Below are positions 1-64,000 of a DNA stretch of 64,000 nt, one piece after another. The notes under the pieces were generated by a model, which worked only from the letters and a program-made list of their open reading frames with translations, was not told where the DNA came from and did not search any database. The stretch lies in assembly GCA_016235825.1 (NCBI GenBank), contig JACRIL010000102.1, positions 751 to 64,750 of the forward strand, read 5' to 3'. How positions within the stretch are numbered: position 1 is the first letter of the stretch; each line of letters starts with the position of its first letter. A program made the translations under genes and the position numbers. Origin of the DNA: Planctomycetota bacterium (lineage in GTDB: Bacteria; Planctomycetota; Phycisphaerae; SM23-33).

Positions 1-292
1 GAATGATCTGGTCGGGCAGCAATTGCTTGTATCGGAAGGACTCGCCCATGTAACGCGGAGTGATGTAGACGAGATTTCCGACCCTGCAACTGATATTTCC
101 GCCCGCGGAATCCGACAGGTGCCTGTCATAGATAAGGCCGCCGATCTCCAGGATGGTGTTGCGGGGATTCTTCAGGCTGTGTCTGCACACCGCGCAGCTC
201 CCTGGCCGGGAAGGAATGGAGTTGGCGATCACCCGACGGACCACGTCCTCGATGAGATTTTGATTCATTGGATTGTTATTACTGGTTGTCAT
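1..292 (-). CDS. class II aldolase/adducin-domain protein (MtnB/FucA-like), N-terminal part only; gene runs off the window start
   Basis: Absent from the ORF track because there is no stop in the window. Reverse translation from ATG 292..290 gives MTTSNNNPMNQNLIEDVVRRV...ILEIGGLIYDRHLSDSAGGNISCRVGNLVYITPRYMGE. GGNIS.R....ITP is the class II aldolase N-terminal signature. GGAGA SD lies upstream. The start is 11 nt after the RLP stop. ORF 23..361(+) is its shadow. Confidence 0.6.
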   Translation of the reverse strand, partial: MTTSNNNPMNQNLIEDVVRRVIANSIPSRPGSCAVCRHSLKNPRNTILEIGGLIYDRHLSDSAGGNISCRVGNLVYITPRYMGESFRYKQLLPDQII

Positions 293-303
293 GTTTATCT
301 CCA

Positions 304-1617
304 TCATTTCAGGTCGAAGAGCTTTACCTGCCGGCCCTTCGTGTCTCCCCACAGGTCATAAGCGGCCTTGACCTCGGGTGAACTGTCCGCCATTTTCGCG
401 TAAGGAACGCCCTTAACCGCGGCGTCGATCACCTGCCGCATCGCCTTGGCGCCCAGGGTCGGGCCCATGGGGTGGCCGTGGATCGCTCCTCCGCATCCGA
501 TGATGCAGTCGATGCCCAGGTCCTCGACGACGGAATGCACGTTGCCGTTGTTGATGCCGCCGCCGGGCATGGGGAACGAGCGTTTGATGCTGCCGAACTC
601 GCAGGTCAGCGCGTTGGCGATCAACATGTGTTTTTCTCTGAAGAAATTGAATTTGCCGTAGGGGGAGGGATACACGACGATGTCCGCTCCGGCCAACCTG
701 GCCAGCTTTCCAAGGACCAGGTGCGAGCTCAGGCCGGAATAATGGGACTCGTAGAGCACGCCCGCGAAATCCAGGTGGGCAAGGATGGGCACGTTGATCT
801 CGGGGTCGTCGGCCAGGCTTTGCAGGACGGAATACCCGGCGGTCAGGAAGTTCAGCATGACCGCGTTGACGCCCATTTTGACCGCATTTTTCGCGTTCCG
901 GATGGCTTCCGTCGCGTTATTCGTCACATTCACCGTGAAAAGGGTGTGCTCGCCGGTCTCCCGAAATACCTTTTCCTCAGCCTTCATGTACAGCTCGACC
1001 CTTTTTGCCATTGGGCAGAATGGCGGATCCGCGATCAGCTCGTCGTCCTTGATAATGTCGACGCCGCCCAAAGCCGCCTGATAGAACAGTTTCGCTCCCA
1101 CCTCGGGCGTATATCCCGTGCACGGCTTGATCATGTTGTTCAGAAGCGGGCGACCTTGCACGCCTAAAATCTTTCGCACCCCTTCAACGCCGAACTTCGG
1201 GCCTTTGAACCCTTTCATGAAATAATCCGAAAATTTGAGGTCGAGCAGTTTCAGCCTGCCGCACATGGAGATGTTCCCGATGACCGTCGAGAGCAGCATG
1301 GGGATCTGGGAGCCGAAATTGACCTCCGGGTAAGCGACCTGCAGGACAAAGGACCTGCTTTCGACGCCTTTGGGGAGTTCGAACTCGTAGGCGGGCACTT
1401 CCAGGACGCTCACGACCTTGCCGCAGTACTTTTTCCTGATCTCGGCGGTTTCCTCCGGAACCTGGACCCATGTGCCCGTGGTCTGTTCCACGGCGAGGGC
1501 CGCCGCGAAAACATTGATATCCGTCGCAGGCGGCACTTCCACCAGGTAGGTCGCAATGGTGTAGTCGCCTTTTGAGGCCGTTTCAGGTGAAATGAAGAAC
1601 TGATCCAGGATTCCCAT
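304..1617 (-). CDS. RuBisCO-like protein (form IV RuBisCO large-subunit homolog)
   Basis: Start taken at the internal ATG (MGILDQFF) with GGAAAG upstream. RuBisCO large-chain motifs are GRPLLNNMIKP, GGVDIIKDDE (carbamyl-Lys/metal site) and GCGGAIHGHPMG. Positions equivalent to K177, R295 and S379 appear substituted (IKPC, AHLD, PGGG). Confidence 0.85.
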   Translation of the reverse strand: MGILDQFFISPETASKGDYTIATYLVEVPPATDINVFAAALAVEQTTGTWVQVPEETAEIRKKYCGKVVSVLEVPAYEFELPKGVESRSFVLQVAYPEVNFGSQIPMLLSTVIGNISMCGRLKLLDLKFSDYFMKGFKGPKFGVEGVRKILGVQGRPLLNNMIKPCTGYTPEVGAKLFYQAALGGVDIIKDDELIADPPFCPMAKRVELYMKAEEKVFRETGEHTLFTVNVTNNATEAIRNAKNAVKMGVNAVMLNFLTAGYSVLQSLADDPEINVPILAHLDFAGVLYESHYSGLSSHLVLGKLARLAGADIVVYPSPYGKFNFFREKHMLIANALTCEFGSIKRSFPMPGGGINNGNVHSVVEDLGIDCIIGCGGAIHGHPMGPTLGAKAMRQVIDAAVKGVPYAKMADSSPEVKAAYDLWGDTKGRQVKLFDLK

Positions 1618-1648
1618 CGTTACTTTCCTTCTATCATGATGAACATTG

Positions 1649-2632
1649 TTATTTACAGATGGCCTCGCGCAGAAGCCTTGACGATTCCGTCGCATCGCCC
1701 TTTCGGATGACCTCGGCGATTCTGTCCAGCCCCATTTTCTCGAGCAGGCCCCTCAGGCCGTTGACCCAGGCGATGGATTCCTCGACCGCCCGCAGGCCGT
1801 TCTCCCGGTAGGGAAAGATGTCCAATGTGTAGTAATCGTCGTAACCCGTCCGATCGAGCCAGTACAGCATCTCGAGCGCCTCGATGGTGTGGACGGACCC
1901 GAACATCATGTCGTCGTCCCAGTCGCCGTAATTGTCGTTGATGTGGATGTAAAAAAGCCTTTTGCGCCCGCCGCTGTTGACCATCGCCACGGCTTCAGCG
2001 GGGTTTTCCTGTGCCGCCGAGGAATGTCCGCTGTCTATCAGGATTCCGACGTTGTCCCTGCCGATGGTGTCGACCAGCAGGACCGTGCGTGGCGCGTTGT
2101 TCGTGAAGATGTGCGTGCGCGGCTCTTTCTGCTTGTATTCCACGCAGATCTTGACGTCCTTCCTGTGGTCCGCGCACTGCCGGACGCCTTCGATGATCTG
2201 CTCCCACGCTTCGAGGTAATCGGCCTGGAAGGCATAATCGTATCCGTCCTGCCCGAGCCAGACGTCGACCTTGTCGCAGCCGACCCGCGCCGCCATGTCC
2301 ATGGACTTTTTAACCTCATCCGCGGCGGCCCTGCGGATCGACGCGTCCTTCGAAGTGAAGCTTCCTTTCCCCCATTTGGCTTGAGTCCAGAGGTCCGGCA
2401 CCATCATCGAAACCGCCAGCCCGGCGTTCTTCAGGCAGACGCTGATTTCATCAAAGTTTTTTTCGTTGACGTGCCAGTTTCCGACCAGCTCTATTCCCTT
2501 CAACTCCTTCACCTTCGACGCCAGGGCGATCATCTCCGGAACGGTCCTGTTTGTGCCGTAGCCCGACAGACAATACCGGTCTGCGCAAGAGCCGAATGGC
2601 GGGAGACACGCGCCGAACTTCAACTTTTTCAT
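1649..2632 (-). CDS. sugar phosphate isomerase/epimerase, xylose isomerase-like TIM barrel
   Basis: Start at MKKLKFG. Family-typical metal-site strings are VDVWLGQDGYDY, ICVEYKQKEP, GILIDSGH and HINDNYGDWDDD. It lies 31 nt upstream of the RLP gene on the same strand. Confidence 0.75.
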   Translation of the reverse strand: MKKLKFGACLPPFGSCADRYCLSGYGTNRTVPEMIALASKVKELKGIELVGNWHVNEKNFDEISVCLKNAGLAVSMMVPDLWTQAKWGKGSFTSKDASIRRAAADEVKKSMDMAARVGCDKVDVWLGQDGYDYAFQADYLEAWEQIIEGVRQCADHRKDVKICVEYKQKEPRTHIFTNNAPRTVLLVDTIGRDNVGILIDSGHSSAAQENPAEAVAMVNSGGRKRLFYIHINDNYGDWDDDMMFGSVHTIEALEMLYWLDRTGYDDYYTLDIFPYRENGLRAVEESIAWVNGLRGLLEKMGLDRIAEVIRKGDATESSRLLREAICK

Positions 2633-2839
2633 GCCTGTCCTCTTTGAATGTTTATTAAAAAAAGTGCAGAATTCTTTATGAATGATGAATGGCACATATC
2701 GCCAGCAGAATTGTGATTATCTCAAAGACGGCCGGAAATTCAAGCATAATTCGTTTTCCCTTGTTCATTTTCCCGGTTCTGCCGCTCCGAATTCGGCTGA
2801 GGCCTTGCCCGGCCCGGCCTGACCGGTGATAATCAGATT

Positions 2840-4030
2840 GTGAGCGAGGAGCGCCTTTTTATCGGGCTGTACAGCGGGCCTGCCGCCGACGGGATAGACG
2901 CGGCCCTGGCGTCCGTCGTCGGCGCCGGCGAGGCGATATCGGTCAGGCAGGTTTTGGCTATTCACCACGAATTGCCAGATCAGGCCCGCAGATGGGTCCT
3001 GATGTTCGGCGCCGGTCCGCGCGAACCCATGCCAAACCAGGGTCAGGCCGGCTCGCTGGGCCCGTCGGGCGTGGCGGTGGGTCTTGCCATGCTCGACCGC
3101 GACCTGGGCCAGGCATTCGCGTCGGCCGCCGAGGAACTGCTGGCCGCCGCTGACGTGCAGGCACAGGACGTCTCGGCCGTCGGCATGAGCGGCCAGGCCA
3201 TCGCGCACATCCCGCCCGACATATCCCGCCCGACGGGCGCGGGCCTGGAACTCGGCTGCCCGGCCATCGTGGCAAGAAAGATCGCCAGGCCGGTCGTCGC
3301 GGAATTTTCCAAATGCGACATCGCCGCAGGCGGACAGGGCGGGCCGATCTGTGCCTGGGCCGACTGGATACTCATGCGGCACGAGACGCTCAGCCGGGCC
3401 GTCGTCCATTTGGGCGGCATCGCCTCGCTGACCTTCGTGCCCGCCGCCGCACAGGCCTGCGATGTCGTGGCATGGGACGTCGGGCCGGGCACCTGCCTGC
3501 TGGACGACCTGGCCCACAAGCTGTTCAACAGGCCCTTCGACCACGACGGCGGCATCGCCTCGGCCGGCAAGGTCAACCCAGCCCTGCTCAACGAAATGAT
3601 GTCGCATCCTTACTTCCAGCTTCCGCCGCCCAAGACCACCAGCCGCAACGAATGGGGCGCATCGCACGTCTGGCGGGTGCTCAACGCCGCCCAAAAGCAC
3701 GCCTGCGACGGGGCCGATCTGCTGGCCACCGTAGCCGAATGTTCGGCGATGCTGATCGCAAAGGCCCTGGCCGGCCTGACCGAAAGGCCGCACGAGATAA
3801 TCCTCTCCGGCGGCGGGGCCATGAACATTTCGCTGGCGGGAAAAATCAGAAAGCTCATGTCCCCGTGCAGCACTTACACGGTCGAGCGATACGGTTGTGG
3901 CATCAGGTCGTACCGGGCCGTGTGCATGGCCGTCCTGGCCGCGGCAAGGCTCGACGGCATTCAGATATCCTGCCCCGCCGCCACAGGCTCGCCTGTCCCG
4001 GCAACCCTCGGTTCACTCACCCTGCCATGA
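2840..4030 (+). CDS. anmK: anhydro-N-acetylmuramic acid kinase
   Basis: GTG start. The N-terminus LFIGLYSGPAADGIDAAL matches the AnmK GLMSGTSxDGxDxAL motif. The C-terminal ILSGGGAMN is the ASKHA-fold motif. Length is 396 aa. Confidence 0.8.
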   Translation: MSEERLFIGLYSGPAADGIDAALASVVGAGEAISVRQVLAIHHELPDQARRWVLMFGAGPREPMPNQGQAGSLGPSGVAVGLAMLDRDLGQAFASAAEELLAAADVQAQDVSAVGMSGQAIAHIPPDISRPTGAGLELGCPAIVARKIARPVVAEFSKCDIAAGGQGGPICAWADWILMRHETLSRAVVHLGGIASLTFVPAAAQACDVVAWDVGPGTCLLDDLAHKLFNRPFDHDGGIASAGKVNPALLNEMMSHPYFQLPPPKTTSRNEWGASHVWRVLNAAQKHACDGADLLATVAECSAMLIAKALAGLTERPHEIILSGGGAMNISLAGKIRKLMSPCSTYTVERYGCGIRSYRAVCMAVLAAARLDGIQISCPAATGSPVPATLGSLTLP

Positions 4031-4084
4031 TGATGCTTGTCGCAAATGGTCGACGACCGGAAGGCGGTTGATTTTCCCGGCACA

Positions 4085-4190
4085 ACTGTTTTCAGCCCGC
4101 AGGGCGGCTGAAAGTAGCCCCGTCCGTAGCGCAGCGAAGGGCGGGGAAAAGGTTGCGCCGAGTTCAGAGTCCCTTGCGGGCGATTGAAAT
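4085..4190 (+). repeat. family-1 composite hairpin repeat, copy 1
   Basis: ttcagcccgcagggcggctgaaAGTAGCCccgtccgtagcgcagcgaagggcgggg...ggttgcgccgagttcagagtcccttgcgggcgattgaaat. Homologous to 11678-11765 and 17361-17466. Confidence 0.8.
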
Positions 4191-4302
4191 CGGCATCATT
4201 CCCAAACCTTGTCCGGATCGAACCGCACGCCGTGCCGTTCGAGGAACTTCGAGGAATTCATCTTCAAAGGAAACAACCTTGTGATGGCCTGAATGGGATT
4301 CG

Positions 4303-4311
4303 TGGTATAAT
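4303..4311 (+). promoter_or_regulatory. extended -10 promoter element (TGgTATAAT), 6 nt before the ATG of the HEAT-repeat gene
   Basis: tggtataat at 4303-4311 and ATG at 4318. No SD sequence lies in between. Confidence 0.4.
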
Positions 4312-4317
4312 ATCCTC

Positions 4318-5415
4318 ATGTCCCGGAGGCGAAAGATAACCTGGCTTGTCGTCCTGCTGGTCCTGGCCGGCGGCTCCGGCGGTTATTGCTGGTACTGGCG
4401 GTCCACCGCCGTCGACCGCAAGGTCCGCCAACTTGTCTACGAAGCCGCAGGATACCCGGACACAAGGACAGAAAGAATCCTCAGGAAAATGAAACTGGAT
4501 TTCCTGATCCGCGAAAAGCCAAAATCCAGAAGAGATGATGGAATGATGTTTTGGGAAGAGAGCGTTATAGTCAAGGAAATTGAAGCTATCGGTATTGCTG
4601 CCACACCAGAACTCCTTTCTATGCTTAAAGACGAGAATAACGATATACGCTATAAGGCTGCCGAATTCCTCGGTCGGATCAGAGACGCAAGGTCGATTGA
4701 ACCCTTGATACAGATACTGCAGACAGAACATGATTTAAAAGTTTGAAGATTTTTACCTTACGTTCTTAGTTGGTTTGGGGACAAAAGAGTGGTAGATCCG
4801 CTGATTATGGCAATGCAGAAGGATTCAGATTCAGAGGTTCGTTGCCACTCAGCTATCGCCCTCGCTAAACTTGGCGACAAAAGGGCGGTAGACCCGCTGA
4901 TCCGGGCAATGCGGAATGATTCAGATTCACAAGTACGTTGGTATTCAATTATTGCCCTTGATGAACTTGGTGACAAAAGAGCGGCTGTACCGTTGATAGA
5001 GATATTGCAGAAAAATGAAATAGGGTATGTCCGACGACATGCAGCTGAAGTCCTTGGGAAACTGGGCGACACAAGAGCATTAGAACCACTGATTGAGGCA
5101 ATGCAGAAGGATGCTGATAGGAATGTCCGATATGCTTCGGTAACAGCTCTTGGCAAACTGGGTGACAAAAAAGCTTTTGAGCCTCTCATGCAAGCTTTGG
5201 CAAAGGATAGGGATGAAGATCATTTTATTCAAGGATACGCGGCAGTCGCCCTTGGCGAACTTGGCGATCCTCGCGCATTAAATGCAGTTGAAGACGCATA
5301 TAAAAATGATTTTGACAAGACTTCGCATCAATTCTACGAGGCAGCGATAGCGAAGCTCAAGTCCGCCGCGACGAGGCCGGGGGAGGTTGGCACGCGGCCG
5401 GCGGGAAAACTATAA
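4318..5415 (+). pseudogene. membrane-anchored HEAT (PBS-lyase type) repeat protein interrupted by an in-frame TGA at 4744-4746
   Basis: ORFs 4318..4746 and 4789..5415 are in the same frame. The 31-aa repeats D.(E/Q)VR......AL..LGD.RA..PLI continue straight across the stop (HDLKV*RFLPYVLSWFGDKRVVDPLI). The stop aligns with the conserved Arg of the VR motif. This is a low-GC region. Confidence 0.6.
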
Positions 5416-5685
5416 TTCAGCAGATGGCCGGTTCAGGCAGGAACAATTCGAGTTCCTGCAGCAGCATGAGATTATCCGCGATCTGTCGAGCTACGGCACA
5501 TCGTGCGGGCGTCCATTCGTCAGGAGACCGCGGTTCTTCAAACCGCCTGATCGTGAAAGGAATGACATGAACGAATCGCCACAGAATGCAATGAAGAAGC
5601 TGAGGCTCAGCGGTATGAGCCGGACGCTGGATGTCCGGTCCAGTGTCGCCGAGCGGATCAAAACCAGCCAATAGTTGTGGTTTTC

Positions 5686-6309
5686 TCAAAGCCCGACGAA
5701 GTTCCGCATGATTTGCAGGCCGGCCGACTGGCTTTTTTCGGGGTGAAACTGCGTGGCGAAGAGATTGCCCCTGCAAATCGAGGACGTGAAATTCAGGCCG
5801 TATTCCGTTTTCGTGCATACGACCGGCTCATCCCGCGGCACGACGTAATAGCTGTGGCAGAAATAGACGTACTGGCCGTCTTCCAGCCCGGCAAGAAATG
5901 GGCACGAGCCGTTCCATGATATCCGGTTCCAGCCCATATGAGGCACGGCAAGCCTTTGGCCGACCAGGCTGGAGAAATCAAAACGCACGACCTGCCCCGG
6001 AATGATGCCAAGCCCTGCGTGCCTGCCGTCCTCGAAAGAAACGTCGAACAGCAGTTGCAGACCCAGGCAGATGCCCAGAAACGGCGCGCCGCCGGAGGCC
6101 GCCTGAATCAGAGGCTTGTCGAACCCGGCCGATCGCAGCCGCCCGATCGCGTCGCGAAATGCACCGACGCCGGGCAGGACGATCTTTTCCGCCCCGGCCA
6201 GGCCGGCCGGCGAGGCGATTATCCGCGCATCGCCCCCGGCCCGCTGAAGCGCCTTCTGCACGCTTCGCAGATTGCCCATCCCGTAATCTATTATCGCTAT
6301 CCACGACAT
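5686..6309 (-). CDS. hisH: imidazole glycerol phosphate synthase, glutamine amidotransferase subunit
   Basis: IAIIDYGMGNLRSV, PFLGICLGLQLLF (catalytic Cys) and FATQFHPEKS. The start could alternatively be ATG 6327. Confidence 0.85.
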   Translation of the reverse strand: MSWIAIIDYGMGNLRSVQKALQRAGGDARIIASPAGLAGAEKIVLPGVGAFRDAIGRLRSAGFDKPLIQAASGGAPFLGICLGLQLLFDVSFEDGRHAGLGIIPGQVVRFDFSSLVGQRLAVPHMGWNRISWNGSCPFLAGLEDGQYVYFCHSYYVVPRDEPVVCTKTEYGLNFTSSICRGNLFATQFHPEKSQSAGLQIMRNFVGL

Positions 6310-6414
6310 CTGAATTGCCCGGACCATTCCACAAACTCAAGGCCCACGGGTTTGATCGCCCGTGGGCCTGTGATGCGTTTTAAATTTTGCGACTTCGCGC
6401 CAACTCAGCGATGT

Positions 6415-7083
6415 CTATTTAATGACGACAATCTCGACCCTTCGGTTCTTGGACTTGTTGGCCTTGTCCAGCGGGTGATGCTCGCCCATGCCTATGGTCT
6501 CGATCCGGTCGGCCGCAACGCCCTGGCCGATGAGATACCGTGAAACAGCCATCGCGCGGTTAGCCGACAGGTCAAGGTTGTCCTGCCAGAGGTTCTTGGT
6601 CCTCTTTATCGGGTCGTTGTCGGTATGGCCGTAGATCAGGACGGTCTTGCCGGCGAATTTGCCTTTCAGATCGGCGGCGATCTTGTCGAGCTCCTTCTTG
6701 CCGGCGGCGGTCAGAGCGGCCTGGCCGGAGGAGAACAGCACGTCGCCCTCGAGACTCCGCTGCACGCCTGCGGCATGAGGCGACCAGCCTGTAGTGCCTT
6801 CATCCGGTCCCAGCGGTTTGGGTCCTTCGGGGGGTTTGTTCGCCAGTTGCGCCTTCAGGCTGGTATTCTCCGCCTGCAAACCGTCCCTTTCGGCCGTCGC
6901 GTTCAGAAGATCCTTTTTTGCGGCGATAAACTGATTCTCCATATTGGTCTTCGCGACAGACATCTTGTTATGATTCTCGGTCATTGCCGCGAGGTCCTTC
7001 TTTTCCTGCTCGCAGCAGCCTATCGAAGACAGGACGTTAACCGCCAACATCAGACCGGCACAGACCAGCGCCAACCGACTCAT
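6415..7083 (-). CDS. OmpA/MotB-family lipoprotein with a coiled-coil linker
   Basis: Lipobox signal MSRLALVCAGLMLAVNVLSSIGC. C-terminal OmpA-like domain: VLIYGHTDNDPI...NLDLSANRAMAVSRYL...NRRVEIVV. Confidence 0.75.
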   Translation of the reverse strand: MSRLALVCAGLMLAVNVLSSIGCCEQEKKDLAAMTENHNKMSVAKTNMENQFIAAKKDLLNATAERDGLQAENTSLKAQLANKPPEGPKPLGPDEGTTGWSPHAAGVQRSLEGDVLFSSGQAALTAAGKKELDKIAADLKGKFAGKTVLIYGHTDNDPIKRTKNLWQDNLDLSANRAMAVSRYLIGQGVAADRIETIGMGEHHPLDKANKSKNRRVEIVVIK

Positions 7084-7333
7084 GAGTCGCTCCTTCTCGC
7101 AATATGCGATAAAATGCCTCGCTTCCCTGAACCGGAAAGCATGGATACCCCGGGATTATAACCACTTCATCGGCAAGACTAAAAGATTTTTTTAATGAGT
7201 TTGCGTAATGCCCGGCCGGGAAAAGCCGCTTGCAATTGACCGGCGGCGGGGCGGCATGTAGAATCCGCGAGCGTCTGAAACCCCGCCGGCCGGCGCGATG
7301 CCGCGGCGGATCAACCGGCACAGGAGCAATCAG

Positions 7334-7735
7334 GTGAGCGATTTATCTGAAACAATTAAAGGACTCAAGTACGACTCGTCGGGTCTGATACCGGCGATCA
7401 TCGTCGATCACAGGACCAAACAGGTCCTGATGATGGCATGGATGAACCAGGCCAGCCTGTTGGACACGATCAACAGGGGCAAGACGCATTTCTGGTCGCG
7501 AAGCCGGCAGAAATACTGGATGAAGGGCGAGGAATCCGGCCACACGCAGGACGTCAAGGCGGTCTTCACCGACTGCGACATGGACGCCCTTGTCATCGAG
7601 GTCGAGCAGCACGGTGCGGCCTGCCACGAGGGCTACTGGTCGTGCTTCTACCGCAGGCTGACGCCGGACGGCCGGCTGGAGATAACAGGCAAGCCCCTGT
7701 TCGACCCCAAGGCCGTTTACAAGAATAAAAAGTAA
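7334..7735 (+). CDS. hisI: phosphoribosyl-AMP cyclohydrolase
   Basis: GTG start 7 nt after AGGAG (7322-7326). Motifs FWSRSRQKYWMKGEESGHTQ and DCDMDALVIEVEQHGAACHEGYWSCF. Confidence 0.85.
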   Translation: MSDLSETIKGLKYDSSGLIPAIIVDHRTKQVLMMAWMNQASLLDTINRGKTHFWSRSRQKYWMKGEESGHTQDVKAVFTDCDMDALVIEVEQHGAACHEGYWSCFYRRLTPDGRLEITGKPLFDPKAVYKNKK

Positions 7736-7755
7736 GGCATCGGGATTTTTCAACC

Positions 7756-9672
7756 ATGTTCGCCTGGAACACGATAACACAGACATTTCGAGGCTCGCGA
7801 TGGCCGGTCATCGCGATGGATATGCTGGTTCTGTGCCTGAGCCTTGCGGCCGGCGCGGTTCTTGTCCTTTACCACGGCTTTCCCGGCCCCAATCCGCCGG
7901 TGGACCGCGACATGTTGGAATGGGCCGGCGGGATCATCGTGTTTTTCTACGTCGCCGACCGCATGGGCCGGCTGGCGATGGCCAGGCGAAGAAGGGAATA
8001 TTTCCGCGAGAACTGGGCCGATTACGCCCTGATTGCCCTTGCGGCGCTGGTGCTGATGATCGGCTGGCGTTTTTACGGCAACATCATATCGGCCGGCGCG
8101 CTCTACCTTATAATAACCCAGGCCTACATGCTGATCTCACTGATTCTTCAGGCCCTGAGCGTCAACCTTCGCGTCGCCGGCAAGATATCCAGTCCGATTC
8201 TGCTGCTGTTCGCCAGTTTCGCCGCCCTCTGCTTTGCCGGCGCGGGCCTGCTGATGCTTCCGGCCTCCATCGCGGGCAACTACGCGACGTGGCATTTCCC
8301 GGAGGCGCTTTTCACCGCAGTCAGCGCCGCCTGCGTAACCGGCCTGACTGTCACGGAAACCGGCAGCCGGTTCACGCCGTTCGGACAGGCGGTAATACTG
8401 ATACTCATCCAGTTGGGCGGGCTGGGCATAATGCTGTTCGGCACGATACTGGCGATGCTGGCGGGCAAGCGCATGTCGCTTCGCGGGGCCGACAACCTCA
8501 ACCAGATGCTCGGAGCCGAAGGCGTGGGACAGGTCGCGCGGGTGGGCGCGTTCATCATTGGGGTTACGCTGGCCATCGAGGCCGTCGGGGCGGTGCTGAT
8601 GTATCCGATGTTCGCCGCCCCGCAGGGCGCGCCCGGAATGGAACAGACCCCCGGTCCGGCACGGGCCGCCTGGGACAGCATATTCCACAGCGTCTCGGCC
8701 TTCTGCAACGCCGGATTCAGCACTTACGACGACGGCATCATGACCGGGGCCAGGGGCAGCCGCGTCGTCTGGTCGGAGGCCCTGCGGGATCACTGGCAGG
8801 TGCTGGGCGTGCTGGCCCCGCTGATCGTCCTGGGCGGGCTGGGGTTCCCGGTCCTTCAGGACGTCGGCAGATACTTCAAATCGCTCGCGTCCCGCTGTAT
8901 TCACTCGCTGAGGACAAAGACGGTCGGCAACAGCGCCGATCTGAGCCGGCCGGGCCTGTCGCTCCACTCGAACCTGGCGATAATGACCAGCCTGATACTT
9001 ATTGTGCTTGGGGCGGTGGTGTTCATGCTGGTCGAGCCGGGCCGGACCAGGCCGCGAACGTCGGAAGGCAACATGAGGCCCGACCCGCAGACCGCCTGGA
9101 TGCAGATGAGCGGCGGGGAACGGCTTCAGGCCGCGTATTTCCAATCCGTCTCCGCCAGGACCGCCGGTTTCAACACCATCGACTGCTCGGCCCTGTCAAA
9201 CGGCAGCAAGCTGTGGATGTGCTTCCTCATGGTGATCGGGGCCTGTCCGGCCGGCACGGGAGGCGGCATCAAGACCGTAACGTTCGCCATACTGATGCTG
9301 ATGATCTGGTCGGCCCTGAGGGGCAGAAACGAGGTCGAAGCGTACAAGCGGGCGATTCCGCAGGACGCCATCAGGCACGCGACCGTCCTGGGCCTGGTGT
9401 ACCTGCTGACGGCCGGAATTGTAACGATGGTGATGTGCACCATAATGTCAAAGGACAGCCTGATCGATGTTTTGTTCGAGTCGTGCAGCGCGCTGGGCAC
9501 GGTGGGGCTGTCAACCGGGATATCCATGCGGCTGGAGATGGCCGGCGAGTTCGTCCTGACGGCCGCCATGTTCCTCGGACGCATAGGGCCGATGGCCCTG
9601 GTGCTGGCCATTGCCGGACAGGCGGCAAAAGCGAAGTATGAATATCCCTGCCAAAATGTTATCATAGGATGA
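7756..9672 (+). CDS. trkH: Trk/Ktr-type potassium uptake membrane subunit
   Basis: Polytopic membrane protein with selectivity-filter-like repeats ARTAGFNTID, GTGGGIKTVT and GTVGLSTGIS. It is followed 3 nt later by the RCK subunit. Confidence 0.85.
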   Translation: MFAWNTITQTFRGSRWPVIAMDMLVLCLSLAAGAVLVLYHGFPGPNPPVDRDMLEWAGGIIVFFYVADRMGRLAMARRRREYFRENWADYALIALAALVLMIGWRFYGNIISAGALYLIITQAYMLISLILQALSVNLRVAGKISSPILLLFASFAALCFAGAGLLMLPASIAGNYATWHFPEALFTAVSAACVTGLTVTETGSRFTPFGQAVILILIQLGGLGIMLFGTILAMLAGKRMSLRGADNLNQMLGAEGVGQVARVGAFIIGVTLAIEAVGAVLMYPMFAAPQGAPGMEQTPGPARAAWDSIFHSVSAFCNAGFSTYDDGIMTGARGSRVVWSEALRDHWQVLGVLAPLIVLGGLGFPVLQDVGRYFKSLASRCIHSLRTKTVGNSADLSRPGLSLHSNLAIMTSLILIVLGAVVFMLVEPGRTRPRTSEGNMRPDPQTAWMQMSGGERLQAAYFQSVSARTAGFNTIDCSALSNGSKLWMCFLMVIGACPAGTGGGIKTVTFAILMLMIWSALRGRNEVEAYKRAIPQDAIRHATVLGLVYLLTAGIVTMVMCTIMSKDSLIDVLFESCSALGTVGLSTGISMRLEMAGEFVLTAAMFLGRIGPMALVLAIAGQAAKAKYEYPCQNVIIG

Positions 9673-9675
9673 ATT

Positions 9676-10362
9676 ATGGAACGATTCGCAGTCATAGGAT
9701 TGGGCAGATTCGGCTCGCGGCTGGCGGAACTTCTTTCCATGGGCGGCGCGGAAGTGCTCGCCGTCGATAAAGAGCGGCCGCTGGTGGAAGAAGTGCGCGA
9801 CCGCGTTACGCTGGCCATCTGCATGGACAGCACCGACGAGGAGGCCATTCGCGCGCAGGGGATCGACAAGGTCGACGCCGCGATAGTCGGCATAGGCGAT
9901 AATTTCGAGGCCGCCGTGCTGACCACGGTTATCCTCAAGCAACTCGAGGTGCCGAGGATCATCGTCCGCGCCACCACCGACGTCCGGGCCGCCATCCTCC
10001 GCCGGATCGGGGCAGACGACATCGTCAATCCCGAGAACGAGTCGGCCGAACGCTGGCAAAGCAAACTGGCCGCCCCGGGCCTCATAGATCGCAGGGAACT
10101 GGCCGAGGGGTTCAGCCAGGTTCAGATCGCCGCGCCGGAAAGCTTCGTCGGCAAAACGCTCGAACAGCTTGAATTGCGCAAGAAATACCGGGTGAACATC
10201 ACAGCCATAAAAAGGCAGACCGAGGAAACCGGGTCCAAAGGCGCAAAAAAGACCAGAGATACCTTCCTATCCGTGCCGATGCCCGACGTCGTGATTCAAT
10301 CAGGCGATGTGCTGTTTATTATGGGCGCCGACGATGCCATCGCCGCACTGCCGGCGGAATAA
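9676..10362 (+). CDS. trkA: Trk/Ktr system NAD-binding RCK subunit
   Basis: Rossmann motif FAVIGLGRFGSRLAELL plus a C-terminal RCK_C-like region. AGGA SD. Confidence 0.85.
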   Translation: MERFAVIGLGRFGSRLAELLSMGGAEVLAVDKERPLVEEVRDRVTLAICMDSTDEEAIRAQGIDKVDAAIVGIGDNFEAAVLTTVILKQLEVPRIIVRATTDVRAAILRRIGADDIVNPENESAERWQSKLAAPGLIDRRELAEGFSQVQIAAPESFVGKTLEQLELRKKYRVNITAIKRQTEETGSKGAKKTRDTFLSVPMPDVVIQSGDVLFIMGADDAIAALPAE

Positions 10363-10446
10363 AAAAGATTCATCCGACGTTCAAATGTTGCGAGAATTGG
10401 AGGTCACGCTGATATGCTATACCGCGTGCAACAACCGGGGAAGTCA

Positions 10447-11625
10447 ATGTGGCATATCATTCCAATCCTTTTGAGTTTGGGATATTGTCTTACCGGATGT
10501 ACCGAGCCGGGCGATACTACGCCAAAAATGGACCTTCCGGACACGATCTTGGAGGCATGCCGACAGGAAAATCCTGATTTGCTCAAGCCGTATTTTGTCG
10601 GGCCGGAGGATTATGTTTTTCAAACAGAAGACAGTTGGTATGTCCCGCCGTCGACACCTGCGAATTCTGAGAAGGCGGCAGCGATCTGGACGGATGAGGT
10701 ACGAAAGGCAACCCTGCAATCTTTTAAGAAAGTATGCGACGACCTGAAGGATACCGGGATCGACCTAAAAAACGCCCGGATAACGCAGGCCAAAGTATAC
10801 TCTTCAAATGTATTTAATTTTCTTGCCGACTACAGCAAGGCGTTTCTTATAGGCGATATTTCTTGCGAGTTGGGCAACCCTCCATTCAAACGCTTTGTCG
10901 CGACTTTTGATGATTGGCTTGTAACTGAATTAAAACAGAATGATAAAGCCGCCTCGATATTCTGGATGGTTCGCAAGACGCCGCGCGGCCCCAGGCTTCT
11001 GGGTGGCGTATATCATTATTTCAACGGCCCAATTGATCGAGGCTTCGTTATGGGGACGACGATAGAGGAATATGGGAAAATAGGGTGGTATGGTTTACAG
11101 GAAGATTATCTCGGAATAGCCAGGATGATCGCTCAACGTGGAATTCCGATGGGGTTTTTCAGGATTGTCCAGCAGACCGGAGTGATCGATTGGGCCGAAA
11201 CTGAGCTGTCATATATTGTTTTGGAATTCCCCCAATCTTTACATGATGACCGCATCGACTCAATCTGGATTGAGGCAGGATACGTTGATGGCCGGATCGA
11301 ATTGACGGAAACGGGGCCGGGTACCCTTGTCTTCCAGGGAAGCCAAATGTTGCTGGATCTGGATATGGAATTCAAAGTGTCCATTACGCTCGATATAAAA
11401 AAAGAAGATGCCGAGAAGCCGCTGAATCAATTCTCGTCTATTCAGGCAAAAGACCGTTACAACCTCCGCAACTTCAAAAAGATATGCGATTCGCCGTTAA
11501 AATTCCGATCCCCTTCAAGAGAGTATATAAGTTATGGCAAGAAGGGAGGAATCATTTTTATCGACGAAAAAGCTTATAGCGTGGAGCTGGATGGCATGAT
11601 TTACAAGCGGGAAGACAAAGAATGA
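10447..11625 (+). CDS. hypothetical lipoprotein (low-GC island)
   Basis: Signal plus lipobox MWHIIPILLSLGYCLTGC. I recognise no family. Base composition is clearly AT-richer than the flanks. Confidence 0.5.
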   Translation: MWHIIPILLSLGYCLTGCTEPGDTTPKMDLPDTILEACRQENPDLLKPYFVGPEDYVFQTEDSWYVPPSTPANSEKAAAIWTDEVRKATLQSFKKVCDDLKDTGIDLKNARITQAKVYSSNVFNFLADYSKAFLIGDISCELGNPPFKRFVATFDDWLVTELKQNDKAASIFWMVRKTPRGPRLLGGVYHYFNGPIDRGFVMGTTIEEYGKIGWYGLQEDYLGIARMIAQRGIPMGFFRIVQQTGVIDWAETELSYIVLEFPQSLHDDRIDSIWIEAGYVDGRIELTETGPGTLVFQGSQMLLDLDMEFKVSITLDIKKEDAEKPLNQFSSIQAKDRYNLRNFKKICDSPLKFRSPSREYISYGKKGGIIFIDEKAYSVELDGMIYKREDKE

Positions 11626-11677
11626 GCTTTGCGGTTCTCGCCTAAAAAATATTTGATTGGGTATAGATCAGATTCTA

Positions 11678-11908
11678 CAGGGCGTTTGAAAGTAGCACGG
11701 CCCCTGAGCGAAGCAGAACGGGGGAATGGTTGCACCAGGTTCTGAGTTCTTTGCGGATTCAGCGTAACCATGTTTAAGGCCCGCAGGGCCGGCAGATAGT
11801 AGCCCCGGGTGCAGCGAGTCCGCCGTCAGGCGGACGAAGCGCAACCCGGGGTATGATGGCCATTAAATGGATGCCTGAATATTCGCTCGCGACACGGCAG
11901 AAGAACCT
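11678..11908 (+). repeat. two tandem family-1 repeat units (11678-11765 and 11774-11908)
   Basis: The first unit aligns with 4085-4190. The second aligns over ~135 nt with 27911-28050 and contains the long hairpin CCCCGGGTGCAGCGAGTCCGCC-GTCA-GGCGGACGAAGCGCAACCCGGGG. Confidence 0.8.
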
Positions 11909-12273
11909 GTATCAAGAAACACCCAGCCAATGATTTTGGTCGGGGCATTTACCCATTAGGGTGGTAAACCATACTCGGTCAAGACTTGTCCGGCGAAGTC
12001 AGGTTAAGGTGTTATTTTTCTCTACAATCGACTAATTTTTCATCGAAAGATATTGGCCTGTGCGTTCCGGGATTTGGGATCATCTGCCGTGGCGTGATCG
12101 CACCTTTTGAAATGCTCTGAACGGCGACTATTCCCCGGGTTCCGCTGGGGCAACTGACCTGGCCGCCGCATCGCCATATCGGATGCCTCCGGGATGATTC
12201 GATCTTGCCAAGAGGGAAAAATGCGGGTAAAGACAATAGTTGAGCGGTTTTTCCGCATGACTGGAGCATACAG

Positions 12274-12636
12274 ATGCCGAAGATCGAGACATTCTCCAAC
12301 CCGCGTCCCCAAAGGGACTACATTATCAGGCACGTGGCGCCCGAGTTCACGTCGGTCTGCCCCAAGACCGGCCAGCCGGATTTCGGCACGATCGAGATCG
12401 AATACGTGGCCGGCCGGCTCTGCATGGAACTCAAGAGCCTCAAGTTGTACCTTCAGGGCTACCGCGGCGTCGGGGCTTTTTACGAGGACGTGGTCAACCG
12501 CATACTCGACGATCTTGCGGCGGCGTGCCGCCCGCGGTGGATGACCGTGATAGGCAAATTCGCGCCGCGGGGCGGGATGCACTCGATCATAACGGCCTCG
12601 TACTCGCCTGCCCGCCGGGCCAGGTCAAGGAAATAG
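12274..12636 (+). CDS. queF: NADPH-dependent 7-cyano-7-deazaguanine (preQ0) reductase
   Basis: [21 protein letters not shown] (catalytic Cys) and ELKSLKLYL motifs. Unimodular size of 120 aa. GGAG SD. Confidence 0.9.
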
Positions 12637-12639
12637 GCC

Positions 12640-13782
12640 GTGCCGGTCCGACAAAGGCATCTGGTCCGTCTGCTCCTGCTGCCGGCGGCGTGTTTGATGG
12701 CCGGCGCCATCTTCAATCTCAACTGCCGGAAATCCGCCAGCAATGAAGTTCCGTCCAAAACCGCCGATTCCGCCGCCGCGACCAGACCTGACGGCGAACC
12801 GGTCCGCCTGTCCGCCCTGATCGAGCGGGTCATGGGATGCGACTGCCGGCTGACCGTGTATCTGCCGGCGGGCCAGGAAGGCCGGTTCGACGGGCTGGTT
12901 TCCGACGCGGCCGGGCAGTTGCAGAAGCTCGAGGGCCTGATGAGCATCTATCGCCCGCAGTCGGAGATTTCGGTCTTTAACGCGGCCCCCGCCGGCCGCG
13001 AGACGCCCTTTTCCGAGCCTGTCATGGCGATCATGCTCGCCAGCCGGAAATTCCACGAACAATCCGGCGGCACGTTCGACGTAACGTGCCTGCCGATCAT
13101 CGCCGCATGGCGCCAGGCCGGCAAGGCGGGCCAACTGCCCGACCGCGGCAAACTCGACGGCGCCGTCGCGCTGGCCGGCTGGAAAAAGATCACGCTCACC
13201 GAGCGCGGGGCGGTCAAGCTCGACGACCGGGCCGGCGTGGACCTGGGCGGGATAGCCAAAGGCTACGCGGTGGATCGCCTTGCCGAGTCGCTGATAAAGG
13301 CCGGCGTGCCGGCGGGCATGGTCGATCTGGGCGGCAGCAGCATACGATGTTTCGGCCGGCGGAGCGACGGCGCAAAATGGCGGATCGGGGTGCGAAATCC
13401 GTTCAATCCGCGCGGCGAACTGATGGGCGTGCTGGAAATTCAGGAAGGTTCGCTGAGCGTCAGCGGGAATTACGAGAAATTCATCGAGATCGCCGGCAAA
13501 CGGTACAGCCACATCGTCGATCCGCGAACGGGCGAAACTGCCGACAGGACGCCAAGCGCCGTCGTCGTCGCGCCCGACGCCATGACGGCCGAGGCCTGGT
13601 CCAAGCCGCTGAGCATTTTGGGCAAGGAAGGTTTCAAACTCATCCCGGCCGGCAGCGGCATCGAGGCGATGATCGTCGTCGGCGGGCCGGACAAACACGA
13701 AATCCTGTCAACGCCCGGCTTTGACCGGTTCATGTCCGTTGCGACCCGGCCGGAGACCGCCCCGGCCTCCCCGGAAAAATAA
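12640..13782 (+). CDS. apbE: FAD:protein FMN transferase (ApbE family lipoprotein)
   Basis: GGTFDVT, DLGGIAKGYAVDRL, SVSGNYEKF and YSHIVDPRTGE motifs, with an N-terminal signal. Confidence 0.85.
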   Translation: MPVRQRHLVRLLLLPAACLMAGAIFNLNCRKSASNEVPSKTADSAAATRPDGEPVRLSALIERVMGCDCRLTVYLPAGQEGRFDGLVSDAAGQLQKLEGLMSIYRPQSEISVFNAAPAGRETPFSEPVMAIMLASRKFHEQSGGTFDVTCLPIIAAWRQAGKAGQLPDRGKLDGAVALAGWKKITLTERGAVKLDDRAGVDLGGIAKGYAVDRLAESLIKAGVPAGMVDLGGSSIRCFGRRSDGAKWRIGVRNPFNPRGELMGVLEIQEGSLSVSGNYEKFIEIAGKRYSHIVDPRTGETADRTPSAVVVAPDAMTAEAWSKPLSILGKEGFKLIPAGSGIEAMIVVGGPDKHEILSTPGFDRFMSVATRPETAPASPEK

Positions 13783-13835
13783 GCCCGGACAGGGCGGCAC
13801 ATTTTACAACCCGTCGAAAAAATTCTTCGTCCCTC

Positions 13836-13864
13836 TTGGCAGGCGGCCGGCTGCGGCGTAGAAT
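13836..13864 (+). promoter_or_regulatory. sigma70-like promoter TTGGCA-17 nt-TAGAAT
   Basis: TTGGCA at 13836-13841, a 17-nt spacer and TAGAAT at 13859-13864. It lies 54 nt after the apbE stop. Confidence 0.5.
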
Positions 13865-13870
13865 ACAATA

Positions 13871-14087
13871 CGCTTCAGGGTTTCTGCCGTGTCCGACAGG
13901 CGGTTAGATTGAAAGGCCGATACGCCCGTTTCGGGAGGCAAGCGCGTGTTGCTCCGGCGACAGCCAGCCGCCCACTTGAAATAACGGGTCTTTCAAGCAG
14001 CCGCCACCGGCACAAAGGCGGACGCCCGGGCAATTTGGACGATGCACCTCTGTGCATCAGCCCACGGCTTGCCGTGGGCTTTTTTTT
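13871..14087 (+). ncRNA. candidate ~220-nt structured small RNA (family unassigned), or a terminated leader upstream of prfB
   Basis: Bounded by the promoter above and a strong intrinsic terminator. Long-range pairing 13899-13918 / 13986-14005 (GGCGG..TTGAAAGGCC with GGGTCTTTCAA..CCGCC). Internal hairpins CCCG-TTT-CGGG and GATGCAC-CTCT-GTGCATC. No convincing ORF. Confidence 0.45.
14059..14087 (+). terminator. Rho-independent terminator
   Basis: AGCCCACG-GCTTGC-CGTGGGCT followed by an eight-T run. Confidence 0.8.
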
Positions 14088-14190
14088 CGCCTGGCTGTCG
14101 GAAACGGCAAACTCATTTGTGCGAAAACAGTTCTTGTGTTGCGGCCGGGGCGGGCTGTGGATATCATTCCCCGCCAAAGGGACATGAAAA

Positions 14191-15304
14191 ATGGCAGAAG
14201 CGTCGGCAGTCAAACAGGACATCGAAAACCTCAGCGCCCGGATCATCGCGACCCGGGACTCTCTTTGACCTGCCCGGCAAGCAAAAACGCCTGGGGGCCC
14301 TGGAAGAGCAGATGTCCGGGGCGAATTTCTGGTCGAACCAGGAATCGGCCCAGAAGGTCGTGGCGGAACTCAAGGCTCTCAAGGGCGTTCTGAGTCCGAT
14401 AGCCGACCTGACCCGCCGCATGGACGACCTGAAGGTTCTGCACGAGCTGGCCGTCGAGGCCGCCAGCGACCAGGACCTGCAGGACGCCGCTCGCGAGGCC
14501 GGTGAACTGGCGGCCGAACTCGACCGCATCGAACTGAAAACCATGCTCTCCGGGCCGCACGACGCCGGCGGATGCTTTTTCTCCATCCACGCCGGGGCTG
14601 GCGGGACCGAAAGCTGCGACTGGGCCTCGATGCTCTTTCGGATGTACCTGCGATTCTTCGAGCGGGCGGGCTTTTCCGTCGAGGAGGTGGACCGCGTCGA
14701 CGGCGAGGAGGCCGGCATCCGCTCGACAACCCTCCGCGTAACCGGCCCATATGCTTATGGATATCTTTCATGCGAGCGCGGCGTGCACCGGCTGGTCCGC
14801 ATCAGCCCCTTTAATGCGCAGGGCAAGAGGCAGACCAGTTTCGCATCGGTCGACGTGCTGCCGGAACTGGCCGATGTGGAAATCCAGATCGACTGGCAAA
14901 ATGATGTGCGCGAGGACACCTACTGCGCCAGCGGGGCCGGCGGCCAGCACGTCAACAAAACGGCCAGCGCCGTGCGGCTGGTGCACACCCCGACGGGCAT
15001 CGTCGCGGCCTGCCAGAACGAGCGGAGCCAGCACAAGAACCGCGCCACCGCCCGCAGCATGCTGATGGCCAAGCTCTTCCAGCGCGAACAGGCCAAACGC
15101 GACGCCGATCTGGCCAAACTCTACGGAGACAAGGGCGAGATCGCCTTCGGCTACCAGATCCGGTCATATGTGCTGTACCCATACCAGCTCGTCCGCGACG
15201 AGCGTACCGATCTGAAAAGCCCACGAACCGACAAGATACTCGACGGCGACATCCAGGAATTCATCGACGCCTACCTGCGCCACCGCCTGACGGCCAAAAA
15301 ATAA
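14191..15304 (+). CDS. prfB: peptide chain release factor 2, join(14191..14265,14267..15304), programmed +1 frameshift
   Basis: ORF0 MAEASAVKQDIENLSARIIATRDSL ends at CTT TGA C (TGA at 14266-14268). The +1 frame continues DLPGKQKRLGALEEQMS... It has the SPF tripeptide (RISPFNAQGKRQTSF) and GGQ (SGAGGQHVNKT). Confidence 0.9.
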
Positions 15305-15330
15305 TTCCTCATCGAAGCAGCTTCACAGTC

Positions 15331-15493
15331 GGTGGCACCCTCAAGCGAAACGAAGTGAAGCTTGGGGGTGGAGTTTTTGAAGGCATCAATAAAAATAACC
15401 AGCACCCCCAAACTCCGCTTCCGGCTTTGCCCCTGCTTCGCTGAAGCTTCGCAGGGCTGCGCCGGACAAGCCGCTTCGTTTGAGGGTGCCACC
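15331..15493 (+). mobile_element. MITE-like element with ~20-25-bp terminal inverted repeats, copy 1
   Basis: GGTGGCACCCTCAAGCGAAACGAAG ... CTTCGTTTGAGGGTGCCACC. It has internal nested palindromes. A second copy lies at 28119-28258 in reverse orientation. Confidence 0.6.
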
Positions 15494-15535
15494 GGATTTG
15501 CGGGCATTGGAAAATTATCTATCGACGGGAGCGTC

Positions 15536-16579
15536 TCATGGATACAGGACGGCCTTGATTGCCTGGCGGGTTTCGAGTGCGTCGAAGGCCTTGTCCCACT
15601 GGGCAAGGGGCAGCCGGTGCGTGATGATCTTTTCCAGGCCCGCGTGCTGGCGCTGCAGTATCTTAAGAGTCCTCAGCCAGGACGAGCGGCTGGAGGTGCA
15701 GGAAAAGATTATTCGCAGCGCGCTGAGCACGCCGGTGTTGAAGTCAAACGGGATGGTCCGGCCGGGCGCGATCCCCAACGCCACGAATCTGCCGTCCTTG
15801 CGGAGCAGGCTTAGCCCCTTGTTTATCGCATCGGGCGAGCCGGAGCAGTCCACCACGCAGTCAGCCTTTCGTCGACCGGCAATGCGCTCCAGCGCCGCCG
15901 ACAGGTCGTCCTCCGGCGTCGCCACGGCTGACGCGCCCAGTTCCGCGGCCAGGTCCAGCCTCCGCCTTCCCCTGCCGGTCGGGGCCACGCACAGAATGTT
16001 CTTCACGCCGGAATCCTTCATCGCAACCAGCGTGAGCAGACCGATGGATCCCATGCCAAACACGACGACGGCGTCATCTGGCGCGATTGCGCCGCGTTCC
16101 AGGCATCCGTAAACGCAGACCGCGATCGGCTCTGCCAGCGCGGCAACTTCAAGACTCACGCCGTCGGGTATTTTGTGAAGCAGGTCGGATGCGACAACAA
16201 TTGACTCGGCATAGACGCCTTGCGAGGCCCATCCCGGCGGCCGCTTGGATGGGCAAAATTCATAATGACCGCTGCGGCACATCTCGCACCGGCCGCACTT
16301 TCCGACGGCCAGCTCGCACACCACGCGATCTCCGCGCGCAAACCCCTGAACGGCCCGACCAACTTCCTCAACGACGCCGCTGAATTCGTGCCCGACCACG
16401 TTCCCGTCGGGCATCTGCATCGCCCCGTGCAGGACGTGCACGTCGGAGGCGCATACGCCGACCGCCGTTATCCGGATCTTGACGTCACCAGGATTTTGCA
16501 GTTGAGGTTCCGCGAAATCTTCCAACCGGAAAAAGGCCTTGCCGTCTCGCGTGTGTTTTACGACCGCCTTCACCGCCAC
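15536..16579 (-). CDS. zinc-dependent alcohol/polyol dehydrogenase (MDR family)
   Basis: GVCASDVHVLHG, GHEFSGVV and the structural-Zn motif CGRCEMCRSGHYEFC. The GTG start overlaps the upstream SDR stop (GTGGCGGTGA). The longer 496-aa ORF is an artefactual extension. Confidence 0.8.
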   Translation of the reverse strand: MAVKAVVKHTRDGKAFFRLEDFAEPQLQNPGDVKIRITAVGVCASDVHVLHGAMQMPDGNVVGHEFSGVVEEVGRAVQGFARGDRVVCELAVGKCGRCEMCRSGHYEFCPSKRPPGWASQGVYAESIVVASDLLHKIPDGVSLEVAALAEPIAVCVYGCLERGAIAPDDAVVVFGMGSIGLLTLVAMKDSGVKNILCVAPTGRGRRRLDLAAELGASAVATPEDDLSAALERIAGRRKADCVVDCSGSPDAINKGLSLLRKDGRFVALGIAPGRTIPFDFNTGVLSALRIIFSCTSSRSSWLRTLKILQRQHAGLEKIITHRLPLAQWDKAFDALETRQAIKAVLYP

Positions 16580-17286
16580 TCCTCGAACATGGCGGGCATC
16601 GCCAGCAGTTGAACGTGGCCATTGGGCGGGGCGGCCAGCATGAACAGCACGGCCCTGGCCACGTCGCGCGGGTCCAGCATCTCGTCGATATTCGGCGAGC
16701 CGGCCGCTTCGTGCAGCGGCGTCCTCGTCGAGCCGGGACACAGGCAGCCGACCCGGATGCCGTGCGGCTTTAGTTCCAGGTGCAGGTTCCGCGACAGGCC
16801 GACGATCGCCCACTTGCTGGAGGCGTAGGCCGAGGCGTCGGGCATGCCCGACTTGAGGGCCGACATAGACGCCACGTTCACGATAATTCCGGCCTTGCGC
16901 TCGATCATATGGCGAGCGACCGCCTGGATCGCCAGGAAAGTGCCCTTCACGTTGACATCGTAGATCAGGTCCCAGAATTCCTCGCTCATGGCCATCAGAC
17001 CGCACCAGCGCGACGCGCCCGCGCAATTCACCAGACCGTCAATCTTTCCTGCCCGGCGGGCAAAGGCGTCCGCCGCCTCCCGGACGGCCCGGCCGTCGCG
17101 GATATCGCCGCAATAGCAGAAAAAGCCCGGCCCCATCCGGTCGAGCTGCCCGCGATCATTGGAAAACACGCCGACCGTCGCGCCGCACTCGCGGAGCATC
17201 GTGCTGACGGCCAGGCCGATGCCGCTGCTGCCGCCGGTTACCAGCACAGCCTTGCCTGCAAGTTTTTCTTTGAACATGCGAGTCAA
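16570..17286 (-). CDS. SDR family oxidoreductase
   Basis: VLVTGGSSGIGLA (TGxxxGxG) and YASSKWAIVGL (YxxxK). Confidence 0.8.
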   Translation of the reverse strand: MTRMFKEKLAGKAVLVTGGSSGIGLAVSTMLRECGATVGVFSNDRGQLDRMGPGFFCYCGDIRDGRAVREAADAFARRAGKIDGLVNCAGASRWCGLMAMSEEFWDLIYDVNVKGTFLAIQAVARHMIERKAGIIVNVASMSALKSGMPDASAYASSKWAIVGLSRNLHLELKPHGIRVGCLCPGSTRTPLHEAAGSPNIDEMLDPRDVARAVLFMLAAPPNGHVQLLAMPAMFEEWR

Positions 17287-17360
17287 CCTTTTTTATTTTT
17301 CAATCTTCATCCAAAAACGCGGTTGAATATTGTTCAGATTTCGTGGTGGACAAGTCCATC

Positions 17361-17563
17361 CTGTCAGCCCGTTAGGGCGTTTGCCAGTAGCCCCGTCCCG
17401 GAGTGAAGCGGAGGGCGGGGTATCCGGCGTCATACAATTCGAGCCCCTTGCGGGCGATTGAATGCAAAGATCCTTCCCAGGGTTTCGCTTCATCCGCCTG
17501 AAGGCGGACTTCGCTCCACTCTGGGCTACTATCAAACGCCATCTGTCGGGCTGAAAACAACTG
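17361..17563. repeat. convergent pair of family-1 repeat units (17361-17466 +, 17476-17563 -)
   Basis: The forward unit aligns with 4085-4190. The reverse unit carries CCCAGGGTTTCGCTTCATCCGCC-TGAA-GGCGGACTTCGCTCCACTCTGGGCTACT. Confidence 0.75.
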
Positions 17564-17615
17564 TTCCAGGCAAAATGCTCGAATCCTGCTCGCATAACAT
17601 GAGCCTTTTAGATTC

Positions 17616-18386
17616 TCAGACGGAAACATCCGGCGCCAGGGCGAATCCGCCGTCCAGGCGGACCAGGCTTCCCGTCATGTATGATGCGTCGTCGCCGGCC
17701 AGAAACGCCGTGAGCCTGGCTGCCTCGGCGGATTCACCTGCCCGGCCCAGCGGAATCGTTCGGGCGACCCGTGCGGCGATCATCTCGGGCGAGTAGAATT
17801 CGCGTTCGCCCTCGGTGTCGAACCAGCCCAGGATGATCCCATTGACTCGTATGCGGTCCTTCGCGCAGGCCACGGCAAGATGCCTGACCATGTGATTCAG
17901 CGCCGCCTTGGTCAGCGCGTAGGCGAAGGCCGTCGGGTTCACCAACTCGCCCTGGTTGGAGCTGTGGATCACGATGCTTCCGCCGCCCCCGGCGGCCCGG
18001 CGGGCGCCGATGAACAGCCTGGCCAGCCGAAAGTTGCCCATGACGTTGATCCGGAACGTCCGCTCCATCAGTTCAAGGTCGGTCTGATCGACCGTCGCCT
18101 TCTTCTGGTAGGCGGCATTGAGCACCAGCGAATCAATCGGGCCGTCGGCTGTCGCTCGCGCCCACATTGATTCAACCGCCCCGCCGTCGCCCATATCGGC
18201 CCTGGCCAGTTCGGCCCGGCCGCCCGCGGCGCGGATGGCATCGCGGGTCTCGGCGGCGGCCTGGTCGTTGCTGGCGTAGTTGACGAAGACCGTGGCGCCC
18301 CGCGAGGCCAGCAGTTCCGCGCAGGCCCGGCCGATGCCCCGGCTGCCGCCGGTTATCAGAACGCGCTTGTTTTTCCAGTCAGCCAT
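17616..18386 (-). CDS. SDR family oxidoreductase
   Basis: VLITGGSRGIGRA and YALTKAALNHM. Confidence 0.8.
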   Translation of the reverse strand: MADWKNKRVLITGGSRGIGRACAELLASRGATVFVNYASNDQAAAETRDAIRAAGGRAELARADMGDGGAVESMWARATADGPIDSLVLNAAYQKKATVDQTDLELMERTFRINVMGNFRLARLFIGARRAAGGGGSIVIHSSNQGELVNPTAFAYALTKAALNHMVRHLAVACAKDRIRVNGIILGWFDTEGEREFYSPEMIAARVARTIPLGRAGESAEAARLTAFLAGDDASYMTGSLVRLDGGFALAPDVSV

Positions 18387-18643
18387 TCCCGGATTAACCT
18401 CCGTCCGGGTTCGCCCCGGACGCCGGATGATATTGTATGTATTTCCGCGGATTCAACAAGCCGCCGCGCCGATCTCGTCGCTCTGGAAGCGGGCAATCGC
18501 CGGCGCCGGCCGGATTCGTTCCTGAGGGGATGTCCCTGAAAAATAGTGTATTCCGCGATTAAAACGGTATAATGCCGGCCTGCGTTTCCCCACGCGCCAT
18601 TTTGAACGGGCCGGCCTTTCCCGGCCCTGGAAAGGAGAACAAC

Positions 18644-19489
18644 ATGTACGTCGCGGTTCACAGTTGGAGTTTTCGCGAGCGTTTCAAGCAGGACAAGTCT
18701 TTCAACATCTTCCAGGCCATGGACATCGCCGCCAGGGCTGGGTTCAAGGGCATGGAGATCATGACGGGCAAGGCCAACATGCCGGTTGCCGACATAGGCG
18801 CCGACACAGTCGAGGGATTGAAGAAGGTCCTGGATTACGCGAAGAAATGCGGGCTGAAAATCCACAGCTACGCCACTTTCAACGACTTCGCCTACGTCAA
18901 GGACGAGACCTGGCGGCTGGCGAACATCGAGTACATCAAGAAGTGGCTGGGGCTGGCCGGCGATACCGGCGTGCCCAACATCCGCATGCTCACCGGCTAT
19001 TACGTAGAGGGCGAGGACCGCAAACGCCTTGAGGACATGACCCTCAAGGGGATCGAGGAATGCATTCCTGTGGCCGAGAAGGCCGGCGTGAACATGGCCA
19101 TCGAGAACCACAACTCGATCTTCATGAAGGGCGATGAGATCGCGGGGCTGATCAAACGTTTCGGCAGCAAACGTCTGACGGCCTGCCCAGACCCGTCGAA
19201 CGGCTGCCCCAAATTTTTCGACCCGGCCTGCACGCCGGAGGCACGCGACGGCGTCTACGAGAATCTCAAGGTCATGGCCCCTTACGCCACCGCCTCGCAC
19301 CTGAAGATTCGCGGCTTTAATCCCGACGGTTCGCTCCTGGGCTGGGACATGCCGCGTCTGCTGGGAATCTACCGCAAGGCGGGCTTCGACGGCTCGCTCA
19401 CATTCGAGTCTATCGTGGACGGCGACCTGATTGCCCCGCTGGCAAAGGCCCGCGAGGTGGTCGAGAAGGCCATCGCCGCGTCCGCATAA
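18644..19489 (+). CDS. sugar phosphate isomerase/epimerase (xylose isomerase-like TIM barrel)
   Basis: Start MYVAVHSWSF after AGGAG. Family-typical NMAIENHN, with a GFKGMEI start-of-barrel pattern. Confidence 0.75.
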   Translation: MYVAVHSWSFRERFKQDKSFNIFQAMDIAARAGFKGMEIMTGKANMPVADIGADTVEGLKKVLDYAKKCGLKIHSYATFNDFAYVKDETWRLANIEYIKKWLGLAGDTGVPNIRMLTGYYVEGEDRKRLEDMTLKGIEECIPVAEKAGVNMAIENHNSIFMKGDEIAGLIKRFGSKRLTACPDPSNGCPKFFDPACTPEARDGVYENLKVMAPYATASHLKIRGFNPDGSLLGWDMPRLLGIYRKAGFDGSLTFESIVDGDLIAPLAKAREVVEKAIAASA

Positions 19490-19502
19490 AAGGAACATAT
19501 CC

Positions 19503-20603
19503 ATGAGCGAGAAGAAAACTACCGGCGCGGTCATCGGCTGCGGCTCGATAAGCAAGATGCACCTGGGCTGCATGAAGGAGGCCGGATATCGCATCGGCGT
19601 GCTGTGCGACGTGGACGCCGGCCGGGCCGAGCAGATGAAACGTGACTTCGGCGACGAGCGGACCAGAGTCGTCACCAGTTTTGAAGAGGCCATCAGGGAC
19701 GCCGACGTGGACGTTGTGTCCGTCCTGACGCCGCCGGTGTTTCACGCCGGGCAGACCGTGGCCGCGCTCAACGCCGGAAAGTTCGTCTATTGCGAAAAGC
19801 CGGTGGTGCGAACCCTCAAGGAGTTCGACGCCATCTTCGCGGCCGAAAAATCGTCCGGCAAAGGCGCCTACTTCACGCCCGGCCGGATGCGAGGCGGCGA
19901 CACCCCGACCGTCCGGCAGTACGTCAACGACGGAGAATTCGGCGACATTTATCGCGTCGAGAGCAAGCACTGGCGGATGCGCGGCCGCAGCGGAGTGGAC
20001 ACGGGGCCGCACTGGTTCGCCGACAGCCAAAAGGCACTGGGCGGCATACTCGCCGACATGGGGCTGTACTTCATGGACCGGGCGTTCCACCTGACCGGCT
20101 GGCCGAAGATAACATCCGTCTCGGCCGTTACGTTCCGGCCGTTCCCCTACGACCTGCCGAGCGATGTCCCTTACGACGTGGAGGAGCACGCCCTGATTAT
20201 GGCCCGCACGGAAGGCAAGCTCACCTTCACCTTCGAGCTGGCGAACATGGCATATTTCGACGACTGGACCACCAACACCCTCATGATGCTGGGCAACAAG
20301 GGCGGCATGCACCTGCGGTCCGGCAGGACGGAGGAGTTCCGCTTCCTCACCGAAAAAGGCGCCCCCGGCAGATACATCGAGCACCGCATCAACTGGAAGG
20401 AAGGAAGAAAGACCGACACCATCATCTACGAGGAACTCGCCGCCGCTGTCCGCGGCACGGGCCAGGTCAAAACCGCCACCAGCAGCCGGGAGGCCCTGGT
20501 CCTGCACGAGGTAATGGCCATGACGTACATGTCCTCGCACAATCGCCGCGAAATCCGGCCCGAAGATCTCGACCAAAACGCCAATATCTTTATAAAGGCG
20601 TAA
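19503..20603 (+). CDS. Gfo/Idh/MocA family oxidoreductase
   Basis: N-terminal Rossmann GAVIGCGSISKMH and a VYCEKPV motif. Confidence 0.8.
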   Translation: MSEKKTTGAVIGCGSISKMHLGCMKEAGYRIGVLCDVDAGRAEQMKRDFGDERTRVVTSFEEAIRDADVDVVSVLTPPVFHAGQTVAALNAGKFVYCEKPVVRTLKEFDAIFAAEKSSGKGAYFTPGRMRGGDTPTVRQYVNDGEFGDIYRVESKHWRMRGRSGVDTGPHWFADSQKALGGILADMGLYFMDRAFHLTGWPKITSVSAVTFRPFPYDLPSDVPYDVEEHALIMARTEGKLTFTFELANMAYFDDWTTNTLMMLGNKGGMHLRSGRTEEFRFLTEKGAPGRYIEHRINWKEGRKTDTIIYEELAAAVRGTGQVKTATSSREALVLHEVMAMTYMSSHNRREIRPEDLDQNANIFIKA

Positions 20604-20643
20604 ACCAGTCACATATTTAGCACAAAATCAAGGGTGAGATATT

Positions 20644-20892
20644 ATGGAATGGACCGCGGAGATTATGACGGATCCTGCTCGGGATCATGAATTACACGTG
20701 GAACTCAGGCAAGATGAACTGTATCGCGCCCGTATCTATCAGGATGAACAAGGCAAAATACAATTGCAATTGTACGATGGAAAACCTGGAATATTACCTG
20801 TGGAATGGCTGACAGGAATTATTGATGGATTCAAAAATGATTTGCGGACCTCCGGCCAAAGCCGCATCAATAAAAATGGCGCCAATCCATGA
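20644..20892 (+). CDS. hypothetical small protein (low-GC island)
   Basis: 82-aa ORF with an SD-like GGTGAG. It shares low GC with the following Bro-N gene. No family recognised. Confidence 0.35.
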   Translation: MEWTAEIMTDPARDHELHVELRQDELYRARIYQDEQGKIQLQLYDGKPGILPVEWLTGIIDGFKNDLRTSGQSRINKNGANP

Positions 20893-20971
20893 TGCTTTTA
20901 CAAGTTAATGGATGCGAACTTTCTGGAGCCCTTTGGGCGATTGAAATGTATGGAAAGGAAAGGGATAAATA

Positions 20972-21808
20972 ATGGCTGGACAATCCACACAGATAGCGTT
21001 GTTTAAGGGCAAAGAAATCAGAAAAACAATTCACAATAATGAATGGTGGTTTTCGATAATTGATATTGTTGAGGCATTAACGGATTCAGGACGGCCTCGC
21101 AAATATTGGAGCGATTTGAAGAAAAAGCTCGTAAAAGAGGGCTATTCTGAAGTGTCCGAAAAAATCGGACAGTTGAAATTGATTTCGCCGGATGGGAAAT
21201 CCAGAACAACGGATTGTGCGGATACTGAGACGGTTTTCCGGATAATCCAGACAATACCCTCTCCCAAAGCCGAGCCGTTCAAGCGCTGGCTGGCCAAGGT
21301 CGGCTATGAACGCATTGCGGAAATAGAAGACCCTGAACTGGCGACCAAACGTGCCCGCGCGATATACAAGGCCAAGGGATATCCGGACGACTGGATCGAA
21401 AAGCGCATGCGGTCCATCGCCATTCGCGAGGAATTGACGGACGAATGGAAAAATCGGGGCGTCGCCGAGCAAAAAGATTACGCCATTCTCACAGCCGAAA
21501 TATCCAAGGCCGCTTTCGGCGTAACACCTTCGGAATACAAGAGGCTCAAAGGCCTCGAACGCCAGAATCTGCGCGACCACATGAACGACCTTGAGCTGAT
21601 TTTTTCAATGTTGGGCGAGGCCGCCACTACCGAAATCACCCGTAACCGCGACACGCAGGGATTTGATGAAAATAAGCGGGCCGCGGTAGATGGCGGTTCA
21701 GTCGCGGGAAATGCCAGAAAAGAACTGGAGGCAAAGTCAGGTAAAAAAGTGGTCTCCCGCCAAAATTATCTGCCGGAAAAAGCGGCAAAGAGGCTTCCGA
21801 AAAAATAA
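20972..21808 (+). CDS. Bro-N domain protein, DinD/antirepressor-like
   Basis: N-terminus FKGKEIRKTIHNNEWWFSIIDIVEALTDS matches the Bro-N pattern (IR....dge.wF...Dv..aLg). The C-terminal helical region is WIEKRMRSIAIREELTDEW. Low GC. Confidence 0.65.
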   Translation: MAGQSTQIALFKGKEIRKTIHNNEWWFSIIDIVEALTDSGRPRKYWSDLKKKLVKEGYSEVSEKIGQLKLISPDGKSRTTDCADTETVFRIIQTIPSPKAEPFKRWLAKVGYERIAEIEDPELATKRARAIYKAKGYPDDWIEKRMRSIAIREELTDEWKNRGVAEQKDYAILTAEISKAAFGVTPSEYKRLKGLERQNLRDHMNDLELIFSMLGEAATTEITRNRDTQGFDENKRAAVDGGSVAGNARKELEAKSGKKVVSRQNYLPEKAAKRLPKK

Positions 21809-22080
21809 AACGGCTCATGGCGGCGGTCCATGCGTTGTCCAAGTCGGGGACTTGCGGAAATGGAAGACAAGTATTATGAGATCATGAACGATGCCGCTTC
21901 GGCCATGGATGCCGGCAATCTGACCGCCGCGCTGGGCATGCTCGACCAGCTCGTCGCCGCAAAGAGCTACGGCCCGCTTGCTCATCTTTTCCGCGCGGAG
22001 ATTCTTCTTCGGGCGGGTGGCGTGGCCGGTTTTATGCCAAATGGACTTTTTTCAACAGACTTGGGGTGTAAAAACAACGG

Positions 22081-23409
22081 ATGAAAAGGTATTATTCGGC
22101 CATGAATATGAGGCGAGACAAATCGGTTCGAGCGTTCGGCCGGGCGTGCAAGGTATTGGTGGGGGGGGTGGATTCGCCGGTGCGAGCGTTTGCGGCGGTG
22201 GGGGGCGGGCCGGCGTTTATCGAGCGGGCGGCCGGGCCGTTTGTTTACGATCTGGACGGCAATCGTTACATAGATTACGTCGGGACGTGGGGGCCGGCGA
22301 TCCTGGGCCATGCGCATCCGGCGGCGGTGGGGGCCATCGCGTCAGCGGTCCGGCGCGGCAGCAGCTTCGGCGCGCCCTGCCAGGCCGAGACGCGGCTTGC
22401 GACGCTCATCTGCCGGGCCTTCGGGTCGGTCAAAAAGGTGCGATTCGTCTCCAGCGGGACCGAGGCGGTGATGACGGCGGTGCGTCTGGCCCGCGGGGCG
22501 ACGGGGCGGGACAAGATAATCAAGTTCGCCGGATGCTATCACGGACATTCTGACGCCCTGCTCGTTGCGGCCGGCAGCGGGGCGACGACGCTGGGAATAC
22601 CGAGCAGCGCGGGCGTGCCGGCCGGGGCGGCAAGAGACACGCTGACCGCGCCGTACAACGATCCCGATGCGGTCGGGCGGCTGCTGAAAAAATTCCGCGG
22701 CAAGGTCGCGGCGGTGCTGGTCGAGCCGGCGGCGGGCAATATGGGCGTGGTCGCGCCGGCGAAAGGTTTCCTGAGCGGCCTGCGGAAACTGTGCGACAGG
22801 CACGGCGCGCTGCTAATCTTCGACGAGGTGATGACGGGCTTTCGGCTCGCACGCGGCGGGGCGCAGGAACTCTACGGCGTTCGGGCCGACATCACTACCT
22901 TGGGCAAGATCATAGGCGGCGGCATGCCGGTCGGGGCGGTCGGCGGGCCGGCCAAGATAATGGACAATCTCGCCCCGCTGGGCAGGGTGTACCAGGCCGG
23001 GACGCTCTCGGGCAATCCGGTCGCTATGGCCGCCGGCATCGCGACGCTGGAACTGCTGCAAAACAGGCGGGTTTACGCCGACATCGAGCGGGCGGGCCGG
23101 CGGCTTGAAACAGGCTTGCTCCGTGCGGCTGCCAGTGCCGGCCTGCGGGGCAAAATCTGCGTCAATCGCGTCGGCAGCATGATGACGGTTTTCTTCCGCG
23201 GGCCTCCGGTCCGCAACTACGCCGACGCCACAGGCTCCAACATCCGCGCCTTCGCCGAATTCTTCCACGCCATGGCCGATCAGGGCATTTATCTGCCGCC
23301 CAGCCAGTACGAGGCGTGGTTCATCTCGGCCCGCCACGGCCCGGCCTTGATAGATCGGACGATTCGCTCGGCGACAAAGGCCTTTACCCGAGCCGCCAGA
23401 TTGATGTAA
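22081..23409 (+). CDS. hemL: glutamate-1-semialdehyde 2,1-aminomutase
   Basis: GGVDSPVRAF, LIFDEVMTGFRL and TLGKIIGGGMPVGA (PLP Lys). The true start may be ATG 22102 (MNMRRDKS). Confidence 0.9.
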   Translation: MKRYYSAMNMRRDKSVRAFGRACKVLVGGVDSPVRAFAAVGGGPAFIERAAGPFVYDLDGNRYIDYVGTWGPAILGHAHPAAVGAIASAVRRGSSFGAPCQAETRLATLICRAFGSVKKVRFVSSGTEAVMTAVRLARGATGRDKIIKFAGCYHGHSDALLVAAGSGATTLGIPSSAGVPAGAARDTLTAPYNDPDAVGRLLKKFRGKVAAVLVEPAAGNMGVVAPAKGFLSGLRKLCDRHGALLIFDEVMTGFRLARGGAQELYGVRADITTLGKIIGGGMPVGAVGGPAKIMDNLAPLGRVYQAGTLSGNPVAMAAGIATLELLQNRRVYADIERAGRRLETGLLRAAASAGLRGKICVNRVGSMMTVFFRGPPVRNYADATGSNIRAFAEFFHAMADQGIYLPPSQYEAWFISARHGPALIDRTIRSATKAFTRAARLM

Positions 23410-23486
23410 AATCCAACATGTCGGCCCGGCGGGGCTGGCGGAAGCATATCCGCCCGGCCGATAACATAAAGGAAGGTCGAACGACT

Positions 23487-24197
23487 ATGCCAAACGAGAC
23501 GGTATGCAAGCAGCATCTGGATGCGTTCCGGACTGCCAAGATCGCCAAGAATGTTATGTTCGGCCTGCTGCTGCTGGTGATGCTGGCCCAGATCGCCGGA
23601 TTCGCCCTGGTTTACTTCTTCGACGTGATCGACTATGCCCCGGAGCTCCAGAACAGGCTCTCAGCCAGGGCGGCGCCGACAAGCATGCCGGCCGTCCCGC
23701 CCGCGGCTAACGTGGAAGTCCGGGCCGGCGAGATTTACCTGCTGCTCAAGTGGGGCCTGCACGTCAGCCGGATGCTGGCGTTTTTCTGCAGCATCCTGTT
23801 CTGCCTTGTCCTGCTGCTGTACGTCAACCTGTCGATTGTAAGCCGCCTGGGCGACATGGCGGGATTCATCAGCGCTTTCTTCTGGTCGCTGGTGCTCCTG
23901 GCCGTTCTGATGCCGTGGTACAAGCTGTTTCCGACCGAACTGGCCCAGGGAGCGCTGTTCAATCTGGAAGACCTTATAGAGCAGACCCGCAACGTGAAGA
24001 ATTCCTGGACGGCCGGCCGGGCCATTCCGCCTGAGCAGTTGATTCTCTATTTCACGCGGTTTGCGGCCTATCCGCTTTTCGCCCTGATCGTGCTGCTGGT
24101 CTGCCAGTGCCGGTTCATGCACGGCTACAAGCCGATCGGACAGCTTGTCCGAGGCCAGTCGGACGAACCGACGACCCAGGCTGGGGTTTCGCTTTAG
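23487..24197 (+). CDS. hypothetical four-TM membrane protein
   Basis: Start MPNETV after AAGGAAGG. It has four hydrophobic segments. First gene of a tightly spaced four-gene unit. Confidence 0.5.
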   Translation: MPNETVCKQHLDAFRTAKIAKNVMFGLLLLVMLAQIAGFALVYFFDVIDYAPELQNRLSARAAPTSMPAVPPAANVEVRAGEIYLLLKWGLHVSRMLAFFCSILFCLVLLLYVNLSIVSRLGDMAGFISAFFWSLVLLAVLMPWYKLFPTELAQGALFNLEDLIEQTRNVKNSWTAGRAIPPEQLILYFTRFAAYPLFALIVLLVCQCRFMHGYKPIGQLVRGQSDEPTTQAGVSL

Positions 24198-24228
24198 GCG
24201 TCTCCCCGGCCCCGGATGGAACCAACAA

Positions 24229-25131
24229 ATGCCCGCCAGAACAGCCAATCCGGGATCCCAGAGAGCGACGAAAATCGCGAGATTCTGCGCGTTGGCGGCG
24301 ATGGGTTTTTCTCTGCCGGGCTGTCCGCCGCCTTATGGCCCGAATTCCAATCCCGCGGCCCAGACCCGCCCGGGCGACGAATCGCCGGGAGCCCGGGAGG
24401 ACGGCGGCGAGCGGTCGAAGATCGCCGCGGGGCAGGGCTTCCTCTTCGAGATAGTGCTCAAGACCACCGTCGTCGAGGCGCCGGCCGGGACGATCAGCTC
24501 GTCGGAGGACATCTGGAGCTACGTTGACGAGGAACCTGTCAGCGGGCGGGCGTCGGGCCTGCTGGGCAGGAACGGAATTCGCGCCGGCGTCGGGCCCAGC
24601 GAGAATTGGCCTCGGGTTGCCGCGGTCCTGAATCGACTGGCGGGCAAGCCCCTGAGACATTCGATAAGCACCGTCTTTCCGGGCGACAGGACCTCGCTGC
24701 CGGCCGTCGTTTACGACCAGCCTCAGACCATTTTCATGTTCCGCGGCGACCTGACGCTCATGGGGGCCGACTACCCGGCCGGGGAATACTCATTCAATCT
24801 GGCCGCATGGCTCGACCAGGACGACCCGGGCCGCCTGATACTGGCTTTCTGTCCGAAGGCGGTCTCGGCCAAACGCGAGTCGCAGTTCGTCCCGGGGCCG
24901 CATGGAATGGAGATGATAACCCGTCCGGCGGAGCACATCCTGGACCAGACGGCCTTCAATCTGGCCATGAGGTCCGGAGAATTTCTCGTGATAGGCCCCG
25001 GCTGGCAGGCGGCCAGGTCCGACAGCATCGGCGGGGTCTTTTTCACCCGCAAAACGAATGACATTCGCATGGAGACCGTTTACATTATTGTGCCGGAGAT
25101 AAAAGCCCGTCCGATTCAGCGCGGGGGCTGA
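24229..25131 (+). CDS. lipoprotein with a secretin-like core/C-terminal signature
   Basis: Lipobox FCALAAMGFSLPGC. FEIVLKTTVVEAPAGTISSSEDIW resembles the start of a secretin domain. MRSGEFLVIGPG....IGGVFFTRKTNDIRMETVYIIVPEI resembles the secretin C-terminal G..v.GG...G.LF.....l...i.P.i pattern. By-eye only. Confidence 0.45.
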   Translation: MPARTANPGSQRATKIARFCALAAMGFSLPGCPPPYGPNSNPAAQTRPGDESPGAREDGGERSKIAAGQGFLFEIVLKTTVVEAPAGTISSSEDIWSYVDEEPVSGRASGLLGRNGIRAGVGPSENWPRVAAVLNRLAGKPLRHSISTVFPGDRTSLPAVVYDQPQTIFMFRGDLTLMGADYPAGEYSFNLAAWLDQDDPGRLILAFCPKAVSAKRESQFVPGPHGMEMITRPAEHILDQTAFNLAMRSGEFLVIGPGWQAARSDSIGGVFFTRKTNDIRMETVYIIVPEIKARPIQRGG

Positions 25132-25170
25132 CAGGCCCGATCGGGCCGGCCGGCGCAAAAACCAGAAAAT

Positions 25171-26283
25171 ATGACCGGACAACCGAATCAGACAGGCCTG
25201 CCGGCGGATTCCTTCTGCCGCCAGTTGTTCCAGAATGTCCAGGTCGCCCTGGTCGCGGTGGACGCCGATTTCAACGTTACATGCTGCAACCAGACGGCGA
25301 GCATGCTTCTGGCCGTTGCGCCGCTCGACGCTGTAGGCAGGCCCGTCCACCAGCTCGTGCCCGAGAATTGCAGGAACCTGCTGGACAAGATGCTCCGTCG
25401 CGCGATGGCCCGGCGCGAGCCGGCGCAGTTTGACATGTCAATTCCGCTGCCGGACTCGCAAACCAGATGCCTGATGGCTGTGCTGTCGCCCATCCGCGAC
25501 GACCAGGACAGGGATGTCGGCGCGGCGATCTGGCTGGCGGACCGCACGGAAAGCAGGCGGATGGCCGAGCGGCTGGCAGCGGCTGACCGCATGGCCGCCA
25601 TCGCCGCCTTCGCAGGCGGGGTGGCTCATCACTTCAACAATATAATGGGCGCCATAACAACGTCGGTCGATCACGCCCTGACCAGCGGCGACTATTCGGC
25701 CATGCGCAAGGCTCTTCAGATAGCCGCCGACGGGACCGCGCGGGCCGCGAGGATAACGCAGGCGATGCTGGCCTTCGCCGAGCGCGACAGCAGGCGGTCC
25801 GAGCCGGCCGACTGCGCCGAGATACTGATAAACTTCTCCCGGCTGATCGAAAGGCCTCTGGCCAAGCGCAACATAAAGCTCGCGCTCGATCTCAAGCCGA
25901 CGCCCCCGGTCCGGCTGGACAGCAACCGTATGCACCAGATTCTGGGCAACCTGCTGACCAACGCCGAGGAGGCCATGCCGGCCGGCGGGCAGATTTCGCT
26001 CGGTCTGGACGCCGCCGGAGACGAGATCGTCGTTACCTTCGCCGACACCGGCTGCGGCATCAGGCCCGAACATCTCGGAAAGATATTCCAGCCGTTCTTC
26101 ACGACCAAAGGTCCGCTCCACGGCGGCAGCCAGAACAATCCGGGGCTGGGCCTGGCCATGGTGCACGGCATGGTCATGGACATGGGCGGAAGAATATTCG
26201 TCGAGTCCGAGCCGGACAGAGGCGCGAAGTTCTCCATGTTCTTCCCCGTCCGGCCCCGGCCCGCCGGCATGGAAGAAGACTGA
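25171..26283 (+). CDS. soluble PAS-domain sensor histidine kinase
   Basis: H-box FAGGVAHHFNNIMGAI. HATPase_c motifs LGNLLTNAEEAM, DTGCGI and GLGLAMVHG. No adjacent response regulator. Confidence 0.8.
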   Translation: MTGQPNQTGLPADSFCRQLFQNVQVALVAVDADFNVTCCNQTASMLLAVAPLDAVGRPVHQLVPENCRNLLDKMLRRAMARREPAQFDMSIPLPDSQTRCLMAVLSPIRDDQDRDVGAAIWLADRTESRRMAERLAAADRMAAIAAFAGGVAHHFNNIMGAITTSVDHALTSGDYSAMRKALQIAADGTARAARITQAMLAFAERDSRRSEPADCAEILINFSRLIERPLAKRNIKLALDLKPTPPVRLDSNRMHQILGNLLTNAEEAMPAGGQISLGLDAAGDEIVVTFADTGCGIRPEHLGKIFQPFFTTKGPLHGGSQNNPGLGLAMVHGMVMDMGGRIFVESEPDRGAKFSMFFPVRPRPAGMEED

Positions 26284-26309
26284 CCGCGGCGAGGAACGTT
26301 CATCCTGCA

Positions 26310-27668
26310 ATGGCGGCATCGAAGGAAAATCGCGGCGATGCACCTCCGGAAAGGCTCAGGCCCAAACGTATCCTGCTGGAGTGCACATGGACATATCTTC
26401 ACGAGATCAACACCGGCATCGCCAGGGTGGTTCGCGGGATAGTCCGGAACGCACCGCAACTCTGCGAGCAATACGGAATTGCATGCCAGCCCGTGATCAT
26501 CCGGGCGGACGGATTTCAGGCCGTCGGCTCTTTGCCATCTGCCGGGTCCGGCCCGGCCGGCGGCATGGAAAAAAAGATAATCTCCCTGATCTCGCGGGCG
26601 GCCGGGACAGCGCCTGGCTTCAATTATTTTCTGACGCGGACTTCCCCGGGCCGCTTCATCCTGAAGCTGGGCGGCGGCATCGTGAAAACGGCTAAGGAGA
26701 TCGTCTTGTCGCTACTGCCTCGCGGCGGGCACGTCGAAGTTTCGCCCGACGATCTTGTCGTCATGCTCGATTCAAGCTGGAAGGCGTGCCCCTGGGATTA
26801 CATCGCCCGGCTCAGAAAAAATGGGGCCGTCGTCGCCGCCGTTCTTTACGACATGCTGCCCGTCCGGTTTCCCGGCTCCTTTTATCCGGACCTTGTGGAT
26901 GTCTACCGGAATTGGCTGTCGCGCGCGTGCGGGCATCACGATTTCTTCATGGCGATATCGGGCGCTACCCGCGACGATTTTCTCCGCTACATGAGCAAAA
27001 ACACGGGTTCGCCGCGGGCGCCCCGCGTGGAGGTCTTTCCGCTGGGCGCGGACTTGCATGGCAGTTTGGCGTCGGGCGCGGTCCGGCCGGTTTTTCAGGA
27101 TGTATTCCGCGGCGGAAGCAGGCCGTTCCTGATAGTCTGCACCCTGGAGCCGCGGAAAAACCACGCGTTTCTGCTGGACGCCTTCGACCTGGCCTGGAAG
27201 GAGGGCGTCGACGCCCGGCTGGTGATCGTCGGGAAGATCGGCTGGATGTGCGAGCCGCTCGTCGAGCGAATAAGAAAACATCCGCAATTCGGCCGGAACC
27301 TTTTCATGTTCAACGACGCCGGCGACGCCGAGGTCGCCTTCGCTTACGAAAATGCCCGGGCAATGGTCTTCCCTTCGGTAGCCGAGGGGTTCGGCCTGCC
27401 GATCATCGAATCGCTCAGCCGCGGGCTGCCCGTTCTGGCCAGCGACATCCCGGTTCATCGGGAGGTCGGCGGGCAGTATTGCACTTATTTTTCCCTCTTC
27501 TCGCCCCGCGAACTTGCGGATTTATTGATCCGATGCCTCAAGCAGGAAAATTTTCTGAAAGCCCCGCCGCCGGGACAGTTCAAATGGACGACCTGGCAGG
27601 AAAGCACGCGGATGTTTCTGGAAAAAATCCTGCGGGTCTGGGCGGAGAAGAAGGCCGGCCAGGCGTAG
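26310..27668 (+). CDS. glycosyltransferase family 4 (GT-B)
   Basis: C-terminal FPSVAEGFGLPIIESLSRGLPVLASD (EX7E-type motif). Confidence 0.8.
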   Translation: MAASKENRGDAPPERLRPKRILLECTWTYLHEINTGIARVVRGIVRNAPQLCEQYGIACQPVIIRADGFQAVGSLPSAGSGPAGGMEKKIISLISRAAGTAPGFNYFLTRTSPGRFILKLGGGIVKTAKEIVLSLLPRGGHVEVSPDDLVVMLDSSWKACPWDYIARLRKNGAVVAAVLYDMLPVRFPGSFYPDLVDVYRNWLSRACGHHDFFMAISGATRDDFLRYMSKNTGSPRAPRVEVFPLGADLHGSLASGAVRPVFQDVFRGGSRPFLIVCTLEPRKNHAFLLDAFDLAWKEGVDARLVIVGKIGWMCEPLVERIRKHPQFGRNLFMFNDAGDAEVAFAYENARAMVFPSVAEGFGLPIIESLSRGLPVLASDIPVHREVGGQYCTYFSLFSPRELADLLIRCLKQENFLKAPPPGQFKWTTWQESTRMFLEKILRVWAEKKAGQA

Positions 27669-27711
27669 CATGGGCGTCTCGCCCATGAGCATCACGGCCG
27701 TCCCGGCCGTG
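27669..27711. repeat. two 19-nt palindromic hairpins immediately after the stop codon
   Basis: CATGGGCG-TCT-CGCCCATG (27669-27687) and CACGGCCG-TCC-CGGCCGTG (27693-27711). The same modules occur at 37285-37372. Confidence 0.85.
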
Positions 27712-27910
27712 GCTTTTGTTGTTTTCCTGACTTTTCAGGGGCAAGACTTGTCCGGCGCAGCATTTGCGAAGCCGAAAGCACAGTGCGGGACATTGGGCGG
27801 TACAGCCTGCTTGCAGGCTGTGTAGCATAGTGCAAACAAATCGAGGCACCCGCGCGTGGCGACAGGTAAATCCCAATTCCCCCTACCTTGCGAATTCCGT
27901 GTCGCCGCGG

Positions 27911-28050
27911 TTGAGGCCCGACGGGCCGGAAGATAGTAGCCCCAGGTGAAGCGGAGGACGGCGGCAACCGTCCGAAGCGCAACCTGGGGACAGATCGTCA
28001 TTAAATAAGTTTCCAAATCTCCGTTTGCGCCACGGCAGAAGCGGCAGAAT
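27911..28050 (+). repeat. family-1 repeat unit
   Basis: ttgaggcccgacgggccggaagatAGTAGCCccaggtgaagcgg...gcgcaacctgggg...cattaaata...cacggcagaag. It aligns with 11774-11908. Confidence 0.8.
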
Positions 28051-28118
28051 TTTTGAATACCACGTCCAATGAGAATGGCCAATTCATTGTTCTGTTGCTG
28101 CAAAGGATAAATGCGGCA

Positions 28119-28258
28119 GGCGGCGCCCTCAAACGAAGCGGCTTGTCCGGCGTAGTCTTGACGAAGCCGGAAGCAGAGTTTGGGGTGCCGGTTAATTTAT
28201 TGACGCCTTCAAAAACTTCACCCCCAAGCTTCACTTCGTTTCGCTTGAGGGTGCCACC
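28119..28258 (-). mobile_element. MITE-like element, copy 2 (reverse orientation, ~20-nt internal deletion relative to copy 1)
   Basis: The reverse complement aligns end to end with 15331-15493. The last ~62 nt are near-identical (ggtggcaccctcaagcgaaacgaagtgaagcttgggggtg.agtttttgaagg). Confidence 0.6.
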
Positions 28259-28291
28259 GGCCAATGCATCGACCAGGATCATTGGCCGGGG

Positions 28292-28446
28292 CATTTGAAA
28301 GTCAAGCCCCGTCTGCCGGCGGCGGGATCGAAAATTTGAAACTTCATCGGATGGAGGTTTTCCCCGGGTTTCGCTTCGTCCGCCTGACGGCGGACTGCGT
28401 TGCACCCGGGGCTACTTTCTGCCGGCTCTTCGAGCCTTCAAACTGG
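28292..28446. repeat. family-1 units (28292-28340 +, 28362-28446 -)
   Basis: The reverse complement of 28362-28446 is ccagtttgaaggctcgaagagccggcagaaAGTAGCCccgggtgcaacgcagtccgccgtcaggcggacgaagcgaaacccgggg. It is nearly identical to the 11.8-kb hairpin. Confidence 0.8.
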
Positions 28447-28668
28447 TCGCACTGGACTTGCAAGGTATTGCTGTCCTTCTGAAAATTCATGCAATGAGAC
28501 AAAACCGGGACCGAAATTGTACGGAGAAACTGCTTCTGCCCGACGAATTCTCCCGCAATCGATCCATTGCCGGTTTCTGCCGGTGGCCGTAAAGCGTTAA
28601 ACAGGAGGTTGCTATTCCGCAGGATCACGTCTCATTCACCGCGTTTTTGGGAGGGGAACCAAAAAAGA

Positions 28669-29616
28669 CTATCCGCCGCAGAGAAATTGGTCGTCCTGTC
28701 GGGTGAAGATTATCCTCTCGCGTGGAACCTTTGAGATGTCAAAGACGGCGGACAGTTCCCCGATGGACGCGTCGCGTCTGCGGTCGATGATTCCGGACCA
28801 GAAGGCCAGCAGGCCGAGGATTCTTTCAGGAGATACGCCGCGCGAGCGGTAGTATTCCAGTCTGGTGTCGCCGTGCCGTTTGGCCAGGCGTTTTCCATCG
28901 GGTCCGACCACCAGAGGCAGATGCCAGTGCGCAGGCTGAGGCGACAGGCCCAGCAGGCGCCGGAGATGAATCTGCCTTGCTGCCGATTCCAACAGGTCGT
29001 CGCCCCGGACAATCGCATCCACGCCGGCCTGCGAGTCGTCGACGACCACGGCGAGCTGGTAGGCGGCCAGGCCGTCAGTCTTGAAGATGACGAAGTCGCC
29101 GCAGGTCTTGGCAAGGTTATAGGTTTTCACGCTCGCGAAACGGTCGGCGACTGCTATCGGCTCATTCGTTACGCGGACCCGCCATGCGACGGGCCTGCCT
29201 GTCGCGGCGGCATCGCTGGCGTCGCGAAATCGGCCGCGGCACGTGCCGGGATACGCCTCGGCGGCGTCATCCTCGTGCGGCGCTCCGCCGGCCTGCCGGA
29301 TGTCCTTTCGGCTGCACACGCACGGGTACGCCCATCCGGATTTTATCAGCGATTCCAGCGCGGAGCGATAAAATTCCGCACGCTGCGATTGATAGACGAC
29401 CGGCGTTTCCCACGTCAGGCCCAGCCAGGCCAATTCGTCCAGCATTTTCCGGTCGCTGCCCTTTTTCACCCGTGGGCCGTCGAGGTCCTCAACCCGCATG
29501 AGCACCCGCCAGCCGTACCGCCGGGCTAAAAGCCAGTTGACGAGAAACGTCCGGGCGTTGCCCAGGTGCAGCGCTCCGGTCGGAGATGGCGCCAGTCTTG
29601 TGATGCTCTCGGGCAT
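28669..29616 (-). CDS. gluQ: glutamyl-Q tRNA(Asp) synthetase
   Basis: RLAPSPTGALHLGNARTFL (HIGH), RVEDLDGPR, LAAYQLAVVVDD and a KRLAKRHG (KMSK-like) motif. The 315-aa truncated-GluRS size is typical of GluQRS. Confidence 0.85.
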   Translation of the reverse strand: MPESITRLAPSPTGALHLGNARTFLVNWLLARRYGWRVLMRVEDLDGPRVKKGSDRKMLDELAWLGLTWETPVVYQSQRAEFYRSALESLIKSGWAYPCVCSRKDIRQAGGAPHEDDAAEAYPGTCRGRFRDASDAAATGRPVAWRVRVTNEPIAVADRFASVKTYNLAKTCGDFVIFKTDGLAAYQLAVVVDDSQAGVDAIVRGDDLLESAARQIHLRRLLGLSPQPAHWHLPLVVGPDGKRLAKRHGDTRLEYYRSRGVSPERILGLLAFWSGIIDRRRDASIGELSAVFDISKVPRERIIFTRQDDQFLCGG

Positions 29617-29634
29617 GATCGTGCGAACCTCGAA

Positions 29635-30552
29635 TCAGTCGGCCTCCGGCGGGGCGGACGAAGCGCCTTTGGGCGAATCGCCTTGGGGCACAGCGGGCGA
29701 GCCGGCCTTAGGCGCGGCAGTCCGCCGGCGGATAAGCCGTATCAACAGGATCAGGGCGACGCCGGCCGCCACGCCGATCGCCAGACCGACGACCAGCCAT
29801 ATCCACGGGTGAGTCTGGTCGGGGCGGCAAAGAACCGGAATCGGATCGGGCGGACTGTCGATCGCGCCGAGCGCCACGAGTTCCTGGGCGATGCCCGGCA
29901 GGTTCGCGTTGAGATAGTCTGCCAGAACCTGGTGCTTATCGGGATCCCATCCATATGACCGCAATTCCGTGTAAGTCTCGTCCGGATTTTTCTTCTCGAC
30001 CAGCAGGCGGTACGCGGCGATTACTCCGCCGGTGCGGTGCGTGCCGGCGCTGCAATGCACGAGCACGGGCCTGCCCGCCCTGACGGCCTTGACGATTTGG
30101 GCGACGGCCCGCGCGTAAGCCCGTCTGCCGTCGCGAACCGGCTGTGTGCTGGCCTTGCCATCATCTCCGGGCTGAATGCCCGGCGTGCCGTTGCCCTTGA
30201 ACGCGAAACGGATCATCTCGATCCCCAATTCCCTGGCTATCTCGTCCTCGGCCGCCTGCTGGGGGTCGTTGGCGTCGAACGCGTTAAGCGAAATAATGAC
30301 CTTGATATTGTGCTGCTGAAGCGCCTGCCTGATAAGCGATGGGTGAATCTGGCCGGCGCGATAGATTTTGCCCGGCTCGACGATGCCCCAGTTTTTCGGG
30401 CAGGTCCGCGGGCCAAGATATCCTTGCCAGAAAAAGAATCCTCCGGCGCACAGGCCGATAAAAACCAGCCCGGCCCAGCACCACCAGGGGATCAGAAATT
30501 TGCCTATTTTCAAATCCAGCTTCGCCATCGCCCCAGTATAGCGGTTTTTCAT
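29635..30552 (-). CDS. membrane-anchored protein tyrosine/dual-specificity phosphatase
   Basis: CX5R P-loop VLVHCSAGTHRTGG. It has TM segments near both termini. The start is uncertain (ATG 30552 or 30528). The longer ORF overlaps the divergent gene. Confidence 0.7.
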   Translation of the reverse strand: MKNRYTGAMAKLDLKIGKFLIPWWCWAGLVFIGLCAGGFFFWQGYLGPRTCPKNWGIVEPGKIYRAGQIHPSLIRQALQQHNIKVIISLNAFDANDPQQAAEDEIARELGIEMIRFAFKGNGTPGIQPGDDGKASTQPVRDGRRAYARAVAQIVKAVRAGRPVLVHCSAGTHRTGGVIAAYRLLVEKKNPDETYTELRSYGWDPDKHQVLADYLNANLPGIAQELVALGAIDSPPDPIPVLCRPDQTHPWIWLVVGLAIGVAAGVALILLIRLIRRRTAAPKAGSPAVPQGDSPKGASSAPPEAD

Positions 30553-30637
30553 GCAATAAAACAATCGGCCCGGGCGTTCGGAAAAACGGAAGCAGGAACC
30601 ATAAAGGTTGCAGAGACCATTTTCAGGAGAAAACATC

Positions 30638-31519
30638 ATGGAAACGGGCACAAAAACAGCGATTATCGGGATTGCGGCGGCCATGGCCATTTCCGCGTTC
30701 GGCGGCCTTGCACTGGCGGATGGCCAGCAAAAAATCAACCAAAATTACCTCGACCTGTACGACAGGGACCGGTTTGACGCCGCCGACGCCGACCACAACG
30801 GCCTTCTGACGGTCGATGAATTGCAGGACGCCCAGAAGGAGTTTGAATTCTATCGTGACAATGACAGGTTCCGCAGCGCCGACGCCAACGGCGACGGCAT
30901 GCTGTCGCTGGACGAATGCAAGGCGCAGCGAAGGCAGGAGATCGAGCATCGCAACAAGCTGGAAAAGCAGATCCTTGAAGACCTCCGGAAAAGGCATCCC
31001 GGCGCCGACTTCACGAATATCGGGTGGCTCAAGGACCATCCGGAAGTGCTGGCGCAACTGATCGGCAACTCCACGTGGCTGGACGAAAACCCTCAGGCCG
31101 CCCGCAAGCTCTGGGAAAACCGCGAATGGCTGGCCGAGCATCCGGACTGCGCAAAGGCCATTTTCGCCAACCGGCGGTGGCTGTATGAGAATCCTGATAT
31201 CGCGGAAAAACTGCTCGAAAACAAAAAGTGGATCTTTAACAATCCGGAAGTCGCGAAGGAAGTTTTCGCCAATCGCCTGTGGCTCAGGGCGCATCCGGAG
31301 TTCGCCAAGGAACTGTACGGCAACCGGGAATGGCTGGCCAAACACTCCGCCGCCGCGCATGTGGTCTATAACAACGCCGATTTCGTGAAGAACCATCCGG
31401 AACTTGCCAAGTTCGCCGTGGAGCAGCGGGCGGCAGGCAAGGTTGCCGCCCAGAAAGCCAACGTGTCCAGACCCGCGGTCCAGAAAGCCGCCGCCGCCGC
31501 GAAAGCCAACGGAAAATAA
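30638..31519 (+). CDS. secreted EF-hand protein with eight 17-residue tandem repeats
   Basis: Signal METGTKTAIIGIAAAMAISAFGGLALA. EF loops DADHNGLLTVDE and DANGDGMLSLDE. Repeats of type WL..(N/H)P..A......N.. run from 31025 to 31432. Confidence 0.7.
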   Translation: METGTKTAIIGIAAAMAISAFGGLALADGQQKINQNYLDLYDRDRFDAADADHNGLLTVDELQDAQKEFEFYRDNDRFRSADANGDGMLSLDECKAQRRQEIEHRNKLEKQILEDLRKRHPGADFTNIGWLKDHPEVLAQLIGNSTWLDENPQAARKLWENREWLAEHPDCAKAIFANRRWLYENPDIAEKLLENKKWIFNNPEVAKEVFANRLWLRAHPEFAKELYGNREWLAKHSAAAHVVYNNADFVKNHPELAKFAVEQRAAGKVAAQKANVSRPAVQKAAAAAKANGK

Positions 31520-31538
31520 TCGGCGGCAGGACGGGGTA

Positions 31539-32039
31539 TCATGGATTCAGGGGCTGGTCGCTCTGGTCTTCCTTGAGCAGGTCGGCGAGGGTCTGCTCGT
31601 CCCGCGAGGCGTCGAGTTTAGCAGCGGCGGGAGATTCGATGGCTTCAATGCCCGAGATGGTGTCGGAAAACTTTCCGCCGACCGGGCCTGATGTGTCATC
31701 CTTGGCGATCGCCAGGCCGACCGACGAGGCCAGTATCGCCCGCGGCATGCCGTTGACCTGGAGGATAAGCGTGAAAGGCCCCAGCGTCAGTTTGTCGCCA
31801 GCCTTCATCCACGCCTCGCGGATCTTCCTGCCGTTCAGAAACGTCCCGTTGGACGAGCCCAGGTCCTTGAGCTTGATCCGGTTGTCCTCCTCCAGTGCGA
31901 TTTCGCAGTGATAGCGCGAGATGCTCTTGCTGAGGACACGCAGGCCGCAGTCGTCGGCCCGGCCGATCACGATGCTCTCCGTGACGGGGAATTCCGCCCG
32001 TTTGCCGTCGGAACTGAAGCGTATCAGTTTGACTTCCAT
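31539..32039 (-). CDS. FHA domain protein
   Basis: IVIGRADDCGLRV...ISRYHCEI...LKDLGSSNGTFLNGRKI, with a disordered acidic tail. Confidence 0.75.
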   Translation of the reverse strand: MEVKLIRFSSDGKRAEFPVTESIVIGRADDCGLRVLSKSISRYHCEIALEEDNRIKLKDLGSSNGTFLNGRKIREAWMKAGDKLTLGPFTLILQVNGMPRAILASSVGLAIAKDDTSGPVGGKFSDTISGIEAIESPAAAKLDASRDEQTLADLLKEDQSDQPLNP

Positions 32040-32211
32040 AAGACCGATGTCCTGGTTGCCTATCCGGATAGGCACTGGTATCTGCCTGTATAATATCATC
32101 TTCGGCCTGTTTGGTTAATAATGAATCCTGAATTCGGGGCGGAATCCATAAATCCTTTTCAGATGGGCAACAGATGTTCCATATCTCGCCGGTTCGGAGC
32201 AACCGATTCGC

Positions 32212-32403
32212 AGGCTCGAAGAGCCGGTAGACAGTAGCCGTAGGCGTAAGCCTACGGTACGGATTGCTCCAGGATAAAGAGCCTCGGAGAGGCGACAGAA
32301 ATTTCTGAAAGTCTGTGCCGCCTCGTCGAGGCTCAAATCATAATGGGCCTGAATTCCGGAGGCTTACGCCTCCGGCTACTCTCTTCCAACCCTTCGGGTT
32401 TGG
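32212..32403. repeat. ~190-bp foldback built from two inverted family-1 units flanking a central imperfect hairpin
   Basis: The 32212-32262 unit is ggctcgaagagccggtagacAGTAGCCgtaggcGTAAgcctacgg. The central hairpin is 32278-32334 (GAGCCTCGGAGAGGCG...CGCCTCGTCGAGGCTC). The reverse complement of 32355-32403 is acccgaagggttggaagagAGTAGCCggaggcGTAAgcctccgg. Confidence 0.75.
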
Positions 32404-32520
32404 ACTTTCGACTTCAATGGTTGAACTTATGCGGCAAAGGGTTATTATGGCCAAAATCATGAATACCAACCTGCTTTGTTACGGCGACAATTTTGACGGG
32501 CAGGGAAAAGGCAAATCGCA

Positions 32521-32844
32521 ATGCAATGCCATTTGGCGGACAAGAAGCCGCTGACGGTGCCGGACCTTCAGGCCCTCCAGATGGTCCGGTCGATATACGA
32601 GTCGAGCCATCACTCGGTCTGGATCAGCCGCTGCGGCCAGTGCGGGCAGCTCTACGCCGTCTGCTTCGACGAGGATGTGGACTGGGAGCAGGGCAACGAC
32701 AAATGCTGGAATTTTTATGTGCCGATAGAGTCTTGTGATATCCCGCCGATCGAGGCTGACACCACTCAAATATCGGCCCTGATGCAGTGCCGGCCGTTCA
32801 TCACCTGGGCGCCGGGCGACAACATTTACTGGACGACGAAATGA
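32521..32844 (+). CDS. hypothetical small Cys-containing protein
   Basis: 107-aa ORF with CGQCGQ and further Cys/Trp residues. No family recognised and the translation signals are weak. Confidence 0.3.
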   Translation: MQCHLADKKPLTVPDLQALQMVRSIYESSHHSVWISRCGQCGQLYAVCFDEDVDWEQGNDKCWNFYVPIESCDIPPIEADTTQISALMQCRPFITWAPGDNIYWTTK

Positions 32845-33055
32845 CAGCCATGAACATCCTTTTGATCACGTTCGACTCGACGAAGACGCGGCCCTGTCGG
32901 CGTTCGGCAACACGTTTTGCCGCGCGCCCAATATTGACCACCTCGCGGGCGATGCGGACGGCCGCATGATGGATGAAAATATGAAGAAATCTTTCCAAGT
33001 CAACAGGGGCGCAGGTCCGATAAAATATCAGAGGCGGACCGACAGGTCCGCCTGA
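32841..33055 (+). pseudogene. frameshifted, truncated N-terminal remnant of a sulfatase / alkaline-phosphatase-superfamily gene
   Basis: Frame 3 reads MTAMNILLITFDST. It continues in frame 2 as EDAALSAFGNTFCRAPNIDHLAGDA, matching the sulfatase N-terminal pattern NILLI..D..R.DaL...G......PNIDrLA. It then diverges and stops at 33053-33055. Confidence 0.45.
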
Positions 33056-33063
33056 CGGAGCCA

Positions 33064-34542
33064 ATGGCAGAACCGGCACAGATTGAGACGATCGAGACGC
33101 CCAACCCTCGCCCGATGACGCGATGGTTCACGGGGGGGTTGCTTTTTATGGCGGTGCTGCTGCCGCTGCTGTTTCTGGTTTCGGTGCGGCCGGAGCACTT
33201 GGGCGGCGTGCTGATGGCCTATCTGAATTGCCTGGTCATCTCGCTCATGTGCGTCTACCTGGTCCGCAAGTGCAGTCTCCAGGCGATTGTGCCGGTCCTG
33301 TTCCTGGGATTTTTCGCCATGTCCTGGCCTCTGCCGATAATCCATCTGGCCATCGCCGAACCCGATTCGGCTTACGAGACGCTCTACAGCACGTATTCGC
33401 ACCAGGGAAACCAGGTCCATTTCCAGTTTGTCCTGCTGATCTTCCTGTTCTTTTTCATGCTGGGCGTGCTGCCGTTCGTGGGGCATCGCAAGACGACGGT
33501 GCCGGGGATCGAGGACCGCGTATCGCCCGAATCGGCCAGGGCGATGGCGTCGCTGGTCTCGATTGTGGCAATCTTCATGATCTCCCTGCACATTTTCACG
33601 CAGGTTTTCCCGATCTCCTCGGCCCTGAATTACCTGGCACAGGGGGCCTTTCTTTACCTTGTCGGGCTGTTCATAACGTCCGGCGCGCTGTTCATGTATA
33701 TGTCGCGCCTGGCCCTGATGATCCTGCTGGGCATCCTTGCCTGTGCGGCTGGCGTGTACATGATAGGCAACGCCCGGTCCTGGGCTTTTTATCCGTTTTT
33801 CGGGCTGGCGATAGGGTTCATGTTCCTCACCGCCGTCAGCCAGAAGATAAAACTGGGGCTGCTGCTGCTTATCATCGCGGTCTTTCCGGTCGTGCTGGTC
33901 ATAACCAACACCACCCGCGAGGTGCTGGGCGACGTCGGCTTCAAGGACCTCGGGATGCGGTGGCAGGCGATGGGCCAGTGGAAGGACGTGCTGGCCCAGG
34001 GTTCGACCGGCGCCAGGTCGTCAACGAGGCTTTTCTGCGAGGCTTCGCATCTGATAGTAACGACCACGCCGGACACGAGGGATTATATCGGTTTCGACCC
34101 GTACCGGTTCATGACGACTCTCGTCAGCCGGCTGTTCATCCCCGGCGTGATATCCAGCCGCGCCGACTATACCAACACGGAGATACTTCCCACGTACGGC
34201 ATAGAAATCACCGAGACCTCGTCGGTGCCGATAGGCATAATCGGATCGTTCTGGGTGCTGGGCGGGATGATCCCGCTGATATTCGGCGCTCTGGCGACGG
34301 GGGCGATAATCGGCCTGTGCGCCAGGGCGATCGGCAATTATGAGAATGTCTCGCCGCTGAAGGCCCTGTTCGTGCTGTCGGTGCTGGCGCCGCAGCTTTT
34401 CGAGGCTCCGCTGTCCGATATCATTTCGCTGGCGAAGTTCCTGCTCTGGCGGATGGTCGCCGCATTGATACTGTATAATGTGTTTTTAGGCGGGCTGATC
34501 GGCGACACCGGCCGGTCCGAACCCGCGGTCCACCCGGCCTAG
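33064..34542 (+). CDS. polytopic membrane protein, putative O-antigen/EPS polymerase (Wzy-like)
   Basis: 492 aa with at least 10 hydrophobic segments and one larger loop. It lies in a locus with a methyltransferase, an AsnB-type amidotransferase and GT4 genes. Assignment is by context only. Confidence 0.5.
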   Translation: MAEPAQIETIETPNPRPMTRWFTGGLLFMAVLLPLLFLVSVRPEHLGGVLMAYLNCLVISLMCVYLVRKCSLQAIVPVLFLGFFAMSWPLPIIHLAIAEPDSAYETLYSTYSHQGNQVHFQFVLLIFLFFFMLGVLPFVGHRKTTVPGIEDRVSPESARAMASLVSIVAIFMISLHIFTQVFPISSALNYLAQGAFLYLVGLFITSGALFMYMSRLALMILLGILACAAGVYMIGNARSWAFYPFFGLAIGFMFLTAVSQKIKLGLLLLIIAVFPVVLVITNTTREVLGDVGFKDLGMRWQAMGQWKDVLAQGSTGARSSTRLFCEASHLIVTTTPDTRDYIGFDPYRFMTTLVSRLFIPGVISSRADYTNTEILPTYGIEITETSSVPIGIIGSFWVLGGMIPLIFGALATGAIIGLCARAIGNYENVSPLKALFVLSVLAPQLFEAPLSDIISLAKFLLWRMVAALILYNVFLGGLIGDTGRSEPAVHPA

Positions 34543-34602
34543 CGGACCGGGAATTCGGCAGAGACGAAAGGATGCGCTGGCGACTCTGGAGAAGATGGCC
34601 GC

Positions 34603-35334
34603 ATGAAAGACTGGAAACAGCGTTTGTATGACAATTACATCTCGACCGGGCAAGCCGGAACGGGTATCAATCGGCAGACCGGCCTGAATATCGGCGATTA
34701 TCCCTACTTTTCCAGACTCATCAGGAAACACCTGCCGGACAGGAAAGACATTGCCATTCTTGATTTGGCCTGCGGACATGGAGCATTGATATACTGCCTG
34801 AAGAAACTCGGTTATTGCAATCTTGAAGGAGTTGATATTTCACCGCAGCAGGTGGCTTTGGCGCATGAATCAGGGTTAAGAGAAATCAGATGCCAGGACA
34901 TGATGGATTTTCTGAAAGACAAAGTAAACGCTTTTGATGTCATCTTTTTGATGGACATTCTTGAACATTTGAGCAAAGTCGAGCTTTGCGATTGCCTGGA
35001 TCAAGTCAGTAAATCGCTGACAGCAAATGGAATGGTTGTAATACATGTTCCCAACGCGGAAGGAATATTCGGGATGAGGATCCGCTACGGGGATGTGACA
35101 CACGAGAACTGTTTCACCCCGCAGTCAATCAGACAGGCATTAAGAGTCTGCGGCATCCATAGCGTGGAATGTTTTGAAGACAAGCCCCTTATTCATGGTT
35201 TAAAAAGCTTATTCAGGTATATTTTATGGGTGCTGTTGACAGCGCCATTTCGCTTGTTGTTGGCTGCGGAGACTGGAACTACCGGGCAGGTTCTTTCCCA
35301 GAATATGTTGGTCGTTGCAAGGAAATTTGCCTGA
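34603..35334 (+). CDS. class I SAM-dependent methyltransferase (low-GC)
   Basis: Motif I ILDLACGHGALI and post-I FLMDILEHL. Confidence 0.8.
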   Translation: MKDWKQRLYDNYISTGQAGTGINRQTGLNIGDYPYFSRLIRKHLPDRKDIAILDLACGHGALIYCLKKLGYCNLEGVDISPQQVALAHESGLREIRCQDMMDFLKDKVNAFDVIFLMDILEHLSKVELCDCLDQVSKSLTANGMVVIHVPNAEGIFGMRIRYGDVTHENCFTPQSIRQALRVCGIHSVECFEDKPLIHGLKSLFRYILWVLLTAPFRLLLAAETGTTGQVLSQNMLVVARKFA

Positions 35335-35363
35335 CATGGCGGGAATACGGCAGAGACAAAAGC

Positions 35364-37268
35364 ATGTGCGGGATAGCCGGCATAATAACGAAGGACGCCC
35401 CGGCGGCGGAGTCGGCGCTGGCGAAGATGGGCGATACCCAGCGCCATCGCGGGCCTGACGATGCCGGGCGGGTCGTCCTGCCGTTCGGGCGGGCGAGCCT
35501 GGGGCTGGGCCATCGCAGGCTGGCGATACTCGATCTCTCGCCGGCCGGCCATCAGCCGATGGTCTGCCCGACGACCGGCAACGTCATCGTCTTCAACGGC
35601 GAGATATACAATTATTTGCGTCTGCGGCGTGAGCTTGCCGATATGGGCCAGCGATTTGCCGGCAGCAGCGACACCGAGGTGCTGCTGCACGCGCTGGGCC
35701 GCTGGGGGCCGGAATGTCTCGCCCGGCTGGAAGGGATGTTCGCCCTGGCGTTTTACGACGCACGGGCGGGCAGGCTGATTTTGGCCCGCGATCCCATGGG
35801 CATCAAGCCGCTCTACGTGGCGGCAGGCCGCGAGCAATTCGCATTCGCCAGCGAGATAGGCGCGCTGTTGGCGGCCGGGCTGACAGACCGGCAGATCGAC
35901 CCGGTTGGCCTGGAAAGTTTTCTGGCTTACGGGTCTGTGCAGGAACCGGCCACGTTTTTCAAGGACGTCAAAGCATTTCCGCCGGGTTGCCGGCAGGAGT
36001 TCACGGCCCAAGGCGATTCGTGGAGGGCGCAGCCGCCGGTGAAACACTGGTTTTTCCCTCGCCGCGACGACCGGGCGGGCGGGGGCGACCTGCCGGAGGC
36101 AATACGATCTACTCTCGATCAGGCCGTCGCAGATCATCTCGTCAGCGACGTGCCGGTCGGGGTGTTCCTGTCGGCCGGGCTGGACAGCTCGACCATCGCC
36201 GCGCTGGCGAAAAAGCACAGCCCGGACCTGCGGGCATACACCGTCGGCTTTTCGGGCCGGCGCGGCAAAAGCGAGAGCGGACCGGCGGCCCAAACGGCGA
36301 TGTCGCTGGGCATGAGACACGAACTGATCGAACTTTCCGCCGAACAGGCGCTGGCCGACTGCGGATGCTGGCTTGAACATATCGACCAGCCGTCAATCGA
36401 CGGGCTGAACACGTACATCATCAGCAAGGCCGTCCGATCGGCCGGGATTGTGGTGGCCCTGTCGGGTCTGGGCGGCGACGAACTGTTCGGCGGATACTCC
36501 ACGTTCTTTCGCGCACCGTTAATCGCCCGCGCGGGAGAGATCGCCGGGGAGCTTGGCCGGCCGGCCGCCAAAGCGTTCATCGCGATGTTGTCCGCGGTAA
36601 TGCCACAGTATCGCAGGCACAAATTCCTTGACACGCCGCTGTCCGGCGGCCTGATGGCTGCGTATCTGCATTGCAGGCGTGTGTTCAGCGAAGACAGCCT
36701 GGCCAGGCTTGGCCTGAAGGGATCGGCCTGCGCGGACGGCCGGCGACATCTGCCGCGCGAGGCCGAGACGAGCATCGAGATTGATCCGGCCGATGGAGTC
36801 TGGACGGTCAGCATGCTGGAGTCGCGTCTGTACATGCGGAACACGCTGCTGCGCGACGCCGACGCGAACGGCATGGCCCACGGGTTGGAGATTCGCGTGC
36901 CGATGCTCGACCGGCGGATGCTGGACCTGATGCTTCCGCTGCCCGGCCGCACCAGGCTGCCCAACGGCAGGCCGAACAAATTTCTGCTGCGCTCTGCGAT
37001 GGCCGACCTGCTCGACCGCCGGCTGCTGGGGCGGCCCAAGACCGGCTTCGCCCTGCCGATAGACGCCTGGATGCGAACCTCGATGCGGCCGCTCTGCCGC
37101 GATGCGATAACGTCGCTGAAATCATCAGGCCTGCTCGATCCGCGGGGCATCGAGGCGATCTGGCGGGAGTTCATCGACAACCCGGCCAACACCCGGTGGT
37201 GCGAACCGCTGGGACTGGTGGTCCTGGGTTTGTATCTGGATAAGATCAGGGCCATAAGACTATTATGA
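35364..37268 (+). CDS. asnB: asparagine synthase (glutamine-hydrolysing) family amidotransferase
   Basis: N-terminal nucleophile MCGIAGI, the GAT-II domain, and the PP-loop variant FLSAGLDSS. The true start is the internal ATG of ORF 35226..37268. Confidence 0.85.
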   Translation: MCGIAGIITKDAPAAESALAKMGDTQRHRGPDDAGRVVLPFGRASLGLGHRRLAILDLSPAGHQPMVCPTTGNVIVFNGEIYNYLRLRRELADMGQRFAGSSDTEVLLHALGRWGPECLARLEGMFALAFYDARAGRLILARDPMGIKPLYVAAGREQFAFASEIGALLAAGLTDRQIDPVGLESFLAYGSVQEPATFFKDVKAFPPGCRQEFTAQGDSWRAQPPVKHWFFPRRDDRAGGGDLPEAIRSTLDQAVADHLVSDVPVGVFLSAGLDSSTIAALAKKHSPDLRAYTVGFSGRRGKSESGPAAQTAMSLGMRHELIELSAEQALADCGCWLEHIDQPSIDGLNTYIISKAVRSAGIVVALSGLGGDELFGGYSTFFRAPLIARAGEIAGELGRPAAKAFIAMLSAVMPQYRRHKFLDTPLSGGLMAAYLHCRRVFSEDSLARLGLKGSACADGRRHLPREAETSIEIDPADGVWTVSMLESRLYMRNTLLRDADANGMAHGLEIRVPMLDRRMLDLMLPLPGRTRLPNGRPNKFLLRSAMADLLDRRLLGRPKTGFALPIDAWMRTSMRPLCRDAITSLKSSGLLDPRGIEAIWREFIDNPANTRWCEPLGLVVLGLYLDKIRAIRLL

Positions 37269-37284
37269 ACCGGACTGATTTTTT

Positions 37285-37372
37285 CGTGGCACGGGCATCT
37301 TGCCCGTGTGTTCCATGGGCGTCTCGCCCATGCACGTTCGCAGCTTCTCACGGCCGGGACGGCTGTGCCACG
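37285..37372. repeat. array of three 19-nt palindromic hairpins enclosed by CGTGGCA/TGCCACG
   Basis: CACGGGCA-TCT-TGCCCGTG (37290-37308), CATGGGCG-TCT-CGCCCATG (37314-37332) and CACGGCCG-GGA-CGGCTGTG (37349-37367). The array starts 17 nt after the asnB stop. Confidence 0.85.
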
Positions 37373-37389
37373 AATTTATTGGGGCGATA

Positions 37390-38634
37390 ATGAATCGGAC
37401 CGGTTCTCTGAAAATTGTCCACACGATAACGTCTATCGCGTCATCGACCGGCGGGCCGGCCAGGTCGGTCGTCGGGTTGTGCGAGGCGCTGGCCCGGCAG
37501 GGACATCGGCCGGCGATCTGCACGCAGGATACAACTGAATCGCTTGGTCCGGATTTTCCGGCCGACCCGTCGGTAGCGGTAATCAGATCGCGATGTATGT
37601 TCGTCCGTCCGCTGCGGCTGGCCGTTCCGGTCGGGTACGGCAGGGCGCTCGATTCGGCATGCGGCAGAGCCGACGTCCTGCATTCACACGGGCTGTGGGA
37701 GCCGATCAATTATCTTGCGGCACGGACGGCAGCCCGGCTGAAAATTCCGCACGTGATTTCGCCTCGCGGTTCTTTGCAGCAGGCTGCGCTGCGAAGGTCC
37801 GGCTGGAAAAAGGCCGTCGCGGGCGCCGTTTTCGCCCGGCGCACCCTTGCGTCGGCGGATTGCATCCACGCGGCCTCGATGCTGGAGGCGCGGCACGCGG
37901 CGATGTACCAGCCGCATGCGCGGGCGATAGCGGTTGTGCCCAACGGCCTGGACCTGGCTGAATATCAGGACTGCGACGAGGATCGCGGCAGGCAAATTCT
38001 CGAGGTCCGCTGGCCGGAGATGAAGGGCAGGCGAATCGTCCTGTTTCTCGGCCGGCTGCACCCGCACAAGGGAACGGTCGAACTCATCGAGGCCTGGGCG
38101 GAATTGACGCGGACCGCCGCCGGGCATGATCGCGATTGGCTGCTCGTGCTGGCCGGGCCAGACCAGGACGGCCACGCCGCGCAGCTCCGCCGCAGGCTGG
38201 CGGACCTTGGCGCGGCGGACAGCGTCGTCTTTACGGGCCAGGTTGCGGGTCAGGAAAAGCTCGCCCTGCTGGCCGCGTGCCGGTTTCTCGTGCTGCCCAG
38301 CGCCAGCGAGAACTTCGGGCTGGCCGCGGCCGAGGCGCTCGCGTCCGCCCGGCCGGTCGTGGTCAACGAGTCTTCGCCCTGGCAGGAGCTTGAACAGACC
38401 GGCTGCGGACTGGTCGCCGTCGGGCGGCCAGGAGGGTCGCTGCGCGAGTGCGTCAGCCGGATGATGTCGATGCCAGACGCCGGCCTGGCGGAAATGGGCC
38501 GGTCGGGCAGAAAATTTGTGCAGGACCGTTTCGCATGGCAGACGGTAGCGGAACAGATGATCGCCCTTTATGATTGGCTGGCCCGCGACGGCCCCAGGCC
38601 GGCGTTCGTCTATCGTCCGCCCGAACTGGTTTGA
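37390..38634 (+). CDS. glycosyltransferase family 4
   Basis: Start MNRTGSLKIVHTITS. C-terminal LPSASENFGLAAAEALASARPVV motif. Confidence 0.8.
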   Translation: MNRTGSLKIVHTITSIASSTGGPARSVVGLCEALARQGHRPAICTQDTTESLGPDFPADPSVAVIRSRCMFVRPLRLAVPVGYGRALDSACGRADVLHSHGLWEPINYLAARTAARLKIPHVISPRGSLQQAALRRSGWKKAVAGAVFARRTLASADCIHAASMLEARHAAMYQPHARAIAVVPNGLDLAEYQDCDEDRGRQILEVRWPEMKGRRIVLFLGRLHPHKGTVELIEAWAELTRTAAGHDRDWLLVLAGPDQDGHAAQLRRRLADLGAADSVVFTGQVAGQEKLALLAACRFLVLPSASENFGLAAAEALASARPVVVNESSPWQELEQTGCGLVAVGRPGGSLRECVSRMMSMPDAGLAEMGRSGRKFVQDRFAWQTVAEQMIALYDWLARDGPRPAFVYRPPELV

Positions 38635-38735
38635 AGGCTGCACAAAACCCGCCGGAGCAGGCTTTTAATATTACGCCTGCGAAGTTGTAATTTTAATCTT
38701 TGTCATTTTTCTGCTGTTAAAATGATATGAAACAT

Positions 38736-38811
38736 CCCCCTGCTGGCGCAGGGGGCTTTATGATCGGTTCGCCGACGGATTTGTTTTAAAGCCCCGCATG
38801 TAAATGCGGGG
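38736..38811. repeat. family-2 hairpin pair (B then A module)
   Basis: CCCCCTGC-TGGC-GCAGGGGGCTTTATGA, then a 22-nt spacer with a CGG-TTCG-CCG mini-hairpin, then TTTTAAAGCCCCGCAT-GTAA-ATGCGGGGATGC. The same modules form the ends of the 61971-62370 foldback. Confidence 0.8.
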
Positions 38812-38857
38812 ATGCCGCGTTGAAATTCGAGAGTATGTTTCCAGCGGAGAAGAAATA

Positions 38858-41002
38858 ATGCCTGTCAACGTCTCTTCAAAACGGAGAATTTTCATACGCA
38901 TATTGGCGATACTGCTGATGCTGCTGGTTGGGTCGGCTTATTGTGAATTCGTCCGAAGTTATACCATGACACAGCCGATGCCGGACCTGGCGACCTACAG
39001 AGCGGTGATAGTTGCAACGACAGTCGCCGTTCTTTGCTTTGTAATATTCGTGGCACTTCTGGCGGCCCGGCTGATCCGCCCTGACCATCCGGCGGGCCGG
39101 AATTTTCCGCCCGAATTTTATGCCGCCCTGGAAAGCTCCGGGCATATCCTCTACAAGTACGACGTTCAGAAAAACCATTTTGAATATATCAGCCCGAACG
39201 TGCGGGAAATACTCGGCTTCGCCCCCGAATACTTCAACGGAAAATCTTTCGACGAACTGTCGCAGGGTATTCATCCGGAAGACAGGCTCATGCTTCAGAA
39301 GTTCCTGGAAGGGGGTGCCGCAGCGCATAAGGGCGGCGCGGCAACCGCGGCGGTCGAATACCGGCGAATGACCGCCGACGGGCGATATTGCTGGGTCGCG
39401 GATCGGTGCAATCTTCATTTCGACAATGCCGGCCGGCTGACCGCCATAGTCGGCTCGATGTATGACATAACCCGTCGCAAGGAAGACCAGTTGAAGATCG
39501 GCGAACTGCAGGGCCGCCACAGGGACCTTTTTGAGAGCATCGGCGACGCTATTTTCATCGGCGACGGCGGCGGGCGGTTCCTCGACGTGAATCCCGCCGC
39601 GTGCCGGCAGCTCGGCTGCGACAGGCGGGAATTGCTGAATATGGCGGTTCAGGACATTATTCCACCCCAGGAGATGGGCACGCTGGGCAGGACGATGGAT
39701 GCCGTGCTCAAAACGGGCAAGGCCGAACTGGAGTCGGTCCACGTCCGCAAGGACGGCGTCCGCGTCCCGGTCGAACTGCGGATCAGCCTGATCGATTACG
39801 CCGGCAAGCCCGCGTTTCTGGCCGTCGCCCGCGACATAACCGATCGCAGGGCGGCGCAGGAGGCGGTCAGGCAGAGCGAAGAAAGATACAGGCAACTGAT
39901 CGAGACCGCCTACGAGGGCGTGGCGGTGATAGGACAAGACAAATTCCTGTTCGCCAACGAAAGCACATCCAGAATTTCCGGCTACAGCGTGCAGGAACTC
40001 GCCGGCATGCACCCCATGGAAATAATTCATCCGGAAGACCGTGAAATGGTCCGCAAATATCATGATGACAGACTTGCGGGTCTGCCTGCCCCGTCGCGTT
40101 ATGAATTTCAGCTTGTGCGAAAGGACGGCCAGGTCGTTTGGGTCCACATTTCCGCGATAAAGATAAACTGGCAGGGCCAGCCCGCCTCGCTGGGACTGCT
40201 GCTGGACGTAACAGACCTCATAAACGCGCAGGACGCCCTCCAGAAGGGACAGGAATATCTCGAAAAGCGGGTCAAGGAAAGGACCGCCGAACTGGCCCGC
40301 GCCAACCGCGAATTGGAGGCCGAGATAGAGGAGCGGCGCAGGATGGAGCGGATACTGCAGGATGTCCGGCGCACGCTGCTCGTCGCGCGGGAAGACGAGC
40401 GCCGGCAGGTCGCCATGGACCTGCACGACTCGATCGGACAGAAGGTGATCGCCATGAATCTTTCGCTGCAATCCATTCTGGCCGGGAAAAGCAGCCTGGG
40501 CGACGGCCCGGTCGGCCGGACGCTTTCGGACCTGGCCGGAAACTGCACGTCGCTGATCCGCGAGATCAGGCAGATATCGCACGGGCTGTATCCGCCTACG
40601 CTCGAATCGCTGGGCCTGGCAAACGCCCTGGCGCAGATGATCCATGACGCCCAGGCGGCCGGCAGGATACGGCTGGACTGCCCGGGCGATCTCCAGCGGA
40701 TGCGGCTTGCGCCGCGGCAGGAAATTCAGCTTTTTCGCATAGCCCAGGAGGCCCTGGCCAACGCGCTCAAGCACAGCCAGGCCGGGCACGTTATCCTGAG
40801 CCTGGCCCGGAAGGACGACAGGATCATCCTGGCGGTGTCGGATGACGGAAAAGGTTTCGATCCCGGCGGCACGGCCGGCGGAATGGGCCTCAATACCATG
40901 CGCGACCGGGCGCAGAGCTGCGGCGGGGCGCTGCGGATCGACTCGACGCCGGGCCGGACGGTCATAGAGGCCGAGGTCCCGGCGAACGTCAGCGATTATT
41001 GA
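38858..41002 (+). CDS. membrane-anchored multi-PAS sensor histidine kinase (HisKA_3/NarX-LiaS type)
   Basis: N-terminal TM segments and about three PAS modules. H-box DLHDSIGQKVIAM. ATP-lid GGMGLNTMRDRA. GGAG SD before ATG 38858. No cognate regulator is adjacent. Confidence 0.8.
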   Translation: MPVNVSSKRRIFIRILAILLMLLVGSAYCEFVRSYTMTQPMPDLATYRAVIVATTVAVLCFVIFVALLAARLIRPDHPAGRNFPPEFYAALESSGHILYKYDVQKNHFEYISPNVREILGFAPEYFNGKSFDELSQGIHPEDRLMLQKFLEGGAAAHKGGAATAAVEYRRMTADGRYCWVADRCNLHFDNAGRLTAIVGSMYDITRRKEDQLKIGELQGRHRDLFESIGDAIFIGDGGGRFLDVNPAACRQLGCDRRELLNMAVQDIIPPQEMGTLGRTMDAVLKTGKAELESVHVRKDGVRVPVELRISLIDYAGKPAFLAVARDITDRRAAQEAVRQSEERYRQLIETAYEGVAVIGQDKFLFANESTSRISGYSVQELAGMHPMEIIHPEDREMVRKYHDDRLAGLPAPSRYEFQLVRKDGQVVWVHISAIKINWQGQPASLGLLLDVTDLINAQDALQKGQEYLEKRVKERTAELARANRELEAEIEERRRMERILQDVRRTLLVAREDERRQVAMDLHDSIGQKVIAMNLSLQSILAGKSSLGDGPVGRTLSDLAGNCTSLIREIRQISHGLYPPTLESLGLANALAQMIHDAQAAGRIRLDCPGDLQRMRLAPRQEIQLFRIAQEALANALKHSQAGHVILSLARKDDRIILAVSDDGKGFDPGGTAGGMGLNTMRDRAQSCGGALRIDSTPGRTVIEAEVPANVSDY

Positions 41003-42155
41003 AGAGCGACTCATACAGCCGCTCAATCCGCTCGACCATTACGCGCCAGTCGAAGATGGTCCGGCATTTTTCGCGGCCTGCGGCGCCGAGTTGCTGCCGC
41101 AGTTGCGGCGAGGCTGTGAGTTTCTCAATCGCCGCGGCCAGGCCCGCAACGTCGCGCGGGGCAAGCAGCACGCCCGTGGTCTCGTCGATTACTTCTCTCG
41201 CGCCGTCGACGTCAAAGCTGACGACCGGCCGGGCGGCGAGCATCGCCTGCGGTATCGCCCTTGCAAGACCCTCGCGGAGCGAGCAGTGGATAACGATATC
41301 GCTGGCGTGCATGACGGCCGGGATCAGGTCGGGCGCCAGCAGACCGGTCAGATGGAATCGGTCGGACAGGTCCGACCGGGCGATTGCGGCCTTTATCTGC
41401 CCGGCAAGCCAGCCGTCGCCGACAAAACAGAAATGCACCCGCCTGTCGGCGATCCGCCGGGCCGCCTCGAGGATGAAGTCGTGGCCTTTGAGTTCCGCAA
41501 GGCGCGAGACCTGCGCAATCAAAATGGCGTCTGCCGGCAGATTGAGCGACTCGCGGAACCTGTCCGCCCCGGCCGGCCGGATCATGTACGGCTCGACCTC
41601 CATCCCGCTGTAGATAGTCGTGTATTGCCGCCGCTGGCCCACGCCTGCCGCAAGGGCCTGATTCGTCATCGCGTCGGCCACGCTGATTATCGCGTCGCTT
41701 TGCCGGGCGGCGCGCCGTTCGAGCGCCGTGAATAAAAAATTGGCCAGCGGATTCTGATACGGATGAAACGCCAGGCCGTGGATTGTGTGAACGATCCGCA
41801 CCCGCGGACCGCCGGGCCTGCTCCGAACATCATGCGCCGCCTGCCTGCCCAAAATGCCCGCCTTCGACGAATGAGTGTGAATGATGTCCGGGCGAAGCTC
41901 GCCGATCAGCCTCGCCAGCGCCCGATACGCCGCAAGGTCCTCACCGGGCGAGATCTGCCTGACCAGCGGCGGCAGTTCGACGTACCGGTATCCGCCGCCG
42001 CGCGCCCGACCGACGAGCCTGCCCTCCGGCCCGACCGTAGGGCCGCTCACGAGAATAACCTCGTGCCCGCGTGCGCAGAGACCCTCACAGCTCAGGATCG
42101 TGTTTTCCTGAGCGCCGCCCACTATCAGCCGGGTTATCACGTGGCATATCCGCAT
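40989..42155 (-). CDS. glycosyltransferase family 4
   Basis: MRICHVITRLIVGGAQ N-terminus and CSLREGLARAIPQAMLAARPVV. The 3' end overlaps the kinase 3' end by 14 nt (convergent). Confidence 0.8.
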   Translation of the reverse strand: MRICHVITRLIVGGAQENTILSCEGLCARGHEVILVSGPTVGPEGRLVGRARGGGYRYVELPPLVRQISPGEDLAAYRALARLIGELRPDIIHTHSSKAGILGRQAAHDVRSRPGGPRVRIVHTIHGLAFHPYQNPLANFLFTALERRAARQSDAIISVADAMTNQALAAGVGQRRQYTTIYSGMEVEPYMIRPAGADRFRESLNLPADAILIAQVSRLAELKGHDFILEAARRIADRRVHFCFVGDGWLAGQIKAAIARSDLSDRFHLTGLLAPDLIPAVMHASDIVIHCSLREGLARAIPQAMLAARPVVSFDVDGAREVIDETTGVLLAPRDVAGLAAAIEKLTASPQLRQQLGAAGREKCRTIFDWRVMVERIERLYESLFNNR

Positions 42156-42353
42156 TGCAGCACATCGCCTGTCGGCGATAATTATTCTTCAGATCGGCTT
42201 GTTAAGCCAGAGTTTTTCTGTTTTGCCGGATCGCGGGTGTAAGAGCCTGTCCGAATAACTACGATGGACTGCGGGGCATTCTGTTCGGGACTCAAAATTT
42301 ATCAGGTAAAAGTTCTGCCTGCCGGTTTATTTTAAAATTTTTCCATTTTTCAG

Positions 42354-42382
42354 TTGACAATAATGTACGAACTGAACATAAT
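42354..42382 (+). promoter_or_regulatory. sigma70-like promoter TTGACA-17 nt-CATAAT, 8 nt before the deoR-family ATG
   Basis: TTGACA at 42354-42359, CATAAT at 42377-42382 and ATG at 42391. There is no SD. Confidence 0.5.
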
Positions 42383-42390
42383 ATAACATT

Positions 42391-43170
42391 ATGCCCAGAA
42401 GCGCCGCACAAGCCGTCGCCCGCCGCCGCGAGCTGGTGAATATACTGGCCCGCAGGCAGAGCCTCAGCATCGCCGATGCGGCGGGCCGTTTCGGCGTCAA
42501 CGGGATGACGATCCGGCGGGATATGAAGATGCTTCAGGACTCCGGCGCGGTCCTGCGCTGCTACGGCGGGGCGGTGGCGGCGCAGAGGATCACGTTTGAA
42601 TTCGCCTTCGACGAGCGGCGCCGCAGCCGGCTGGCCGAGAAACGGCGGATCGGCAGGGCGGCAGCCGGGCTGATCGGGGACGGTCAGACCGCTTTTCTCG
42701 ACACGGGCACGACGACGCTGGAGGTCGCGCGGGCCATCGTGGCGCGAGGCATCGCCTGCCGGATAGCGACTAGCAGCCTCGTAATCGCCAGTGAGCTGTG
42801 GGGGCGAGAGCAGATCGAACTGGTTCTTTTGGGCGGACAGGTGCGGCGGGGCAGCCCCGACCTGGTAGGCCCGGGCACGGAATTGATGCTGGACAAGCTG
42901 AGCGCCGATTTCGCCTTTTTGGGCAGCGAAGGCCTGGACGTGGCCCGCGGCAGCTTTGCAGACGATCCTCTGGCGGCGCAGGTGGCAGGCCACATGGCGG
43001 CCAATGCGAAGAAAACGGTCGTGGTCGCCGATCACTCCAAGCTTGGCAAGGTCGGCTCGGTGCAATACCTGCCGGTCGGCGACATGGATGTGCTGGTTAC
43101 CGATAAGGCAGCCCCGGCAGAGATCGTCGCGGCCCTGCGACGAAACAAAGTAAAGGTTGTCGTAGTTTAA
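42391..43170 (+). CDS. DeoR family transcriptional regulator
   Basis: N-terminal HTH RRRELVNILARRQSLSIADAAGRFGVNGMTIRRDMKML plus a C-terminal sugar-phosphate sensor domain. Confidence 0.85.
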   Translation: MPRSAAQAVARRRELVNILARRQSLSIADAAGRFGVNGMTIRRDMKMLQDSGAVLRCYGGAVAAQRITFEFAFDERRRSRLAEKRRIGRAAAGLIGDGQTAFLDTGTTTLEVARAIVARGIACRIATSSLVIASELWGREQIELVLLGGQVRRGSPDLVGPGTELMLDKLSADFAFLGSEGLDVARGSFADDPLAAQVAGHMAANAKKTVVVADHSKLGKVGSVQYLPVGDMDVLVTDKAAPAEIVAALRRNKVKVVVV

Positions 43171-43201
43171 AAATTCCAGTTTGACATATCAGGAGCCTTT
43201 T

Positions 43202-44011
43202 ATGGATGGACGCGAAATTAGGTTGAAGCGGCTGATGGGCAGCGGCAGAAGCGTTGTAATCGCCATCGACCACGGGCTTTTTGACGGGCCCATTGAGGCG
43301 ATGGAAGACCTGCCGGCGACCGCGGCGAAGATCAACCCAGTCGTAGACGCGGTGCTGCTGGCCCCGGGGATGCTGCGACACTGCTTCCCCGTCTTTGCCG
43401 ATCAGAAGCGGCCGCTTGCGGTTGTTCGGCTGAACTGGAACACCGTTTATTGCTTCCATTGGAAGTACACGCAGGCACACAGCGTCGAGGCGTACGGCGT
43501 CGAAGACGCCCTGCGGGAAGGCATGGACATAGCCCTGGTGTCGCTGACGCTGCAGACCGGCAGCGAGGATCGCGACGCGGCCAACGTGGAAATCTTCAGC
43601 CGGCTGACAAACCAGGCGCACAGGCTGGGCATCCCGGTCATAGGCGAGTATTTCCCCACGCGGCACGGCGAATTGTCACCTGAGCAACTGCACGAAAGCG
43701 TATTGGCCGGCAGCCGCATAGTGGCCGAACTGGGGGCAGACTCTATCAAGACATTCAACACGTGCAGATTTGCCGAGGTCGTGCGCGCCTGTCCGGTTCC
43801 GGTCCTGGGGCTGGGGGCGGAAAAGCTGCCGACGCCCAAGGCGGCTCTGGAACTGGCCGCCAGTGAAGTCGCTGCCGGCGCGGCCGGCGTGGTTTTCGGA
43901 CGCAACGCCATTCAGGTGGAAAATCCGTTCGCGTTTCAGGCCGCTTTATGCGACGTGGTAAGGAAAGGAGCGCAGGCAGATGAAGCCGTCCGCAAATACA
44001 ACATCGGCTGA
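43202..44011 (+). CDS. class I aldolase, DhnA/LsrF family
   Basis: ATG 6 nt after AGGAG. Motifs VVIAIDHG and GADSIKTFNT (Schiff-base Lys context). About 270 aa. Confidence 0.7.
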   Translation: MDGREIRLKRLMGSGRSVVIAIDHGLFDGPIEAMEDLPATAAKINPVVDAVLLAPGMLRHCFPVFADQKRPLAVVRLNWNTVYCFHWKYTQAHSVEAYGVEDALREGMDIALVSLTLQTGSEDRDAANVEIFSRLTNQAHRLGIPVIGEYFPTRHGELSPEQLHESVLAGSRIVAELGADSIKTFNTCRFAEVVRACPVPVLGLGAEKLPTPKAALELAASEVAAGAAGVVFGRNAIQVENPFAFQAALCDVVRKGAQADEAVRKYNIG

Positions 44012-45392
44012 GTATCTCGGTTTCGAGGACGTTGCCTACGATCGCGACTGGTGCCGCGCAGACCTGTCGCAGGTGCCCAATGTGATTGTCAAACCGCCCG
44101 GCCCCAAGAGCAAAAAGATGCACGACGCCACGAAACGCGTCTACAAGGGTCTTTCGGGGCAGGTCAAGTTGTTCCCGGTCTGCTTCAGCGAGGGCAAAGG
44201 CGTAACCCTGACCGACGTGGACGGCAACACATACCTGGATTTTTCCAGCGGCATCTACGTTACAACGCTGGGGCATTGCCATCCCAAGATCAGCGCCGCC
44301 GTCGCCCACTGGGCCGGCCGGCTGATGAACTGCCACGACTTCACCACGCCGGTCAAAGAGGCTCTCATGGCCAAGTTGGTCGATGTCATGCCGGGCGACC
44401 TCAACGGCGTGCAGCTTTACGACAGCGGGACTGTGGCGGTGGAGGCCGGGCTTCGCATCTGCCGGGCGGCGACGGGCAAAACGGAATTCCTCTCGTGCTT
44501 CATGGATTTCCACGGCAAGAGCCTGGGGGCGGTTTCCTGCGGCCGCATGAACGGCATGTACGCCTCGACCCGCATGCCGGGCTTTTACATGCTTCCGCGG
44601 CCGGACACCTACCGGCCGCTCTGGACGAGAGCCGACGGCACGCTCGACACCGAGGCATACCTGGAATTCTACGACAAGGCAATTGTGGATGGCACCACCG
44701 GCCAGGTCGCCGCGTTCGTGCTCGAGCCGATCCAAGGCTGGGGCGGCACGATCATCCCGCCGGACGATTTCTTCCCCAAGCTCCGGAAATTCTGCGACGA
44801 GCGAAAAATCCTGCTGATGGCCGACGAAGTTCTGACCGGCACCGGCCGCACCGGCCAGTGGCTGTGCATGCAGAATTGGAACGTCCTGCCGGACGTGGTT
44901 GCGCTGGGCAAGGGGTTCGGCAACGGCTTCCCGGTTACGGCGTGCATAGTCCGCGAAGGCATCAAGGAAAACTTCGAGAAGATCAGCGCATCGAGCAGTT
45001 ACGGCGGCAACCCGATGGCCTGCGCGGCGACCCTGGCGAGCCTTCAGGTGATCGAGGAGGAAAATCTGCTCGAAAACGCCCGCCACCTCGGCGCGATTGC
45101 CCTCAAACGCATGGAACAGATGAAGGCCCGGCACAAGATCATCGGCGACGTGCGGGCCAAAGGTTGCCTGATGGGGATCGAACTGGTCAAGGACCGCAAG
45201 ACCAAGGCGCCTTTCGACGAGGCCGGCAGAATGGTTTACGCCAAGGCATTCGAGAGAGGCCTGGCGTGGATACCGGCCGGCCACATATTGAGGCTCAGCC
45301 CTCCGATCATCATGAACGATGACGAACTGCTCAAAGGCCTGAACATCATCGACGAGGCGATAGGCGAGACGGAAAAGGAGATGGGATACTGA
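43980..45392 (+). CDS. class III (acetylornithine/GABA-type) aminotransferase
   Basis: LLMADEVLTGTGRTG and LGKGFGNGFP (PLP Lys). AAGGAG SD. Confidence 0.8.
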   Translation: MKPSANTTSAEYLGFEDVAYDRDWCRADLSQVPNVIVKPPGPKSKKMHDATKRVYKGLSGQVKLFPVCFSEGKGVTLTDVDGNTYLDFSSGIYVTTLGHCHPKISAAVAHWAGRLMNCHDFTTPVKEALMAKLVDVMPGDLNGVQLYDSGTVAVEAGLRICRAATGKTEFLSCFMDFHGKSLGAVSCGRMNGMYASTRMPGFYMLPRPDTYRPLWTRADGTLDTEAYLEFYDKAIVDGTTGQVAAFVLEPIQGWGGTIIPPDDFFPKLRKFCDERKILLMADEVLTGTGRTGQWLCMQNWNVLPDVVALGKGFGNGFPVTACIVREGIKENFEKISASSSYGGNPMACAATLASLQVIEEENLLENARHLGAIALKRMEQMKARHKIIGDVRAKGCLMGIELVKDRKTKAPFDEAGRMVYAKAFERGLAWIPAGHILRLSPPIIMNDDELLKGLNIIDEAIGETEKEMGY

Positions 45393-46534
45393 TGAGGACC
45401 GTCCGCTTTGGAATAATCGGCTGCGGTCTGATGGGGCGAGAGTTCGCCAGTGCCGCCGCCCGCTGGTGCCACCTGCCGGAGATGAAGGTCCGGCCCCAGA
45501 TCGTCGCCGTCTGTGACGCCAAACCCGAGCCGATGGAATGGTTCAGTCAAAATTTTCCGTCCATAAAACTGGCGACGACCGACTACCGGCAGATACTGGC
45601 CGATGAGTCCGTGGAGGCGGTGTACTGCGCCGTGCCGCACAACCAGCACAAGGATGTTTACTGCGACATCCTCGCGGCCGGCAAGCATCTCATGGGCGAA
45701 AAGCCCTTTGGCATCGACAAGCTCGCCAACGACGCGATCAACGCAGCCATAGCCGCGCATCCCGGCCTGCTGGTGCGGTGCAGCAGCGAGTTCCCGTTTT
45801 TTCCCGGCGCCCAGCGGATCGCCAGGATGCTGGATGCCGGGGCGTTCGGAAAGATAATTGAAGTCGCCGGCGGCCTGCTCCACTCGTCGGACCTGGACCT
45901 CGACAAGCCCATCAACTGGAAGCGGATGATCGAGTTCAACGGCGAATACGGATGCATGGGCGACCTGGGGATGCACGCCTGCCATTTTCCATTCAGGGCC
46001 GGCTTCATTCCTCGCAACGTCCGGGCCATCCTCAGCAAGATCGTAACCGAGCGCCCGGACGGCAAGGGCGGGCGCGCGGCCTGCCTGACGTGGGACAACG
46101 CCACGCTTTTCTGCGAGGCCGCCGAAAGCCCGGACGCCGACGGATTCCCGCTTGCGCTCAAGACGCACCGGATTGCGCCGGGCGAGACAGACACGTGGTA
46201 CATTGAAATCCTGGGCGCGAAGATGTCGGCGAGGTTCTCGACCAAGAATCCGCGCCGGCTGGAGGTGATGGAATACCGCAACGGCGTGCAGGCCTGGCAG
46301 CAGATAGACACCGGGCAGGACACGGCCTTCAAGACCATCACCGGCTCGATCTTCGAGTTCGGATTCTCCGACGCGATACTCCAGATGTGGGCGGCGTTCC
46401 TGCACGAGCTGGCCGAAGGCAGACCGGCGGGGCGTTTCGCCGGATGCGCCACGCCGCAGGAGGCGGCGCTGAGCCACAGGCTCTTTACCGCCGCCCTGGA
46501 ATCGCATAAAAATCACGCGACGGTTGCGTTATAA
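45392..46534 (+). CDS. Gfo/Idh/MocA family oxidoreductase
   Basis: MRTVRFGIIGCGLMGREF and HLMGEKPF. The start overlaps the upstream stop (TGATG). Confidence 0.8.
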   Translation: MRTVRFGIIGCGLMGREFASAAARWCHLPEMKVRPQIVAVCDAKPEPMEWFSQNFPSIKLATTDYRQILADESVEAVYCAVPHNQHKDVYCDILAAGKHLMGEKPFGIDKLANDAINAAIAAHPGLLVRCSSEFPFFPGAQRIARMLDAGAFGKIIEVAGGLLHSSDLDLDKPINWKRMIEFNGEYGCMGDLGMHACHFPFRAGFIPRNVRAILSKIVTERPDGKGGRAACLTWDNATLFCEAAESPDADGFPLALKTHRIAPGETDTWYIEILGAKMSARFSTKNPRRLEVMEYRNGVQAWQQIDTGQDTAFKTITGSIFEFGFSDAILQMWAAFLHELAEGRPAGRFAGCATPQEAALSHRLFTAALESHKNHATVAL

Positions 46535-46544
46535 AGGATGGCAA

Positions 46545-47951
46545 ATGGCGGAACGACGACCACGAGTTGGATTGCTAGGCCTGATGCTGGAACTTTACGA
46601 CACGCTTGCGCCGCAGTTGCGTGCAGATCGCGAGAACTGGGTCCGCGCAAGCCTGCTGCCGGCGCTGGCGCCCGCGGCCGACGTGGAATTCCGTAGGGCC
46701 GTGGCGTCGGCAGCCGACATCCGCGCGGAGATCGGCCATTTCGTCGAGGCAAAGGTTGACGCGGTTCTTGTGGTCTGCCTGTCGTATTCACCCAGCCTGA
46801 ACACGGCCGAGCCGCTGGCCCGCTGCGGCCTGCCGGTGATCGTCTGGAATACCCAGGAACTCTGGGCCGTGGATGAAAACTACGGCCCGGCGGAGCTTAC
46901 GGCCAATCACGGCGTGCACGGCACGCAGGACCTCTGCAGCGTGCTGACGCGGATGGGCGCGGCGTTTGAATATGTAACCAGCCATGTCCGCGACGGCCGG
47001 GCTACGTCGGAACTGGGCCGATTCTTCAACGCCGCTGCGGCAGCGACCGATCTACGTCGGTTGCGAGTGGGGCTGCTTGGGTACGCATTCCCCGGCATGG
47101 GCGATTTCGCCATCGAGCCTTCGCGATTCACAGCAACGCTGGGGCCGACAGTCTGCCCGCTGACGGTCGATGAATACATCCGCCGAGCCGCCTCGGCCGC
47201 CGAGTCGGATGTGCAGGCCATGGTCGACGACTACCGCCGCAGTTACGACCTTGCCGTCGATCTGGCGCCGGCCGATCTGGATGCTACTGCGCGGGCCGAG
47301 CTCGCCCTGCGGGGCATGGTCGCCGACAACAAACTGGACGCGATTACTTACCAATTCCTGGCTTTCGGCGAAGACGAACGGACCGAGACCGTCCCGTTCG
47401 TCGCCGCCAGCCGAATGATGAGCGAGGGCGTTGGCTTCGGCGGAGAGGGCGACGTCATCGGGGCCGCCGGGGCGTGGCTGCTGCACCGGCTCTGCCCGCC
47501 CGCCACGTTCAGCGAGATATTCACCATCGACTTCGCCGGCAACAGCCTGCTGATGAGCCACATGGGCGAGGCCAACGTCGCCATGATTGAACAGGGGCGC
47601 AAGGCGAACATGGTCGCCCGGCCGTCGCCGATTACGCGGACCCGCAAGCGGCAACTGGCGCTGCGGTGGAGTTTCCGGCCCGGCCCGGCGACCCTGTTTG
47701 CATTGGTTCAGGGGCCGGGCGGGCGATGGCGATTCATCGTCAGCAAAGTTGGCATCGTGCCTTTTGAGCCTCGGCCGACGCTGGCCGTGCCGCAGTTCAA
47801 GATATTGCCGGCACCCGGCGACGTGCGCGGCTGGCTGACCCGCTATGCAAAGGCTGGCGGACCACACCACAACGCCGTCTGTCTCGGCGACGCACGCGAG
47901 CAACTCCTCGCCGTCGCGAGGCTCGTCGGCGCAGAACTGGTCGAGGTATAA
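46545..47951 (+). CDS. L-arabinose isomerase (AraA) family protein
   Basis: GVGFGGEGDVIGAAG compares with the AraA GYGFAGEGDWKTAAL. LMSHMGE compares with LGSHMLE, so the metal ligands are retained. AAGGA SD. Confidence 0.65.
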   Translation: MAERRPRVGLLGLMLELYDTLAPQLRADRENWVRASLLPALAPAADVEFRRAVASAADIRAEIGHFVEAKVDAVLVVCLSYSPSLNTAEPLARCGLPVIVWNTQELWAVDENYGPAELTANHGVHGTQDLCSVLTRMGAAFEYVTSHVRDGRATSELGRFFNAAAAATDLRRLRVGLLGYAFPGMGDFAIEPSRFTATLGPTVCPLTVDEYIRRAASAAESDVQAMVDDYRRSYDLAVDLAPADLDATARAELALRGMVADNKLDAITYQFLAFGEDERTETVPFVAASRMMSEGVGFGGEGDVIGAAGAWLLHRLCPPATFSEIFTIDFAGNSLLMSHMGEANVAMIEQGRKANMVARPSPITRTRKRQLALRWSFRPGPATLFALVQGPGGRWRFIVSKVGIVPFEPRPTLAVPQFKILPAPGDVRGWLTRYAKAGGPHHNAVCLGDAREQLLAVARLVGAELVEV

Positions 47952-47954
47952 CGC

Positions 47955-50489
47955 ATGTATCTTGGCCTGGACCTGGGAACCACCAATATCAAGGCCCTGC
48001 TTGTGGATACGGGCGGCAAGGTGGCGGCGTCTTCGTCTGTCACCGTCGGCCTGAAAAACGGGCCCAACGGCGCGGTTGAGCAGGATATCGGGGAAATCCG
48101 GGCCGCGGTGCTGAAGGCTATTTGTTCGCTTGGCGATAAGGATCGGCTCGCCGCGGTTCGCGAGATCGGTGTTTCCAGCCAGGGCGGCTCGCTTCAGATA
48201 ACGGGTGCCAATGGAGCACCCATCGGCCCGGTGATCAGTTGGCTGGACGGCAGGGGGCAGCCTTATGACGAGGCCTTCAACATGGAACTGGGCCGCGAGT
48301 GGTTTGCCCGGCACGTCGGCCACGGCGGCAGCGACGTGGCGGTGGGCCAGTTGCTTCGGCTGCGGAAAGAGCGGCCGGAATTGCTCGCCAGGCCAAATCG
48401 GGTGGGCTTCGTCGGCGATTTTATTGTGGCGAGTCTGTGCGGTCGGGCCGCGCACGATGCCTCATCTCTGTCGATTGCCACGCTGCTTAACCCGCAATTG
48501 CGGGCTGCCGACCCGGATCTGTTGAAAAAACTGAAACTCGACGGGGATCAGTTGCCGGCGCTGTTGTCGCCGCGAGAATGCGCCAGCGTGCTCAGCGCCG
48601 AAGTCGCCCGCCAAACGCACCTGCCCGCCGGTACGCCGGTCTCGGCGGCGGTCCACGATCAATATGCCGCGGCCTTAGGTTCAGCGGCGGTCCACGCGGG
48701 CGACGTGATGGTCGGGACCGGGACCGCGTGGGTTCTGCTGGCGGTTACGGACCGGCTGATGCCGCCGGTGCTCGATTCGGCGTTTGTCTCACCCCATCCG
48801 GCCGAAGGCCTGTACGGACAGCTTGCCTCGCTGGGCAACGGCGGGGCCGCCTTGAGCTGGCTGGTGAAAATTTTAGAGTTGGACGAGACCGTTCCCGGCG
48901 CAATTGAAAATATGCTAAAAGCCGCGCCCGCTGGTTGCGACGGCCTGCGGTGCCGGCCGTTTCTGGCCTATTATCAGCCGGCCGGCCTGCCTGCGAACGT
49001 GAACGGCTGTTTCACCGGCCTCAAACTGTTCCACACGCGGGCGCATCTGGTCCGCGCAGTGGTGGAAGGCCTCGCGTGCGAGTTGGCACGGCATCTGCGT
49101 TTGCTGAACGCCGCCGGCCTGGAAACCCGCCGCCTGATCCTGTGCGGCGAGGCGGCCGCAGGCGAAGAGACCCCGCAAACAATCGCTGACATAACCGGCT
49201 TGCCGGTGGCGTGCGCGGCGGTGCGACAGACCAGCGCGTTCGGCGCCGCGGTGATCGCCCGGGGCCTGGCCGAACATTCCGAAAGCCTGGTTCAACTGGC
49301 CGAATCGATGGCATCGTCCCGCCGCATCTTTACGCCGGGCGACAATGCGGCTCGCTATCGGCAGATTATGGCCGAATACATTGCGTCTCTGCCTGCCGAA
49401 AAAGCGACGGAACCAGCGGCATCGGCCGGGCGCGTCCATCTGCATCACGTCTTCGACTACACCGACGTGGACCGTGCATTCTGGGCCGAGCATCTTGAGG
49501 ATTGGCTGCCGAAAAAGATCATCGACGTGCATATGCACGTCAGCGATCCGGCAAACAGGCGTGAGCCGATGACCGAAGAGGGACGTCGTCAGTATTGGGT
49601 GTCGGAGGTCTTGGAACCGATGGACGTTCGCAGCGCGGACCGCTGCCTGGCGACTGTTTTTCCCGGCCGGCAGGTCGAGTGTGTGGCGATGAGCATGCCC
49701 AGTCTGGAATTCGACATCGAGGCCGAGAATGAGTACGTCCGGACAAGCTGCCTGGAACGCGACTGGCATGGCCTGCTTATGCTTCGGCCGCAGATGAAGG
49801 CAGCCGACCTCGATGCCGCACTTGGCAAACCGGGAATCATCGGAGTAAAGCCATACTACACGCTTATCAGCCGCAATCCGCTCACCCGCGACGAGCACAT
49901 CGAGGCAAGCATCTTCGACTTTCTGCCACACCATGTCCTGGAAGTCCTCAACGCCCGCCGCGCATGGGTTACGCTGCACGTGCCCAAGGCCGGCCGGCTG
50001 GGCCACCCGGACAACATCCGCGAAATAAAGGAAATCCGCCGCAGGTATCCCCGCGTGATCCTGGTCGTCGCGCACCTGGGCCGCTGCTACACCGAGCCGC
50101 ACGCGCAGGAGGCCCTGCCGCTTCTGGCGGATGATCCGGGTCTTTACTTCGACAACTCGGCCGTGCTCAACCCCGCCGTCCATCGCCTGGCCCTGAAATG
50201 CCTCGGGCCGGACCGCATCCTTTACGGCAGTGACAATCCGGTGTTTTTCATGCGAGGCCGGAGGCAGTGGCAGGGAAAAACCTACATCAATCGGACCAAC
50301 TACCCGTTTTTCTTCAACAAGCGGCGGGAGCCTCCCGAGATCGAGGCCGGCTACACGCTTTATATGTATGAAGCGCTGCTCGCCGTCAAAATCGCCTGCC
50401 GCGACGCGGGGTTGACGGGCGATCAGGTGAATGCCATCTTCCACGACAACGCCGAGCGGCTTATCCGGCCCGCAAATAAAGGCGGGTGA
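47955..50489 (+). CDS. fusion protein: FGGY-family carbohydrate kinase (N) + amidohydrolase-2-type metal hydrolase (C)
   Basis: N-terminal MYLGLDLGTTNIKALLVD and VMVGTGTAWV (FGGY). From about residue 500: IIDVHMHVSDP (HxH), VVAHLGRCY and ILYGSDNPV (amidohydrolase-2 pattern). A single uninterrupted 844-aa frame. Confidence 0.75.
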   Translation: MYLGLDLGTTNIKALLVDTGGKVAASSSVTVGLKNGPNGAVEQDIGEIRAAVLKAICSLGDKDRLAAVREIGVSSQGGSLQITGANGAPIGPVISWLDGRGQPYDEAFNMELGREWFARHVGHGGSDVAVGQLLRLRKERPELLARPNRVGFVGDFIVASLCGRAAHDASSLSIATLLNPQLRAADPDLLKKLKLDGDQLPALLSPRECASVLSAEVARQTHLPAGTPVSAAVHDQYAAALGSAAVHAGDVMVGTGTAWVLLAVTDRLMPPVLDSAFVSPHPAEGLYGQLASLGNGGAALSWLVKILELDETVPGAIENMLKAAPAGCDGLRCRPFLAYYQPAGLPANVNGCFTGLKLFHTRAHLVRAVVEGLACELARHLRLLNAAGLETRRLILCGEAAAGEETPQTIADITGLPVACAAVRQTSAFGAAVIARGLAEHSESLVQLAESMASSRRIFTPGDNAARYRQIMAEYIASLPAEKATEPAASAGRVHLHHVFDYTDVDRAFWAEHLEDWLPKKIIDVHMHVSDPANRREPMTEEGRRQYWVSEVLEPMDVRSADRCLATVFPGRQVECVAMSMPSLEFDIEAENEYVRTSCLERDWHGLLMLRPQMKAADLDAALGKPGIIGVKPYYTLISRNPLTRDEHIEASIFDFLPHHVLEVLNARRAWVTLHVPKAGRLGHPDNIREIKEIRRRYPRVILVVAHLGRCYTEPHAQEALPLLADDPGLYFDNSAVLNPAVHRLALKCLGPDRILYGSDNPVFFMRGRRQWQGKTYINRTNYPFFFNKRREPPEIEAGYTLYMYEALLAVKIACRDAGLTGDQVNAIFHDNAERLIRPANKGG

Positions 50490-50507
50490 GGCCTCATCAC
50501 GGCGAGT

Positions 50508-50858
50508 TCAGTGCCTGGCGGAATTCGGGAGATTCATCTGGAGCGTCGCCAGGGCGGTGGCCATGTCGTCGGTGTGCTCGAAGAGCTTGTCCAGGCCCAT
50601 GACCATGAAAACGCCCCAGACCTGCGGGTCGACGTCGCAGATCACTATCCGGCGTTTATGCTCGATGGCGATTTTCCTGAGCCTCAGCAGGCGAGCGGCG
50701 TTGGCCGAGTTGACGAACCCCACGGCCGAAAAATTCAGGACCAGATGTTTGGGCTGCTCGCGCAGCCGGACCATCACCGAGGCCAGTTCGTCCGTGAACA
50801 AAGGGTCCTCGGCAAGTTCAACAACCATAATCTCGTTCGACCAGTCCTGGATAGACAT
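50508..50858 (-). CDS. STAS-domain anti-sigma-factor antagonist
   Basis: VVELAEDP...LVLNFSAVGFVNSANAARLLRL...VWGVFMVMGLDKLF. Confidence 0.75.
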   Translation of the reverse strand: MSIQDWSNEIMVVELAEDPLFTDELASVMVRLREQPKHLVLNFSAVGFVNSANAARLLRLRKIAIEHKRRIVICDVDPQVWGVFMVMGLDKLFEHTDDMATALATLQMNLPNSARH

Positions 50859-51040
50859 AATTATTTCCTTGTCCGGATGCAGTTAAACAAAAAAAACCAA
50901 AAAGGTCAAGGCCGGCGCCGCGGAAAGCCGGTTTTTGCCGAAATTCTCCGGGATGCGTCTGCGCCGGAGGAAAGGGCCAGTGACGGAGATAAAACGCATT
51001 GTCAGGATTCCCCGCCGCAAGTATCATAAGGAACATGGGC

Positions 51041-52060
51041 ATGAAACGAGCGGCAGGCATGGGGTTCTTCTGCGGATTACTGGCGGCGGTCTGCGGCTGC
51101 GGGCCGGAGCAGTGGCCGGCCAGCGGCCCGGCGGCACGCGGTCCGGAGGCGTTGCCGCCCGTGCAGTCGCGTCCGGCGCTGACGGCCGAGATGCTGAGGA
51201 TGCATCGCAGGCCGTGGGACGCCGAGACCTGGGGGCCTCAGCCGGAGCAGCCGGGCGATGCCGCAGAAGACTATGTCAAGGCCATGGCCGAATACAATCG
51301 CAACGCCAAGTCGATACACGACGGGATAGACGCGGCCAAAGACCCGGCCAAACTGGACGCCGCCGTGGTCGGCCTGCTCAAGGGAGTGCAGACGCACATC
51401 GCCGCGGCGACGCAGAAAAAAGAGATGCGTTTCACCTTCGTTTACACACCAAAAAGTTTCGAGGTCAGCCCGGAATATGCGCCCATAAAAGAACTGGACG
51501 ACGACCTGATGCGCCTGCTTTATGTGCTGGCTGTGTACCACGTCGCCAAGGGCGAATTCCCCGCCGCCCAGGAGGCCATGAAACAGATGTATACATTCTA
51601 CTGGCACAGCGCACAGGACGGCTCTCGCGTAACCATGGTGGTCGGCGGGGAAAAACTTGGCCTTTGGGCCACCTATCTGCTGGCCAAGGAAGTCTTCGCC
51701 AGATGGGACGAGCAACATGTCCGGCAGGCCGGCCGGATAAATGAAAAACTCAAGCAGCAGGTTCAGGCCGGCGACGACAAGTTTCAGCGGGTCTGGGGGC
51801 CAAATCCCTCGCCGGCGGACATCTTCGCCATCATCGCCTACGACGAGGACCGCGCCTGGCGGATCGACGCCATCCTGGCCCTGGGAATGCTGAAATTCAG
51901 CCACGCATCCGACGGGCAGGTGGCCATGAAGGTCGCCGATCTGATCGAGCGGTATTCGGTGAGCGAAGATCCGCTGGAGTCCGCCGCCGCGAAGGCCGCG
52001 AAAGAATTCACGCGGGAGCAGTTCGATAAAATTCAGGCCGCCCCGGCCGGCAGAAAATAA
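51041..52060 (+). CDS. hypothetical lipoprotein
   Basis: MKRAAGMGFFCGLLAAVCGC lipobox. The remainder is helical with no recognised family. Confidence 0.5.
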   Translation: MKRAAGMGFFCGLLAAVCGCGPEQWPASGPAARGPEALPPVQSRPALTAEMLRMHRRPWDAETWGPQPEQPGDAAEDYVKAMAEYNRNAKSIHDGIDAAKDPAKLDAAVVGLLKGVQTHIAAATQKKEMRFTFVYTPKSFEVSPEYAPIKELDDDLMRLLYVLAVYHVAKGEFPAAQEAMKQMYTFYWHSAQDGSRVTMVVGGEKLGLWATYLLAKEVFARWDEQHVRQAGRINEKLKQQVQAGDDKFQRVWGPNPSPADIFAIIAYDEDRAWRIDAILALGMLKFSHASDGQVAMKVADLIERYSVSEDPLESAAAKAAKEFTREQFDKIQAAPAGRK

Positions 52061-52079
52061 CCCCCTGCCGGCGCCGATC

Positions 52080-52310
52080 TCAGGCGATGATGTTCTGCAG
52101 GCCGAAGTGGGTGTCGGATTTTTTCTTGTTGCCGTCGAAGACGCCAGGCGGCGGGGTCTTCATGCCGCCATGCTCGCCCGACTCGCCGGATATGATGTTG
52201 AAAGGACGGAGCTTGAAAATCCTCTCGCAGCCGGGACACATCAATTTTTTGCCGACGGCGTCCGGCTTAGCCCGCAACACCTTCCTGCAATACGGACATG
52301 CGATCTTCAT
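52080..52310 (-). CDS. small zinc-ribbon protein
   Basis: CPYC...16 aa...CPGC in the first 30 residues. Confidence 0.5.
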   Translation of the reverse strand: MKIACPYCRKVLRAKPDAVGKKLMCPGCERIFKLRPFNIISGESGEHGGMKTPPPGVFDGNKKKSDTHFGLQNIIA

Positions 52311-52712
52311 CGTTTAAGCTCCCAAACTGTTGGACAAGCCGCTCATTTGACCACAGGTAGAAATGCCAAACCTGACAGTACGGCAAAAACCTTAACGTCC
52401 TCTTCAAGCCGATGGTCCCTCCCGACCATCATGCTGTACAATGTTATTATAGCATCGTTTTTTTACCTTGCAAGGCTTCAGGAAAAAAATCCTGAATTTG
52501 CCGGTTTTCCGATTTGGCGTCGCGACGATTTCGCATCTAACCATATTATACGATGTGAGTTATGGTTATAATATTTGATTTATACCGTGAACGGAATGCG
52601 GCATGGAAATTCGCAGGAACTTTGTTATTGTAATGATCGGTTAAAAAAGAAACATTTTTGCCCGGCGAACGTTATAAAATAGAAGAGACCCCTTACATAG
52701 ACAGGTTCGCGA

Positions 52713-60529: not shown

Positions 60530-61954
60530 ATGCCTGAGAATCTTCGGAGGTTGTCGATGTCGGCGGCGGCGATGATGCTGGCGCTGCCGGCCGGGTTATT
60601 CGCACAGCCGGACCAGCCGGCGGGACAGAACGTCTCGGCGGCGCTGGCCCTGGCGGCCCAGAAGGCCGCCAAATCCCTCGCCGTCGTCGACTGCACCATC
60701 ACCGACGAGCCGGGCCAGACCAGACAGATGTTGGGGCCGGGAGCCTGCATCGACGCAAAAGGCGTACTCATGACCTACGCGATCGACCCGGTGGTGCAGC
60801 CCGACAAGATCACAAAAATCGAGATCGTCCTGCCCGGCCAGCAGGGCAAGCGGCTGGCGGCGAAGTTGCTGGGCATAGATCCCCTTTCGGGCCTGAGCTT
60901 CGTCCAGGCGACCGACAAATACGACTGGCAGGCGCTGGAGCAGGACCGTCAGGTGCAGATCGCTCCGGGCCGGCTTGTAACATCCGCCGGGCCCATGATG
61001 TCCGAGGCGGGTTTCCCGGTCTATCTCGGGGCGGCATGGGTGTCTGTGGAACTGCGGGCGCCGGGCAGACTGGCGATGGTAACCGGCGGATCGCTCTGCT
61101 CGGCCGGGTCGCCCGTGTTCGATTCGGCGGGGAAAATGATAGGGCTGGTCGGCCCGCAGAAATATCTGCCGGTCGATCTGGCAAGCGGGCAGGGCGAGGC
61201 GACGGTGGCCCTCCGCGGCCAGGCGCAGACCGTCTGGTTTATGCCGATTGCGGAGCTCGCCTATATTCTTGACAACATTCCAACCGACGGCAGGCAGCGG
61301 AGGCCCGCCTGGATAGGCGCGGCGAGGTTCGAGACCGTGGGCAAAGACTACGCCGCAATCCTCAAGCTGGGCAAACCCGGCGTGATGATCGACCAGGTGA
61401 TACCGGGCGACGCGGCCGACAAGGCCAGCCTGAAAAACCGCGATGTAATAATCGGCGTGGAAGGCAAGGACATCGAGTCATTCTCCGGCGATCTGATAAC
61501 CGCCTCGAACCTGGCCAGGATGTTCAACATCATGCCGGTCGGCGGAAAGGTCAAGCTGACCGTCATGGACGGGGCCACCAGCAAGGTCAGGGACGTTGAA
61601 TTGACCCTGACCGTCATGCCCGTCCTGCCGGGCGAGGCAAGGCGCTACGTCAGCCTGCCGCTTGGCTTTGCCGCAAGGGAAAAGGTTCCGCTGGACAGGT
61701 TTCTGGACAAAAGCCCGACGGCCGATACCGCCGGACTGGTCGTGCTCGAGGTCGTAGATCGCGGGCTGGCAGCACTGTCGGGCCTGGCCGCCGGAGACGT
61801 CATTGTCTCCGTGGGCGACAAGAACATCCTTACGGTCCAGGCCCTCAAGCAGGCCATCGACGATGCCGCCGGAGCAAGGCCGCCCCAGGACATCAAGCTC
61901 ATCATCCGCCGCGGAAACCAGGGACTGACCGTTACCATCCAGCCGCCCAGATGA
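60530..61954 (+). CDS. secreted trypsin-fold/HtrA-like protein with two PDZ domains, catalytic His not evident
   Basis: It has a signal peptide and a GGAGG SD. GGSLCSAGSPVFDSAGKMIGLV is a protease-like Ser region. PDZ regions are GVMIDQVIPGDAADKASLKNRDVIIGVEG and GLVVLEVVDRGLAALSGLAAGDVIVSVGD. Confidence 0.6.
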   Translation: MPENLRRLSMSAAAMMLALPAGLFAQPDQPAGQNVSAALALAAQKAAKSLAVVDCTITDEPGQTRQMLGPGACIDAKGVLMTYAIDPVVQPDKITKIEIVLPGQQGKRLAAKLLGIDPLSGLSFVQATDKYDWQALEQDRQVQIAPGRLVTSAGPMMSEAGFPVYLGAAWVSVELRAPGRLAMVTGGSLCSAGSPVFDSAGKMIGLVGPQKYLPVDLASGQGEATVALRGQAQTVWFMPIAELAYILDNIPTDGRQRRPAWIGAARFETVGKDYAAILKLGKPGVMIDQVIPGDAADKASLKNRDVIIGVEGKDIESFSGDLITASNLARMFNIMPVGGKVKLTVMDGATSKVRDVELTLTVMPVLPGEARRYVSLPLGFAAREKVPLDRFLDKSPTADTAGLVVLEVVDRGLAALSGLAAGDVIVSVGDKNILTVQALKQAIDDAAGARPPQDIKLIIRRGNQGLTVTIQPPR

Positions 61955-61970
61955 CGGCGCCGCATATTTT

Positions 61971-62370
61971 TAAAGCCCCGCATGTTAATGCGGGGATGCT
62001 GTTGTGATTTAGAGTCCCTAATGCTCTGTTGAAAAGCTTTGTTTAGCCCGATTCATCGGGCTTGGGTTGTTTGACAGGCCCCCGCTTTAGCGGGGGTAAA
62101 TGGCGGCGAAACGTCTTCTTTTTTTGTCTTGTAATGTGTCGGTTTGTCAGATTGGGACGATTTAGCACCGGAATATACTATTATGCTTGAACATAATAAA
62201 ATATCACAAAATAAAACAAGCGAAATGCCTCATCGCTGAACCCCCGCTGAAGCGGGGGCCTGTTACACGACACAGGCAGATCGGTGTGGCTTTTCAAGAG
62301 AGCATTTGGAACTCTTAAATAATAACACACGTCCCCCTGCTCGCGCAGGGGGCTTTATGAATCTTACATC
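61971..62370. repeat. ~400-bp foldback: two ~130-nt imperfect inverted arms, each with several GC hairpins, around an AT-rich ~134-nt core
   Basis: The left arm is taaagCCCCGCATgttaATGCGGGGatgc...agagtccctaatgctctgttgaaaagc...gacaggCCCCCGCtttaGCGGGGGt. The reverse complement of the right arm is tcataaagCCCCCTGCgcgaGCAGGGGGac...agagttccaaatgctctcttgaaaagc...aacaggCCCCCGCttcaGCGGGGGt. Confidence 0.8.
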
Positions 62371-62385
62371 AGAAAGGAACAGGCA

Positions 62386-63126
62386 ATGGAACAGGCAGAC
62401 ATTCAGAATCGGATCGAGGAACTTTCAGGCAGGCTGGACAGGCTGGCGGCGAAGAACCGCAGGCTGCGGCTGATCGGCGTGGGCCTGGGCGCATGCCTTG
62501 CCGCGGCGGTGGCGTTTCACTTCGCATCGGCCGGGCCGCTGGCCGTCGCGCAGGAAAAGGCCGAGCCGGGACCGGTCAAGGCGACCAGCTTCCAGGTCGT
62601 GGATGACTCGGGCAAACTGATGGCCGAGCTTAAATCCAAGGACAAATCCGCCACCCTGGCACTGATGGGTTCCGAAGGCAAGCCCAGGCTGATTTTGGTC
62701 GGCGGGGACAATCCCGGCGTGCTGGCTCTCGATCAGGACGGAACCACCCGCGCTATATTCGGCTACGAAAAGAAGTCGGGCCCGCTCATAGTTTTGAAGG
62801 ATTCCAAAAACAACAATCGCCTTGTCATGGGCGGGGACGACAAGTCGATGAGCCTGGTCCTGCTGTCGCCTGAAAAGAAGAACAGGCTTATTGTTTCGGG
62901 CGCCGACGCCCCCGCCGTGCTCATGTGCGACGAGAACGCCACGCCCAGGACGATTGTCGGGTTCGAGGGCAAGTCCGGGCCGTTCATGGCGCTGCGGGAT
63001 GAGAACGGCAAGAACCGAATGGTAGCCGCCTTCGGCGGAAACACGATCGGCTACTCTGTGCTGGACGAGGACGGCAAGCCGGTCTGGACGTCCAAGTCGG
63101 AGAAATCCGAGAAGACCGACAAGTAA
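62386..63126 (+). CDS. hypothetical membrane-anchored protein with internal beta-strand-like repeats
   Basis: Coiled N-terminus, then the TM segment LIGVGLGACLAAAVAFHF, then repeated G(K/T).R(L/A)I.(V/G).. units of about 20-25 aa (KPRLILVGGD, NNRLVMGGDD, KNRLIVSGAD, KNRMVAAFGG). Confidence 0.5.
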   Translation: MEQADIQNRIEELSGRLDRLAAKNRRLRLIGVGLGACLAAAVAFHFASAGPLAVAQEKAEPGPVKATSFQVVDDSGKLMAELKSKDKSATLALMGSEGKPRLILVGGDNPGVLALDQDGTTRAIFGYEKKSGPLIVLKDSKNNNRLVMGGDDKSMSLVLLSPEKKNRLIVSGADAPAVLMCDENATPRTIVGFEGKSGPFMALRDENGKNRMVAAFGGNTIGYSVLDEDGKPVWTSKSEKSEKTDK

Positions 63127-63138
63127 GCGGCCTGCCCG

Positions 63139-64000
63139 ATGAGACGCCAGGCCTCCGCCATACTACTGGTTTTCTGGCCGGCGCTTCTGCACGGCGCCCC
63201 GCCGGCGGACGCGCTGGCGGCGGGCGAATCGCCGGATTCCCTGGCCGCCGGCTGTCTGCGTCAGGCCGCCAACGATCTTGTCTTCGGCCGGCCCGATCAG
63301 AGATCGCGGGCAGGCAGGATAGCCGCCTTCGCCGCCATGGCATACCGGCTGAGTCCCGACGACCCGGCGAGCCTGAGGCTGCTGGCCGACGTGCTCGAAA
63401 CACAGGGCGATTACGCCCGGTCCGCCGATATCCTGGAAAAACTGCTCGCTCAGAACTCGCGGGACCACGCGCTGGGGCTGCACTGGATAAAGCAGTCGCT
63501 GGCCGCCAGGGAGACCGCCGAAAAACGCCTGGAATTTCTCCAGTCGGCGGCGAATCGCCCGGACCTGAGCGATCCGCTGCGAGCCGAGGCAGCCGCGGGC
63601 ATCGGCCGGATTCGCGTGGGACAGGGTCTTTTCGACGAGGCCCGCAAGGCCTACGACGAGGCCCTGCGGCTGGACGGGCTTTGCCCGTCGGCCCTTGCGG
63701 GCAGGCTGGCCGCGGATGAAAAACCCTCGGCGGTCCTCAAGGCCACGGTCCTGATCGGCCTGGTGCGGGGGAATCCGCTGGCCGTCGGGGCGGCTTGGGA
63801 CCTTGCGGTGCTGCTGGGAAACCTGGGGCTGCACGACGCCTCGCTGGAGATTTTCGACTTCGTCTGGCAGATGTCGGCAAAGGACGCTGCCGCCCTGCCG
63901 CCCGGCCAGATGGCCGTGCAATATCTTAACGCCCTGCTCGACGCCGGCAAGGCCGCCCATGCGGCCGGAATTTTTGAGCCGATAGCCGGCAAGTTCAAGG
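63139..64000 (+). CDS. secreted TPR-like repeat protein, 5' part; runs off the window end
   Basis: Absent from the ORF track because there is no stop in the window. The frame from ATG 63139 reads MRRQASAILLVFWPALLHGAPPADA (signal) ...LLADVLETQGDYARSADILEKLLAQNSRDH...GQGLFDEARKAYDEALRLD (TPR-like). The minus-strand ORF 63163..63960 is its shadow. Confidence 0.55.
   Translation, partial: MRRQASAILLVFWPALLHGAPPADALAAGESPDSLAAGCLRQAANDLVFGRPDQRSRAGRIAAFAAMAYRLSPDDPASLRLLADVLETQGDYARSADILEKLLAQNSRDHALGLHWIKQSLAARETAEKRLEFLQSAANRPDLSDPLRAEAAAGIGRIRVGQGLFDEARKAYDEALRLDGLCPSALAGRLAADEKPSAVLKATVLIGLVRGNPLAVGAAWDLAVLLGNLGLHDASLEIFDFVWQMSAKDAAALPPGQMAVQYLNALLDAGKAAHAAGIFEPIAGKFK

What the first reader, a model, noticed from the sequence alone, without database searches (positions are those of the whole stretch)
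1..2632. Form IV RuBisCO-like protein in an operon with a TIM-barrel sugar isomerase and a class II aldolase/MtnB-like gene
On the minus strand, 1649..2632 (xylose-isomerase-like TIM barrel), 304..1617 (RLP) and <1..292 (class II aldolase family, not in the ORF track) are separated by 31 and 11 nt, so they are probably one transcript. The RLP keeps the IKP lysine and the KDDE carbamate/Mg site. By-eye alignment shows substitutions at RuBisCO positions K177, R295 and S379, so carboxylation of RuBP is unlikely. Characterised RLP chemistries have other neighbours. The MtnW enolase and DeepYkr isomerase act in methylthio-sugar salvage, and the 3-oxo-isoapionate-4-phosphate decarboxylase/transcarboxylase acts in apiose catabolism. 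MtnW pairs with MtnB (class II aldolase fold) but not with this TIM barrel. Tetronate pathways pair a class II aldolase-fold decarboxylase (OtnC) with a TIM-barrel isomerase (OtnI) but have no RLP. The hybrid context points to an unassigned enolisation, isomerisation or decarboxylation of a phosphorylated keto-sugar or acid. The operon continues beyond the window start.
Basis: partly seen in the sequence, partly recalled or inferred. Interest (0 to 1): 0.6.

Follow-up and report, generated by a model that had tools for sequence, protein, structure and literature searches.

The report
Orphan RuBisCO-like protein sugar operon
A RuBisCO-like enzyme from an uncharacterised branch of the family sits in a tight three-gene operon with a sugar isomerase and a class II aldolase, joined by a rhamnulokinase-type kinase in relatives, which points to an undescribed sugar-phosphate breakdown route rather than CO2 fixation or methionine salvage.

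Summary
On the minus strand, a xylose-isomerase-like TIM barrel (1649..2632), a 437-aa RuBisCO-like protein (RLP, 304..1617) and the start of a class II aldolase (<1..292) are separated by 31 and 11 nt. Each has its own ribosome-binding site.

The RLP is not a RuBisCO. K177, R295, H298, H327 and S379 are substituted, so the distal phosphate site is gone.

It is also not MtnW, although MtnW is its best database hit. Asn replaces MtnW's catalytic Lys. It scores below both curated MtnW cut-offs and never fell inside the MtnW clade (0 of 100 bootstraps).

It belongs to a large, apparently uncharacterised RLP assemblage that keeps E60, N123, K175, the carbamate/Mg site, H294 and K334.

In Latescibacterota relatives (about 72% identity) the same block recurs as TIM, rhamnulokinase-family kinase, RLP, aldolase. 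Sister groups pair the RLP with other kinases.

Best reading (inferred, about 40%): isomerase and kinase make a ketose 1-phosphate, the RLP enolises and isomerises or epimerises it, and the aldolase cleaves it to DHAP plus an aldehyde.

I found no paper describing this clade or context. I rate it a new variant of a known kind, of moderate interest.

The parts
1..292 (-). 5' part (97 codons) of a 246-aa class II aldolase-fold Zn enzyme. The gene runs off the window start.
   Evidence: Translation. The full gene is on L001:4054-4794. It carries PF00596. NCBIfam PRK06357 scores 128 bits and the FucA-type models 60-68 bits, all below their cut-offs. Equivalents of FucA Glu73, His92, His94 and His155 are present, and Tyr113 is replaced by Asp.
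293..303 (-). 11-nt spacer between RLP and aldolase, with a GGAG ribosome-binding site
   Evidence: Sequence.
304..1617 (-). 437-aa RuBisCO-like protein (form IV) of an uncharacterised clade with the signature E60 N123 K175 C177 KCX201 D203 E204 H294 K334
   Evidence: Pfam and NCBIfam. PDB hits. Active-site map. Clade signatures and tree.
1618..1648 (-). 31-nt spacer between TIM barrel and RLP, with a GAAGGAAAG ribosome-binding site
   Evidence: Sequence.
1649..2632 (-). 327-aa xylose-isomerase-like TIM barrel, a probable two-metal aldose-ketose isomerase
   Evidence: PF01261. Best PDB hit is 3ktc (E 4e-60), followed by class I xylose isomerases. NCBIfam xylA_Arthro scores 98 bits and RhaI_grampos 68 bits, both below cut-off. 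Equivalents of XylA E181, K183, H220, D255 and D257 are kept, E217 is Asp and D245 is His.
2633..2839 (.). 207-nt divergent intergenic region shared with anmK. It holds a promoter-like site for the operon at 2743..2716 (minus strand) and one for anmK at 2805..2833 (plus strand).
   Evidence: Consensus scan. The count is not above the shuffled expectation, so these are positional candidates only. No Rfam element was found here.

Best explanation
The three genes form one transcription unit for a sugar-phosphate catabolic module in a Planctomycetes MAG. Proposed mechanism:

1. The TIM barrel isomerises an aldose, probably a deoxy-hexose or pentose, to its 2-ketose.
2. A kinase phosphorylates O1 to give a ketose 1-phosphate. 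In Latescibacterota orthologous clusters this is a rhamnulokinase-family FGGY enzyme encoded between TIM and RLP. In this genome it is not in the block.
3. The RLP binds that monophosphate through the retained RuBisCO P1 site (T65, W66, K334, G381, G403, G404). The carbamylated Lys190/Mg2+ centre (D192, E193), with K164 and H281, abstracts the C3 proton to form a 2,3-enediolate. The RLP then reprotonates it to give an isomer or 3-epimer instead of adding CO2.
4. The FucA-like Zn aldolase cleaves the product to dihydroxyacetone phosphate plus an aldehyde.

Shown: gene order and spacing, family membership, the residue pattern, exclusion from RuBisCO and MtnW, and recurrence of the cluster.

Inferred: co-transcription, the substrate class, the order of steps, and the epimerase or isomerase outcome.
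For: Tight spacing and individual ribosome-binding sites.

The block recurs in other lineages:
- TIM, FGGY, RLP, aldolase in two Latescibacterota lineages (L004 and L174).
- FGGY, RLP, aldolase in L168.
- RLP, aldolase in L175 to L177.
- Orthologues share 63% (TIM), 72% (RLP) and 55-58% (aldolase) identity with the window proteins.
- A terminator-like hairpin precedes the block in L004.

The kinase scores 385 bits on the rhamnulokinase model TIGR02627 (E 5e-115). Its nearest homologues carrying organism names are annotated rhamnulokinases at 42-44% identity. Rhamnulokinase phosphorylates O1 of a 2-ketose (established knowledge).

The RLP keeps the enolisation machinery and the P1 site. It has lost R295, H298 and H327 of the C5-phosphate site, which fits a 1-monophosphate substrate.

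Kinase plus RLP is the common theme of all three sister groups:
- RhaB-like FGGY or PfkB kinase in this clade.
- XylB-like FGGY in 80 Chloroflexota-type loci.
- UPF0261 in 51 Bacillota-type loci. The first catalytic activity reported for the UPF0261 domain is ATP-dependent phosphorylation (PMC12624787).

The aldolase keeps FucA's Glu73 and three Zn histidines.

Chemical precedent, from my own knowledge: RuBisCO itself makes xylulose bisphosphate by misprotonating the enediolate at C3. The R. rubrum RLP isomerises a ketose 1-phosphate (PMC6302742).
Against: - There are no biochemical data for any member of the clade.
- No kinase is present in the window operon, and no rhamnulokinase-type gene was found on this contig. 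The only other FGGY gene in the window is XylB-like and lies 46 kb away in a different cluster.
- If isomerase, kinase and aldolase already make a complete pathway, the need for the RLP step is unexplained. Orthologous TIM-aldolase pairs do occur side by side without an RLP or kinase (L169 to L171).
- The aldolase-fold protein cannot be assigned between aldolase, dehydratase, epimerase and decarboxylase. All equivalog scores are far below cut-off, and FucA's Tyr113 is Asp.
- Retention of E60, N123 and K334, which are residues tied to CO2 addition in RuBisCO, is not required for simple enolisation.
Confidence: 0.4

Rival explanations
1. The RLP is a beta-keto-acid phosphate decarboxylase or transcarboxylase, the chemistry of the apiose-pathway RLPs. 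The kinase would phosphorylate a 3-keto acid sugar and the RLP would remove CO2 to give a ketose phosphate. The TIM barrel and the aldolase-fold protein would then act as 3-epimerase and 4-epimerase or aldolase. This copies the E. coli yiaK-S/ula logic of FGGY kinase, decarboxylase, TIM 3-epimerase and class II-fold 4-epimerase.
For: E60, N123 and K334 contact the carboxyl group of the RuBisCO intermediate (established knowledge). They are invariant in this clade but lost in MtnW. The protein families in the cluster match those of the yiaK-S/ula pathway, apart from the decarboxylase. The aldolase-fold protein scores as well on an L-ribulose-5-P 4-epimerase subfamily model (65.8 bits) as on the FucA models. 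RLP decarboxylases exist (Carter et al. 2018, as summarised in PMC6302742).
Against: The OiaX model scores 172 bits against a cut-off of 700. The kinase is clearly rhamnulokinase-like rather than LyxK-like. The TIM barrel resembles aldose-ketose isomerases (98 and 68 bits) far more than UlaE/SgbU 3-epimerases (about 19-20 bits). No dehydrogenase or lactonase that would make a keto-acid is in the cluster.
Confidence: 0.15
2. This is a methionine-salvage-like route with a non-homologous front end. Isomerase and kinase make a (deoxy or methylthio) ketose 1-phosphate. The aldolase-fold protein acts as an MtnB-type dehydratase to give a 2,3-diketo 1-phosphate. The RLP tautomerises that product as MtnW does.
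For: MtnW is the closest characterised and the closest solved relative (2oek E 2e-89; NF007095 388 bits, just under its 409-bit cut-off). The pairing of RLP with a class II aldolase fold is the MtnW/MtnB pairing. One clade member is followed by a histidine phosphatase (L167), and the Bacillota group by a ComB-type phosphatase. Both recall MtnX. JGI annotates several relatives as MtnW.
Against: The MtnW general base (Lys98 in G. kaustophilus, at RuBisCO position 123) is Asn in every member of this clade. All five best PDB hits, which are MtnW-type, have Lys there. The window RLP falls outside the MtnW clade in 100 of 100 bootstraps. The MtnB model scores 45 bits against a cut-off of 137. No mtnK, mtnA, mtnX or mtnD genes are nearby, and there is no SAM riboswitch. 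Most hosts of the wider clade are anaerobes, for which the O2-dependent end of that pathway makes little sense.
Confidence: 0.15
3. It is a genuine CO2-fixing RuBisCO acting on ribulose 1,5-bisphosphate, as the NCBI name 'ribulose 1,5-bisphosphate carboxylase' implies.
For: The public annotation. Retention of K175, K201, D203, E204, H294, K334, E60 and N123.
Against: K177C, R295L, H298A, H327V, S379G and T173M. The form II and form III models score 120-250 bits against cut-offs of 438-497. It has 28% identity to spinach RbcL. No phosphoribulokinase or AMP-pathway genes are adjacent.
Confidence: 0.01
4. The RLP is not a step in the TIM/aldolase pathway. It could be a regulator, a stress protein like the C. 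tepidum RLP, or a metabolite-repair enzyme that happens to be co-located.
For: Orthologous TIM-aldolase pairs work without an intervening RLP in L169 to L171. The same RLP clade sits in three quite different neighbourhoods.
Against: The RLP sits between or next to the same partners in four independent lineages, with gaps of 0-31 nt. All catalytic metal and base residues are invariant across the clade.
Confidence: 0.06

Closest known systems
MtnW/YkrW 2,3-diketo-5-methylthiopentyl-1-phosphate enolase (Geobacillus kaustophilus 2OEK, Bacillus subtilis 2ZVI)
   Same: Closest characterised and closest solved relative (about 39% identity, E 2e-89). It shares the fold, the carbamylated Lys/Mg site, K175 and H294, and has also lost the distal phosphate site. 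It likewise partners with a class II aldolase-fold protein.
   Different: MtnW's catalytic Lys (RuBisCO position 123) is Asn here. E60 and K334 are kept here but are Gly and Ser in MtnW. The window RLP is below both curated MtnW cut-offs and outside the MtnW clade. It has no methionine-salvage neighbours and no S-box riboswitch.
Rhodospirillum rubrum RLP (IV-DeepYkr), 5-methylthio-D-ribulose 1-phosphate 1,3-isomerase
   Same: An RLP that takes a ketose 1-monophosphate and moves protons through enediolates. This is the chemistry proposed here.
   Different: The sequences are distant. The short 3qfw-type RLPs, which I take from memory to be this group, form a separate branch with a gap at position 177 and Arg at 334 (122 bits to the window RLP). 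Their partners are MtnP, MtnA and a cupin rather than TIM, FGGY and an aldolase.
Apiose-pathway RLPs (OiaX 3-oxo-isoapionate-4-phosphate decarboxylase, and the transcarboxylase/hydrolase)
   Same: An RLP embedded in a sugar catabolic operon downstream of a kinase.
   Different: OiaX model scores 172 bits against a cut-off of 700. The partner kinase there is DUF1537, not FGGY. The substrate is a branched acid sugar.
Phosphorylative L-rhamnose and L-fucose pathways (RhaA/RhaI-RhaB-RhaD, FucI-FucK-FucA)
   Same: The same three-family logic: an aldose-ketose isomerase (RhaI is also a PF01261 TIM barrel), an FGGY 1-kinase of the rhamnulokinase family, and a Zn class II aldolase giving DHAP plus an aldehyde.
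   Different: An RLP is inserted before the aldolase. The TIM barrel is of the 3KTC type and matches no RhaI or XylA equivalog. The aldolase is neither RhaD (25 bits) nor an equivalog FucA.
Tetronate pathway OtnI/OtnK/OtnC
   Same: A TIM-barrel isomerase plus a class II aldolase-fold enzyme in an acid-sugar pathway.
   Different: Similarity is very low (OtnI model 24 bits, OtnC model 51 bits). The kinase there is DUF1537, and there is no RLP.
PDB 3KTC, a putative sugar isomerase deposited as 'xylose isomerase' (333 aa)
   Same: Best structural relative of the TIM barrel (E 4e-60, full length). The metal and Lys motifs are shared.
   Different: As far as I know, 3KTC has no assigned function. 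At the position of the XylA D245 metal ligand it has Asp, where the window orthologues have His.

Membership tests
RuBisCO large-subunit superfamily (Pfam PF00016 + PF02788) | Both domains score above the gathering thresholds | tested here: met
   168.4 bits (cut-off 30.1) and 41.8 bits (cut-off 20.7).
Bona fide RuBisCO (forms I-III) | Full catalytic and substrate-binding set: E60, T65, N123, T173, K175, K177, K201, D203, E204, H294, R295, H298, H327, K334, S379, G381, G403, G404 | tested here: not met
   K177C, R295L, H298A, H327V, S379G and T173M (numbering verified). Bona fide representatives in the same alignment carry the full set.
Bona fide RuBisCO (forms I-III) | Curated NCBIfam cut-offs for the form II and form III models | tested here: not met
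   249.3 bits against 497 (TIGR03326), 249.6 against 438 (NF003252), 120.3 against 489 (NF010002).
IV-YkrW / MtnW enolase | Lys at RuBisCO position 123 (Lys98 in G. kaustophilus), the general base | tested here: not met
   Asn115 in the window RLP and Asn in all clade members. Lys in 2oek, 2oej, 2zvi, 3fk4, 4nas and in the representatives with the MtnW-type signature. The role of Lys98 is from Imker et al. 2007, recalled from memory.
IV-YkrW / MtnW enolase | Curated equivalog cut-offs | tested here: not met
   NF007095 scores 387.9 against 409. TIGR03332 scores 346.5 against 513.6.
IV-YkrW / MtnW enolase | Phylogenetic placement inside the clade | tested here: not met
   The window RLP lay inside the smallest clade holding all MtnW-signature sequences in 0 of 100 NJ bootstraps. 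The NJ method is rough, and the MtnW set itself was monophyletic in only 33 of 100 replicates.
IV-YkrW / MtnW enolase | Methionine-salvage neighbours (mtnK, mtnA, mtnB, mtnX, mtnD) or SAM riboswitch control | tested here: not met
   Only a class II aldolase-fold gene is nearby, and it scores 45 bits against 137 on the MtnB model. No Rfam hit in the window region or in the relatives' loci.
IV-YkrW / MtnW enolase | DK-MTP-1-P enolase activity | not testable with these tools
   Requires an enzyme assay.
IV-DeepYkr (R. rubrum MTRu-1-P isomerase) | Sequence placement with the short, roughly 380-aa RLPs, and MtnP/MtnA/cupin neighbours | tested here: not met
   3qfw scores 122 bits against the window RLP. 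The 3qfw-type representatives form a separate branch with a different signature. No such neighbours are present. Equating 3qfw with DeepYkr rests on memory.
Apiose RLP OiaX | Equivalog cut-off and a DUF1537 kinase neighbour | tested here: not met
   NF042437 scores 172.4 bits against 700. The neighbouring kinases are FGGY or PfkB.
Xylose-isomerase-like TIM barrel (PF01261) | Pfam threshold, plus the metal and Lys motif of aldose-ketose isomerases | tested here: met
   100.6 bits against 31.1. E181, K183, H220, D255 and D257 equivalents are kept, with E217D and D245H.
Xylose isomerase / L-rhamnose isomerase equivalogs | Curated NCBIfam cut-offs | tested here: not met
   xylA_Arthro scores 98 bits against 447. 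RhaI_grampos scores 68 bits against 531.
Class II aldolase/adducin (PF00596) | The domain, plus the FucA-type Glu and three His Zn site | tested here: met
   PF00596 is recorded for the full 246-aa product. SRE, HAH and HG align with FucA E73, H92/H94 and H155. The 97-aa window fragment alone is below threshold (16.9 bits against 22.2).
FucA, MtnB, AraD, OtnC and RhaD equivalogs | Curated NCBIfam cut-offs | tested here: not met
   FucA-type models score 54-68 bits against 250-400. MtnB scores 45 against 137. AraD-type models score 33-66 against 251-389. OtnC scores 51.5 against 250. RhaD scores 25 against 170.
Rhamnose/fucose-type phosphorylative pathway | Isomerase, FGGY 1-kinase and class II aldolase encoded together | tested here: inconclusive
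   All three are present in L004 and L174. In the window the kinase is missing from the block and was not found on the contig. About 10 kb of the source contig could not be read.

The most novel reading that the evidence does not exclude
The whole assemblage of RLPs that keeps the RuBisCO CO2-addition residues (E60, N123, K334), has lost only the distal phosphate site, and always sits next to a kinase performs C-C bond chemistry on a monophosphorylated substrate. This would be carboxylation, decarboxylation or carboxylative cleavage of a ketose 1-phosphate: a 'monophosphate RuBisCO' reaction, widespread in anaerobic Chloroflexota, Bacillota, Caldisericota, Bathyarchaeota, Latescibacterota and Planctomycetes.
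Probability: 0.07. Interest if true: 0.9.

Novelty: new variant of a known kind. Interest (0 to 1): 0.55.

Why it matters
Only a few RLP chemistries are known: the MtnW enolase, the R. rubrum isomerase, and the apiose decarboxylase and transcarboxylase. Each one changed how RuBisCO's mechanism and origin are understood.

This locus gives a concrete and testable handle on a large RLP assemblage that appears to be unstudied. The assemblage spans at least about ten 50%-identity clusters across many anaerobic phyla. Its active site is closer to real RuBisCO than any characterised RLP examined here. Public annotation of these proteins as 'RuBisCO' or 'MtnW' is probably wrong.

The four-gene Latescibacterota version (isomerase, rhamnulokinase-type kinase, RLP, aldolase) narrows the substrate search to ketose 1-phosphates derived from deoxy-hexoses or pentoses. 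That makes in vitro reconstitution realistic.

If the reading is right, it adds a new step to sugar catabolism in polysaccharide-degrading Planctomycetes and Latescibacterota. It would also show which RuBisCO partial reactions were recruited.

Tried and rejected
**Extending the contig past position 1.** Look-ups by the RLP and by the TIM protein returned only a 4826-nt Logan contig that ends 32 nt after the aldolase stop. The 74,187-nt NCBI contig named could not be fetched.

**Looking for the missing kinase on that contig.** I searched with the Latescibacterota kinase and looked for hits on a contig of length 74187. None appeared among the best 120. A more distant kinase is therefore not excluded.

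**Searching for more close relatives.** The metagenome scan with the window RLP found no further members at 65% identity or above. The genome scan found only the Latescibacterota MAG.

**Literature.** Nine full-text searches combined RuBisCO-like protein with kinase, aldolase or isomerase, FGGY, Planctomycetes, Moorella or Syntrophomonas, rhamnulose or fuculose, apiose or SSN, and Chloroflexi or xylulokinase. None turned up a paper on this clade or context. Tabita 2007, Warlick 2012 and Carter 2018 are not held. A description in a subscription journal therefore cannot be excluded.

**Riboswitch or other RNA upstream.** None found.

**MtnW, RuBisCO, OiaX and Otn assignments.** Each was rejected on residues, curated cut-offs, phylogeny or context, as set out in the membership tests.

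**The divergent AnmK-family kinase (2840..4030) as the pathway kinase.** I considered this unlikely. It is absent from the Latescibacterota clusters and looks like ordinary anhydro-MurNAc kinase (PF03702, E 1.5e-65), although it is below the NCBIfam equivalog cut-offs.

**The three large proteins upstream of the RLP-less TIM-aldolase pair in L169.** These gave no Pfam or NCBIfam hit, so they offered no clue to the substrate.

**Structure prediction.** Not run. Close solved homologues already fix the folds, and it would not discriminate between the candidate reactions.

Full report
**1. What is in the sequence**

On the minus strand of window 1..2632 there are three consecutive genes.

- A 327-aa xylose-isomerase-like TIM barrel at 1649..2632 (PF01261, E 1.5e-28).
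- A 437-aa RuBisCO large-subunit homologue at 304..1617 (PF00016 E 2.9e-49, PF02788 E 1.4e-10).
- The first 97 codons of a class II aldolase at <1..292.

The gaps are 31 and 11 nt. Each start codon has a purine-rich ribosome-binding site. No terminator-like hairpin lies inside the block on its strand.

Upstream, a 207-nt region separates the block from a divergent AnmK-family kinase gene (2840..4030). That region contains one promoter-like site for each direction. Such sites are no more frequent here than in shuffled sequence.

A 4826-nt Logan contig identical to the window over the stretch they share supplies the whole aldolase (246 aa). It ends 32 nt after the aldolase stop.

The source is a MAG annotated 'Planctomycetes bacterium'. 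Its RLP is named 'ribulose 1,5-bisphosphate carboxylase'. Co-transcription is inferred from spacing and conservation. It has not been shown.

**2. The RLP is neither RuBisCO nor MtnW**

I aligned the RLP with spinach RbcL, whose numbering I verified against PDB 1ir1/8ruc, and with G. kaustophilus MtnW.

Residues kept by the window protein:
- E60 (E44), T65 (T49), W66 (W50), N123 (N115), K175 (K164).
- K201, D203, E204 (K190, D192, E193).
- H294 (H281), K334 (K322), G381, G403, G404.

Residues replaced:
- T173 to M, K177 to C, R295 to L, H298 to A, H327 to V, S379 to G.

The enolisation centre and the proximal (P1) phosphate site are therefore intact. The residues that hold the C5 phosphate of RuBP are gone.

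The best characterised and best solved relative is MtnW:
- 2oek, E 2e-89, about 39% identity.
- NF007095, 387.9 bits against a cut-off of 409.
- TIGR03332, 346.5 bits against a cut-off of 513.6.

MtnW's general base is the Lys at position 123, a role I recall from Imker et al. 2007. It is Asn in the window protein. All five top PDB hits (2oek, 2oej, 2zvi, 3fk4, 4nas) carry Lys123, Gly60 and Ser334.

**3. Where it sits in the superfamily**

An exhaustive HMMER search of 1.84 billion cluster representatives found 2155 superfamily clusters. I tabulated 19 diagnostic positions for 98 full-length representatives plus references.

- The window protein shares the signature E-T-W-N-M-K-C-K-D-E-H-x-x-[VIL]-K with its closer relatives and with about ten further 50%-identity clusters.
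- MtnW-type sequences read G-[TS]-W-K-I-K-x-K-D-E-H-P-x-L-S.
- Bona fide enzymes read E-T-W-N-[IT]-K-K-K-D-E-H-R-H-H-K.

A neighbour-joining tree with 100 bootstraps gave these supports:
- Window plus Latescibacterota sequence: 100.
- That pair plus the Bacillota group: 94.
- The Chloroflexota-type group: 87.

The window sequence fell inside the MtnW clade in 0 of 100 replicates. The short 3qfw-type RLPs are a separate branch.

The tree is rough: NJ with Kimura distances, and MtnW monophyly reached only 33 of 100. I could not label Tabita's GOS, AMC and NonPhoto clades.

No solved structure belongs to the window's assemblage.

**4. Neighbourhoods**

I collected 177 loci and screened their flanks by tblastn with reference neighbours.

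*(a) RLPs at about 72% identity.* The matching partner genes are TIM at 63% and aldolase at 55-58%.
- The Latescibacterota MAG JAZDJA010000077 (L004) and a second lineage (L174) carry TIM, FGGY kinase, RLP, aldolase.
- L168 carries FGGY, RLP, aldolase.
- L175 to L177 carry RLP, aldolase.
- L166 has a PfkB kinase before the RLP.
- L167 has a histidine phosphatase after it.
- The kinase scores 385 bits on the rhamnulokinase model (E 5e-115). Its closest homologues carrying organism names are annotated rhamnulokinases at 42-44% identity.
- In L004 a terminator-like hairpin precedes the block.

*(b) RLPs at 57-63% identity* (Thermacetogenium, Moorella, Syntrophomonadaceae, Ignavibacteriales, some Dehalococcoidia).
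- 51 loci carry UPF0261 plus PEP-hydrolase-like genes. Usually a ComB-type phosphatase is present, and often a GlpP-type antiterminator.
- The first catalytic activity reported for the UPF0261 domain is ATP-dependent phosphorylation (MarK, PMC12624787).

*(c) RLPs at 53-58% identity* (Anaerolineae, Dehalococcoidia, Caldisericota, Bathyarchaeota).
- 80 loci have a XylB-like FGGY kinase, half of them with a class-III aminotransferase.
- Three further loci have a class II aldolase next to an aminotransferase. In L165 the two are fused into one protein, and an MFS transporter and another FGGY kinase lie beside the RLP.

The three-gene context of the window is confined to group (a). 'Kinase next to RLP' is common to all three groups. 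This fits the retained P1 site and the lost distal site.

Orthologous TIM-aldolase pairs (78% and 76% identity to L004) also occur directly adjacent with no RLP or kinase. They sit beside a PL8 lyase and three large proteins with no family match (L169 to L171).

**5. The partners**

*TIM barrel.*
- Its best solved relative is 3KTC (E 4e-60), followed by class I xylose isomerases and L-rhamnose isomerase.
- It keeps the equivalents of XylA E181, K183, H220, D255 and D257.
- E217 is Asp. The D245 metal ligand is His in all four orthologues but Asp in 3KTC.
- It scores far better on isomerase models (98 and 68 bits) than on ketose-phosphate 3-epimerase models (about 19-20 bits).

*Aldolase-fold protein.*
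- It keeps FucA's Glu73, His92, His94 and His155. Asp replaces Tyr113.
- It matches no equivalog.
- Its close family is small: 27 hits at E 1e-10 or better.
- Its reaction type (aldolase, dehydratase, epimerase or decarboxylase) is therefore unresolved.

**6. Most likely mechanism**

Taken together, the families reproduce the logic of phosphorylative L-rhamnose and L-fucose catabolism, with an RLP inserted before the aldolase. That logic runs isomerase, then 1-kinase, then class II aldolase.

I propose the following.
- The RLP binds the kinase-made ketose 1-phosphate as RuBisCO binds C1 to C3 of RuBP.
- It deprotonates C3 with the Lys190 carbamate.
- It reprotonates the enediolate to deliver the stereoisomer or positional isomer that the aldolase can cleave to DHAP plus an aldehyde.

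There is precedent. RuBisCO misprotonates its enediolate to give xylulose bisphosphate (established knowledge). The R. rubrum RLP isomerises a ketose 1-phosphate (PMC6302742).

Only the anatomy is shown. The substrate, the order of steps and the outcome are inferred. I put this reading at about 0.4.

Rivals:
- OiaX-like decarboxylase in a yiaK-S/ula-like scheme: 0.15.
- MtnB-like dehydratase followed by an MtnW-like tautomerase: 0.15, weakened by the missing Lys.
- Unlinked or non-catalytic role: 0.06.
- True RuBisCO: 0.01.

The rest of the probability is unassigned.

The unexplained retention of E60, N123 and K334 keeps open a small chance (about 0.07) of carboxylation-type chemistry on a monophosphate.

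**7. Novelty**

I found no publication on this clade or context in nine full-text searches. Several key subscription papers were not available.

RLPs of unknown function are a known phenomenon. I therefore rate this as a new variant of a known kind, not a new category. It has a distinct active-site signature, a distinct and conserved gene context, and probable misannotation in public databases.

Interest is moderate (0.55). The locus is a well-defined and experimentally tractable entry point into a widespread RLP assemblage. Its function remains an inference.

Noticed in passing
window 42391..50489 (+): A second, separate sugar cluster. It encodes a DeoR regulator, a DeoC/LacD-type (LsrF/ADH-synthase-like) aldolase, a class-III aminotransferase, a Gfo/Idh/MocA oxidoreductase, an AraA-like isomerase and an 844-aa fusion of a XylB-like FGGY kinase with an Amidohydro_2 domain. 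The aminotransferase plus XylB-like kinase pairing echoes the neighbours of the Chloroflexota-type RLPs.
   Followed up: partly
window 13878..14028 (+): 6S/SsrS RNA, 49.2 bits against a gathering score of 46.4.
   Followed up: no
window 32212..32257 (-) and 32356..32401 (+): Two copies of the Acido-Lenti-1 RNA motif on opposite strands, about 100 nt apart (47.6 and 43.9 bits, gathering score 37).
   Followed up: no
L002:9067-15252, L005:7807-15706 and about 50 other loci: In Thermacetogenium, Moorella, Syntrophomonadaceae and others, the sister RLP group sits with two PEP-hydrolase-like genes, a UPF0261 gene (a domain recently shown to be a kinase), a ComB-type phosphatase and a GlpP-type antiterminator. 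This kinase, RLP, phosphatase cassette has no assigned function that I could find.
   Followed up: partly
L039:6749-11272, L075:4456-11272 and about 80 other loci: In Anaerolineae, Dehalococcoidia, Caldisericota and Bathyarchaeota, a related RLP group is flanked by a XylB-like FGGY kinase and, in half the loci, a class-III aminotransferase.
   Followed up: partly
L165:2109-4382 (-): A 757-aa fusion of a class II aldolase domain with a class-III aminotransferase (HemL-like) domain. It is divergent from an RLP, MFS transporter, FGGY kinase block.
   Followed up: no
L169:1-8693 (also L170, L171): Orthologues of the window's TIM barrel and aldolase are directly adjacent with no RLP or kinase. Upstream are three large proteins (416, 970 and 664 aa) with no Pfam or NCBIfam match, and a PL8 polysaccharide lyase.
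   Followed up: partly
window 1931..1933 (TIM residue His234); the same column in L004, L169 and L174: The TIM-barrel orthologues have His where xylose isomerase has the metal ligand Asp245 and where 3KTC has Asp. This gives an E-D-H pattern reminiscent of ketose 3-epimerases alongside XylA-type second-metal ligands.
   Followed up: partly
window 2840..4030 (+): The divergent AnmK-family kinase scores below every NCBIfam AnmK equivalog cut-off (best 289 bits against 387) although the Pfam match is strong. It is not conserved next to the RLP in relatives.
   Followed up: no
Public annotations of P0001, P0016, P0021, P0032 and others: Members of this RLP assemblage are named 'ribulose 1,5-bisphosphate carboxylase' by NCBI or '2,3-diketo-5-methylthiopentyl-1-phosphate enolase' by JGI and NCBI. 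The residue pattern argues against both names.
   Followed up: yes

What the first reader, a model, noticed from the sequence alone, without database searches (positions are those of the whole stretch)
13836..14087. Promoter-to-terminator bounded ~220-nt structured RNA candidate between apbE and prfB
A good sigma70-type promoter (TTGGCA-17-TAGAAT, 13836-13864) lies 54 nt after the apbE stop. About 220 nt downstream there is a textbook intrinsic terminator: an 8-bp GC stem plus eight T, at 14059-14087. The terminator is preceded by another hairpin (GATGCAC-CTCT-GTGCATC). The interval has no credible ORF. It does show long-range pairing (13899-13918 with 13986-14005) that encloses smaller hairpins. 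The size and architecture fit a housekeeping sRNA (6S-like length) or a terminating leader/attenuator for prfB, whose ATG is 104 nt further on. I could not match it by eye to SRP, RNase P, tmRNA or known riboswitch cores.
Basis: partly seen in the sequence, partly recalled or inferred. Interest (0 to 1): 0.5.

Follow-up and report, generated by a model that had tools for sequence, protein, structure and literature searches.

The report
6S RNA gene (ssrS) before prfB
The structured RNA between apbE and prfB is a 6S RNA gene, the widespread small RNA that mimics an open promoter to sequester RNA polymerase. It is an ordinary housekeeping gene, here in a compact form in a poorly sampled Phycisphaerae-like planctomycete.

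Summary
Every detail of the observation checks out: the promoter-like site at 13836-13864, the hairpin at 14041-14058, the terminator at 14059-14087, the long-range pairing, and the absence of a credible ORF.

The RNA has a known identity. Rfam's 6S/SsrS model (RF00013) matches 13878-14028 (+) end to end at 49.2 bits (gathering 46.4; E 8e-7 for the whole window). Independent support:
- The fold is strand-specific (z -3.2 on +, +0.2 on -).
- A 14 x 13 nt central bubble costs only 0.7 kcal/mol to hold fully open.
- A GCCGAU motif puts U13921 in the same model column as E. coli U44, the pRNA start.
- A CUUGAAA/UUUCAAG "release hairpin" sits at the same model columns as in E. coli.
- 39 of 44 shared model pairs are canonical, and 17 differ from E. 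coli on both sides.
- The only canonical intrinsic terminator in the 64 kb lies 52 nt downstream.

Departures from the norm: the upstream arm is about 35 model positions shorter, and there is a 59-nt two-hairpin 3' tail.

No orthologue could be retrieved (nearest ApbE 50% identical, RF2 58%), so covariation within the clade is untested. The prfB-attenuator alternative has no support.

Verdict: a new member of a known kind, of low interest.

The parts
13817..13829 (+). A/T-rich block (AAAAAATTCTTCG) about -54 to -42 from the predicted start. Possibly an UP-element-like enhancer of the promoter.
   Evidence: Read directly from the sequence. The window is 60% G+C. The function is inferred only.
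13836..13864 (+). Sigma-70-type promoter-like site TTGGCA-17-TAGAAT. The predicted transcription start is about 13870-13872.
   Evidence: 10 of 12 consensus positions and the only hit in 2 kb; one of 5 such sites on the + strand of the whole window. The start site is inferred from spacing.
13878..14028 (+). 6S RNA (SsrS) body as matched by Rfam RF00013. Pairing extends it to 13872-14031.
   Evidence: 49.2 bits against a gathering score of 46.4, E 8e-7, model positions 1-187 covered. MFE pairs 13872-13875 with 14028-14031; z -3.2 on the + strand against +0.19 on the - strand.
13872..13918 (+). 5' arm of the closing (downstream) helix. This is the template strand for the predicted product RNA.
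   Evidence: One search gives the pair list and the model pairs 2-42 with 145-185.
13919..13932 (+). 5' strand of the central bubble (GAUACGCCCGUUUC). U13921 is the predicted pRNA initiation site, giving a predicted pRNA of 5'-AUCGGCCUUUCAAUCUAACC.
   Evidence: U13921 falls in the same model column (45) as E. coli U44, and the GCCGAU motif is shared. (PMC9670815) states that U44 is the pRNA start in E. coli; the fully open bubble costs only 0.7 kcal/mol above the MFE.
13933..13973 (+). Terminal (upstream) stem-loop. It has about 15 bp with four small interruptions and a UCCG loop, and is about 35 model positions shorter than the family consensus.
   Evidence: 35 model positions replaced by 2 nt; pairs; 7 apical model pairs deleted.
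13974..13986 (+). 3' strand of the central bubble (ACUUGAAAUAACG), the '-10-like' strand.
   Evidence: CCCACUU aligns to the conserved CCCACCU. One search gives the unpaired probabilities.
13975..13997 (+). Latent release hairpin: CUUGAAA (13975-13981) pairs with UUUCAAG (13991-13997) around a 9-nt loop. It can form once the 5' arm is occupied by pRNA.
   Evidence: the hairpin forms when 20 nt of template are masked, and the E. coli control forms CCUUGAACC/GGUUCAAGG from 9 nt. The two hairpins occupy the same model columns. The mechanism is described in PMC9670815.
13987..14031 (+). 3' arm of the closing (downstream) helix.
14041..14058 (+). Extra 7-bp hairpin GAUGCAC-CUCU-GUGCAUC in the 3' tail. 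Its role is unknown; it may be a precursor trailer or a 3' protection element.
   Evidence: -8.5 kcal/mol. One search gives only sub-threshold generic Rfam matches here.
14059..14087 (+). Intrinsic terminator: a 9-bp stem (7 G-C), a CUUG loop and U8.
   Evidence: the only such terminator in the 64 kb, either strand; -17.2 kcal/mol.

Best explanation
This is the ssrS gene, which encodes 6S RNA.

Proposed sequence of events:
1. The gene is transcribed from its own sigma-70-type promoter, starting at about 13870-13872, and terminated at the U8 tract (14087).
2. The transcript folds into a rod: a long closing helix (13872-13918 with 13987-14031), a 14 x 13 nt central bubble, and a short terminal stem-loop (13933-13973).
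3. By analogy with E. coli and B. subtilis 6S, the rod occupies the active-site cleft of the housekeeping RNA polymerase holoenzyme as an open-promoter mimic. This damps sigma-70/SigA-dependent transcription when nutrients are scarce.
4. On outgrowth, the polymerase copies the 5' arm starting opposite U13921, making a pRNA of 5'-AUCGGCCUUUCAA...
5. That frees the 3' arm to pair with the bubble strand (CUUGAAA with UUUCAAG), and the 6S:pRNA complex is released.
6. The 59-nt tail (hairpin plus terminator) is most likely a precursor trailer trimmed to the base of the rod, or a retained 3' stabiliser.

Shown here: family membership by covariance model, the architecture, the strand specificity, and the promoter and terminator.

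Inferred: expression, polymerase binding, pRNA synthesis, and the fate of the tail.
For: - Family match: RF00013 matches 13878-14028 (+) over the full model at 49.2 bits (gathering 46.4), E 8e-7 for the 64-kb window and 7.6e-9 locally. It is the only 6S hit in the window.
- Empirical background: there were no 6S hits at gathering in about 219 kb of related PVC/Planctomycetota DNA. There were none at E<=10 in the roughly 100 kb of that DNA re-scanned at that threshold.
- Conserved positions: 31 of the 41 highly conserved consensus positions that are present in the window are matched.
- Base pairs: 39 of 44 shared model pairs are canonical. Against the experimentally defined E. coli 6S (139.8 bits), 17 pairs are identical and 17 are changed on both sides.
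- pRNA start: GCCGAU puts U13921 in the model column of E. coli U44, the conserved pRNA start (PMC9670815).
- Release hairpin: a hairpin equivalent to the E. coli -10:DH hairpin can form at the same columns.
- Central bubble: the open form is only 0.7 kcal/mol above the MFE.
- Strand specificity: -74.8 kcal/mol (z -3.2) on the + strand against -60.6 kcal/mol (z +0.19) on the - strand.
- Transcription signals: a 10/12 promoter ends 14 nt before the match, and the only canonical terminator in 128 kb of scanned strand ends 59 nt after it.
- No coding signal: overlapping ORFs have no Pfam match.
Against: - The score is only 2.8 bits above the gathering threshold.
- Thirty-five consensus positions are missing, covering the apical half of the upstream arm and 19 of the family's 60 highly conserved positions. 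The 15-bp arm looks too short to offer a full -35 mimic.
- No orthologue was found next to prfB or ApbE in any relative, nor by sequence in 726 kb of fetched loci. Within-clade covariation is therefore untested.
- The comparison with E. coli rests on an alignment fitted to the model's structure.
- The MFE structure closes part of the bubble (UUUC with GAAA), and mean unpaired probability there is about 0.53, against 0.83 for the E. coli 5' bubble strand.
- With 9-16 nt of template masked, the predicted rearrangement is a different one: the 5' bubble strand pairs with ACGGGU. The E. coli-like hairpin wins only at 20 nt.
- 6S was reported as not found in three Planctomycetia species (PMC5673643).
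Confidence: 0.87

Rival explanations
1. It is a structured small RNA with its own promoter and terminator but is not a functional 6S. On this reading it is a lineage-specific sRNA whose long G+C-rich rod happens to score just over the 6S threshold.
For: The score is marginal at 49.2 against 46.4 bits. The upstream arm is truncated and lacks 19 conserved positions. No homologues are available to show that 6S-specific features are conserved. 6S has been reported missing in Planctomycetia.
Against: The E-value of 8e-7 already corrects for window size and 4227 families. Related DNA produced no sub-threshold 6S matches at all. Agreement goes beyond a generic rod: the GCCGAU/U44 column, CCCAC(U/C)U on the 3' bubble strand, CUGCxGUGUxCGxCAG in the closing stem, and a release hairpin at the same columns.
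Confidence: 0.08
2. It is a cis-acting leader or attenuator of prfB. Transcription from 13871 would terminate at 14087 or read through into prfB, depending on a signal sensed by the structured leader.
For: The element is on the same strand as prfB and 104 nt upstream of its start. No other promoter-like site of >=9/12 lies between 13000 and the prfB start, so some prfB transcription could come from read-through.
Against: The rod, the small hairpin and the terminator fold as three independent modules, and no alternative structure competes with the terminator. No riboswitch or leader family matches, even at E<=1. Nothing similar lies upstream of prfB in 18 PVC relatives. This prfB already carries its classical autoregulatory +1 frameshift, CUU UGA C at 14263-14269. 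The 6S match explains the structure.
Confidence: 0.04
3. It is a small protein-coding gene, or an element transcribed from the minus strand.
For: Mechanical ORFs of 92 aa (+) and 123 aa (-) overlap the region.
Against: None of the ORFs has a Pfam match. The + ORF starts with TTG and runs through the terminator. The minus strand folds no better than shuffled sequence (z +0.19) and has no promoter or terminator.
Confidence: 0.01

Closest known systems
Escherichia coli 6S RNA (ssrS, Rfam RF00013)
   Same: It is a rod with a closing helix, a central bubble and an upstream arm. The GCCGAU motif places the templating U in the same model column (U44 in E. coli, U13921 here). The 3' bubble strand carries CAC(C/U)UUGAA. 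A hairpin between the -10-like strand and the upper arm of the downstream helix can form at the same columns. Of the shared pairs, 17 are identical and 17 are compensatory.
   Different: The body is about 151-160 nt against 184 nt, because the upstream arm lacks its apical 35 model positions. It has its own intrinsic terminator 59 nt beyond the rod, whereas E. coli co-transcribes ssrS with the downstream fau/ygfA gene and processes the transcript. Its neighbours are apbE and prfB, not zapA and fau. It scores 49 bits against 140.
Truncated Bacillus subtilis 6S-1 RNA variants (central bubble flanked by two short arms)
   Same: The helical arm on the upstream side is shortened. According to the abstract of PMC8876501, such truncated RNAs still complete the mechanistic 6S cycle in vitro, with about 10-fold lower RNA polymerase affinity. 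A short upstream arm is therefore compatible with 6S function.
   Different: Those are engineered truncations and this is a natural gene. Here only the upstream arm is short, and the closing helix is full length or longer and more continuously paired than the family consensus.
Ms1 RNA of Actinobacteria
   Same: It is a rod-like, 6S-related RNA with a central bubble plus additional short terminal hairpins (PMC9130861). The RNA here also carries an extra 3' hairpin.
   Different: Ms1 is about 300 nt, binds the RNA polymerase core rather than the holoenzyme, and is confined to Actinobacteria. The Rfam scan at E<=1 listed no Ms1 family here, and 6S was the best match.

Membership tests
6S RNA / SsrS (Rfam RF00013) | The covariance-model score is at or above the curated gathering threshold, with the full model covered. 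| tested here: met
   49.2 bits against 46.4, model positions 1-187, E 8e-7 for the window. The margin is small.
6S RNA / SsrS (Rfam RF00013) | An extended rod about 150-200 nt long, made of a closing helix, a large central bubble and a terminal stem-loop. | tested here: met
   The MFE and the model alignment agree on 13872-13918/13987-14031, a 14 x 13 nt bubble and the 13933-13973 stem-loop. The fold has z -3.2 on the + strand only.
6S RNA / SsrS (Rfam RF00013) | The central bubble is open, as in an open promoter complex. | tested here: inconclusive
   The fully open bubble is only 0.7 kcal/mol above the MFE. However, mean unpaired probability is about 0.53, with UUUC/GAAA pairing across the bubble in the free RNA. 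The polymerase-bound state cannot be computed.
6S RNA / SsrS (Rfam RF00013) | A templating start nucleotide on the 5' bubble strand, followed by a template helix for pRNA. | tested here: met
   GCCGAU is shared, and U13921 occupies the same model column as E. coli U44. Actual pRNA synthesis cannot be tested here.
6S RNA / SsrS (Rfam RF00013) | A pRNA-induced rearrangement forms a hairpin between the -10-like strand and the upper arm of the downstream helix. | tested here: met
   CUUGAAA (13975-81) and UUUCAAG (13991-97) form a 7-bp hairpin when 20 nt of template are masked. The E. coli control behaves likewise from 9 nt. At 9-16 nt a different rearrangement is predicted here.
6S RNA / SsrS (Rfam RF00013) | A full-length upstream arm with conserved bulges that mimics the -35 element. 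| tested here: not met
   Thirty-five model positions, including 7 apical pairs and 19 conserved positions, are absent. The arm is about 15 bp, though two proximal internal loops remain. This feature characterises the proteobacterial type, and engineered short-armed variants still work.
6S RNA / SsrS (Rfam RF00013) | The helices are supported by covariation among homologues. | tested here: inconclusive
   No orthologue could be retrieved. The pairwise comparison with E. coli gives 17 compensatory pairs of 44, on a model-fitted alignment.
6S RNA / SsrS (Rfam RF00013) | An abundant, stable transcript that binds the housekeeping RNA polymerase holoenzyme. | not testable with these tools
   Only the promoter and terminator signals are available.
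Terminating leader / attenuator of prfB | Mutually exclusive terminator and antiterminator structures, conserved upstream of the regulated gene. | tested here: not met
   The terminator folds independently of the rod. No counterpart lies upstream of prfB in relatives. No cis-regulatory Rfam family matches.
Ms1 RNA | An actinobacterial RNA of about 300 nt with its own Rfam-detectable signature that binds the polymerase core. | tested here: not met
   The scan at E<=1 listed no Ms1 family. The length is about 160-217 nt, and the organism looks like Phycisphaerae.

The most novel reading that the evidence does not exclude
The most novel reading has three parts.
1. This is a naturally minimised 6S RNA from a deep, barely sampled Phycisphaerae lineage. 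Its 15-bp upstream arm cannot reach sigma region 4, so it would bind RNA polymerase without a -35 mimic.
2. 6S would then be ancestral in Planctomycetota, rather than absent as reported for three Planctomycetia species.
3. The strong 6S promoter, through partial read-through of the terminator, would also drive prfB. prfB has no recognisable promoter of its own, so release-factor-2 supply would be coupled to the 6S growth-phase programme.
Probability: 0.15. Interest if true: 0.4.

Novelty: new member of a known kind. Interest (0 to 1): 0.2.

Why it matters
It settles the annotation. The apbE-prfB spacer holds a standard housekeeping ncRNA gene (ssrS), not a new regulator of prfB. A routine Rfam-based pipeline would call it.

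The modest added value is taxonomic and structural:
- Its upstream arm is unusually short. Together with orthologues from complete genomes, it could seed a clade-specific model for finding 6S RNAs that the general model misses.

Tried and rejected
Searches for relatives that led nowhere:
1. Orthologous spacers via RF2 in genome contigs gave a best identity of 58%, from Phycisphaerae and Sedimentisphaerales MAGs. No 6S lay near prfB, either at gathering in 18 loci or at E<=10 in 8 loci.
2. ApbE in metagenome contigs returned only relatives at 26-34% identity. ApbE against the 5.8-billion-protein collection gave a best of 49-50%. Four of the closest ApbE contigs were fetched; none has prfB or a 6S downstream.
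3. blastn and nhmmer of 13836-14190 against all 91 fetched loci (726 kb) found nothing.
4. I considered a single-sequence covariance model of the window RNA but did not build it. The far more sensitive family model had already found nothing at E<=10 in the same loci.
The viral collection was judged irrelevant.

Alternative identities rejected:
6. Repeated element or REP-like palindrome: rejected, because the element is single-copy in the window.
7. Coding ORFs: rejected.
8. Minus-strand RNA: rejected.
9. Sub-threshold Rfam matches to the 3' tail (BcKCsr7, mmgR/suhB, NsiR1, anti-hemB, ncS54) score 16-25 bits against gathering scores of 39-59. They only reflect a generic hairpin-plus-terminator shape.

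Literature:
10. Wehner et al. 2014 (PMC4615782) could not be read, so its statement on Planctomycetes is quoted second-hand from PMC5673643.

Full report
**Observation.**
- The ApbE ORF spans 12640-13782 (PF02424, E 8e-69). prfB starts with ATG at 14191 and has PCRF and RF-1 domains.
- The promoter-like site TTGGCA-17-TAGAAT lies at 13836-13864. It is the only such site in a 2-kb scan, against 0.2 expected from shuffles. My own whole-window scan found just 7 sites of that quality (>=10/12) on both strands together.
- The terminator is a 9-pair stem (7 G-C) at 14059-14080, with the T8 run at 14080-14087. It is the only perfect-stem + T7 terminator on either strand of the 64 kb.
- The GATGCAC-CTCT-GTGCATC hairpin lies at 14041-14058.
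- The pairing of 13899-13918 with 13987-14005 is part of the minimum-free-energy fold.
- The 217-nt unit folds at -102.5 kcal/mol with z = -4.5.
- The mechanical ORFs that overlap the region have no Pfam match.
- The element is single-copy in the window.

**Identity.** A scan of the whole window against Rfam 15 gives one match to RF00013, 6S/SsrS RNA. It lies at 13878-14028 on the + strand and scores 49.2 bits against a gathering score of 46.4. The E-value is 8e-7, and the match covers model positions 1-187 (alignment). The margin over threshold is small, so I looked for independent support.

**Anatomy.** The model alignment and the thermodynamic fold agree on a rod with three parts:
- The closing helix pairs 13872-13918 with 13987-14031. 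It is more continuously paired than the family consensus.
- The central bubble has a 14-nt 5' strand (GAUACGCCCGUUUC, 13919-13932) and a 13-nt 3' strand (ACUUGAAAUAACG, 13974-13986).
- The terminal stem-loop spans 13933-13973.

The MFE draws a few pairs across the bubble. Removing all of them costs only 0.7 kcal/mol (-74.1 against -74.8), so the open form is freely accessible.

The structure is strand-specific. The + strand folds at -74.8 kcal/mol (z -3.2, 0 of 200 shuffles as good). The reverse complement reaches -60.6 kcal/mol (z +0.19).

**Comparison with a characterised 6S.** I fetched E. coli K-12 ssrS (L091:284-466) and aligned it to the same Rfam model, where it scores 139.8 bits. Column by column:
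- 44 model base pairs are present in both RNAs, and 39 of them are canonical in the window RNA.
- 17 are the same pair as in E. coli, 2 differ on one side, and 17 differ on both sides while staying canonical.
- This is weak covariation evidence. It rests on two sequences and a model-fitted alignment, but it points the right way.

The window RNA matches 31 of the 41 highly conserved consensus positions that it retains. These include CUGCxGUGUxCGxCAG in the closing helix, GCCGA at the bubble edge, GGG/CCCAC flanking the upstream arm, and CGGCAC...GCGG at the 3' end.

**Mechanistic features.** In E. coli, RNA polymerase bound to 6S initiates a product RNA at the conserved U44. [quoted passage not shown] The freed upper arm then pairs with the -10-like bubble strand, which ejects sigma-70 and releases the complex (PMC9670815).
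- The window RNA has the same GCCGAU, and U13921 sits in the same model column as U44.
- The predicted pRNA is 5'-AUCGGCCUUUCAAUCUAACC. It shares its first six nucleotides with the complement of the E. coli template read from U44.
- The 3' bubble strand CUUGAAA (13975-13981) nearly copies the 5'-arm segment AUUGAAA. It is perfectly complementary to UUUCAAG (13991-13997) in the upper arm.
- When I masked 20 nt of template, this 7-bp hairpin formed. In the E. coli control, the known CCUUGAACC/GGUUCAAGG hairpin formed from 9 nt. The two hairpins occupy the same model columns.
- With 9-16 nt masked, a different rearrangement is predicted for the window RNA. The release pathway is therefore plausible, not demonstrated.

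**Departures from the norm.** The upstream arm lacks 35 model positions, which are the apical 7 pairs and 19 conserved positions. This leaves about 15 bp with two proximal internal loops. By my reckoning that is too short to present a -35-like surface, though this is an inference. Engineered B. subtilis 6S-1 RNAs with two short arms still complete the 6S cycle in vitro at about 10-fold lower affinity (PMC8876501 abstract), so this does not argue against function.

Beyond the rod lies a 59-nt tail made of a 7-bp hairpin and the terminator. It has only generic sub-threshold Rfam matches. I take it to be a precursor trailer or a 3' stabiliser, but that is a guess.

**Relatives.**
- RF2 and ApbE place the window among Planctomycetota of the class Phycisphaerae. 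RF2 is at best 58% identical to Phycisphaerae, Sedimentisphaerales and Planctomycetota MAGs. The named ApbE hits are Phycisphaerae.
- Nothing close exists in the collections available. The best ApbE among 5.8 billion proteins is 49-50% identical.
- No fetched relative has apbE next to prfB.
- No 6S is found beside either gene, at gathering or at E<=10.
- The spacer has no sequence match in 726 kb of fetched loci.

The same scans do serve as an empirical background: about 219 kb of related DNA gave no 6S hit at gathering, and the roughly 100 kb of it re-scanned at E<=10 gave none either.

**Rivals.**
- prfB attenuator: the rod, the small hairpin and the terminator fold as independent modules, and no antiterminator is predicted. 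No leader or riboswitch family matches. Relatives have nothing comparable. prfB already carries its classical CUU UGA C +1 frameshift at 14263-14269.
- Non-6S sRNA that merely scores like 6S: this cannot be excluded, given the marginal score and the truncated arm. It would, however, need to reproduce by chance the start-site motif, the bubble-strand motif and the release hairpin.
- Coding or minus-strand readings are rejected.

**Novelty.** 6S RNA is a long-known, widespread family, and this example passes the curated threshold, so standard annotation would find it. The literature I could read holds no paper with both '6S RNA' and 'Planctomycetota'. One genome paper found no 6S in Thermogutta terrifontis. 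It cites Wehner et al. [quoted passage not shown] I could not read Wehner et al. directly.

This is therefore a new member of a known kind in an under-sampled class, with a compact upstream arm. Interest is low.

Noticed in passing
window 32212-32257 (-) and 32356-32401 (+): Two Rfam Acido-Lenti-1 RNA (RF01687) matches lie above gathering (43.9 and 47.6 bits against 37). They are about 100 nt apart in divergent orientation, next to an FHA-domain gene at 31542-32099 (-). The motif was described only from Acidobacteria and Lentisphaerae (PMC2864571), whereas this window looks like Phycisphaerae.
   Followed up: partly
window 14191-15304, frameshift site 14263-14269: prfB keeps the classical programmed +1 frameshift. 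The 0 frame runs from ATG 14191 to TGA 14266-14268 within TCT CTT TGA C. The +1 frame continues through the PCRF and RF-1 domains.
   Followed up: yes
window 5387-5416 (+): A second strong promoter-like site, TTGGCA-18-TATAAT (11 of 12), shares 15 of 16 nt with the -35 and spacer of the 6S promoter (TTGGCA[C/G]GCGGCCGGC). Both also resemble a partial sigma-54 -24/-12 element (TGGCA[C/G]G-N4-CGGC) that lacks the TT. This may be a shared promoter architecture or coincidence.
   Followed up: no
whole window, both strands: Only one canonical intrinsic terminator (perfect stem of >=6 bp plus T7) exists in the 64 kb, and it belongs to the 6S gene. This genome seems to use such terminators rarely. 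No tRNA or tmRNA gene is present in the window.
   Followed up: partly
window 14088-14190: The scan finds no promoter-like site of >=9/12 in the 104-nt spacer between the 6S terminator and prfB. By eye, the best candidate is a weak TTGCGG-17-TATCAT near 14139-14167. prfB may depend partly on read-through from the 6S promoter.
   Followed up: no
loci L087-L090 against window 12194-13782: In the closest ApbE relatives, QueF (and QueC) sit just upstream of ApbE, but the gene downstream differs in every case. The apbE-6S-prfB arrangement seems unique to this lineage.
   Followed up: partly

What the first reader, a model, noticed from the sequence alone, without database searches (positions are those of the whole stretch)
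23487..27668. Compact operon: four-TM protein, N-domain-less secretin-like lipoprotein, soluble PAS kinase, GT4 glycosyltransferase
Four plus-strand genes are separated by 31, 39 and 26 nt. The 300-aa lipoprotein has a lipobox. By eye it shows the start of a secretin domain (FEIVLKTTVVEAPAG....W) and the characteristic secretin C-terminus (SGEFLVIGPG...IGGVFF...VYIIVPEI). It lacks the N0-N3 periplasmic domains of T2SS, T4P or phage secretins. A minimal lipidated secretin core is unusual when paired with a small inner-membrane protein, an orphan kinase and a glycosyltransferase. The unit could be a small dedicated outer-membrane conduit, possibly for a glycan.
Basis: partly seen in the sequence, partly recalled or inferred. 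Interest (0 to 1): 0.5.

Follow-up and report, generated by a model that had tools for sequence, protein, structure and literature searches.

The report
Minimal secretin-like lipoprotein gene module
A 300-residue lipoprotein from an uncultured planctomycete (Phycisphaerae-type) belongs to a large unannotated family whose fold most resembles the pore-forming core of bacterial secretins, stripped of every accessory domain; it travels with a small inner-membrane protein and a soluble sensor kinase, not with the neighbouring glycosyltransferase.

Summary
The four plus-strand genes, their 31/39/26-nt gaps, the lipobox and the quoted motifs are all present. 

The lipoprotein matches no curated family: Pfam Secretin hits 0 of 130 members, and NCBIfam, PHROGs and PADLOC give nothing. 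It does belong to a real family of about 927 clusters at 50% identity, seen here only in Planctomycetota MAGs, with an invariant lipobox Cys.

A profile-profile alignment to a mixed T2SS/pIV/T3SS/T4bP/Tad secretin core is colinear. It is weak (P 0.009) but beat all 60 shuffles.

There are no N0-N3 or S domains. No secretion-machinery genes were seen in the 64 kb, in the ORFs scanned.

Synteny over 37 lineages:
- 4-TM gene upstream in 16 of 32 assessable;
- PAS kinase downstream in 20 of 32;
- GT4 only in this organism.

Verdict: probably a highly divergent, N-domain-less, lipidated secretin-type protein. Pore formation is unproven, and the glycan-conduit idea is not supported.

The parts
22081..23409 (+). 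hemL (glutamate-1-semialdehyde aminomutase, Aminotran_3). A recurrent upstream neighbour of g1, not claimed as a functional part.
   Evidence: Pfam 1.6e-78. hemL lies within the fetched flank in 13 of 37 distinct lineages, usually just upstream of g1. In L033 hemL and g1 have moved together onto the opposite strand.
23383..23412 (+). Promoter-like site upstream of g1.
   Evidence: Consensus scan, 9 of 12 matches. Weak evidence only.
23487..24197 (+). g1: 236-aa inner-membrane protein with four predicted TM segments. It matches no significant known family.
   Evidence: Hydropathy. No significant Pfam, NCBIfam, PHROGs or PADLOC hit; the only Pfam row is LPG_synthase_TM at E 0.006, 16.5 bits against a 33.4-bit cut-off. 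Homologues sit next to g2 homologues: 31% identity (E 1e-27) in L004 and 27% (E 1e-13) in L011. A g1 homologue lies adjacent upstream of g2 in 16 of 32 assessable lineages.
23913..23975 (+). Conserved g1 motif PW(Q/Y)x...A(C/Q)GAL(Y/F)N..L, directly after TM3. Predicted periplasmic by the positive-inside rule.
   Evidence: Alignment of 19 distinct g1 homologues; position. The topology is inferred.
24229..24324 (+). g2 lipoprotein signal peptide with lipobox LPGC (Cys32).
   Evidence: Read directly from the sequence. Cys32 is invariant in 130 aligned members. A lipobox-like motif occurs in 106 of 129 near-full-length members. An Lgt gene lies at 59077-60498.
24325..24435 (+). g2 Pro/Gly-rich low-confidence tether (residues 33-69).
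   Evidence: pLDDT 29-43 over this region in model 1 and 53-77 in model 2. No secondary structure is predicted and the region is poorly conserved.
24436..25116 (+). g2 folded core (residues 70-296): a secretin-like beta-rich domain with four long strands (71-85, 202-223, 226-237, 279-295), about six shorter strands and one 14-residue helix.
25171..26283 (+). g3: soluble PAS-HisKA-HATPase_c histidine kinase (H-box GGVAHHFNN at residues 149-157).
   Evidence: Pfam HATPase_c 2.1e-24 and PAS_4 6.3e-13. No TM segment. An orthologue (42% identity, E 3e-104) directly follows the g2 homologue in L001. g3 is adjacent downstream of g2 in 20 of 32 assessable lineages. No response regulator was found among the window ORFs scanned.
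26310..27668 (+). g4: GT4-type glycosyltransferase. Probably co-transcribed here, but not a conserved member of the module.
   Evidence: Glycos_transf_1 3.4e-19. Found next to g2 only in this organism (window and L015), that is 1 of 37 lineages. In the 69%-identical relative L006 the kinase abuts gluQ-RS.
27692..27712 (+). Terminator-like hairpin (9-bp stem, 7 G-C pairs, T-rich tail) just after g4.
   Evidence: Consensus match only.

Best explanation
g2 belongs to a previously unannotated lipoprotein family of about 290 aa, seen here only in Planctomycetota (mostly Phycisphaerae-labelled MAGs). After a lipidated Cys and a tether of about 38 residues, the folded part (residues about 70-296) is a very divergent, miniaturised version of the secretin core.

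The predicted parts line up with a secretin as follows:
- a first long strand;
- a conserved Trp just after it, which replaces most of the 'lip';
- a strand-helix unit;
- short strands where the gate hairpins sit;
- a long hairpin carrying the conserved Pro;
- a shortened amphipathic helical loop;
- a terminal long strand.

N0-N3 domains and the S domain are absent, and the N-terminal lipid would take over outer-membrane targeting, as in lipoprotein secretins.

Inferred, not shown: the protein oligomerises into a ring or gated barrel at the inner face of the outer membrane. It contacts the conserved periplasmic loop of the 4-TM inner-membrane protein g1. The pair is functionally coupled to the soluble PAS histidine kinase g3, either as an envelope-state input to the kinase or as its regulated target.

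It is not part of a T2SS, T4P, Tad, T3SS or phage export machine. The GT4 next to it is a lineage-specific neighbour.
For: Family is real and lipidated:
- 927 representative clusters at E<=1e-3 and 527 at E<=1e-10, all about 270-330 aa.
- Cys32 is invariant and there are conserved W.(Y/L)DEEP and L.RNG.RVG motifs.
- A lipobox-like motif occurs in 106 of 129 members.
- Lgt is encoded in the window.

Fold:
- CsgG, FlgH, Wza and PilP do not appear among the 60 hits listed.

Sequence:
- hhalign of the family core against a 47-sequence secretin-core profile (GspD/pIV-like, CpaC, RcpA-like, MxiD, YscC, IncI PilQ) scores 23.7, P 0.009, with 164 colinear columns and Sum_probs 96.7.
- Sixty block-shuffled profiles gave score 16.3+-1.3 (max 19.9) and Sum_probs 14.7+-8.2 (max 38.4).
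- An earlier run with GspD/pIV only showed the same colinearity.
- Secondary-structure order and strand lengths (15-22 residues) fit an outer-barrel/inner-barrel layout. The secretin core is described as such in PMC10499894 and PMC12531336.

Partners:
- g1 adjacent in 16 of 32 and g3 in 20 of 32 assessable lineages, often with gaps of -4 to 45 nt.
- g1's conserved motif lies in a predicted periplasmic loop.

No machinery genes were found among the window ORFs scanned. No ORF in the window or in 46 loci matched a GspD/pIV secretin HMM at E<=10.
Against: No curated secretin profile matches any of 130 members at E<=1.

HMM-to-sequence searches in both directions give at most 6 bits.

The HH probability is only 4.5% (0.6% with the narrower profile).

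Oligomerisation, membrane location, and g1-g2 and g1-g3 contacts are all untested.

g1 and g3 are each missing next to g2 in about 40-50% of lineages. Both are present in only 5 of 28.
Confidence: 0.5

Rival explanations
1. g2 is a monomeric (or low-order) periplasmic lipoprotein whose two-sheet beta domain resembles a secretin subunit only superficially. Together with the 4-TM protein g1 it acts as an accessory sensor that relays an envelope signal to the soluble PAS kinase g3. This would be analogous in logic to RcsF-IgaA-RcsC, NlpE-CpxA or QseG-QseE (my own knowledge of those systems). No pore is formed.
Against: Secretins and nothing else fill the top ranks of three fold searches. The colinear profile alignment beats all 60 shuffles. 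Strands of 15-22 residues are unusual for a compact soluble sandwich. There is no sequence or fold similarity to RcsF, NlpE or QseG; the only PDB HMM matches are to lipoprotein signal peptides. g3 is absent next to g2 in 12 of 32 lineages.
Confidence: 0.3
2. One reading: the four genes form a dedicated export unit in which the GT4 makes a glycan that leaves through a g2 outer-membrane conduit.
For: In this window the four genes are tightly spaced. The only terminator-like hairpin outside coding sequence follows g4. Secretins have recently been implicated in exopolymer secretion (PMC12475490, abstract seen). Further GT4 genes lie 10-15 kb downstream.
Against: The GT4 is next to g2 in 1 of 37 distinct lineages. 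The 69%-identical relative has the kinase directly followed by gluQ-RS. No polysaccharide polymerase, flippase, OPX or PCP gene is in the unit. The conserved partners are a 4-TM protein and a kinase.
Confidence: 0.05
3. g2 is the ordinary secretin of a T2SS, T4P, Tad or T3SS system (or of a filamentous phage) encoded elsewhere, and is merely mis-sized.
For: Secretin-like fold hits.
Against: There is no PF00263, Secretin_N or N0 hit in 130 members, and no N domain at all. The family length is uniformly 270-330 aa. No pilin, ATPase or platform gene was seen near g2 in the window or in the recurrent-neighbour analysis of 37 lineages. There are no PHROGs hits.
Confidence: 0.03

Closest known systems
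Tad secretin RcpA/CpaC (PDB 8odn; PMC10499894)
   Different: RcpA keeps a periplasmic N-domain (most homologues also have N3). It needs the lipoprotein pilotin TadD, is not itself lipidated, sits in tad operons with an ATPase and pilins, and is recognised by Pfam Secretin. g2 has none of these features.
Lipoprotein secretins, e.g. BfpB of the type IVb pilus (PDB 9u5s; PMC12531336); HxcQ-type 'liposecretins'
   Different: BfpB has LG, N0 and N3 domains before the secretin domain, is encoded within the BFP pilus system, and partners with BfpG. g2 goes from the lipid anchor through a disordered tether straight into the core.
T2SS GspD and filamentous-phage pIV secretin domains (PDB 5w68, 7ofh)
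   Different: In the alignment g2 lacks most of the lip segment and the first half of the VP.LGdIP amphipathic helical loop, and it lacks N0-N3 and the S domain. No HMM-level similarity exists.
Outer-membrane lipoprotein inputs to histidine kinases (RcsF, NlpE, QseG; from my own knowledge)
   Same: The genetic logic of a lipoprotein encoded with, or acting on, a histidine kinase, with an inner-membrane intermediary.
   Different: No sequence or fold similarity was found. Those kinases are membrane-bound, whereas g3 is soluble.

Membership tests
Secretin (Pfam PF00263; T2SS/T3SS/T4P/Tad/phage outer-membrane secretins) | Match to a curated secretin sequence profile | tested here: not met
   Pfam and NCBIfam give no hit for g2 at E<=1. 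Zero of 130 family members hit PF00263. A GspD/pIV HMM finds nothing at E<=10 in the window or in 46 loci. HMM-to-sequence scores in both directions are at most 6 bits.
Secretin (Pfam PF00263; T2SS/T3SS/T4P/Tad/phage outer-membrane secretins) | Profile-profile similarity, colinear over the secretin core | tested here: inconclusive
   hhalign gives Prob 4.5%, P 0.009 and 164 colinear columns. The score of 23.7 compares with 16.3+-1.3 in 60 block shuffles (0 of 60 reach it), and Sum_probs of 96.7 with 14.7+-8.2. This is above the null but far below HH's usual acceptance level.
Secretin (Pfam PF00263; T2SS/T3SS/T4P/Tad/phage outer-membrane secretins) | Core fold: two four-stranded sheets per subunit forming inner and outer barrels, with gates (PMC10499894, PMC12531336) | tested here: inconclusive
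Secretin (Pfam PF00263; T2SS/T3SS/T4P/Tad/phage outer-membrane secretins) | At least one periplasmic N-domain (N0, N1-N3 or Tad N-domain) before the core | tested here: not met
   Only a low-confidence tether of about 38 residues lies between Cys32 and the first core strand. There are no Secretin_N, STN or N0 hits.
Secretin (Pfam PF00263; T2SS/T3SS/T4P/Tad/phage outer-membrane secretins) | C-terminal amphipathic helical loop followed by the last outer-barrel strand | tested here: inconclusive
   Short helices at 259-262 and 267-272 precede the strand at 279-295. They align with G.LF...L.vfI.P.I, but the VP.LGdIP half is missing.
Secretin (Pfam PF00263; T2SS/T3SS/T4P/Tad/phage outer-membrane secretins) | Homo-oligomeric (12-17-mer) outer-membrane channel | not testable with these tools
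   No multimer prediction was available, and no experiment was possible.
Secretin (Pfam PF00263; T2SS/T3SS/T4P/Tad/phage outer-membrane secretins) | Encoded with, or serving, a T2SS, T4P, Tad, T3SS or phage assembly machine | tested here: not met
   No such gene was found among the 64-kb window ORFs scanned. None appeared among the recurrent neighbours within +-5 kb in 37 lineages. Distant loci in the same genomes could not be examined.
Bacterial lipoproteins (Lgt/LspA substrates) | Signal peptide ending in a lipobox with an invariant Cys | tested here: met
   LPGC at residues 29-32. The Cys is invariant in 130 sequences. A lipobox-like motif occurs in 106 of 129 members. An Lgt gene lies at 59077-60498. 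Actual acylation was not tested.
Two-component sensor histidine kinase (g3) | HisKA H-box plus HATPase_c; cognate response regulator nearby | tested here: inconclusive
   HATPase_c scores 2.1e-24, PAS 6e-13 and HisKA is weak at 3e-3, with the H-box AHHFNN. No response regulator was found among the window ORFs scanned, so the kinase is an orphan.
GT4 glycosyltransferase as part of the module (g4) | Conserved co-occurrence with g2 | tested here: not met
   The Glycos_transf_1 domain is real, but g4 is adjacent to g2 in only 1 of 37 lineages.
Other multimeric lipoprotein rings or pores (CsgG, FlgH, Wza/OPX, PilP/GspC-HR) | Fold similarity | tested here: not met

The most novel reading that the evidence does not exclude
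g2 would found a new class of stand-alone 'mini-secretins'. This would be a lipid-anchored secretin core of about 225 residues with no periplasmic domains. It would assemble a gated outer-membrane ring without any pilus, T2SS, T3SS or phage motor, dock onto a dedicated 4-TM inner-membrane protein, and be wired to a cytoplasmic PAS histidine kinase. That would make a trans-envelope channel or sensor particular to Planctomycetota, a phylum whose outer-membrane biology is poorly understood.
Probability: 0.3. Interest if true: 0.8.

Novelty: new variant of a known kind. Interest (0 to 1): 0.6.

Why it matters
Every secretin described in the structural papers consulted has periplasmic N-domains and serves a larger export or pilus machine (PMC10499894, PMC12531336). 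A conserved family that keeps only the barrel-forming core, is self-targeted by a lipid anchor, and is linked to a small inner-membrane protein and a kinase would change that picture. It would show how far the secretin fold can be reduced. It could reveal a motor-independent use of the fold, either as a channel or as an envelope sensor.

It would also give a first handle on about 900 unannotated protein clusters in Planctomycetota. Current curated profiles (Pfam, NCBIfam) miss the family entirely, so a new profile could be built from the alignment made here.

If the fold resemblance proves superficial, the finding reduces to a new lipoprotein/4-TM/kinase signalling module. That would still be unannotated, but of narrower interest.

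Tried and rejected
- Word-index homologue search with g2 alone found only 7 relatives. The exhaustive profile search was needed to see the family.
- phmmer and hmmsearch against PDB sequences matched only lipoprotein signal peptides.
- The afdb50 fold library was unavailable, so no comparison with predicted structures was possible.
The 7-sequence alignment worked, but it biases the 33 genomes found towards close relatives.
- hhalign in -glob mode gave a meaningless 12-column alignment and was discarded.
- With a GspD/pIV-only profile the local HH score was not clearly above shuffles (4 of 30 shuffles, then 1 of 60, reached it). Only Sum_probs stood out. The broader profile was needed.
- PHROGs and PADLOC gave nothing for g1 or g2, and PADLOC nothing for g3 or g4; PHROGs returned only generic glycosyltransferase hits for g4. 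A phage or defence origin was therefore dropped.
- I looked for a non-homologous membrane protein upstream of g2 in the lineages that lack g1. None was consistent.
- The listing of cluster members on 10 distant family members returned no names or taxonomy.
- Literature searches for a described N-domain-less or planctomycete secretin-like lipoprotein found nothing relevant.
- The 1-kb stretch after g4 has no Pfam or Rfam match.

Full report
**1. Observation**

The ORF list and re-translation confirm four plus-strand genes:
- g1, 23487-24197, 236 aa;
- g2, 24229-25131, 300 aa;
- g3, 25171-26283, 370 aa;
- g4, 26310-27668, 452 aa.

The gaps are 31, 39 and 26 nt. g1 has hydrophobic stretches consistent with four TM segments.

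g3 is PAS + HisKA + HATPase_c without any hydrophobic segment. g4 has a Glycos_transf_1 domain. A terminator-like hairpin follows g4 and a promoter-like site precedes g1 (consensus matches only). Upstream lies hemL. Downstream, on the other strand, lie a gluQ-type tRNA-synthetase paralogue and a membrane-anchored phosphatase.

**2. Sequence-level identity of g2**

g2 has no hit in Pfam or NCBIfam at E<=1, none in PHROGs or PADLOC, and nothing real in PDB sequences.

The word-index search found only seven relatives. The exhaustive profile search found 927 representative clusters (50% identity level) at E<=1e-3 and 527 at E<=1e-10. Full-length members are 270-330 aa.

In a 130-sequence alignment the lipobox Cys, W96 and N115-G116 are invariant. 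The motifs W.(Y/L)DEEP, L.RNG.RVG, FLVIGPG and ET.LV..P.V stand out. A lipobox-like motif occurs in 106 of 129 near-full-length members. None of the 130 members hits Pfam Secretin or any other family consistently. The family HMM matches only lipoprotein signal peptides in the PDB.

All 33 loci found in a scan of GTDB species genomes are Planctomycetota MAGs, labelled Phycisphaerae, Phycisphaerales, Planctomycetales or "Planctomycetaceae" (one is labelled only "uncultured bacterium"), with one copy each. That scan was seeded with close relatives, so the true taxonomic range is unknown.

**3. Fold**

An AF2 model from 7 sequences had pLDDT of about 90 over residues 70-300. A model from 130 sequences reached about 97 there, with pTM 0.76. 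Both show the same elements:
- a 15-residue strand (71-85);
- short helices;
- a strand (117-122) followed by a 14-residue helix (124-137);
- five shorter strands (143-195);
- a 22-residue strand (202-223) hairpinned to 226-237;
- two short strands;
- two short helices (259-272);
- a 17-residue terminal strand (279-295).

The fold searches gave these results:

| Search | Top hits | Scores |
|---|---|---|
| Foldseek, PDB, model 1 | top 16 all secretins | E 4e-5 to 9e-3 |

So secretins are clearly the nearest solved fold. However, only about half the domain superposes, and the scores are well below what I would expect between established secretin classes. For comparison, RcpA against PilQ is 4.3 A over the secretin domain (PMC10499894).

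**4. Targeted profile-profile test**

I built secretin-core alignments in two steps. The first used 39 non-redundant GspD/pIV-like sequences. The second added two CpaC, an RcpA-like protein, MxiD, YscC, an IncI-plasmid PilQ, M13 pIV and K-12 GspD.

With the narrow profile, hhalign gave Prob 0.6-0.8%. A permissive alignment was nevertheless colinear over more than 200 columns. Its Sum_probs of 90.5 exceeded all 60 block-shuffled controls (30.4+-13.6).

With the broad profile the results were:

| Measure | Real | 60 block shuffles | Reversed profile |
|---|---|---|---|
| Local score | 23.7 (P 0.009, Prob 4.5%) | 16.3+-1.3, max 19.9 | 13.9 |
| Sum_probs (164 columns at default settings) | 96.7 | 14.7+-8.2, max 38.4 | 20.5 |

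The alignment places:
- g2 strand 71-85 on the first secretin strand;
- LLGRNGIRAGVG..W..V..L on the G..G..W..l..L strand-helix;
- TVFPGDRTSLPAVVYDQPQ on the P.i.tl.n..a.f.vG..vP gate-1 region;
- LDQDDPGRLILAFCPKAVS on VLDDG-VINLEIEPEVS (g2 P209, nearly invariant, on the conserved Pro);
- FLVIGPG on t.vLGGL;
- G..FF...ETVYIIVPEI on G.LF...L.vfI.P.I.

Relative to secretins, g2 lacks most of the lip segment and the first half of the amphipathic helical loop.

HMM-to-sequence searches remain negative in both directions. Sequence evidence is therefore weak but non-random, and it agrees in register with the fold evidence.

**5. Context**

Look-ups of homologue contigs and the 33 GTDB loci were analysed with iterative HMM searches over all ORFs. 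After removing near-identical copies there are 37 distinct lineages.

| Arrangement | Count |
|---|---|
| g1 homologue directly upstream of g2 | 16 of 32 assessable (2 more elsewhere in the locus) |
| g3 orthologue directly downstream of g2 | 20 of 32 assessable |
| Both g1 and g3 | 5 of 28 |
| g1 only | 9 of 28 |
| g3 only | 11 of 28 |
| Neither | 3 of 28 |
| hemL within the fetched flank, usually just upstream of g1 | 13 of 37 |
| GT4 (g4) next to g2 | 1 of 37 (window = L015) |

In L033 the hemL-g1 pair sits convergently just downstream of g2-g3. In the 69%-identical relative L006 the kinase is followed after 23 nt by gluQ-RS. So g4 and about 1 kb of lower-GC non-coding DNA are extra in this organism.

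No other gene family recurs near g2. No alternative membrane protein replaces g1 where it is missing.

Pfam scans of the window's larger ORFs found housekeeping and sugar-metabolism genes and a separate glycan cluster at 33-42 kb. They found no pilin, secretion ATPase, platform protein, canonical secretin or response regulator.

In g1, the only strongly conserved motif (PWQQ..ACGALYN..L) follows TM3. By the positive-inside rule it faces the periplasm. That is where a lipoprotein could meet it.

**6. Interpretation**

The best-supported reading (confidence about 0.5) is that g2 is a very divergent, N-domain-less, lipidated derivative of the secretin core. It is the window's member of a large Planctomycetota family that curated profiles miss.

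Shown:
- family membership;
- a conserved lipobox;
- secretins as the nearest fold;
- colinear weak profile similarity;
- absence of N and S domains;
- recurrent linkage to g1 and g3;
- non-conservation of the GT4.

Inferred:
- outer-membrane location;
- oligomeric ring or pore;
- contact with g1's periplasmic loop;
- functional coupling to the kinase.

The main rival (about 0.3) is a non-pore lipoprotein/4-TM accessory pair feeding an envelope signal to the soluble kinase, with only superficial secretin resemblance. An ordinary machine-associated secretin (about 0.03) fails on domain content, profiles and context.

**7. Comparison and novelty**

The closest known relatives are the Tad secretin RcpA/CpaC (small, reduced lip), the lipoprotein secretin BfpB (self-targeting by N-terminal acylation), and the GspD and pIV cores.

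g2 fails two defining membership features that were tested (curated profile match, N-domain) and one contextual feature (machine association). It is inconclusive on three (profile-profile, core fold, AHL). Oligomerisation was untestable. I therefore do not file it as a secretin family member. I describe it as secretin-like in fold and probably in descent.

No paper describing such a family was found. I rate it a new variant of a known kind, with interest 0.6. The most novel reading still open is a motor-independent mini-secretin coupled to a kinase. I give that a probability of about 0.3 and an interest of about 0.8 if true.

Noticed in passing
window 27669-28668: About 1 kb between the GT4 stop and the gluQ-RS stop has no convincing ORF, no Pfam or Rfam match, and lower GC (0.535 against about 0.62). 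Together with the GT4 it is absent from the 69%-identical relative L006, where the kinase abuts gluQ-RS. This looks like a 2.4-kb lineage-specific insertion.
   Followed up: partly
window 20644-21808 (low-GC patch 20-22 kb): A BRO-N/anti-repressor-like gene (Pfam Bro-N 4e-12; phrog_15286 2e-94) sits in a 52.7% GC patch just upstream of hemL. It may be a prophage or mobile-element remnant.
   Followed up: partly
window 25615-25641 (g3 residues 149-157): The kinase H-box reads AHHFNN. A His, not the acidic residue I would normally expect, follows the presumed phospho-accepting His. The L001 orthologue also has AHHFN.
   Followed up: no
loci L001-L048 (synteny table): g1-adjacent and g3-adjacent arrangements tend to exclude each other (9 g1-only, 11 g3-only, 5 both, 3 neither). 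hemL-g1 and g2-g3 behave as two separable units: in L033 they are convergent.
   Followed up: partly
window 13878-14028 (+): 6S/SsrS RNA match above the gathering score (49.2 bits), between an ApbE gene and a peptide-chain release-factor gene (PCRF + RF-1 domains).
   Followed up: no
window 32212-32257 (-) and 32356-32401 (+): Two Acido-Lenti-1 RNA motif copies lie on opposite strands, about 100 nt apart, in an intergenic region.
   Followed up: no
window 33064-42155: A separate glycan-type cluster: a 492-aa protein with no Pfam hit, a methyltransferase, an asparagine synthase, two GT4 genes, and a triple-PAS HisKA_3 kinase. It is unrelated to g2 by synteny.
   Followed up: no
window 59077-60498 (+): The Lgt (prolipoprotein diacylglyceryl transferase) homologue is unusually long (473 aa), with the LGT domain matched in two stretches.
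   Followed up: no
window 304-1695 (-) and 54980-56614 (-): A RuBisCO large-subunit-like gene and a gene combining MtrA-like and pterin-binding domains. Both are unexpected metabolic genes for this context.
   Followed up: no
window 4789-5415 (+), 10414-11625 (+), 52107-52571 (+): These ORFs have much lower third-position GC (0.43-0.53 against about 0.8 for neighbours). One is a HEAT/PBS-lyase repeat protein and two have no Pfam hit. They may be recent acquisitions.
   Followed up: no

What the first reader, a model, noticed from the sequence alone, without database searches (positions are those of the whole stretch)
42391..50489. DeoR-headed six-gene cluster combining an isomerase-kinase-aldolase route with an aminotransferase/oxidoreductase pair
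The genes run in the same direction with tight or overlapping junctions (TGATG at 45390-45394, 10- to 32-nt overlaps or gaps). In order they are:
- a DeoR regulator;
- a class I DhnA/LsrF-type aldolase;
- a class III aminotransferase;
- a Gfo/Idh/MocA oxidoreductase;
- an AraA-family isomerase with its metal ligands retained;
- an FGGY kinase fused to an amidohydrolase-2 domain.
Isomerase, then FGGY kinase, then aldolase mirrors the fucose, rhamnose and arabinose logic, but with a class I LsrF-like aldolase in place of the usual class II enzyme. The transaminase plus dehydrogenase pair is the hallmark of keto/amino interconversion on sugars or cyclitols. The combination suggests catabolism of an amino- or amino-deoxy sugar or aminocyclitol via deamination. 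Alternatively it could process a phospho-diketone, as LsrK/LsrF do. I cannot match it to a described pathway. No transporter is in the cluster.
Basis: partly seen in the sequence, partly recalled or inferred. Interest (0 to 1): 0.6.

Follow-up and report, generated by a model that had tools for sequence, protein, structure and literature searches.

The report
Uncharacterised amino-sugar breakdown operon
A tightly packed six-gene operon in a Planctomycetes genome, found in rearranged forms in hundreds of related uncultured bacteria, most likely breaks down an unidentified amino sugar by a route not yet described, removing the amino group with a transaminase/reductase pair.

Summary
Six co-oriented genes (42391-50489, + strand) encode a DeoR regulator, a DhnA/LsrF-type class I aldolase, a class III aminotransferase, a Gfo/Idh/MocA oxidoreductase, an AraA-like isomerase with its four metal ligands kept, and an FGGY kinase fused to an Amidohydro_2 domain. 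Junctions are tight, and one strong promoter-like site with a palindromic operator sits just before deoR. None of the six reaches an NCBIfam equivalog cut-off.

- **Anchored on the isomerase:** 142 GTDB species have a relative. All of the best 80 are MAGs, nearly all labelled Planctomycetota or Verrucomicrobiota. The conserved core is isomerase-kinase-amidohydrolase. The aldolase, the oxidoreductase, a Na+/sugar symporter and one of three divergent class III aminotransferases join it in shuffled orders.
- **Anchored on the aminotransferase:** at least 586 metagenome hits. A DeoR-aminotransferase-oxidoreductase unit stays nearly unchanged while its partners vary. Partners include NagA, a NagB-like protein, ceramidase-like amidases and other isomerase/kinase pairs.

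Best reading (about 0.5): an undescribed catabolic route for an amino sugar that may be N-acylated. The substrate and the amidohydrolase step are unresolved. The Lsr-like reading, the biosynthetic reading and chance are disfavoured. I found no description in the literature.

The parts
42354..42382 (+). Sigma-70-like promoter TTGACA-17 nt-CATAAT. The -10 hexamer ends 8 nt before the deoR ATG, so the mRNA is probably leaderless.
   Evidence: It matches 11 of 12 consensus positions and is the best of the 4 promoter-like sites found in 42000-51000 (1.9 expected from shuffles). The same layout and the same 8-nt spacing to the ATG occur upstream of deoR in L031, L032, L047, L053, L075 and L076.
42363..42379 (+). 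Imperfect inverted repeat ATGTAC-N5-GAACAT between the -35 and -10 hexamers. Probable DeoR operator (autoregulation).
   Evidence: An equivalent TGTTCG-N5-CGAACA repeat lies at the same place in six related loci. The only other 1-mismatch match in the window, at 7756, lies inside a coding start and is probably chance.
42391..43170 (+). DeoR/GlpR-family transcriptional repressor (259 aa).
   Evidence: HTH_DeoR 2.2e-13 and DeoRC 1.5e-43. The best NCBIfam hits are GlpR and AgaR, both below cut-off.
43202..44011 (+). Class I (Schiff-base) DhnA/LsrF/MJ0400-type aldolase. The ORF opens at TTG 43181; the likely start is ATG 43202.
   Evidence: PF01791. NCBIfam PRK07226 scores 149 bits against a 241-bit cut-off and LsrF 129 against 297. 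The closest solved structures are MJ0400 (1.9e-26) and LsrF (5.5e-23). The DHG motif, the catalytic K in GADSIKT and the GRN motif are kept. Orthologues of 65-76% identity lie directly upstream of the isomerase in many Planctomycetes.
43980..45392 (+). Class III PLP aminotransferase 'ATa' (470 aa).
   Evidence: Aminotran_3 6.5e-97. No equivalog cut-off is met. The PLP lysine in ALGKG (K311) is invariant in alignment A3. The closest solved proteins are an archaeal Ala/Ser racemase, Ile 2-epimerase, dialkylglycine decarboxylase and GABA aminotransferase. At least 586 relatives are found in metagenomes.
45392..46534 (+). Cytoplasmic Gfo/Idh/MocA NAD(P) oxidoreductase 'GFOa' (380 aa). Its start overlaps the ATa stop (TGATG).
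   Evidence: PF01408. The GCGLMG Rossmann motif and the GEKP motif are present. The closest solved proteins are levoglucosan dehydrogenase 6a3f and scyllo-inositol/L-glucose dehydrogenase 5ya8, at E about 1e-16. It is paired with ATa across loci.
46545..47951 (+). AraA-like aldose-ketose isomerase (468 aa from ATG 46545; the ORF opens at TTG 46524).
   Evidence: AraA_central and Arabinose_Iso_C. It scores 101 bits against the 622-bit AraA cut-off and 44 bits against the 700-bit SftI cut-off. All four metal ligands are kept. 1076 relatives have E<=1e-10, and none of the best 120 carries a source name more specific than the family ('hypothetical protein', 'L-arabinose isomerase' or 'L-fucose/L-arabinose isomerase family protein').
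47955..49382 (+). FGGY sugar kinase domain of the fusion protein.
   Evidence: FGGY_N 3e-33 and FGGY_C 2e-17. XylB scores 202 bits against a 380-bit cut-off and LsrK 88 against 528.
49431..50489 (+). Amidohydro_2 (metal-dependent TIM-barrel) domain of the fusion protein.

Best explanation
This is a DeoR-repressed catabolic operon for an amino-substituted aldose that may be N-acylated. The sugar is taken up elsewhere; in relatives an SGLT/YidK-type Na+ symporter does this.

**Proposed flow**
1. The AraA-like enzyme isomerises the aldose to the 2-ketose. This implies a free 2-OH, so the nitrogen is not at C2.
2. The FGGY domain phosphorylates the ketose.
3. The fused Amidohydro_2 domain performs a metal-dependent step on the phosphorylated intermediate. 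The favoured guess is removal of an N-acyl group, in parallel with the NagK-to-NagA order. The alternative is an epimerisation or isomerisation.
4. The class III aminotransferase moves the amino group to a 2-oxo acid, leaving a keto-sugar phosphate.
5. The Gfo/Idh/MocA enzyme reduces that carbonyl to a hydroxyl.
6. The class I aldolase splits the resulting ketose phosphate through a lysine Schiff base into DHAP (or a DHAP-like half) plus an aldehyde.
7. DeoR binds the ATGTAC-N5-GAACAT operator that overlaps its own promoter and is released by a pathway intermediate.

**Shown here**
- Family membership and catalytic residues.
- Operon structure.
- Conserved linkage of the genes.
- Association of this aminotransferase with NagA and NagB-like genes elsewhere.

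**Inferred**
- The direction (catabolic).
- The order of steps.
- The role of Amidohydro_2.
- The identity and position of the amino group.
- The cleavage products.
For: **Operon**
- Overlaps and gaps are 3-32 nt.
- There is a single 11/12 promoter-like site with an operator. The layout is conserved in six other species.

**Catalytic residues kept**
- Isomerase metal ligands.
- Aldolase Schiff-base lysine.
- PLP lysine.
- EKP motif of the oxidoreductase.
- HxH/H/H/D of Amidohydro_2.

**Linkage anchored on the isomerase**
- The order isomerase-kinase-Amidohydro_2 is kept in 33 of 38 well-flanked loci.
- Also present: symporter 21/38, GFOa 18/38, aldolase 14/38, DeoR 13/38, and an aminotransferase in at least 20/38.
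- Gene orders are shuffled: window type, Pirellulales type and Verrucomicrobiota type.
- Three class III aminotransferase lineages with only 22-29% mutual identity occupy the same clusters. An amino-transfer step therefore appears to be required by the pathway.
- 40 of 43 aminotransferase genes near the isomerase have a GFO gene within 6 kb.

**Linkage anchored on the aminotransferase**
- DeoR-ATa-GFOa is the constant unit.
- It combines with NagA (228.7 bits against a 225.65-bit cut-off), a NagB-like protein, ceramidase-like or creatininase-family amidases, FucI/SftI-like isomerases, PfkB or other FGGY kinases, and DhnA-type aldolase paralogues.
- ATa identity between cluster types (65-70%) is close to that within types (67-75%). 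This suggests one shared substrate class and a position after the variable isomerase and kinase steps.
- The gene order isomerase-kinase-Amidohydro_2-ATa-GFOa occurs in L018, L019, L031 and L036.

**Other**
- The kinase-Amidohydro_2 fusion recurs in about 9 clusters. Many invariant arginines in the Amidohydro_2 domain fit an anionic, for example phosphorylated, substrate.
- A DeoR regulator plus an SGLT-type symporter (PRK10484, 316 bits) fit catabolism.
Against: - There is no biochemical, genetic or expression evidence.
- The substrate is not identified. No glycoside hydrolase or other substrate-revealing gene recurs next to the cluster.
- About a third of well-flanked relatives show no aminotransferase within 7-10 kb, and 12 of 38 show neither an aminotransferase nor the aldolase. 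The isomerase-kinase-Amidohydro_2 core may therefore serve a neutral sugar on its own.
- No N-deacylase is known in the Amidohydro_2 family. Its nearest folds are lactonases, decarboxylases and a hydratase.
- Only about half of the longer aminotransferase-anchored loci show any amidase.
- The nearest solved relatives of ATa act on amino acids, not sugars.
- Some relatives carry a GFO-GNAT fusion. An acetyltransferase is not expected in a deacylating route.
- The Verrucomicrobiota clusters lack the aldolase.
Confidence: 0.5

Rival explanations
1. Neutral-sugar pathway with downstream clean-up. The isomerase, kinase, Amidohydro_2 (as epimerase or metal-dependent aldolase) and the class I aldolase catabolise a neutral aldose, much as in the fucose, rhamnose and arabinose routes. 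The oxidoreductase and the aminotransferase then process the aldehyde co-product of cleavage by reduction, oxidation or amination.
For: - The isomerase-kinase-Amidohydro_2 core occurs without any aminotransferase in about a third of well-flanked loci, and with GFOa alone in several Verrucomicrobiota loci.
- ATa is nearly invariant across cluster types, as expected if it acts on one common small product.
- The nearest solved relatives of ATa act on small amino acids or omega-amines.
Against: - Aminating an aldehyde is not a usual catabolic fate.
- The aminotransferase occurs in many clusters with no aldolase: Verrucomicrobiota, the NagA/NagB type and the FucI-like/PfkB type.
- The association of ATa with NagA and NagB-like genes points to nitrogen carried on the sugar.
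Confidence: 0.15
2. Oxidative amino-sugar route. GFOa oxidises C1 of an aldosamine to the lactone, Amidohydro_2 acts as the lactonase giving a 2-amino-2-deoxy-aldonate, and the aminotransferase converts this alpha-amino acid to the 2-keto-aldonate. The kinase and aldolase finish the route.
For: - The best structural match of Amidohydro_2 is L-fucono-1,5-lactonase 4dlf, and LigI lactonases also rank high.
- GFOa is distantly related to an L-glucose 1-dehydrogenase.
- ATa is closest to enzymes that act on alpha-amino acids.
Against: - The AraA-like aldose isomerase, which is the most conserved partner, has no role in this route.
- A DhnA-type aldolase does not fit a 2-keto-aldonate.
- Amidohydro_2 is fused to and always follows the kinase. 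It is not consistently beside GFOa in Planctomycetes.
- Structural similarity is only 18% identity and is equally good to decarboxylases and a hydratase.
Confidence: 0.1
3. Lsr-like processing of a phosphorylated diketone. The FGGY kinase phosphorylates a DPD-like compound, or a pentulose phosphate is dehydrated by Amidohydro_2. The LsrF-like enzyme then cleaves it with CoA to DHAP plus acetyl-CoA.
For: - The aldolase is about as close to LsrF as to MJ0400.
- An FGGY kinase paired with a DhnA-type enzyme is the LsrK/LsrF pairing.
- Amidohydro_2 could stand in for the LsrG isomerase.
Against: - LsrK scores 88 bits against a 528-bit cut-off and LsrF 129 against 297.
- No LsrG, LsrR, LsrACDB or LsrE is found in the window or in any related locus.
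- This reading leaves the aldose isomerase, the aminotransferase and the oxidoreductase unexplained.
- The aldolase is absent from most relatives.
Confidence: 0.04
4. Biosynthetic cluster that makes an amino or imino sugar or a related metabolite. The aldolase condenses DHAP with an aldehyde, the oxidoreductase oxidises the product and the aminotransferase aminates it, as in the kanosamine, GriI/GriH or deoxynojirimycin routes.
For: - Dehydrogenase plus aminotransferase pairs are typical of amino-sugar biosynthesis.
- DhnA-type aldolases (ADH synthase, GriI/BagB) work biosynthetically; BagB/FevI gives a weak hit.
- Some relatives carry a GFO-GNAT fusion.
Against: - A DeoR/GlpR-type repressor heads the operon.
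- SGLT-type uptake symporters are part of related clusters.
- The aminotransferase is associated with NagA and NagB-like catabolic genes.
- No glycosyltransferase, nucleotidyltransferase, phosphatase or exporter recurs with the cluster.
Confidence: 0.05

Closest known systems
Isomerase-kinase-aldolase/epimerase pathways for L-arabinose, L-fucose and L-rhamnose (AraA/AraB/AraD, FucI/FucK/FucA, RhaA/RhaB/RhaD)
   Same: The logic is the same: a metal-dependent aldose-to-ketose isomerase of the AraA/FucI superfamily, then an FGGY kinase, then a third enzyme acting on the ketose phosphate. The isomerase keeps the four AraA metal ligands.
   Different: - The isomerase is not an AraA orthologue (101 bits against a 622-bit cut-off).
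- The kinase is nearest XylB but below its cut-off.
- The third position is held by an Amidohydro_2 enzyme, not a class II aldolase-fold protein (AraD, FucA, RhaD).
- The aldolase is class I DhnA-type.
- An aminotransferase/oxidoreductase pair is integrated.
GlcNAc/GalNAc catabolism (NagK or AgaK kinase, NagA or AgaA deacetylase, NagB or AgaS deaminase-isomerase, DeoR-family AgaR)
   Same: It combines a kinase followed by a metal amidohydrolase-superfamily enzyme, removal of the sugar's nitrogen, and a DeoR-family repressor. Orthologues of the window's aminotransferase sit beside NagA and NagB-like genes in other genomes.
   Different: - The window has no NagA, NagB or AgaS.
- Nitrogen would leave by PLP transamination plus keto-reduction, not by isomerising deamination at C2.
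- The hydrolase is Amidohydro_2, not Amidohydro_1.
- A 2-OH aldose isomerase is present.
Dehydrogenase + aminotransferase pairs of amino-sugar biosynthesis (NtdC/NtdA and KabC/KabA for kanosamine, WbpB/WbpE, GnnA/GnnB; class III precedents AcbV and GabT1). These examples are recalled from my own knowledge and were not tested here.
   Same: A Gfo/Idh/MocA oxidoreductase is coupled to a PLP aminotransferase that interconverts hydroxyl, keto and amino groups on a sugar carbon. The genes are adjacent and translationally coupled.
   Different: - Those systems are biosynthetic, act on nucleotide sugars or sugar phosphates, and mostly use DegT-type (class V-like) aminotransferases.
- Here the enzyme is class III and the context is catabolic (repressor, symporter, kinase, aldolase).
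- The proposed direction is therefore the reverse.
Lsr AI-2 processing (LsrK FGGY kinase, LsrG isomerase, LsrF DhnA-type thiolase)
   Same: An FGGY kinase occurs together with a DhnA/LsrF-family Schiff-base enzyme, with one intervening step on the phosphorylated intermediate.
   Different: Both proteins score below the Lsr equivalog cut-offs. No LsrG, LsrR or LsrACDB is present. The cluster carries extra isomerase, aminotransferase and oxidoreductase genes.
Sulfoglycolysis (sulfo-EMP YihS/YihV/YihT/YihU with the DeoR-type CsqR; the SftI isomerase of the sulfo-transketolase route). The PF01791 assignment of YihT and the DeoR-family assignment of CsqR are recalled from my own knowledge and were not tested here.
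   Same: It uses an isomerase, a kinase, a class I PF01791 aldolase, an oxidoreductase and a DeoR-family regulator for a 6-substituted hexose. The isomerase family gives weak hits to SftI (44 bits for the window protein, 54-76 bits for the FucI-like isomerases of the aminotransferase-anchored clusters).
   Different: The SftI cut-off (700 bits) is far from met. No sulfoquinovosidase, sulfonate exporter or sulfolactaldehyde enzymes are present. This route has neither an aminotransferase nor an Amidohydro_2 enzyme.
COG3618/COG2159 Amidohydro_2 enzymes (L-fucono-1,5-lactonase BmulJ_04915, LigI, ACMSD, IDCase, LigW, LigJ)
   Different: Identity is only 13-21% and there is no PDB sequence hit. The domain has an extra beta-hairpin with an invariant GRRQW motif (the residues RGRR are invariant). 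It is fused to or follows a sugar kinase. Its reaction is unknown.

Membership tests
L-arabinose isomerase AraA (NCBIfam NF002795) / araBAD pathway | Whole-protein score at or above the equivalog cut-off (622 bits) | tested here: not met
   101.3 bits.
L-arabinose isomerase AraA (NCBIfam NF002795) / araBAD pathway | Four metal ligands (Glu, Glu, His, His) | tested here: met
   E308, E331, H346 and H448 align with the ligand motifs of solved L-arabinose isomerases.
L-arabinose isomerase AraA (NCBIfam NF002795) / araBAD pathway | Neighbouring AraB ribulokinase and AraD 4-epimerase | tested here: not met
   The ribulokinase models score 58-64 bits against cut-offs of 428-583. No class II aldolase-fold gene is found in the window or in related loci.
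Lsr AI-2 degradation system | LsrK orthologue (NF008187 cut-off 528) and LsrF orthologue (NF006081 cut-off 297) | tested here: not met
   88.2 and 129.1 bits.
Lsr AI-2 degradation system | LsrG, LsrR (SorC type) and the LsrACDB ABC transporter in the locus | tested here: not met
   None is found among the flanking genes of the window or of related loci.
Class I DhnA/FbaB-type aldolases (Pfam PF01791) | Pfam gathering score reached, and Schiff-base lysine and phosphate-binding motifs kept | tested here: met
   55.4 bits against a 23.8-bit cut-off. K in GADSIKT, DHG and GRN align with MJ0400 and LsrF.
ADH synthase (TIGR01949) / archaeal class I FBP aldolase (NF040816) | Equivalog cut-off reached | tested here: not met
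   123.9 bits against 299.45, and 104 bits against 430.
Class III aminotransferases (PF00202) | Pfam gathering score reached and PLP-binding lysine kept | tested here: met
   325 bits. K311 in ALGKG is invariant in A3.
Named class III subfamilies (GabT, ArgD, BioA, PbfA, racemases and others) | Any equivalog cut-off reached | tested here: not met
   The best hit, PRK05769, scores 358 bits against 552. All of the 25 best hits listed (of 69) are below their cut-offs.
Gfo/Idh/MocA oxidoreductases | N-terminal Rossmann domain and EKP motif | tested here: met
   PF01408 scores 54.9 bits. GCGLMG and GEKP are present in the sequence.
Levoglucosan dehydrogenase / inositol 2-dehydrogenase / UDP-GlcNAc 3-dehydrogenase | Equivalog cut-off reached | tested here: not met
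   70.6 bits against 650, 48.7 against 355, and 49.1 against 450.
FGGY kinases; xylulokinase XylB (TIGR01312) | FGGY_N and FGGY_C domains present; XylB cut-off of 380 bits | tested here: inconclusive
   Both domains are present, so family membership is met. XylB scores 201.8 bits, below its cut-off, so orthology is not met.
Amidohydro_2 (PF04909) | Pfam score reached, TIM-barrel fold, and HxH...H...H...D metal site | tested here: met
Sugar lactonases of COG3618 (L-fuconolactonase, LigI) | Close sequence relationship and a genomic partner that is an aldose 1-dehydrogenase | tested here: inconclusive
   Identity is 16-18% and there is no PDB sequence hit. A GFO gene is often nearby, but the constant neighbour is the kinase.
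NagA/NagB amino-sugar pathway | NagA and NagB (or AgaS) present in the cluster | tested here: not met
   Absent from the window. NagA (228.7 bits against 225.65) and a NagB-like protein (56.6 against 236.9) occur next to ATa orthologues in L105, L108, L113, L130, L136, L154 and L163.
Sulfoquinovose isomerase SftI (NF048012) / sulfoglycolysis | Equivalog cut-off of 700 bits; sulfoquinovosidase and sulfonate-handling genes nearby | tested here: not met
   43.9 bits. None of those genes is found in any locus examined.

The most novel reading that the evidence does not exclude
Planctomycetota, Verrucomicrobiota and relatives carry a previously undescribed, transaminase-dependent way of catabolising amino sugars whose nitrogen is not at C2. 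Candidates are 3-, 4- or 6-amino-deoxy sugars and diamino sugars from lipopolysaccharide, S-layer glycans or aminoglycosides.

- A conserved class III aminotransferase and Gfo/Idh/MocA reductase convert a shared amino-ketose phosphate into an ordinary ketose phosphate.
- This module plugs into interchangeable front ends: AraA-like isomerase with FGGY kinase, NagA with a NagB-like protein, or a FucI-like isomerase with PfkB.
- The kinase-linked Amidohydro_2 enzyme would be a new sugar-phosphate N-deacylase or epimerase, an activity not known in that family.
Probability: 0.35. Interest if true: 0.75.

Novelty: new variant of a known kind. Interest (0 to 1): 0.6.

Why it matters
Amino sugars are a large pool of organic nitrogen and carbon in soils and sediments. 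The known bacterial routes handle only 2-amino sugars, through NagA/NagB-type enzymes. A transaminase/reductase route would explain how abundant but mostly uncultured Planctomycetota and Verrucomicrobiota use other amino sugars.

If confirmed, it would:
- assign functions to several protein families with about a thousand or more detected relatives each that are currently labelled only "hypothetical", "L-arabinose isomerase" or "amidohydrolase family protein";
- add a new reaction type to the Amidohydro_2 family;
- supply enzymes of interest for making or modifying amino sugars.

The conserved promoter and operator give a ready handle for identifying the inducer.

Tried and rejected
- **Literature.** Seven full-text searches on combinations of the enzyme families, amino-sugar transamination, PVC bacteria and LsrF/DhnA found no description. 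One of them, on SftI, was swamped by an unrelated peptide of the same name.
- **Curated models.** No NCBIfam equivalog cut-off is reached by any of the six proteins.
- **PDB sequence search with the Amidohydro_2 domain.** Nothing better than E = 0.07. The fold search gave only family-level matches that do not separate lactonase, decarboxylase and hydratase.
- **Regulon search.** I searched the window for further copies of the DeoR operator to find, for example, a transporter. Only the operon's own promoter is convincing. An exact-match search of the other loci found the motif only in L053 and L076.
- **Substrate-revealing neighbours.** Glycoside hydrolases, sulfatases and the like do not recur. 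A GH95 next to L085, and MBOAT/AlgX genes in one Verrucomicrobiota clade, are single-clade observations.
- **Sulfoquinovose reading.** Rejected: the only link is a very weak SftI hit, and no sulfoquinovosidase is present.
- **Aminocyclitol reading.** Rejected: an aldose isomerase is in the core and no iol or moc genes are present.
- **Fusion as an assembly artefact.** Rejected: nine independent protein clusters of 45-62% identity carry the same kinase-Amidohydro_2 fusion.
- **Gene calling.** My first crude ORF caller picked antisense ORFs in these high-GC loci. I relied on tblastn mapping and GC3-weighted calls instead.

Full report
**1. The observation**

The window is about 61% G+C. P0001, a 100% match to the fusion protein, comes from a 74-kb contig of an NCBI MAG labelled "Planctomycetes bacterium". 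Six + strand ORFs lie at 42391-43170, 43181-44011, 43980-45392, 45392-46534, 46524-47951 and 47955-50489. All have coding-type GC3 of 0.74-0.83.

- DeoR: HTH_DeoR + DeoRC.
- Aldolase: DeoC/LacD-family class I.
- Aminotransferase: Aminotran_3.
- Oxidoreductase: GFO_IDH_MocA.
- Isomerase: AraA_central + Arabinose_Iso_C.
- Last gene: a single 844-aa protein with FGGY_N, FGGY_C and Amidohydro_2.

The junctions are as described:
- TGATG at 45390-45394.
- A 32-nt overlap of the aldolase and aminotransferase genes, with an AGGAG before the aminotransferase ATG.
- A 3-nt gap before the kinase.

Two starts are probably later than the longest ORF:
- Aldolase: ATG 43202, behind an AGGAG, giving 269 aa as in homologues.
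- Isomerase: ATG 46545, matching the 468-aa NCBI protein.

The cluster is bounded by unrelated genes. Upstream is a divergent GT4 glycosyltransferase and downstream a convergent STAS-domain gene. The window holds no transporter of the type found in relatives.

**2. Regulation**

The best promoter-like site in 42000-51000, with 11 of 12 consensus positions, is TTGACA-17-CATAAT at 42354-42382. An inverted repeat, ATGTAC-N5-GAACAT (42363-42379), lies between the two hexamers. The -10 hexamer ends 8 nt before the deoR ATG.

The same arrangement is found upstream of the orthologous deoR in six other loci: TTGACA, then TGTTCG-N5-CGAACA running into the -10 hexamer (CATAAT, or CACAAT in L032), then exactly 8 nt, then ATG. 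This argues for an autoregulated and probably leaderless transcript that starts the operon. Terminator-like hairpins inside the cluster are no more frequent than in shuffled sequence.

**3. The proteins**

None reaches an NCBIfam equivalog cut-off.

| Protein | Model | Score (bits) | Cut-off (bits) |
|---|---|---|---|
| Isomerase | AraA | 101 | 622 |
| Isomerase | SftI | 44 | 700 |
| Kinase | XylB | 202 | 380 |
| Kinase | LsrK | 88 | 528 |
| Aldolase | PRK07226 (ADH-synthase subfamily) | 149 | 241 |
| Aldolase | LsrF | 129 | 297 |
| Aminotransferase | PRK05769 (best hit) | 358 | 552 |
| Oxidoreductase | Levoglucosan dehydrogenase (best hit) | 71 | 650 |

Catalytic residues are kept:
- Four AraA metal ligands.
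- The Schiff-base lysine and phosphate-binding motifs of MJ0400 and LsrF.
- The PLP lysine.
- The EKP motif of the oxidoreductase.
- In the Amidohydro_2 domain, an invariant HxH/H/H/D metal site plus many invariant arginines.

The nearest solved relatives of the aminotransferase are archaeal amino-acid racemases, Ile 2-epimerase, dialkylglycine decarboxylase and GABA aminotransferases. Those of the oxidoreductase are levoglucosan dehydrogenase and a scyllo-inositol/L-glucose dehydrogenase.

**4. Comparative genomics anchored on the isomerase**

A scan of one genome per GTDB species found 142 species with a relative. All of the best 80 are MAGs, and nearly all are labelled Planctomycetota (Pirellulales, Thermoguttaceae, Phycisphaerae, "Brocadiia") or Verrucomicrobiota. 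I mapped the window's proteins onto these loci.

The order isomerase-kinase-Amidohydro_2 is almost universal.

| Feature | Loci with at least 7 kb on both sides (of 38) | Identity to the window protein |
|---|---|---|
| Kinase | 33 | 43-58% |
| Amidohydro_2 | 33 | 54-69% |
| Isomerase (the anchor) | 38 | 52-61% |

Accessory genes in the same 38 loci:

| Accessory gene | Loci (of 38) |
|---|---|
| SGLT/YidK-type Na+/solute symporter | 21 |
| GFOa orthologue | 18 |
| Aldolase orthologue | 14 |
| DeoR | 13 |
| A class III aminotransferase | at least 20 |

The symporter assignment rests.

The aminotransferase comes in three lineages that share only 22-29% identity with one another:
- the window type, ATa;
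- ATb;
- a 510-aa type.

Arrangements differ:
- Verrucomicrobiota: symporter-ATb-isomerase-kinase-Amidohydro_2-GFOa.
- Pirellulales: GFOa, ATa, symporter and DeoR on one strand, diverging from aldolase-isomerase-kinase-Amidohydro_2.
- Window type: the order seen here.

Forty of the 43 aminotransferase genes near the isomerase have a GFO gene within 6 kb, and 19 are directly adjacent. Shuffled order with retained content, plus recruitment of non-orthologous aminotransferases, is strong evidence of one functional unit. The kinase-Amidohydro_2 fusion is rare, about 9 protein clusters, but recurrent.

**5. Comparative genomics anchored on the aminotransferase**

A metagenome scan with an ATa alignment gave at least 586 relatives. 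The best 80 have 62-71% identity.

DeoR-ATa-GFOa is the constant unit:
- A GFO gene lies directly downstream in 29 of the 53 loci with enough sequence.
- A GFO gene lies within 5 kb in 37 of 53.

The partners vary:
- (i) The window-type isomerase-kinase-Amidohydro_2.
- (ii) NagA (228.7 bits against a 225.65-bit cut-off), a divergent NagB-like protein, a ceramidase-like amidase, another FGGY kinase, and sometimes a symporter.
- (iii) A FucI/SftI-like isomerase with a PfkB or FGGY kinase.
- (iv) A paralogous DhnA-type aldolase with a ceramidase-like amidase, an FGGY kinase and a FucI-like isomerase.

Creatininase-family amidases and paralogous Amidohydro_2 genes also occur. About half of the 39 loci of at least 9 kb show an amidase of some fold.

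ATa identity between cluster types (65-70%) is nearly that within types (67-75%).

**6. Interpretation**

The association with NagA and NagB-like genes, the uptake symporter and the DeoR repressor point to catabolism of nitrogen-bearing sugars. The constant ATa-GFOa pair fits conversion of amino to keto to hydroxyl. Its near-invariance across different front ends suggests it acts on a shared, probably phosphorylated, intermediate that lies after the variable isomerase and kinase steps. The gene order isomerase-kinase-Amidohydro_2-ATa-GFOa in several loci agrees with this.

An AraA-type isomerase needs a free 2-OH, so in the window-type pathway the nitrogen should not be at C2.

The Amidohydro_2 enzyme always follows the kinase and is fused to it here. 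By analogy with the NagK-to-NagA order, and with the amidases of sister clusters, I favour an N-deacylase acting on the phosphorylated intermediate. An epimerase or isomerase role, or a lactonase role, cannot be excluded. No Amidohydro_2 deacylase is known.

The class I aldolase would then cleave the de-aminated ketose phosphate. It is dispensable in many relatives, where the product may already be a central metabolite or the gene may lie elsewhere.

I put about 0.85 on "catabolic sugar operon". I put about 0.5 on the amino-sugar transamination model as stated. The substrate remains unknown.

**7. Rivals**

- **Neutral-sugar route with ATa-GFOa cleaning up the aldehyde product (0.15).** It fits the aminotransferase-free cores and the invariance of ATa. 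It does not fit clusters that have the aminotransferase but no aldolase, or the NagA/NagB link.
- **Oxidative dehydrogenase-lactonase-aminotransferase route (0.10).** It fits the top fold match but leaves the core isomerase and the kinase-Amidohydro_2 coupling unexplained.
- **Lsr-like diketone processing (0.04).** It fails the Lsr membership tests.
- **Biosynthesis (0.05).** It is contradicted by the repressor and symporter context.
- **Chance.** It is excluded by the conservation.

**8. Novelty and verdict**

The building blocks are known kinds: isomerase-kinase-aldolase logic, dehydrogenase/aminotransferase pairs and DeoR control. The combination, the kinase-linked Amidohydro_2 step, and a transaminase-based removal of sugar nitrogen in catabolism are not described in the curated models or in the papers I could search.

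I rate it a new variant of a known kind, with interest 0.6. It is a real, widespread and experimentally tractable unknown pathway in poorly studied phyla, but the chemistry is still inferred.

Noticed in passing
window 304-2695 (- strand): A RuBisCO large-subunit-like protein (304-1695) overlaps a xylose-isomerase-like TIM-barrel gene (1649-2695). It may be a RuBisCO-like protein in a sugar or sulfur salvage context. An AnmK-like anhydro-MurNAc kinase lies next to it at 2840-4030 (+).
   Followed up: no
window 18572-23409 (+): A second xylose-isomerase-like TIM barrel + Gfo/Idh/MocA pair (18572-20603) is followed, after a low-GC insert (20603-22081, GC 0.49), by another class III aminotransferase (22081-23409). 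That aminotransferase is 28% identical to the one in the operon.
   Followed up: partly
window 42354-42390; L031, L032, L047, L053, L075, L076 upstream of deoR: The promoter/operator is conserved across species, with a fixed 8-nt distance from the -10 hexamer to the ATG. This implies leaderless deoR mRNAs in these Planctomycetes.
   Followed up: yes
window 54980-56614 (-): A 544-aa protein combines an MtrA-like (tetrahydromethanopterin S-methyltransferase subunit A) domain with a pterin-binding DUF4346 domain.
   Followed up: no
window 13878-14028 (+); 32212-32257 (-) and 32356-32401 (+): A 6S RNA (49 bits) and a divergent pair of Acido-Lenti-1 sRNA motifs about 100 nt apart. No tRNA genes occur in 64 kb.
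   Followed up: no
window 4030-5686, 10362-12274, 20603-22081, 52060-52713: These patches have GC 0.48-0.51 in a genome of about 0.61. They hold a HEAT-repeat-like ORF, a putative lipoprotein and a small phage-like DNA-binding ORF, and may be foreign DNA.
   Followed up: partly
window 35226-42155: An asparagine synthase, two GT4 glycosyltransferases and a multi-PAS histidine kinase lie just upstream of the operon. They look like an unrelated envelope or exopolysaccharide cluster.
   Followed up: no
L005:1259-2461; L003:3997-7351; L099, L107, L120, L167: URO-D/MtaA-like (methylcobamide methyltransferase-like) genes recur next to both isomerase-anchored and aminotransferase-anchored clusters. 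They may demethylate a methylated sugar or amine.
   Followed up: partly
L089:401-13694 (also L013, L038, L056, L078): In one Verrucomicrobiota clade the pathway genes appear to form an 11-gene, same-strand unit: DeoR, a PD40 beta-propeller protein, a small protein, MBOAT and an AlgX-like acyltransferase precede the symporter. This is an odd partner set for a catabolic operon.
   Followed up: partly
L033:13958-15616 (also L031, L057, L062, L075): A Gfo/Idh/MocA oxidoreductase is fused to a C-terminal GNAT acetyltransferase domain directly after the Amidohydro_2 or aminotransferase genes. The main model does not explain it.
   Followed up: partly
L001:4724-5403: A nucleotidyltransferase/HepT-like toxin-antitoxin pair is inserted between the two oxidoreductase genes of an otherwise window-like cluster.
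   Followed up: no
L002:9184-14182; L036:16584-21383; L062:11653-14083: Paralogous versions of the module exist: the aldolase with a kinase-Amidohydro_2 fusion but no AraA-like isomerase, and aldolase/isomerase/kinase paralogues of 22-43% identity. This suggests a family of related pathways for different substrates.
   Followed up: partly
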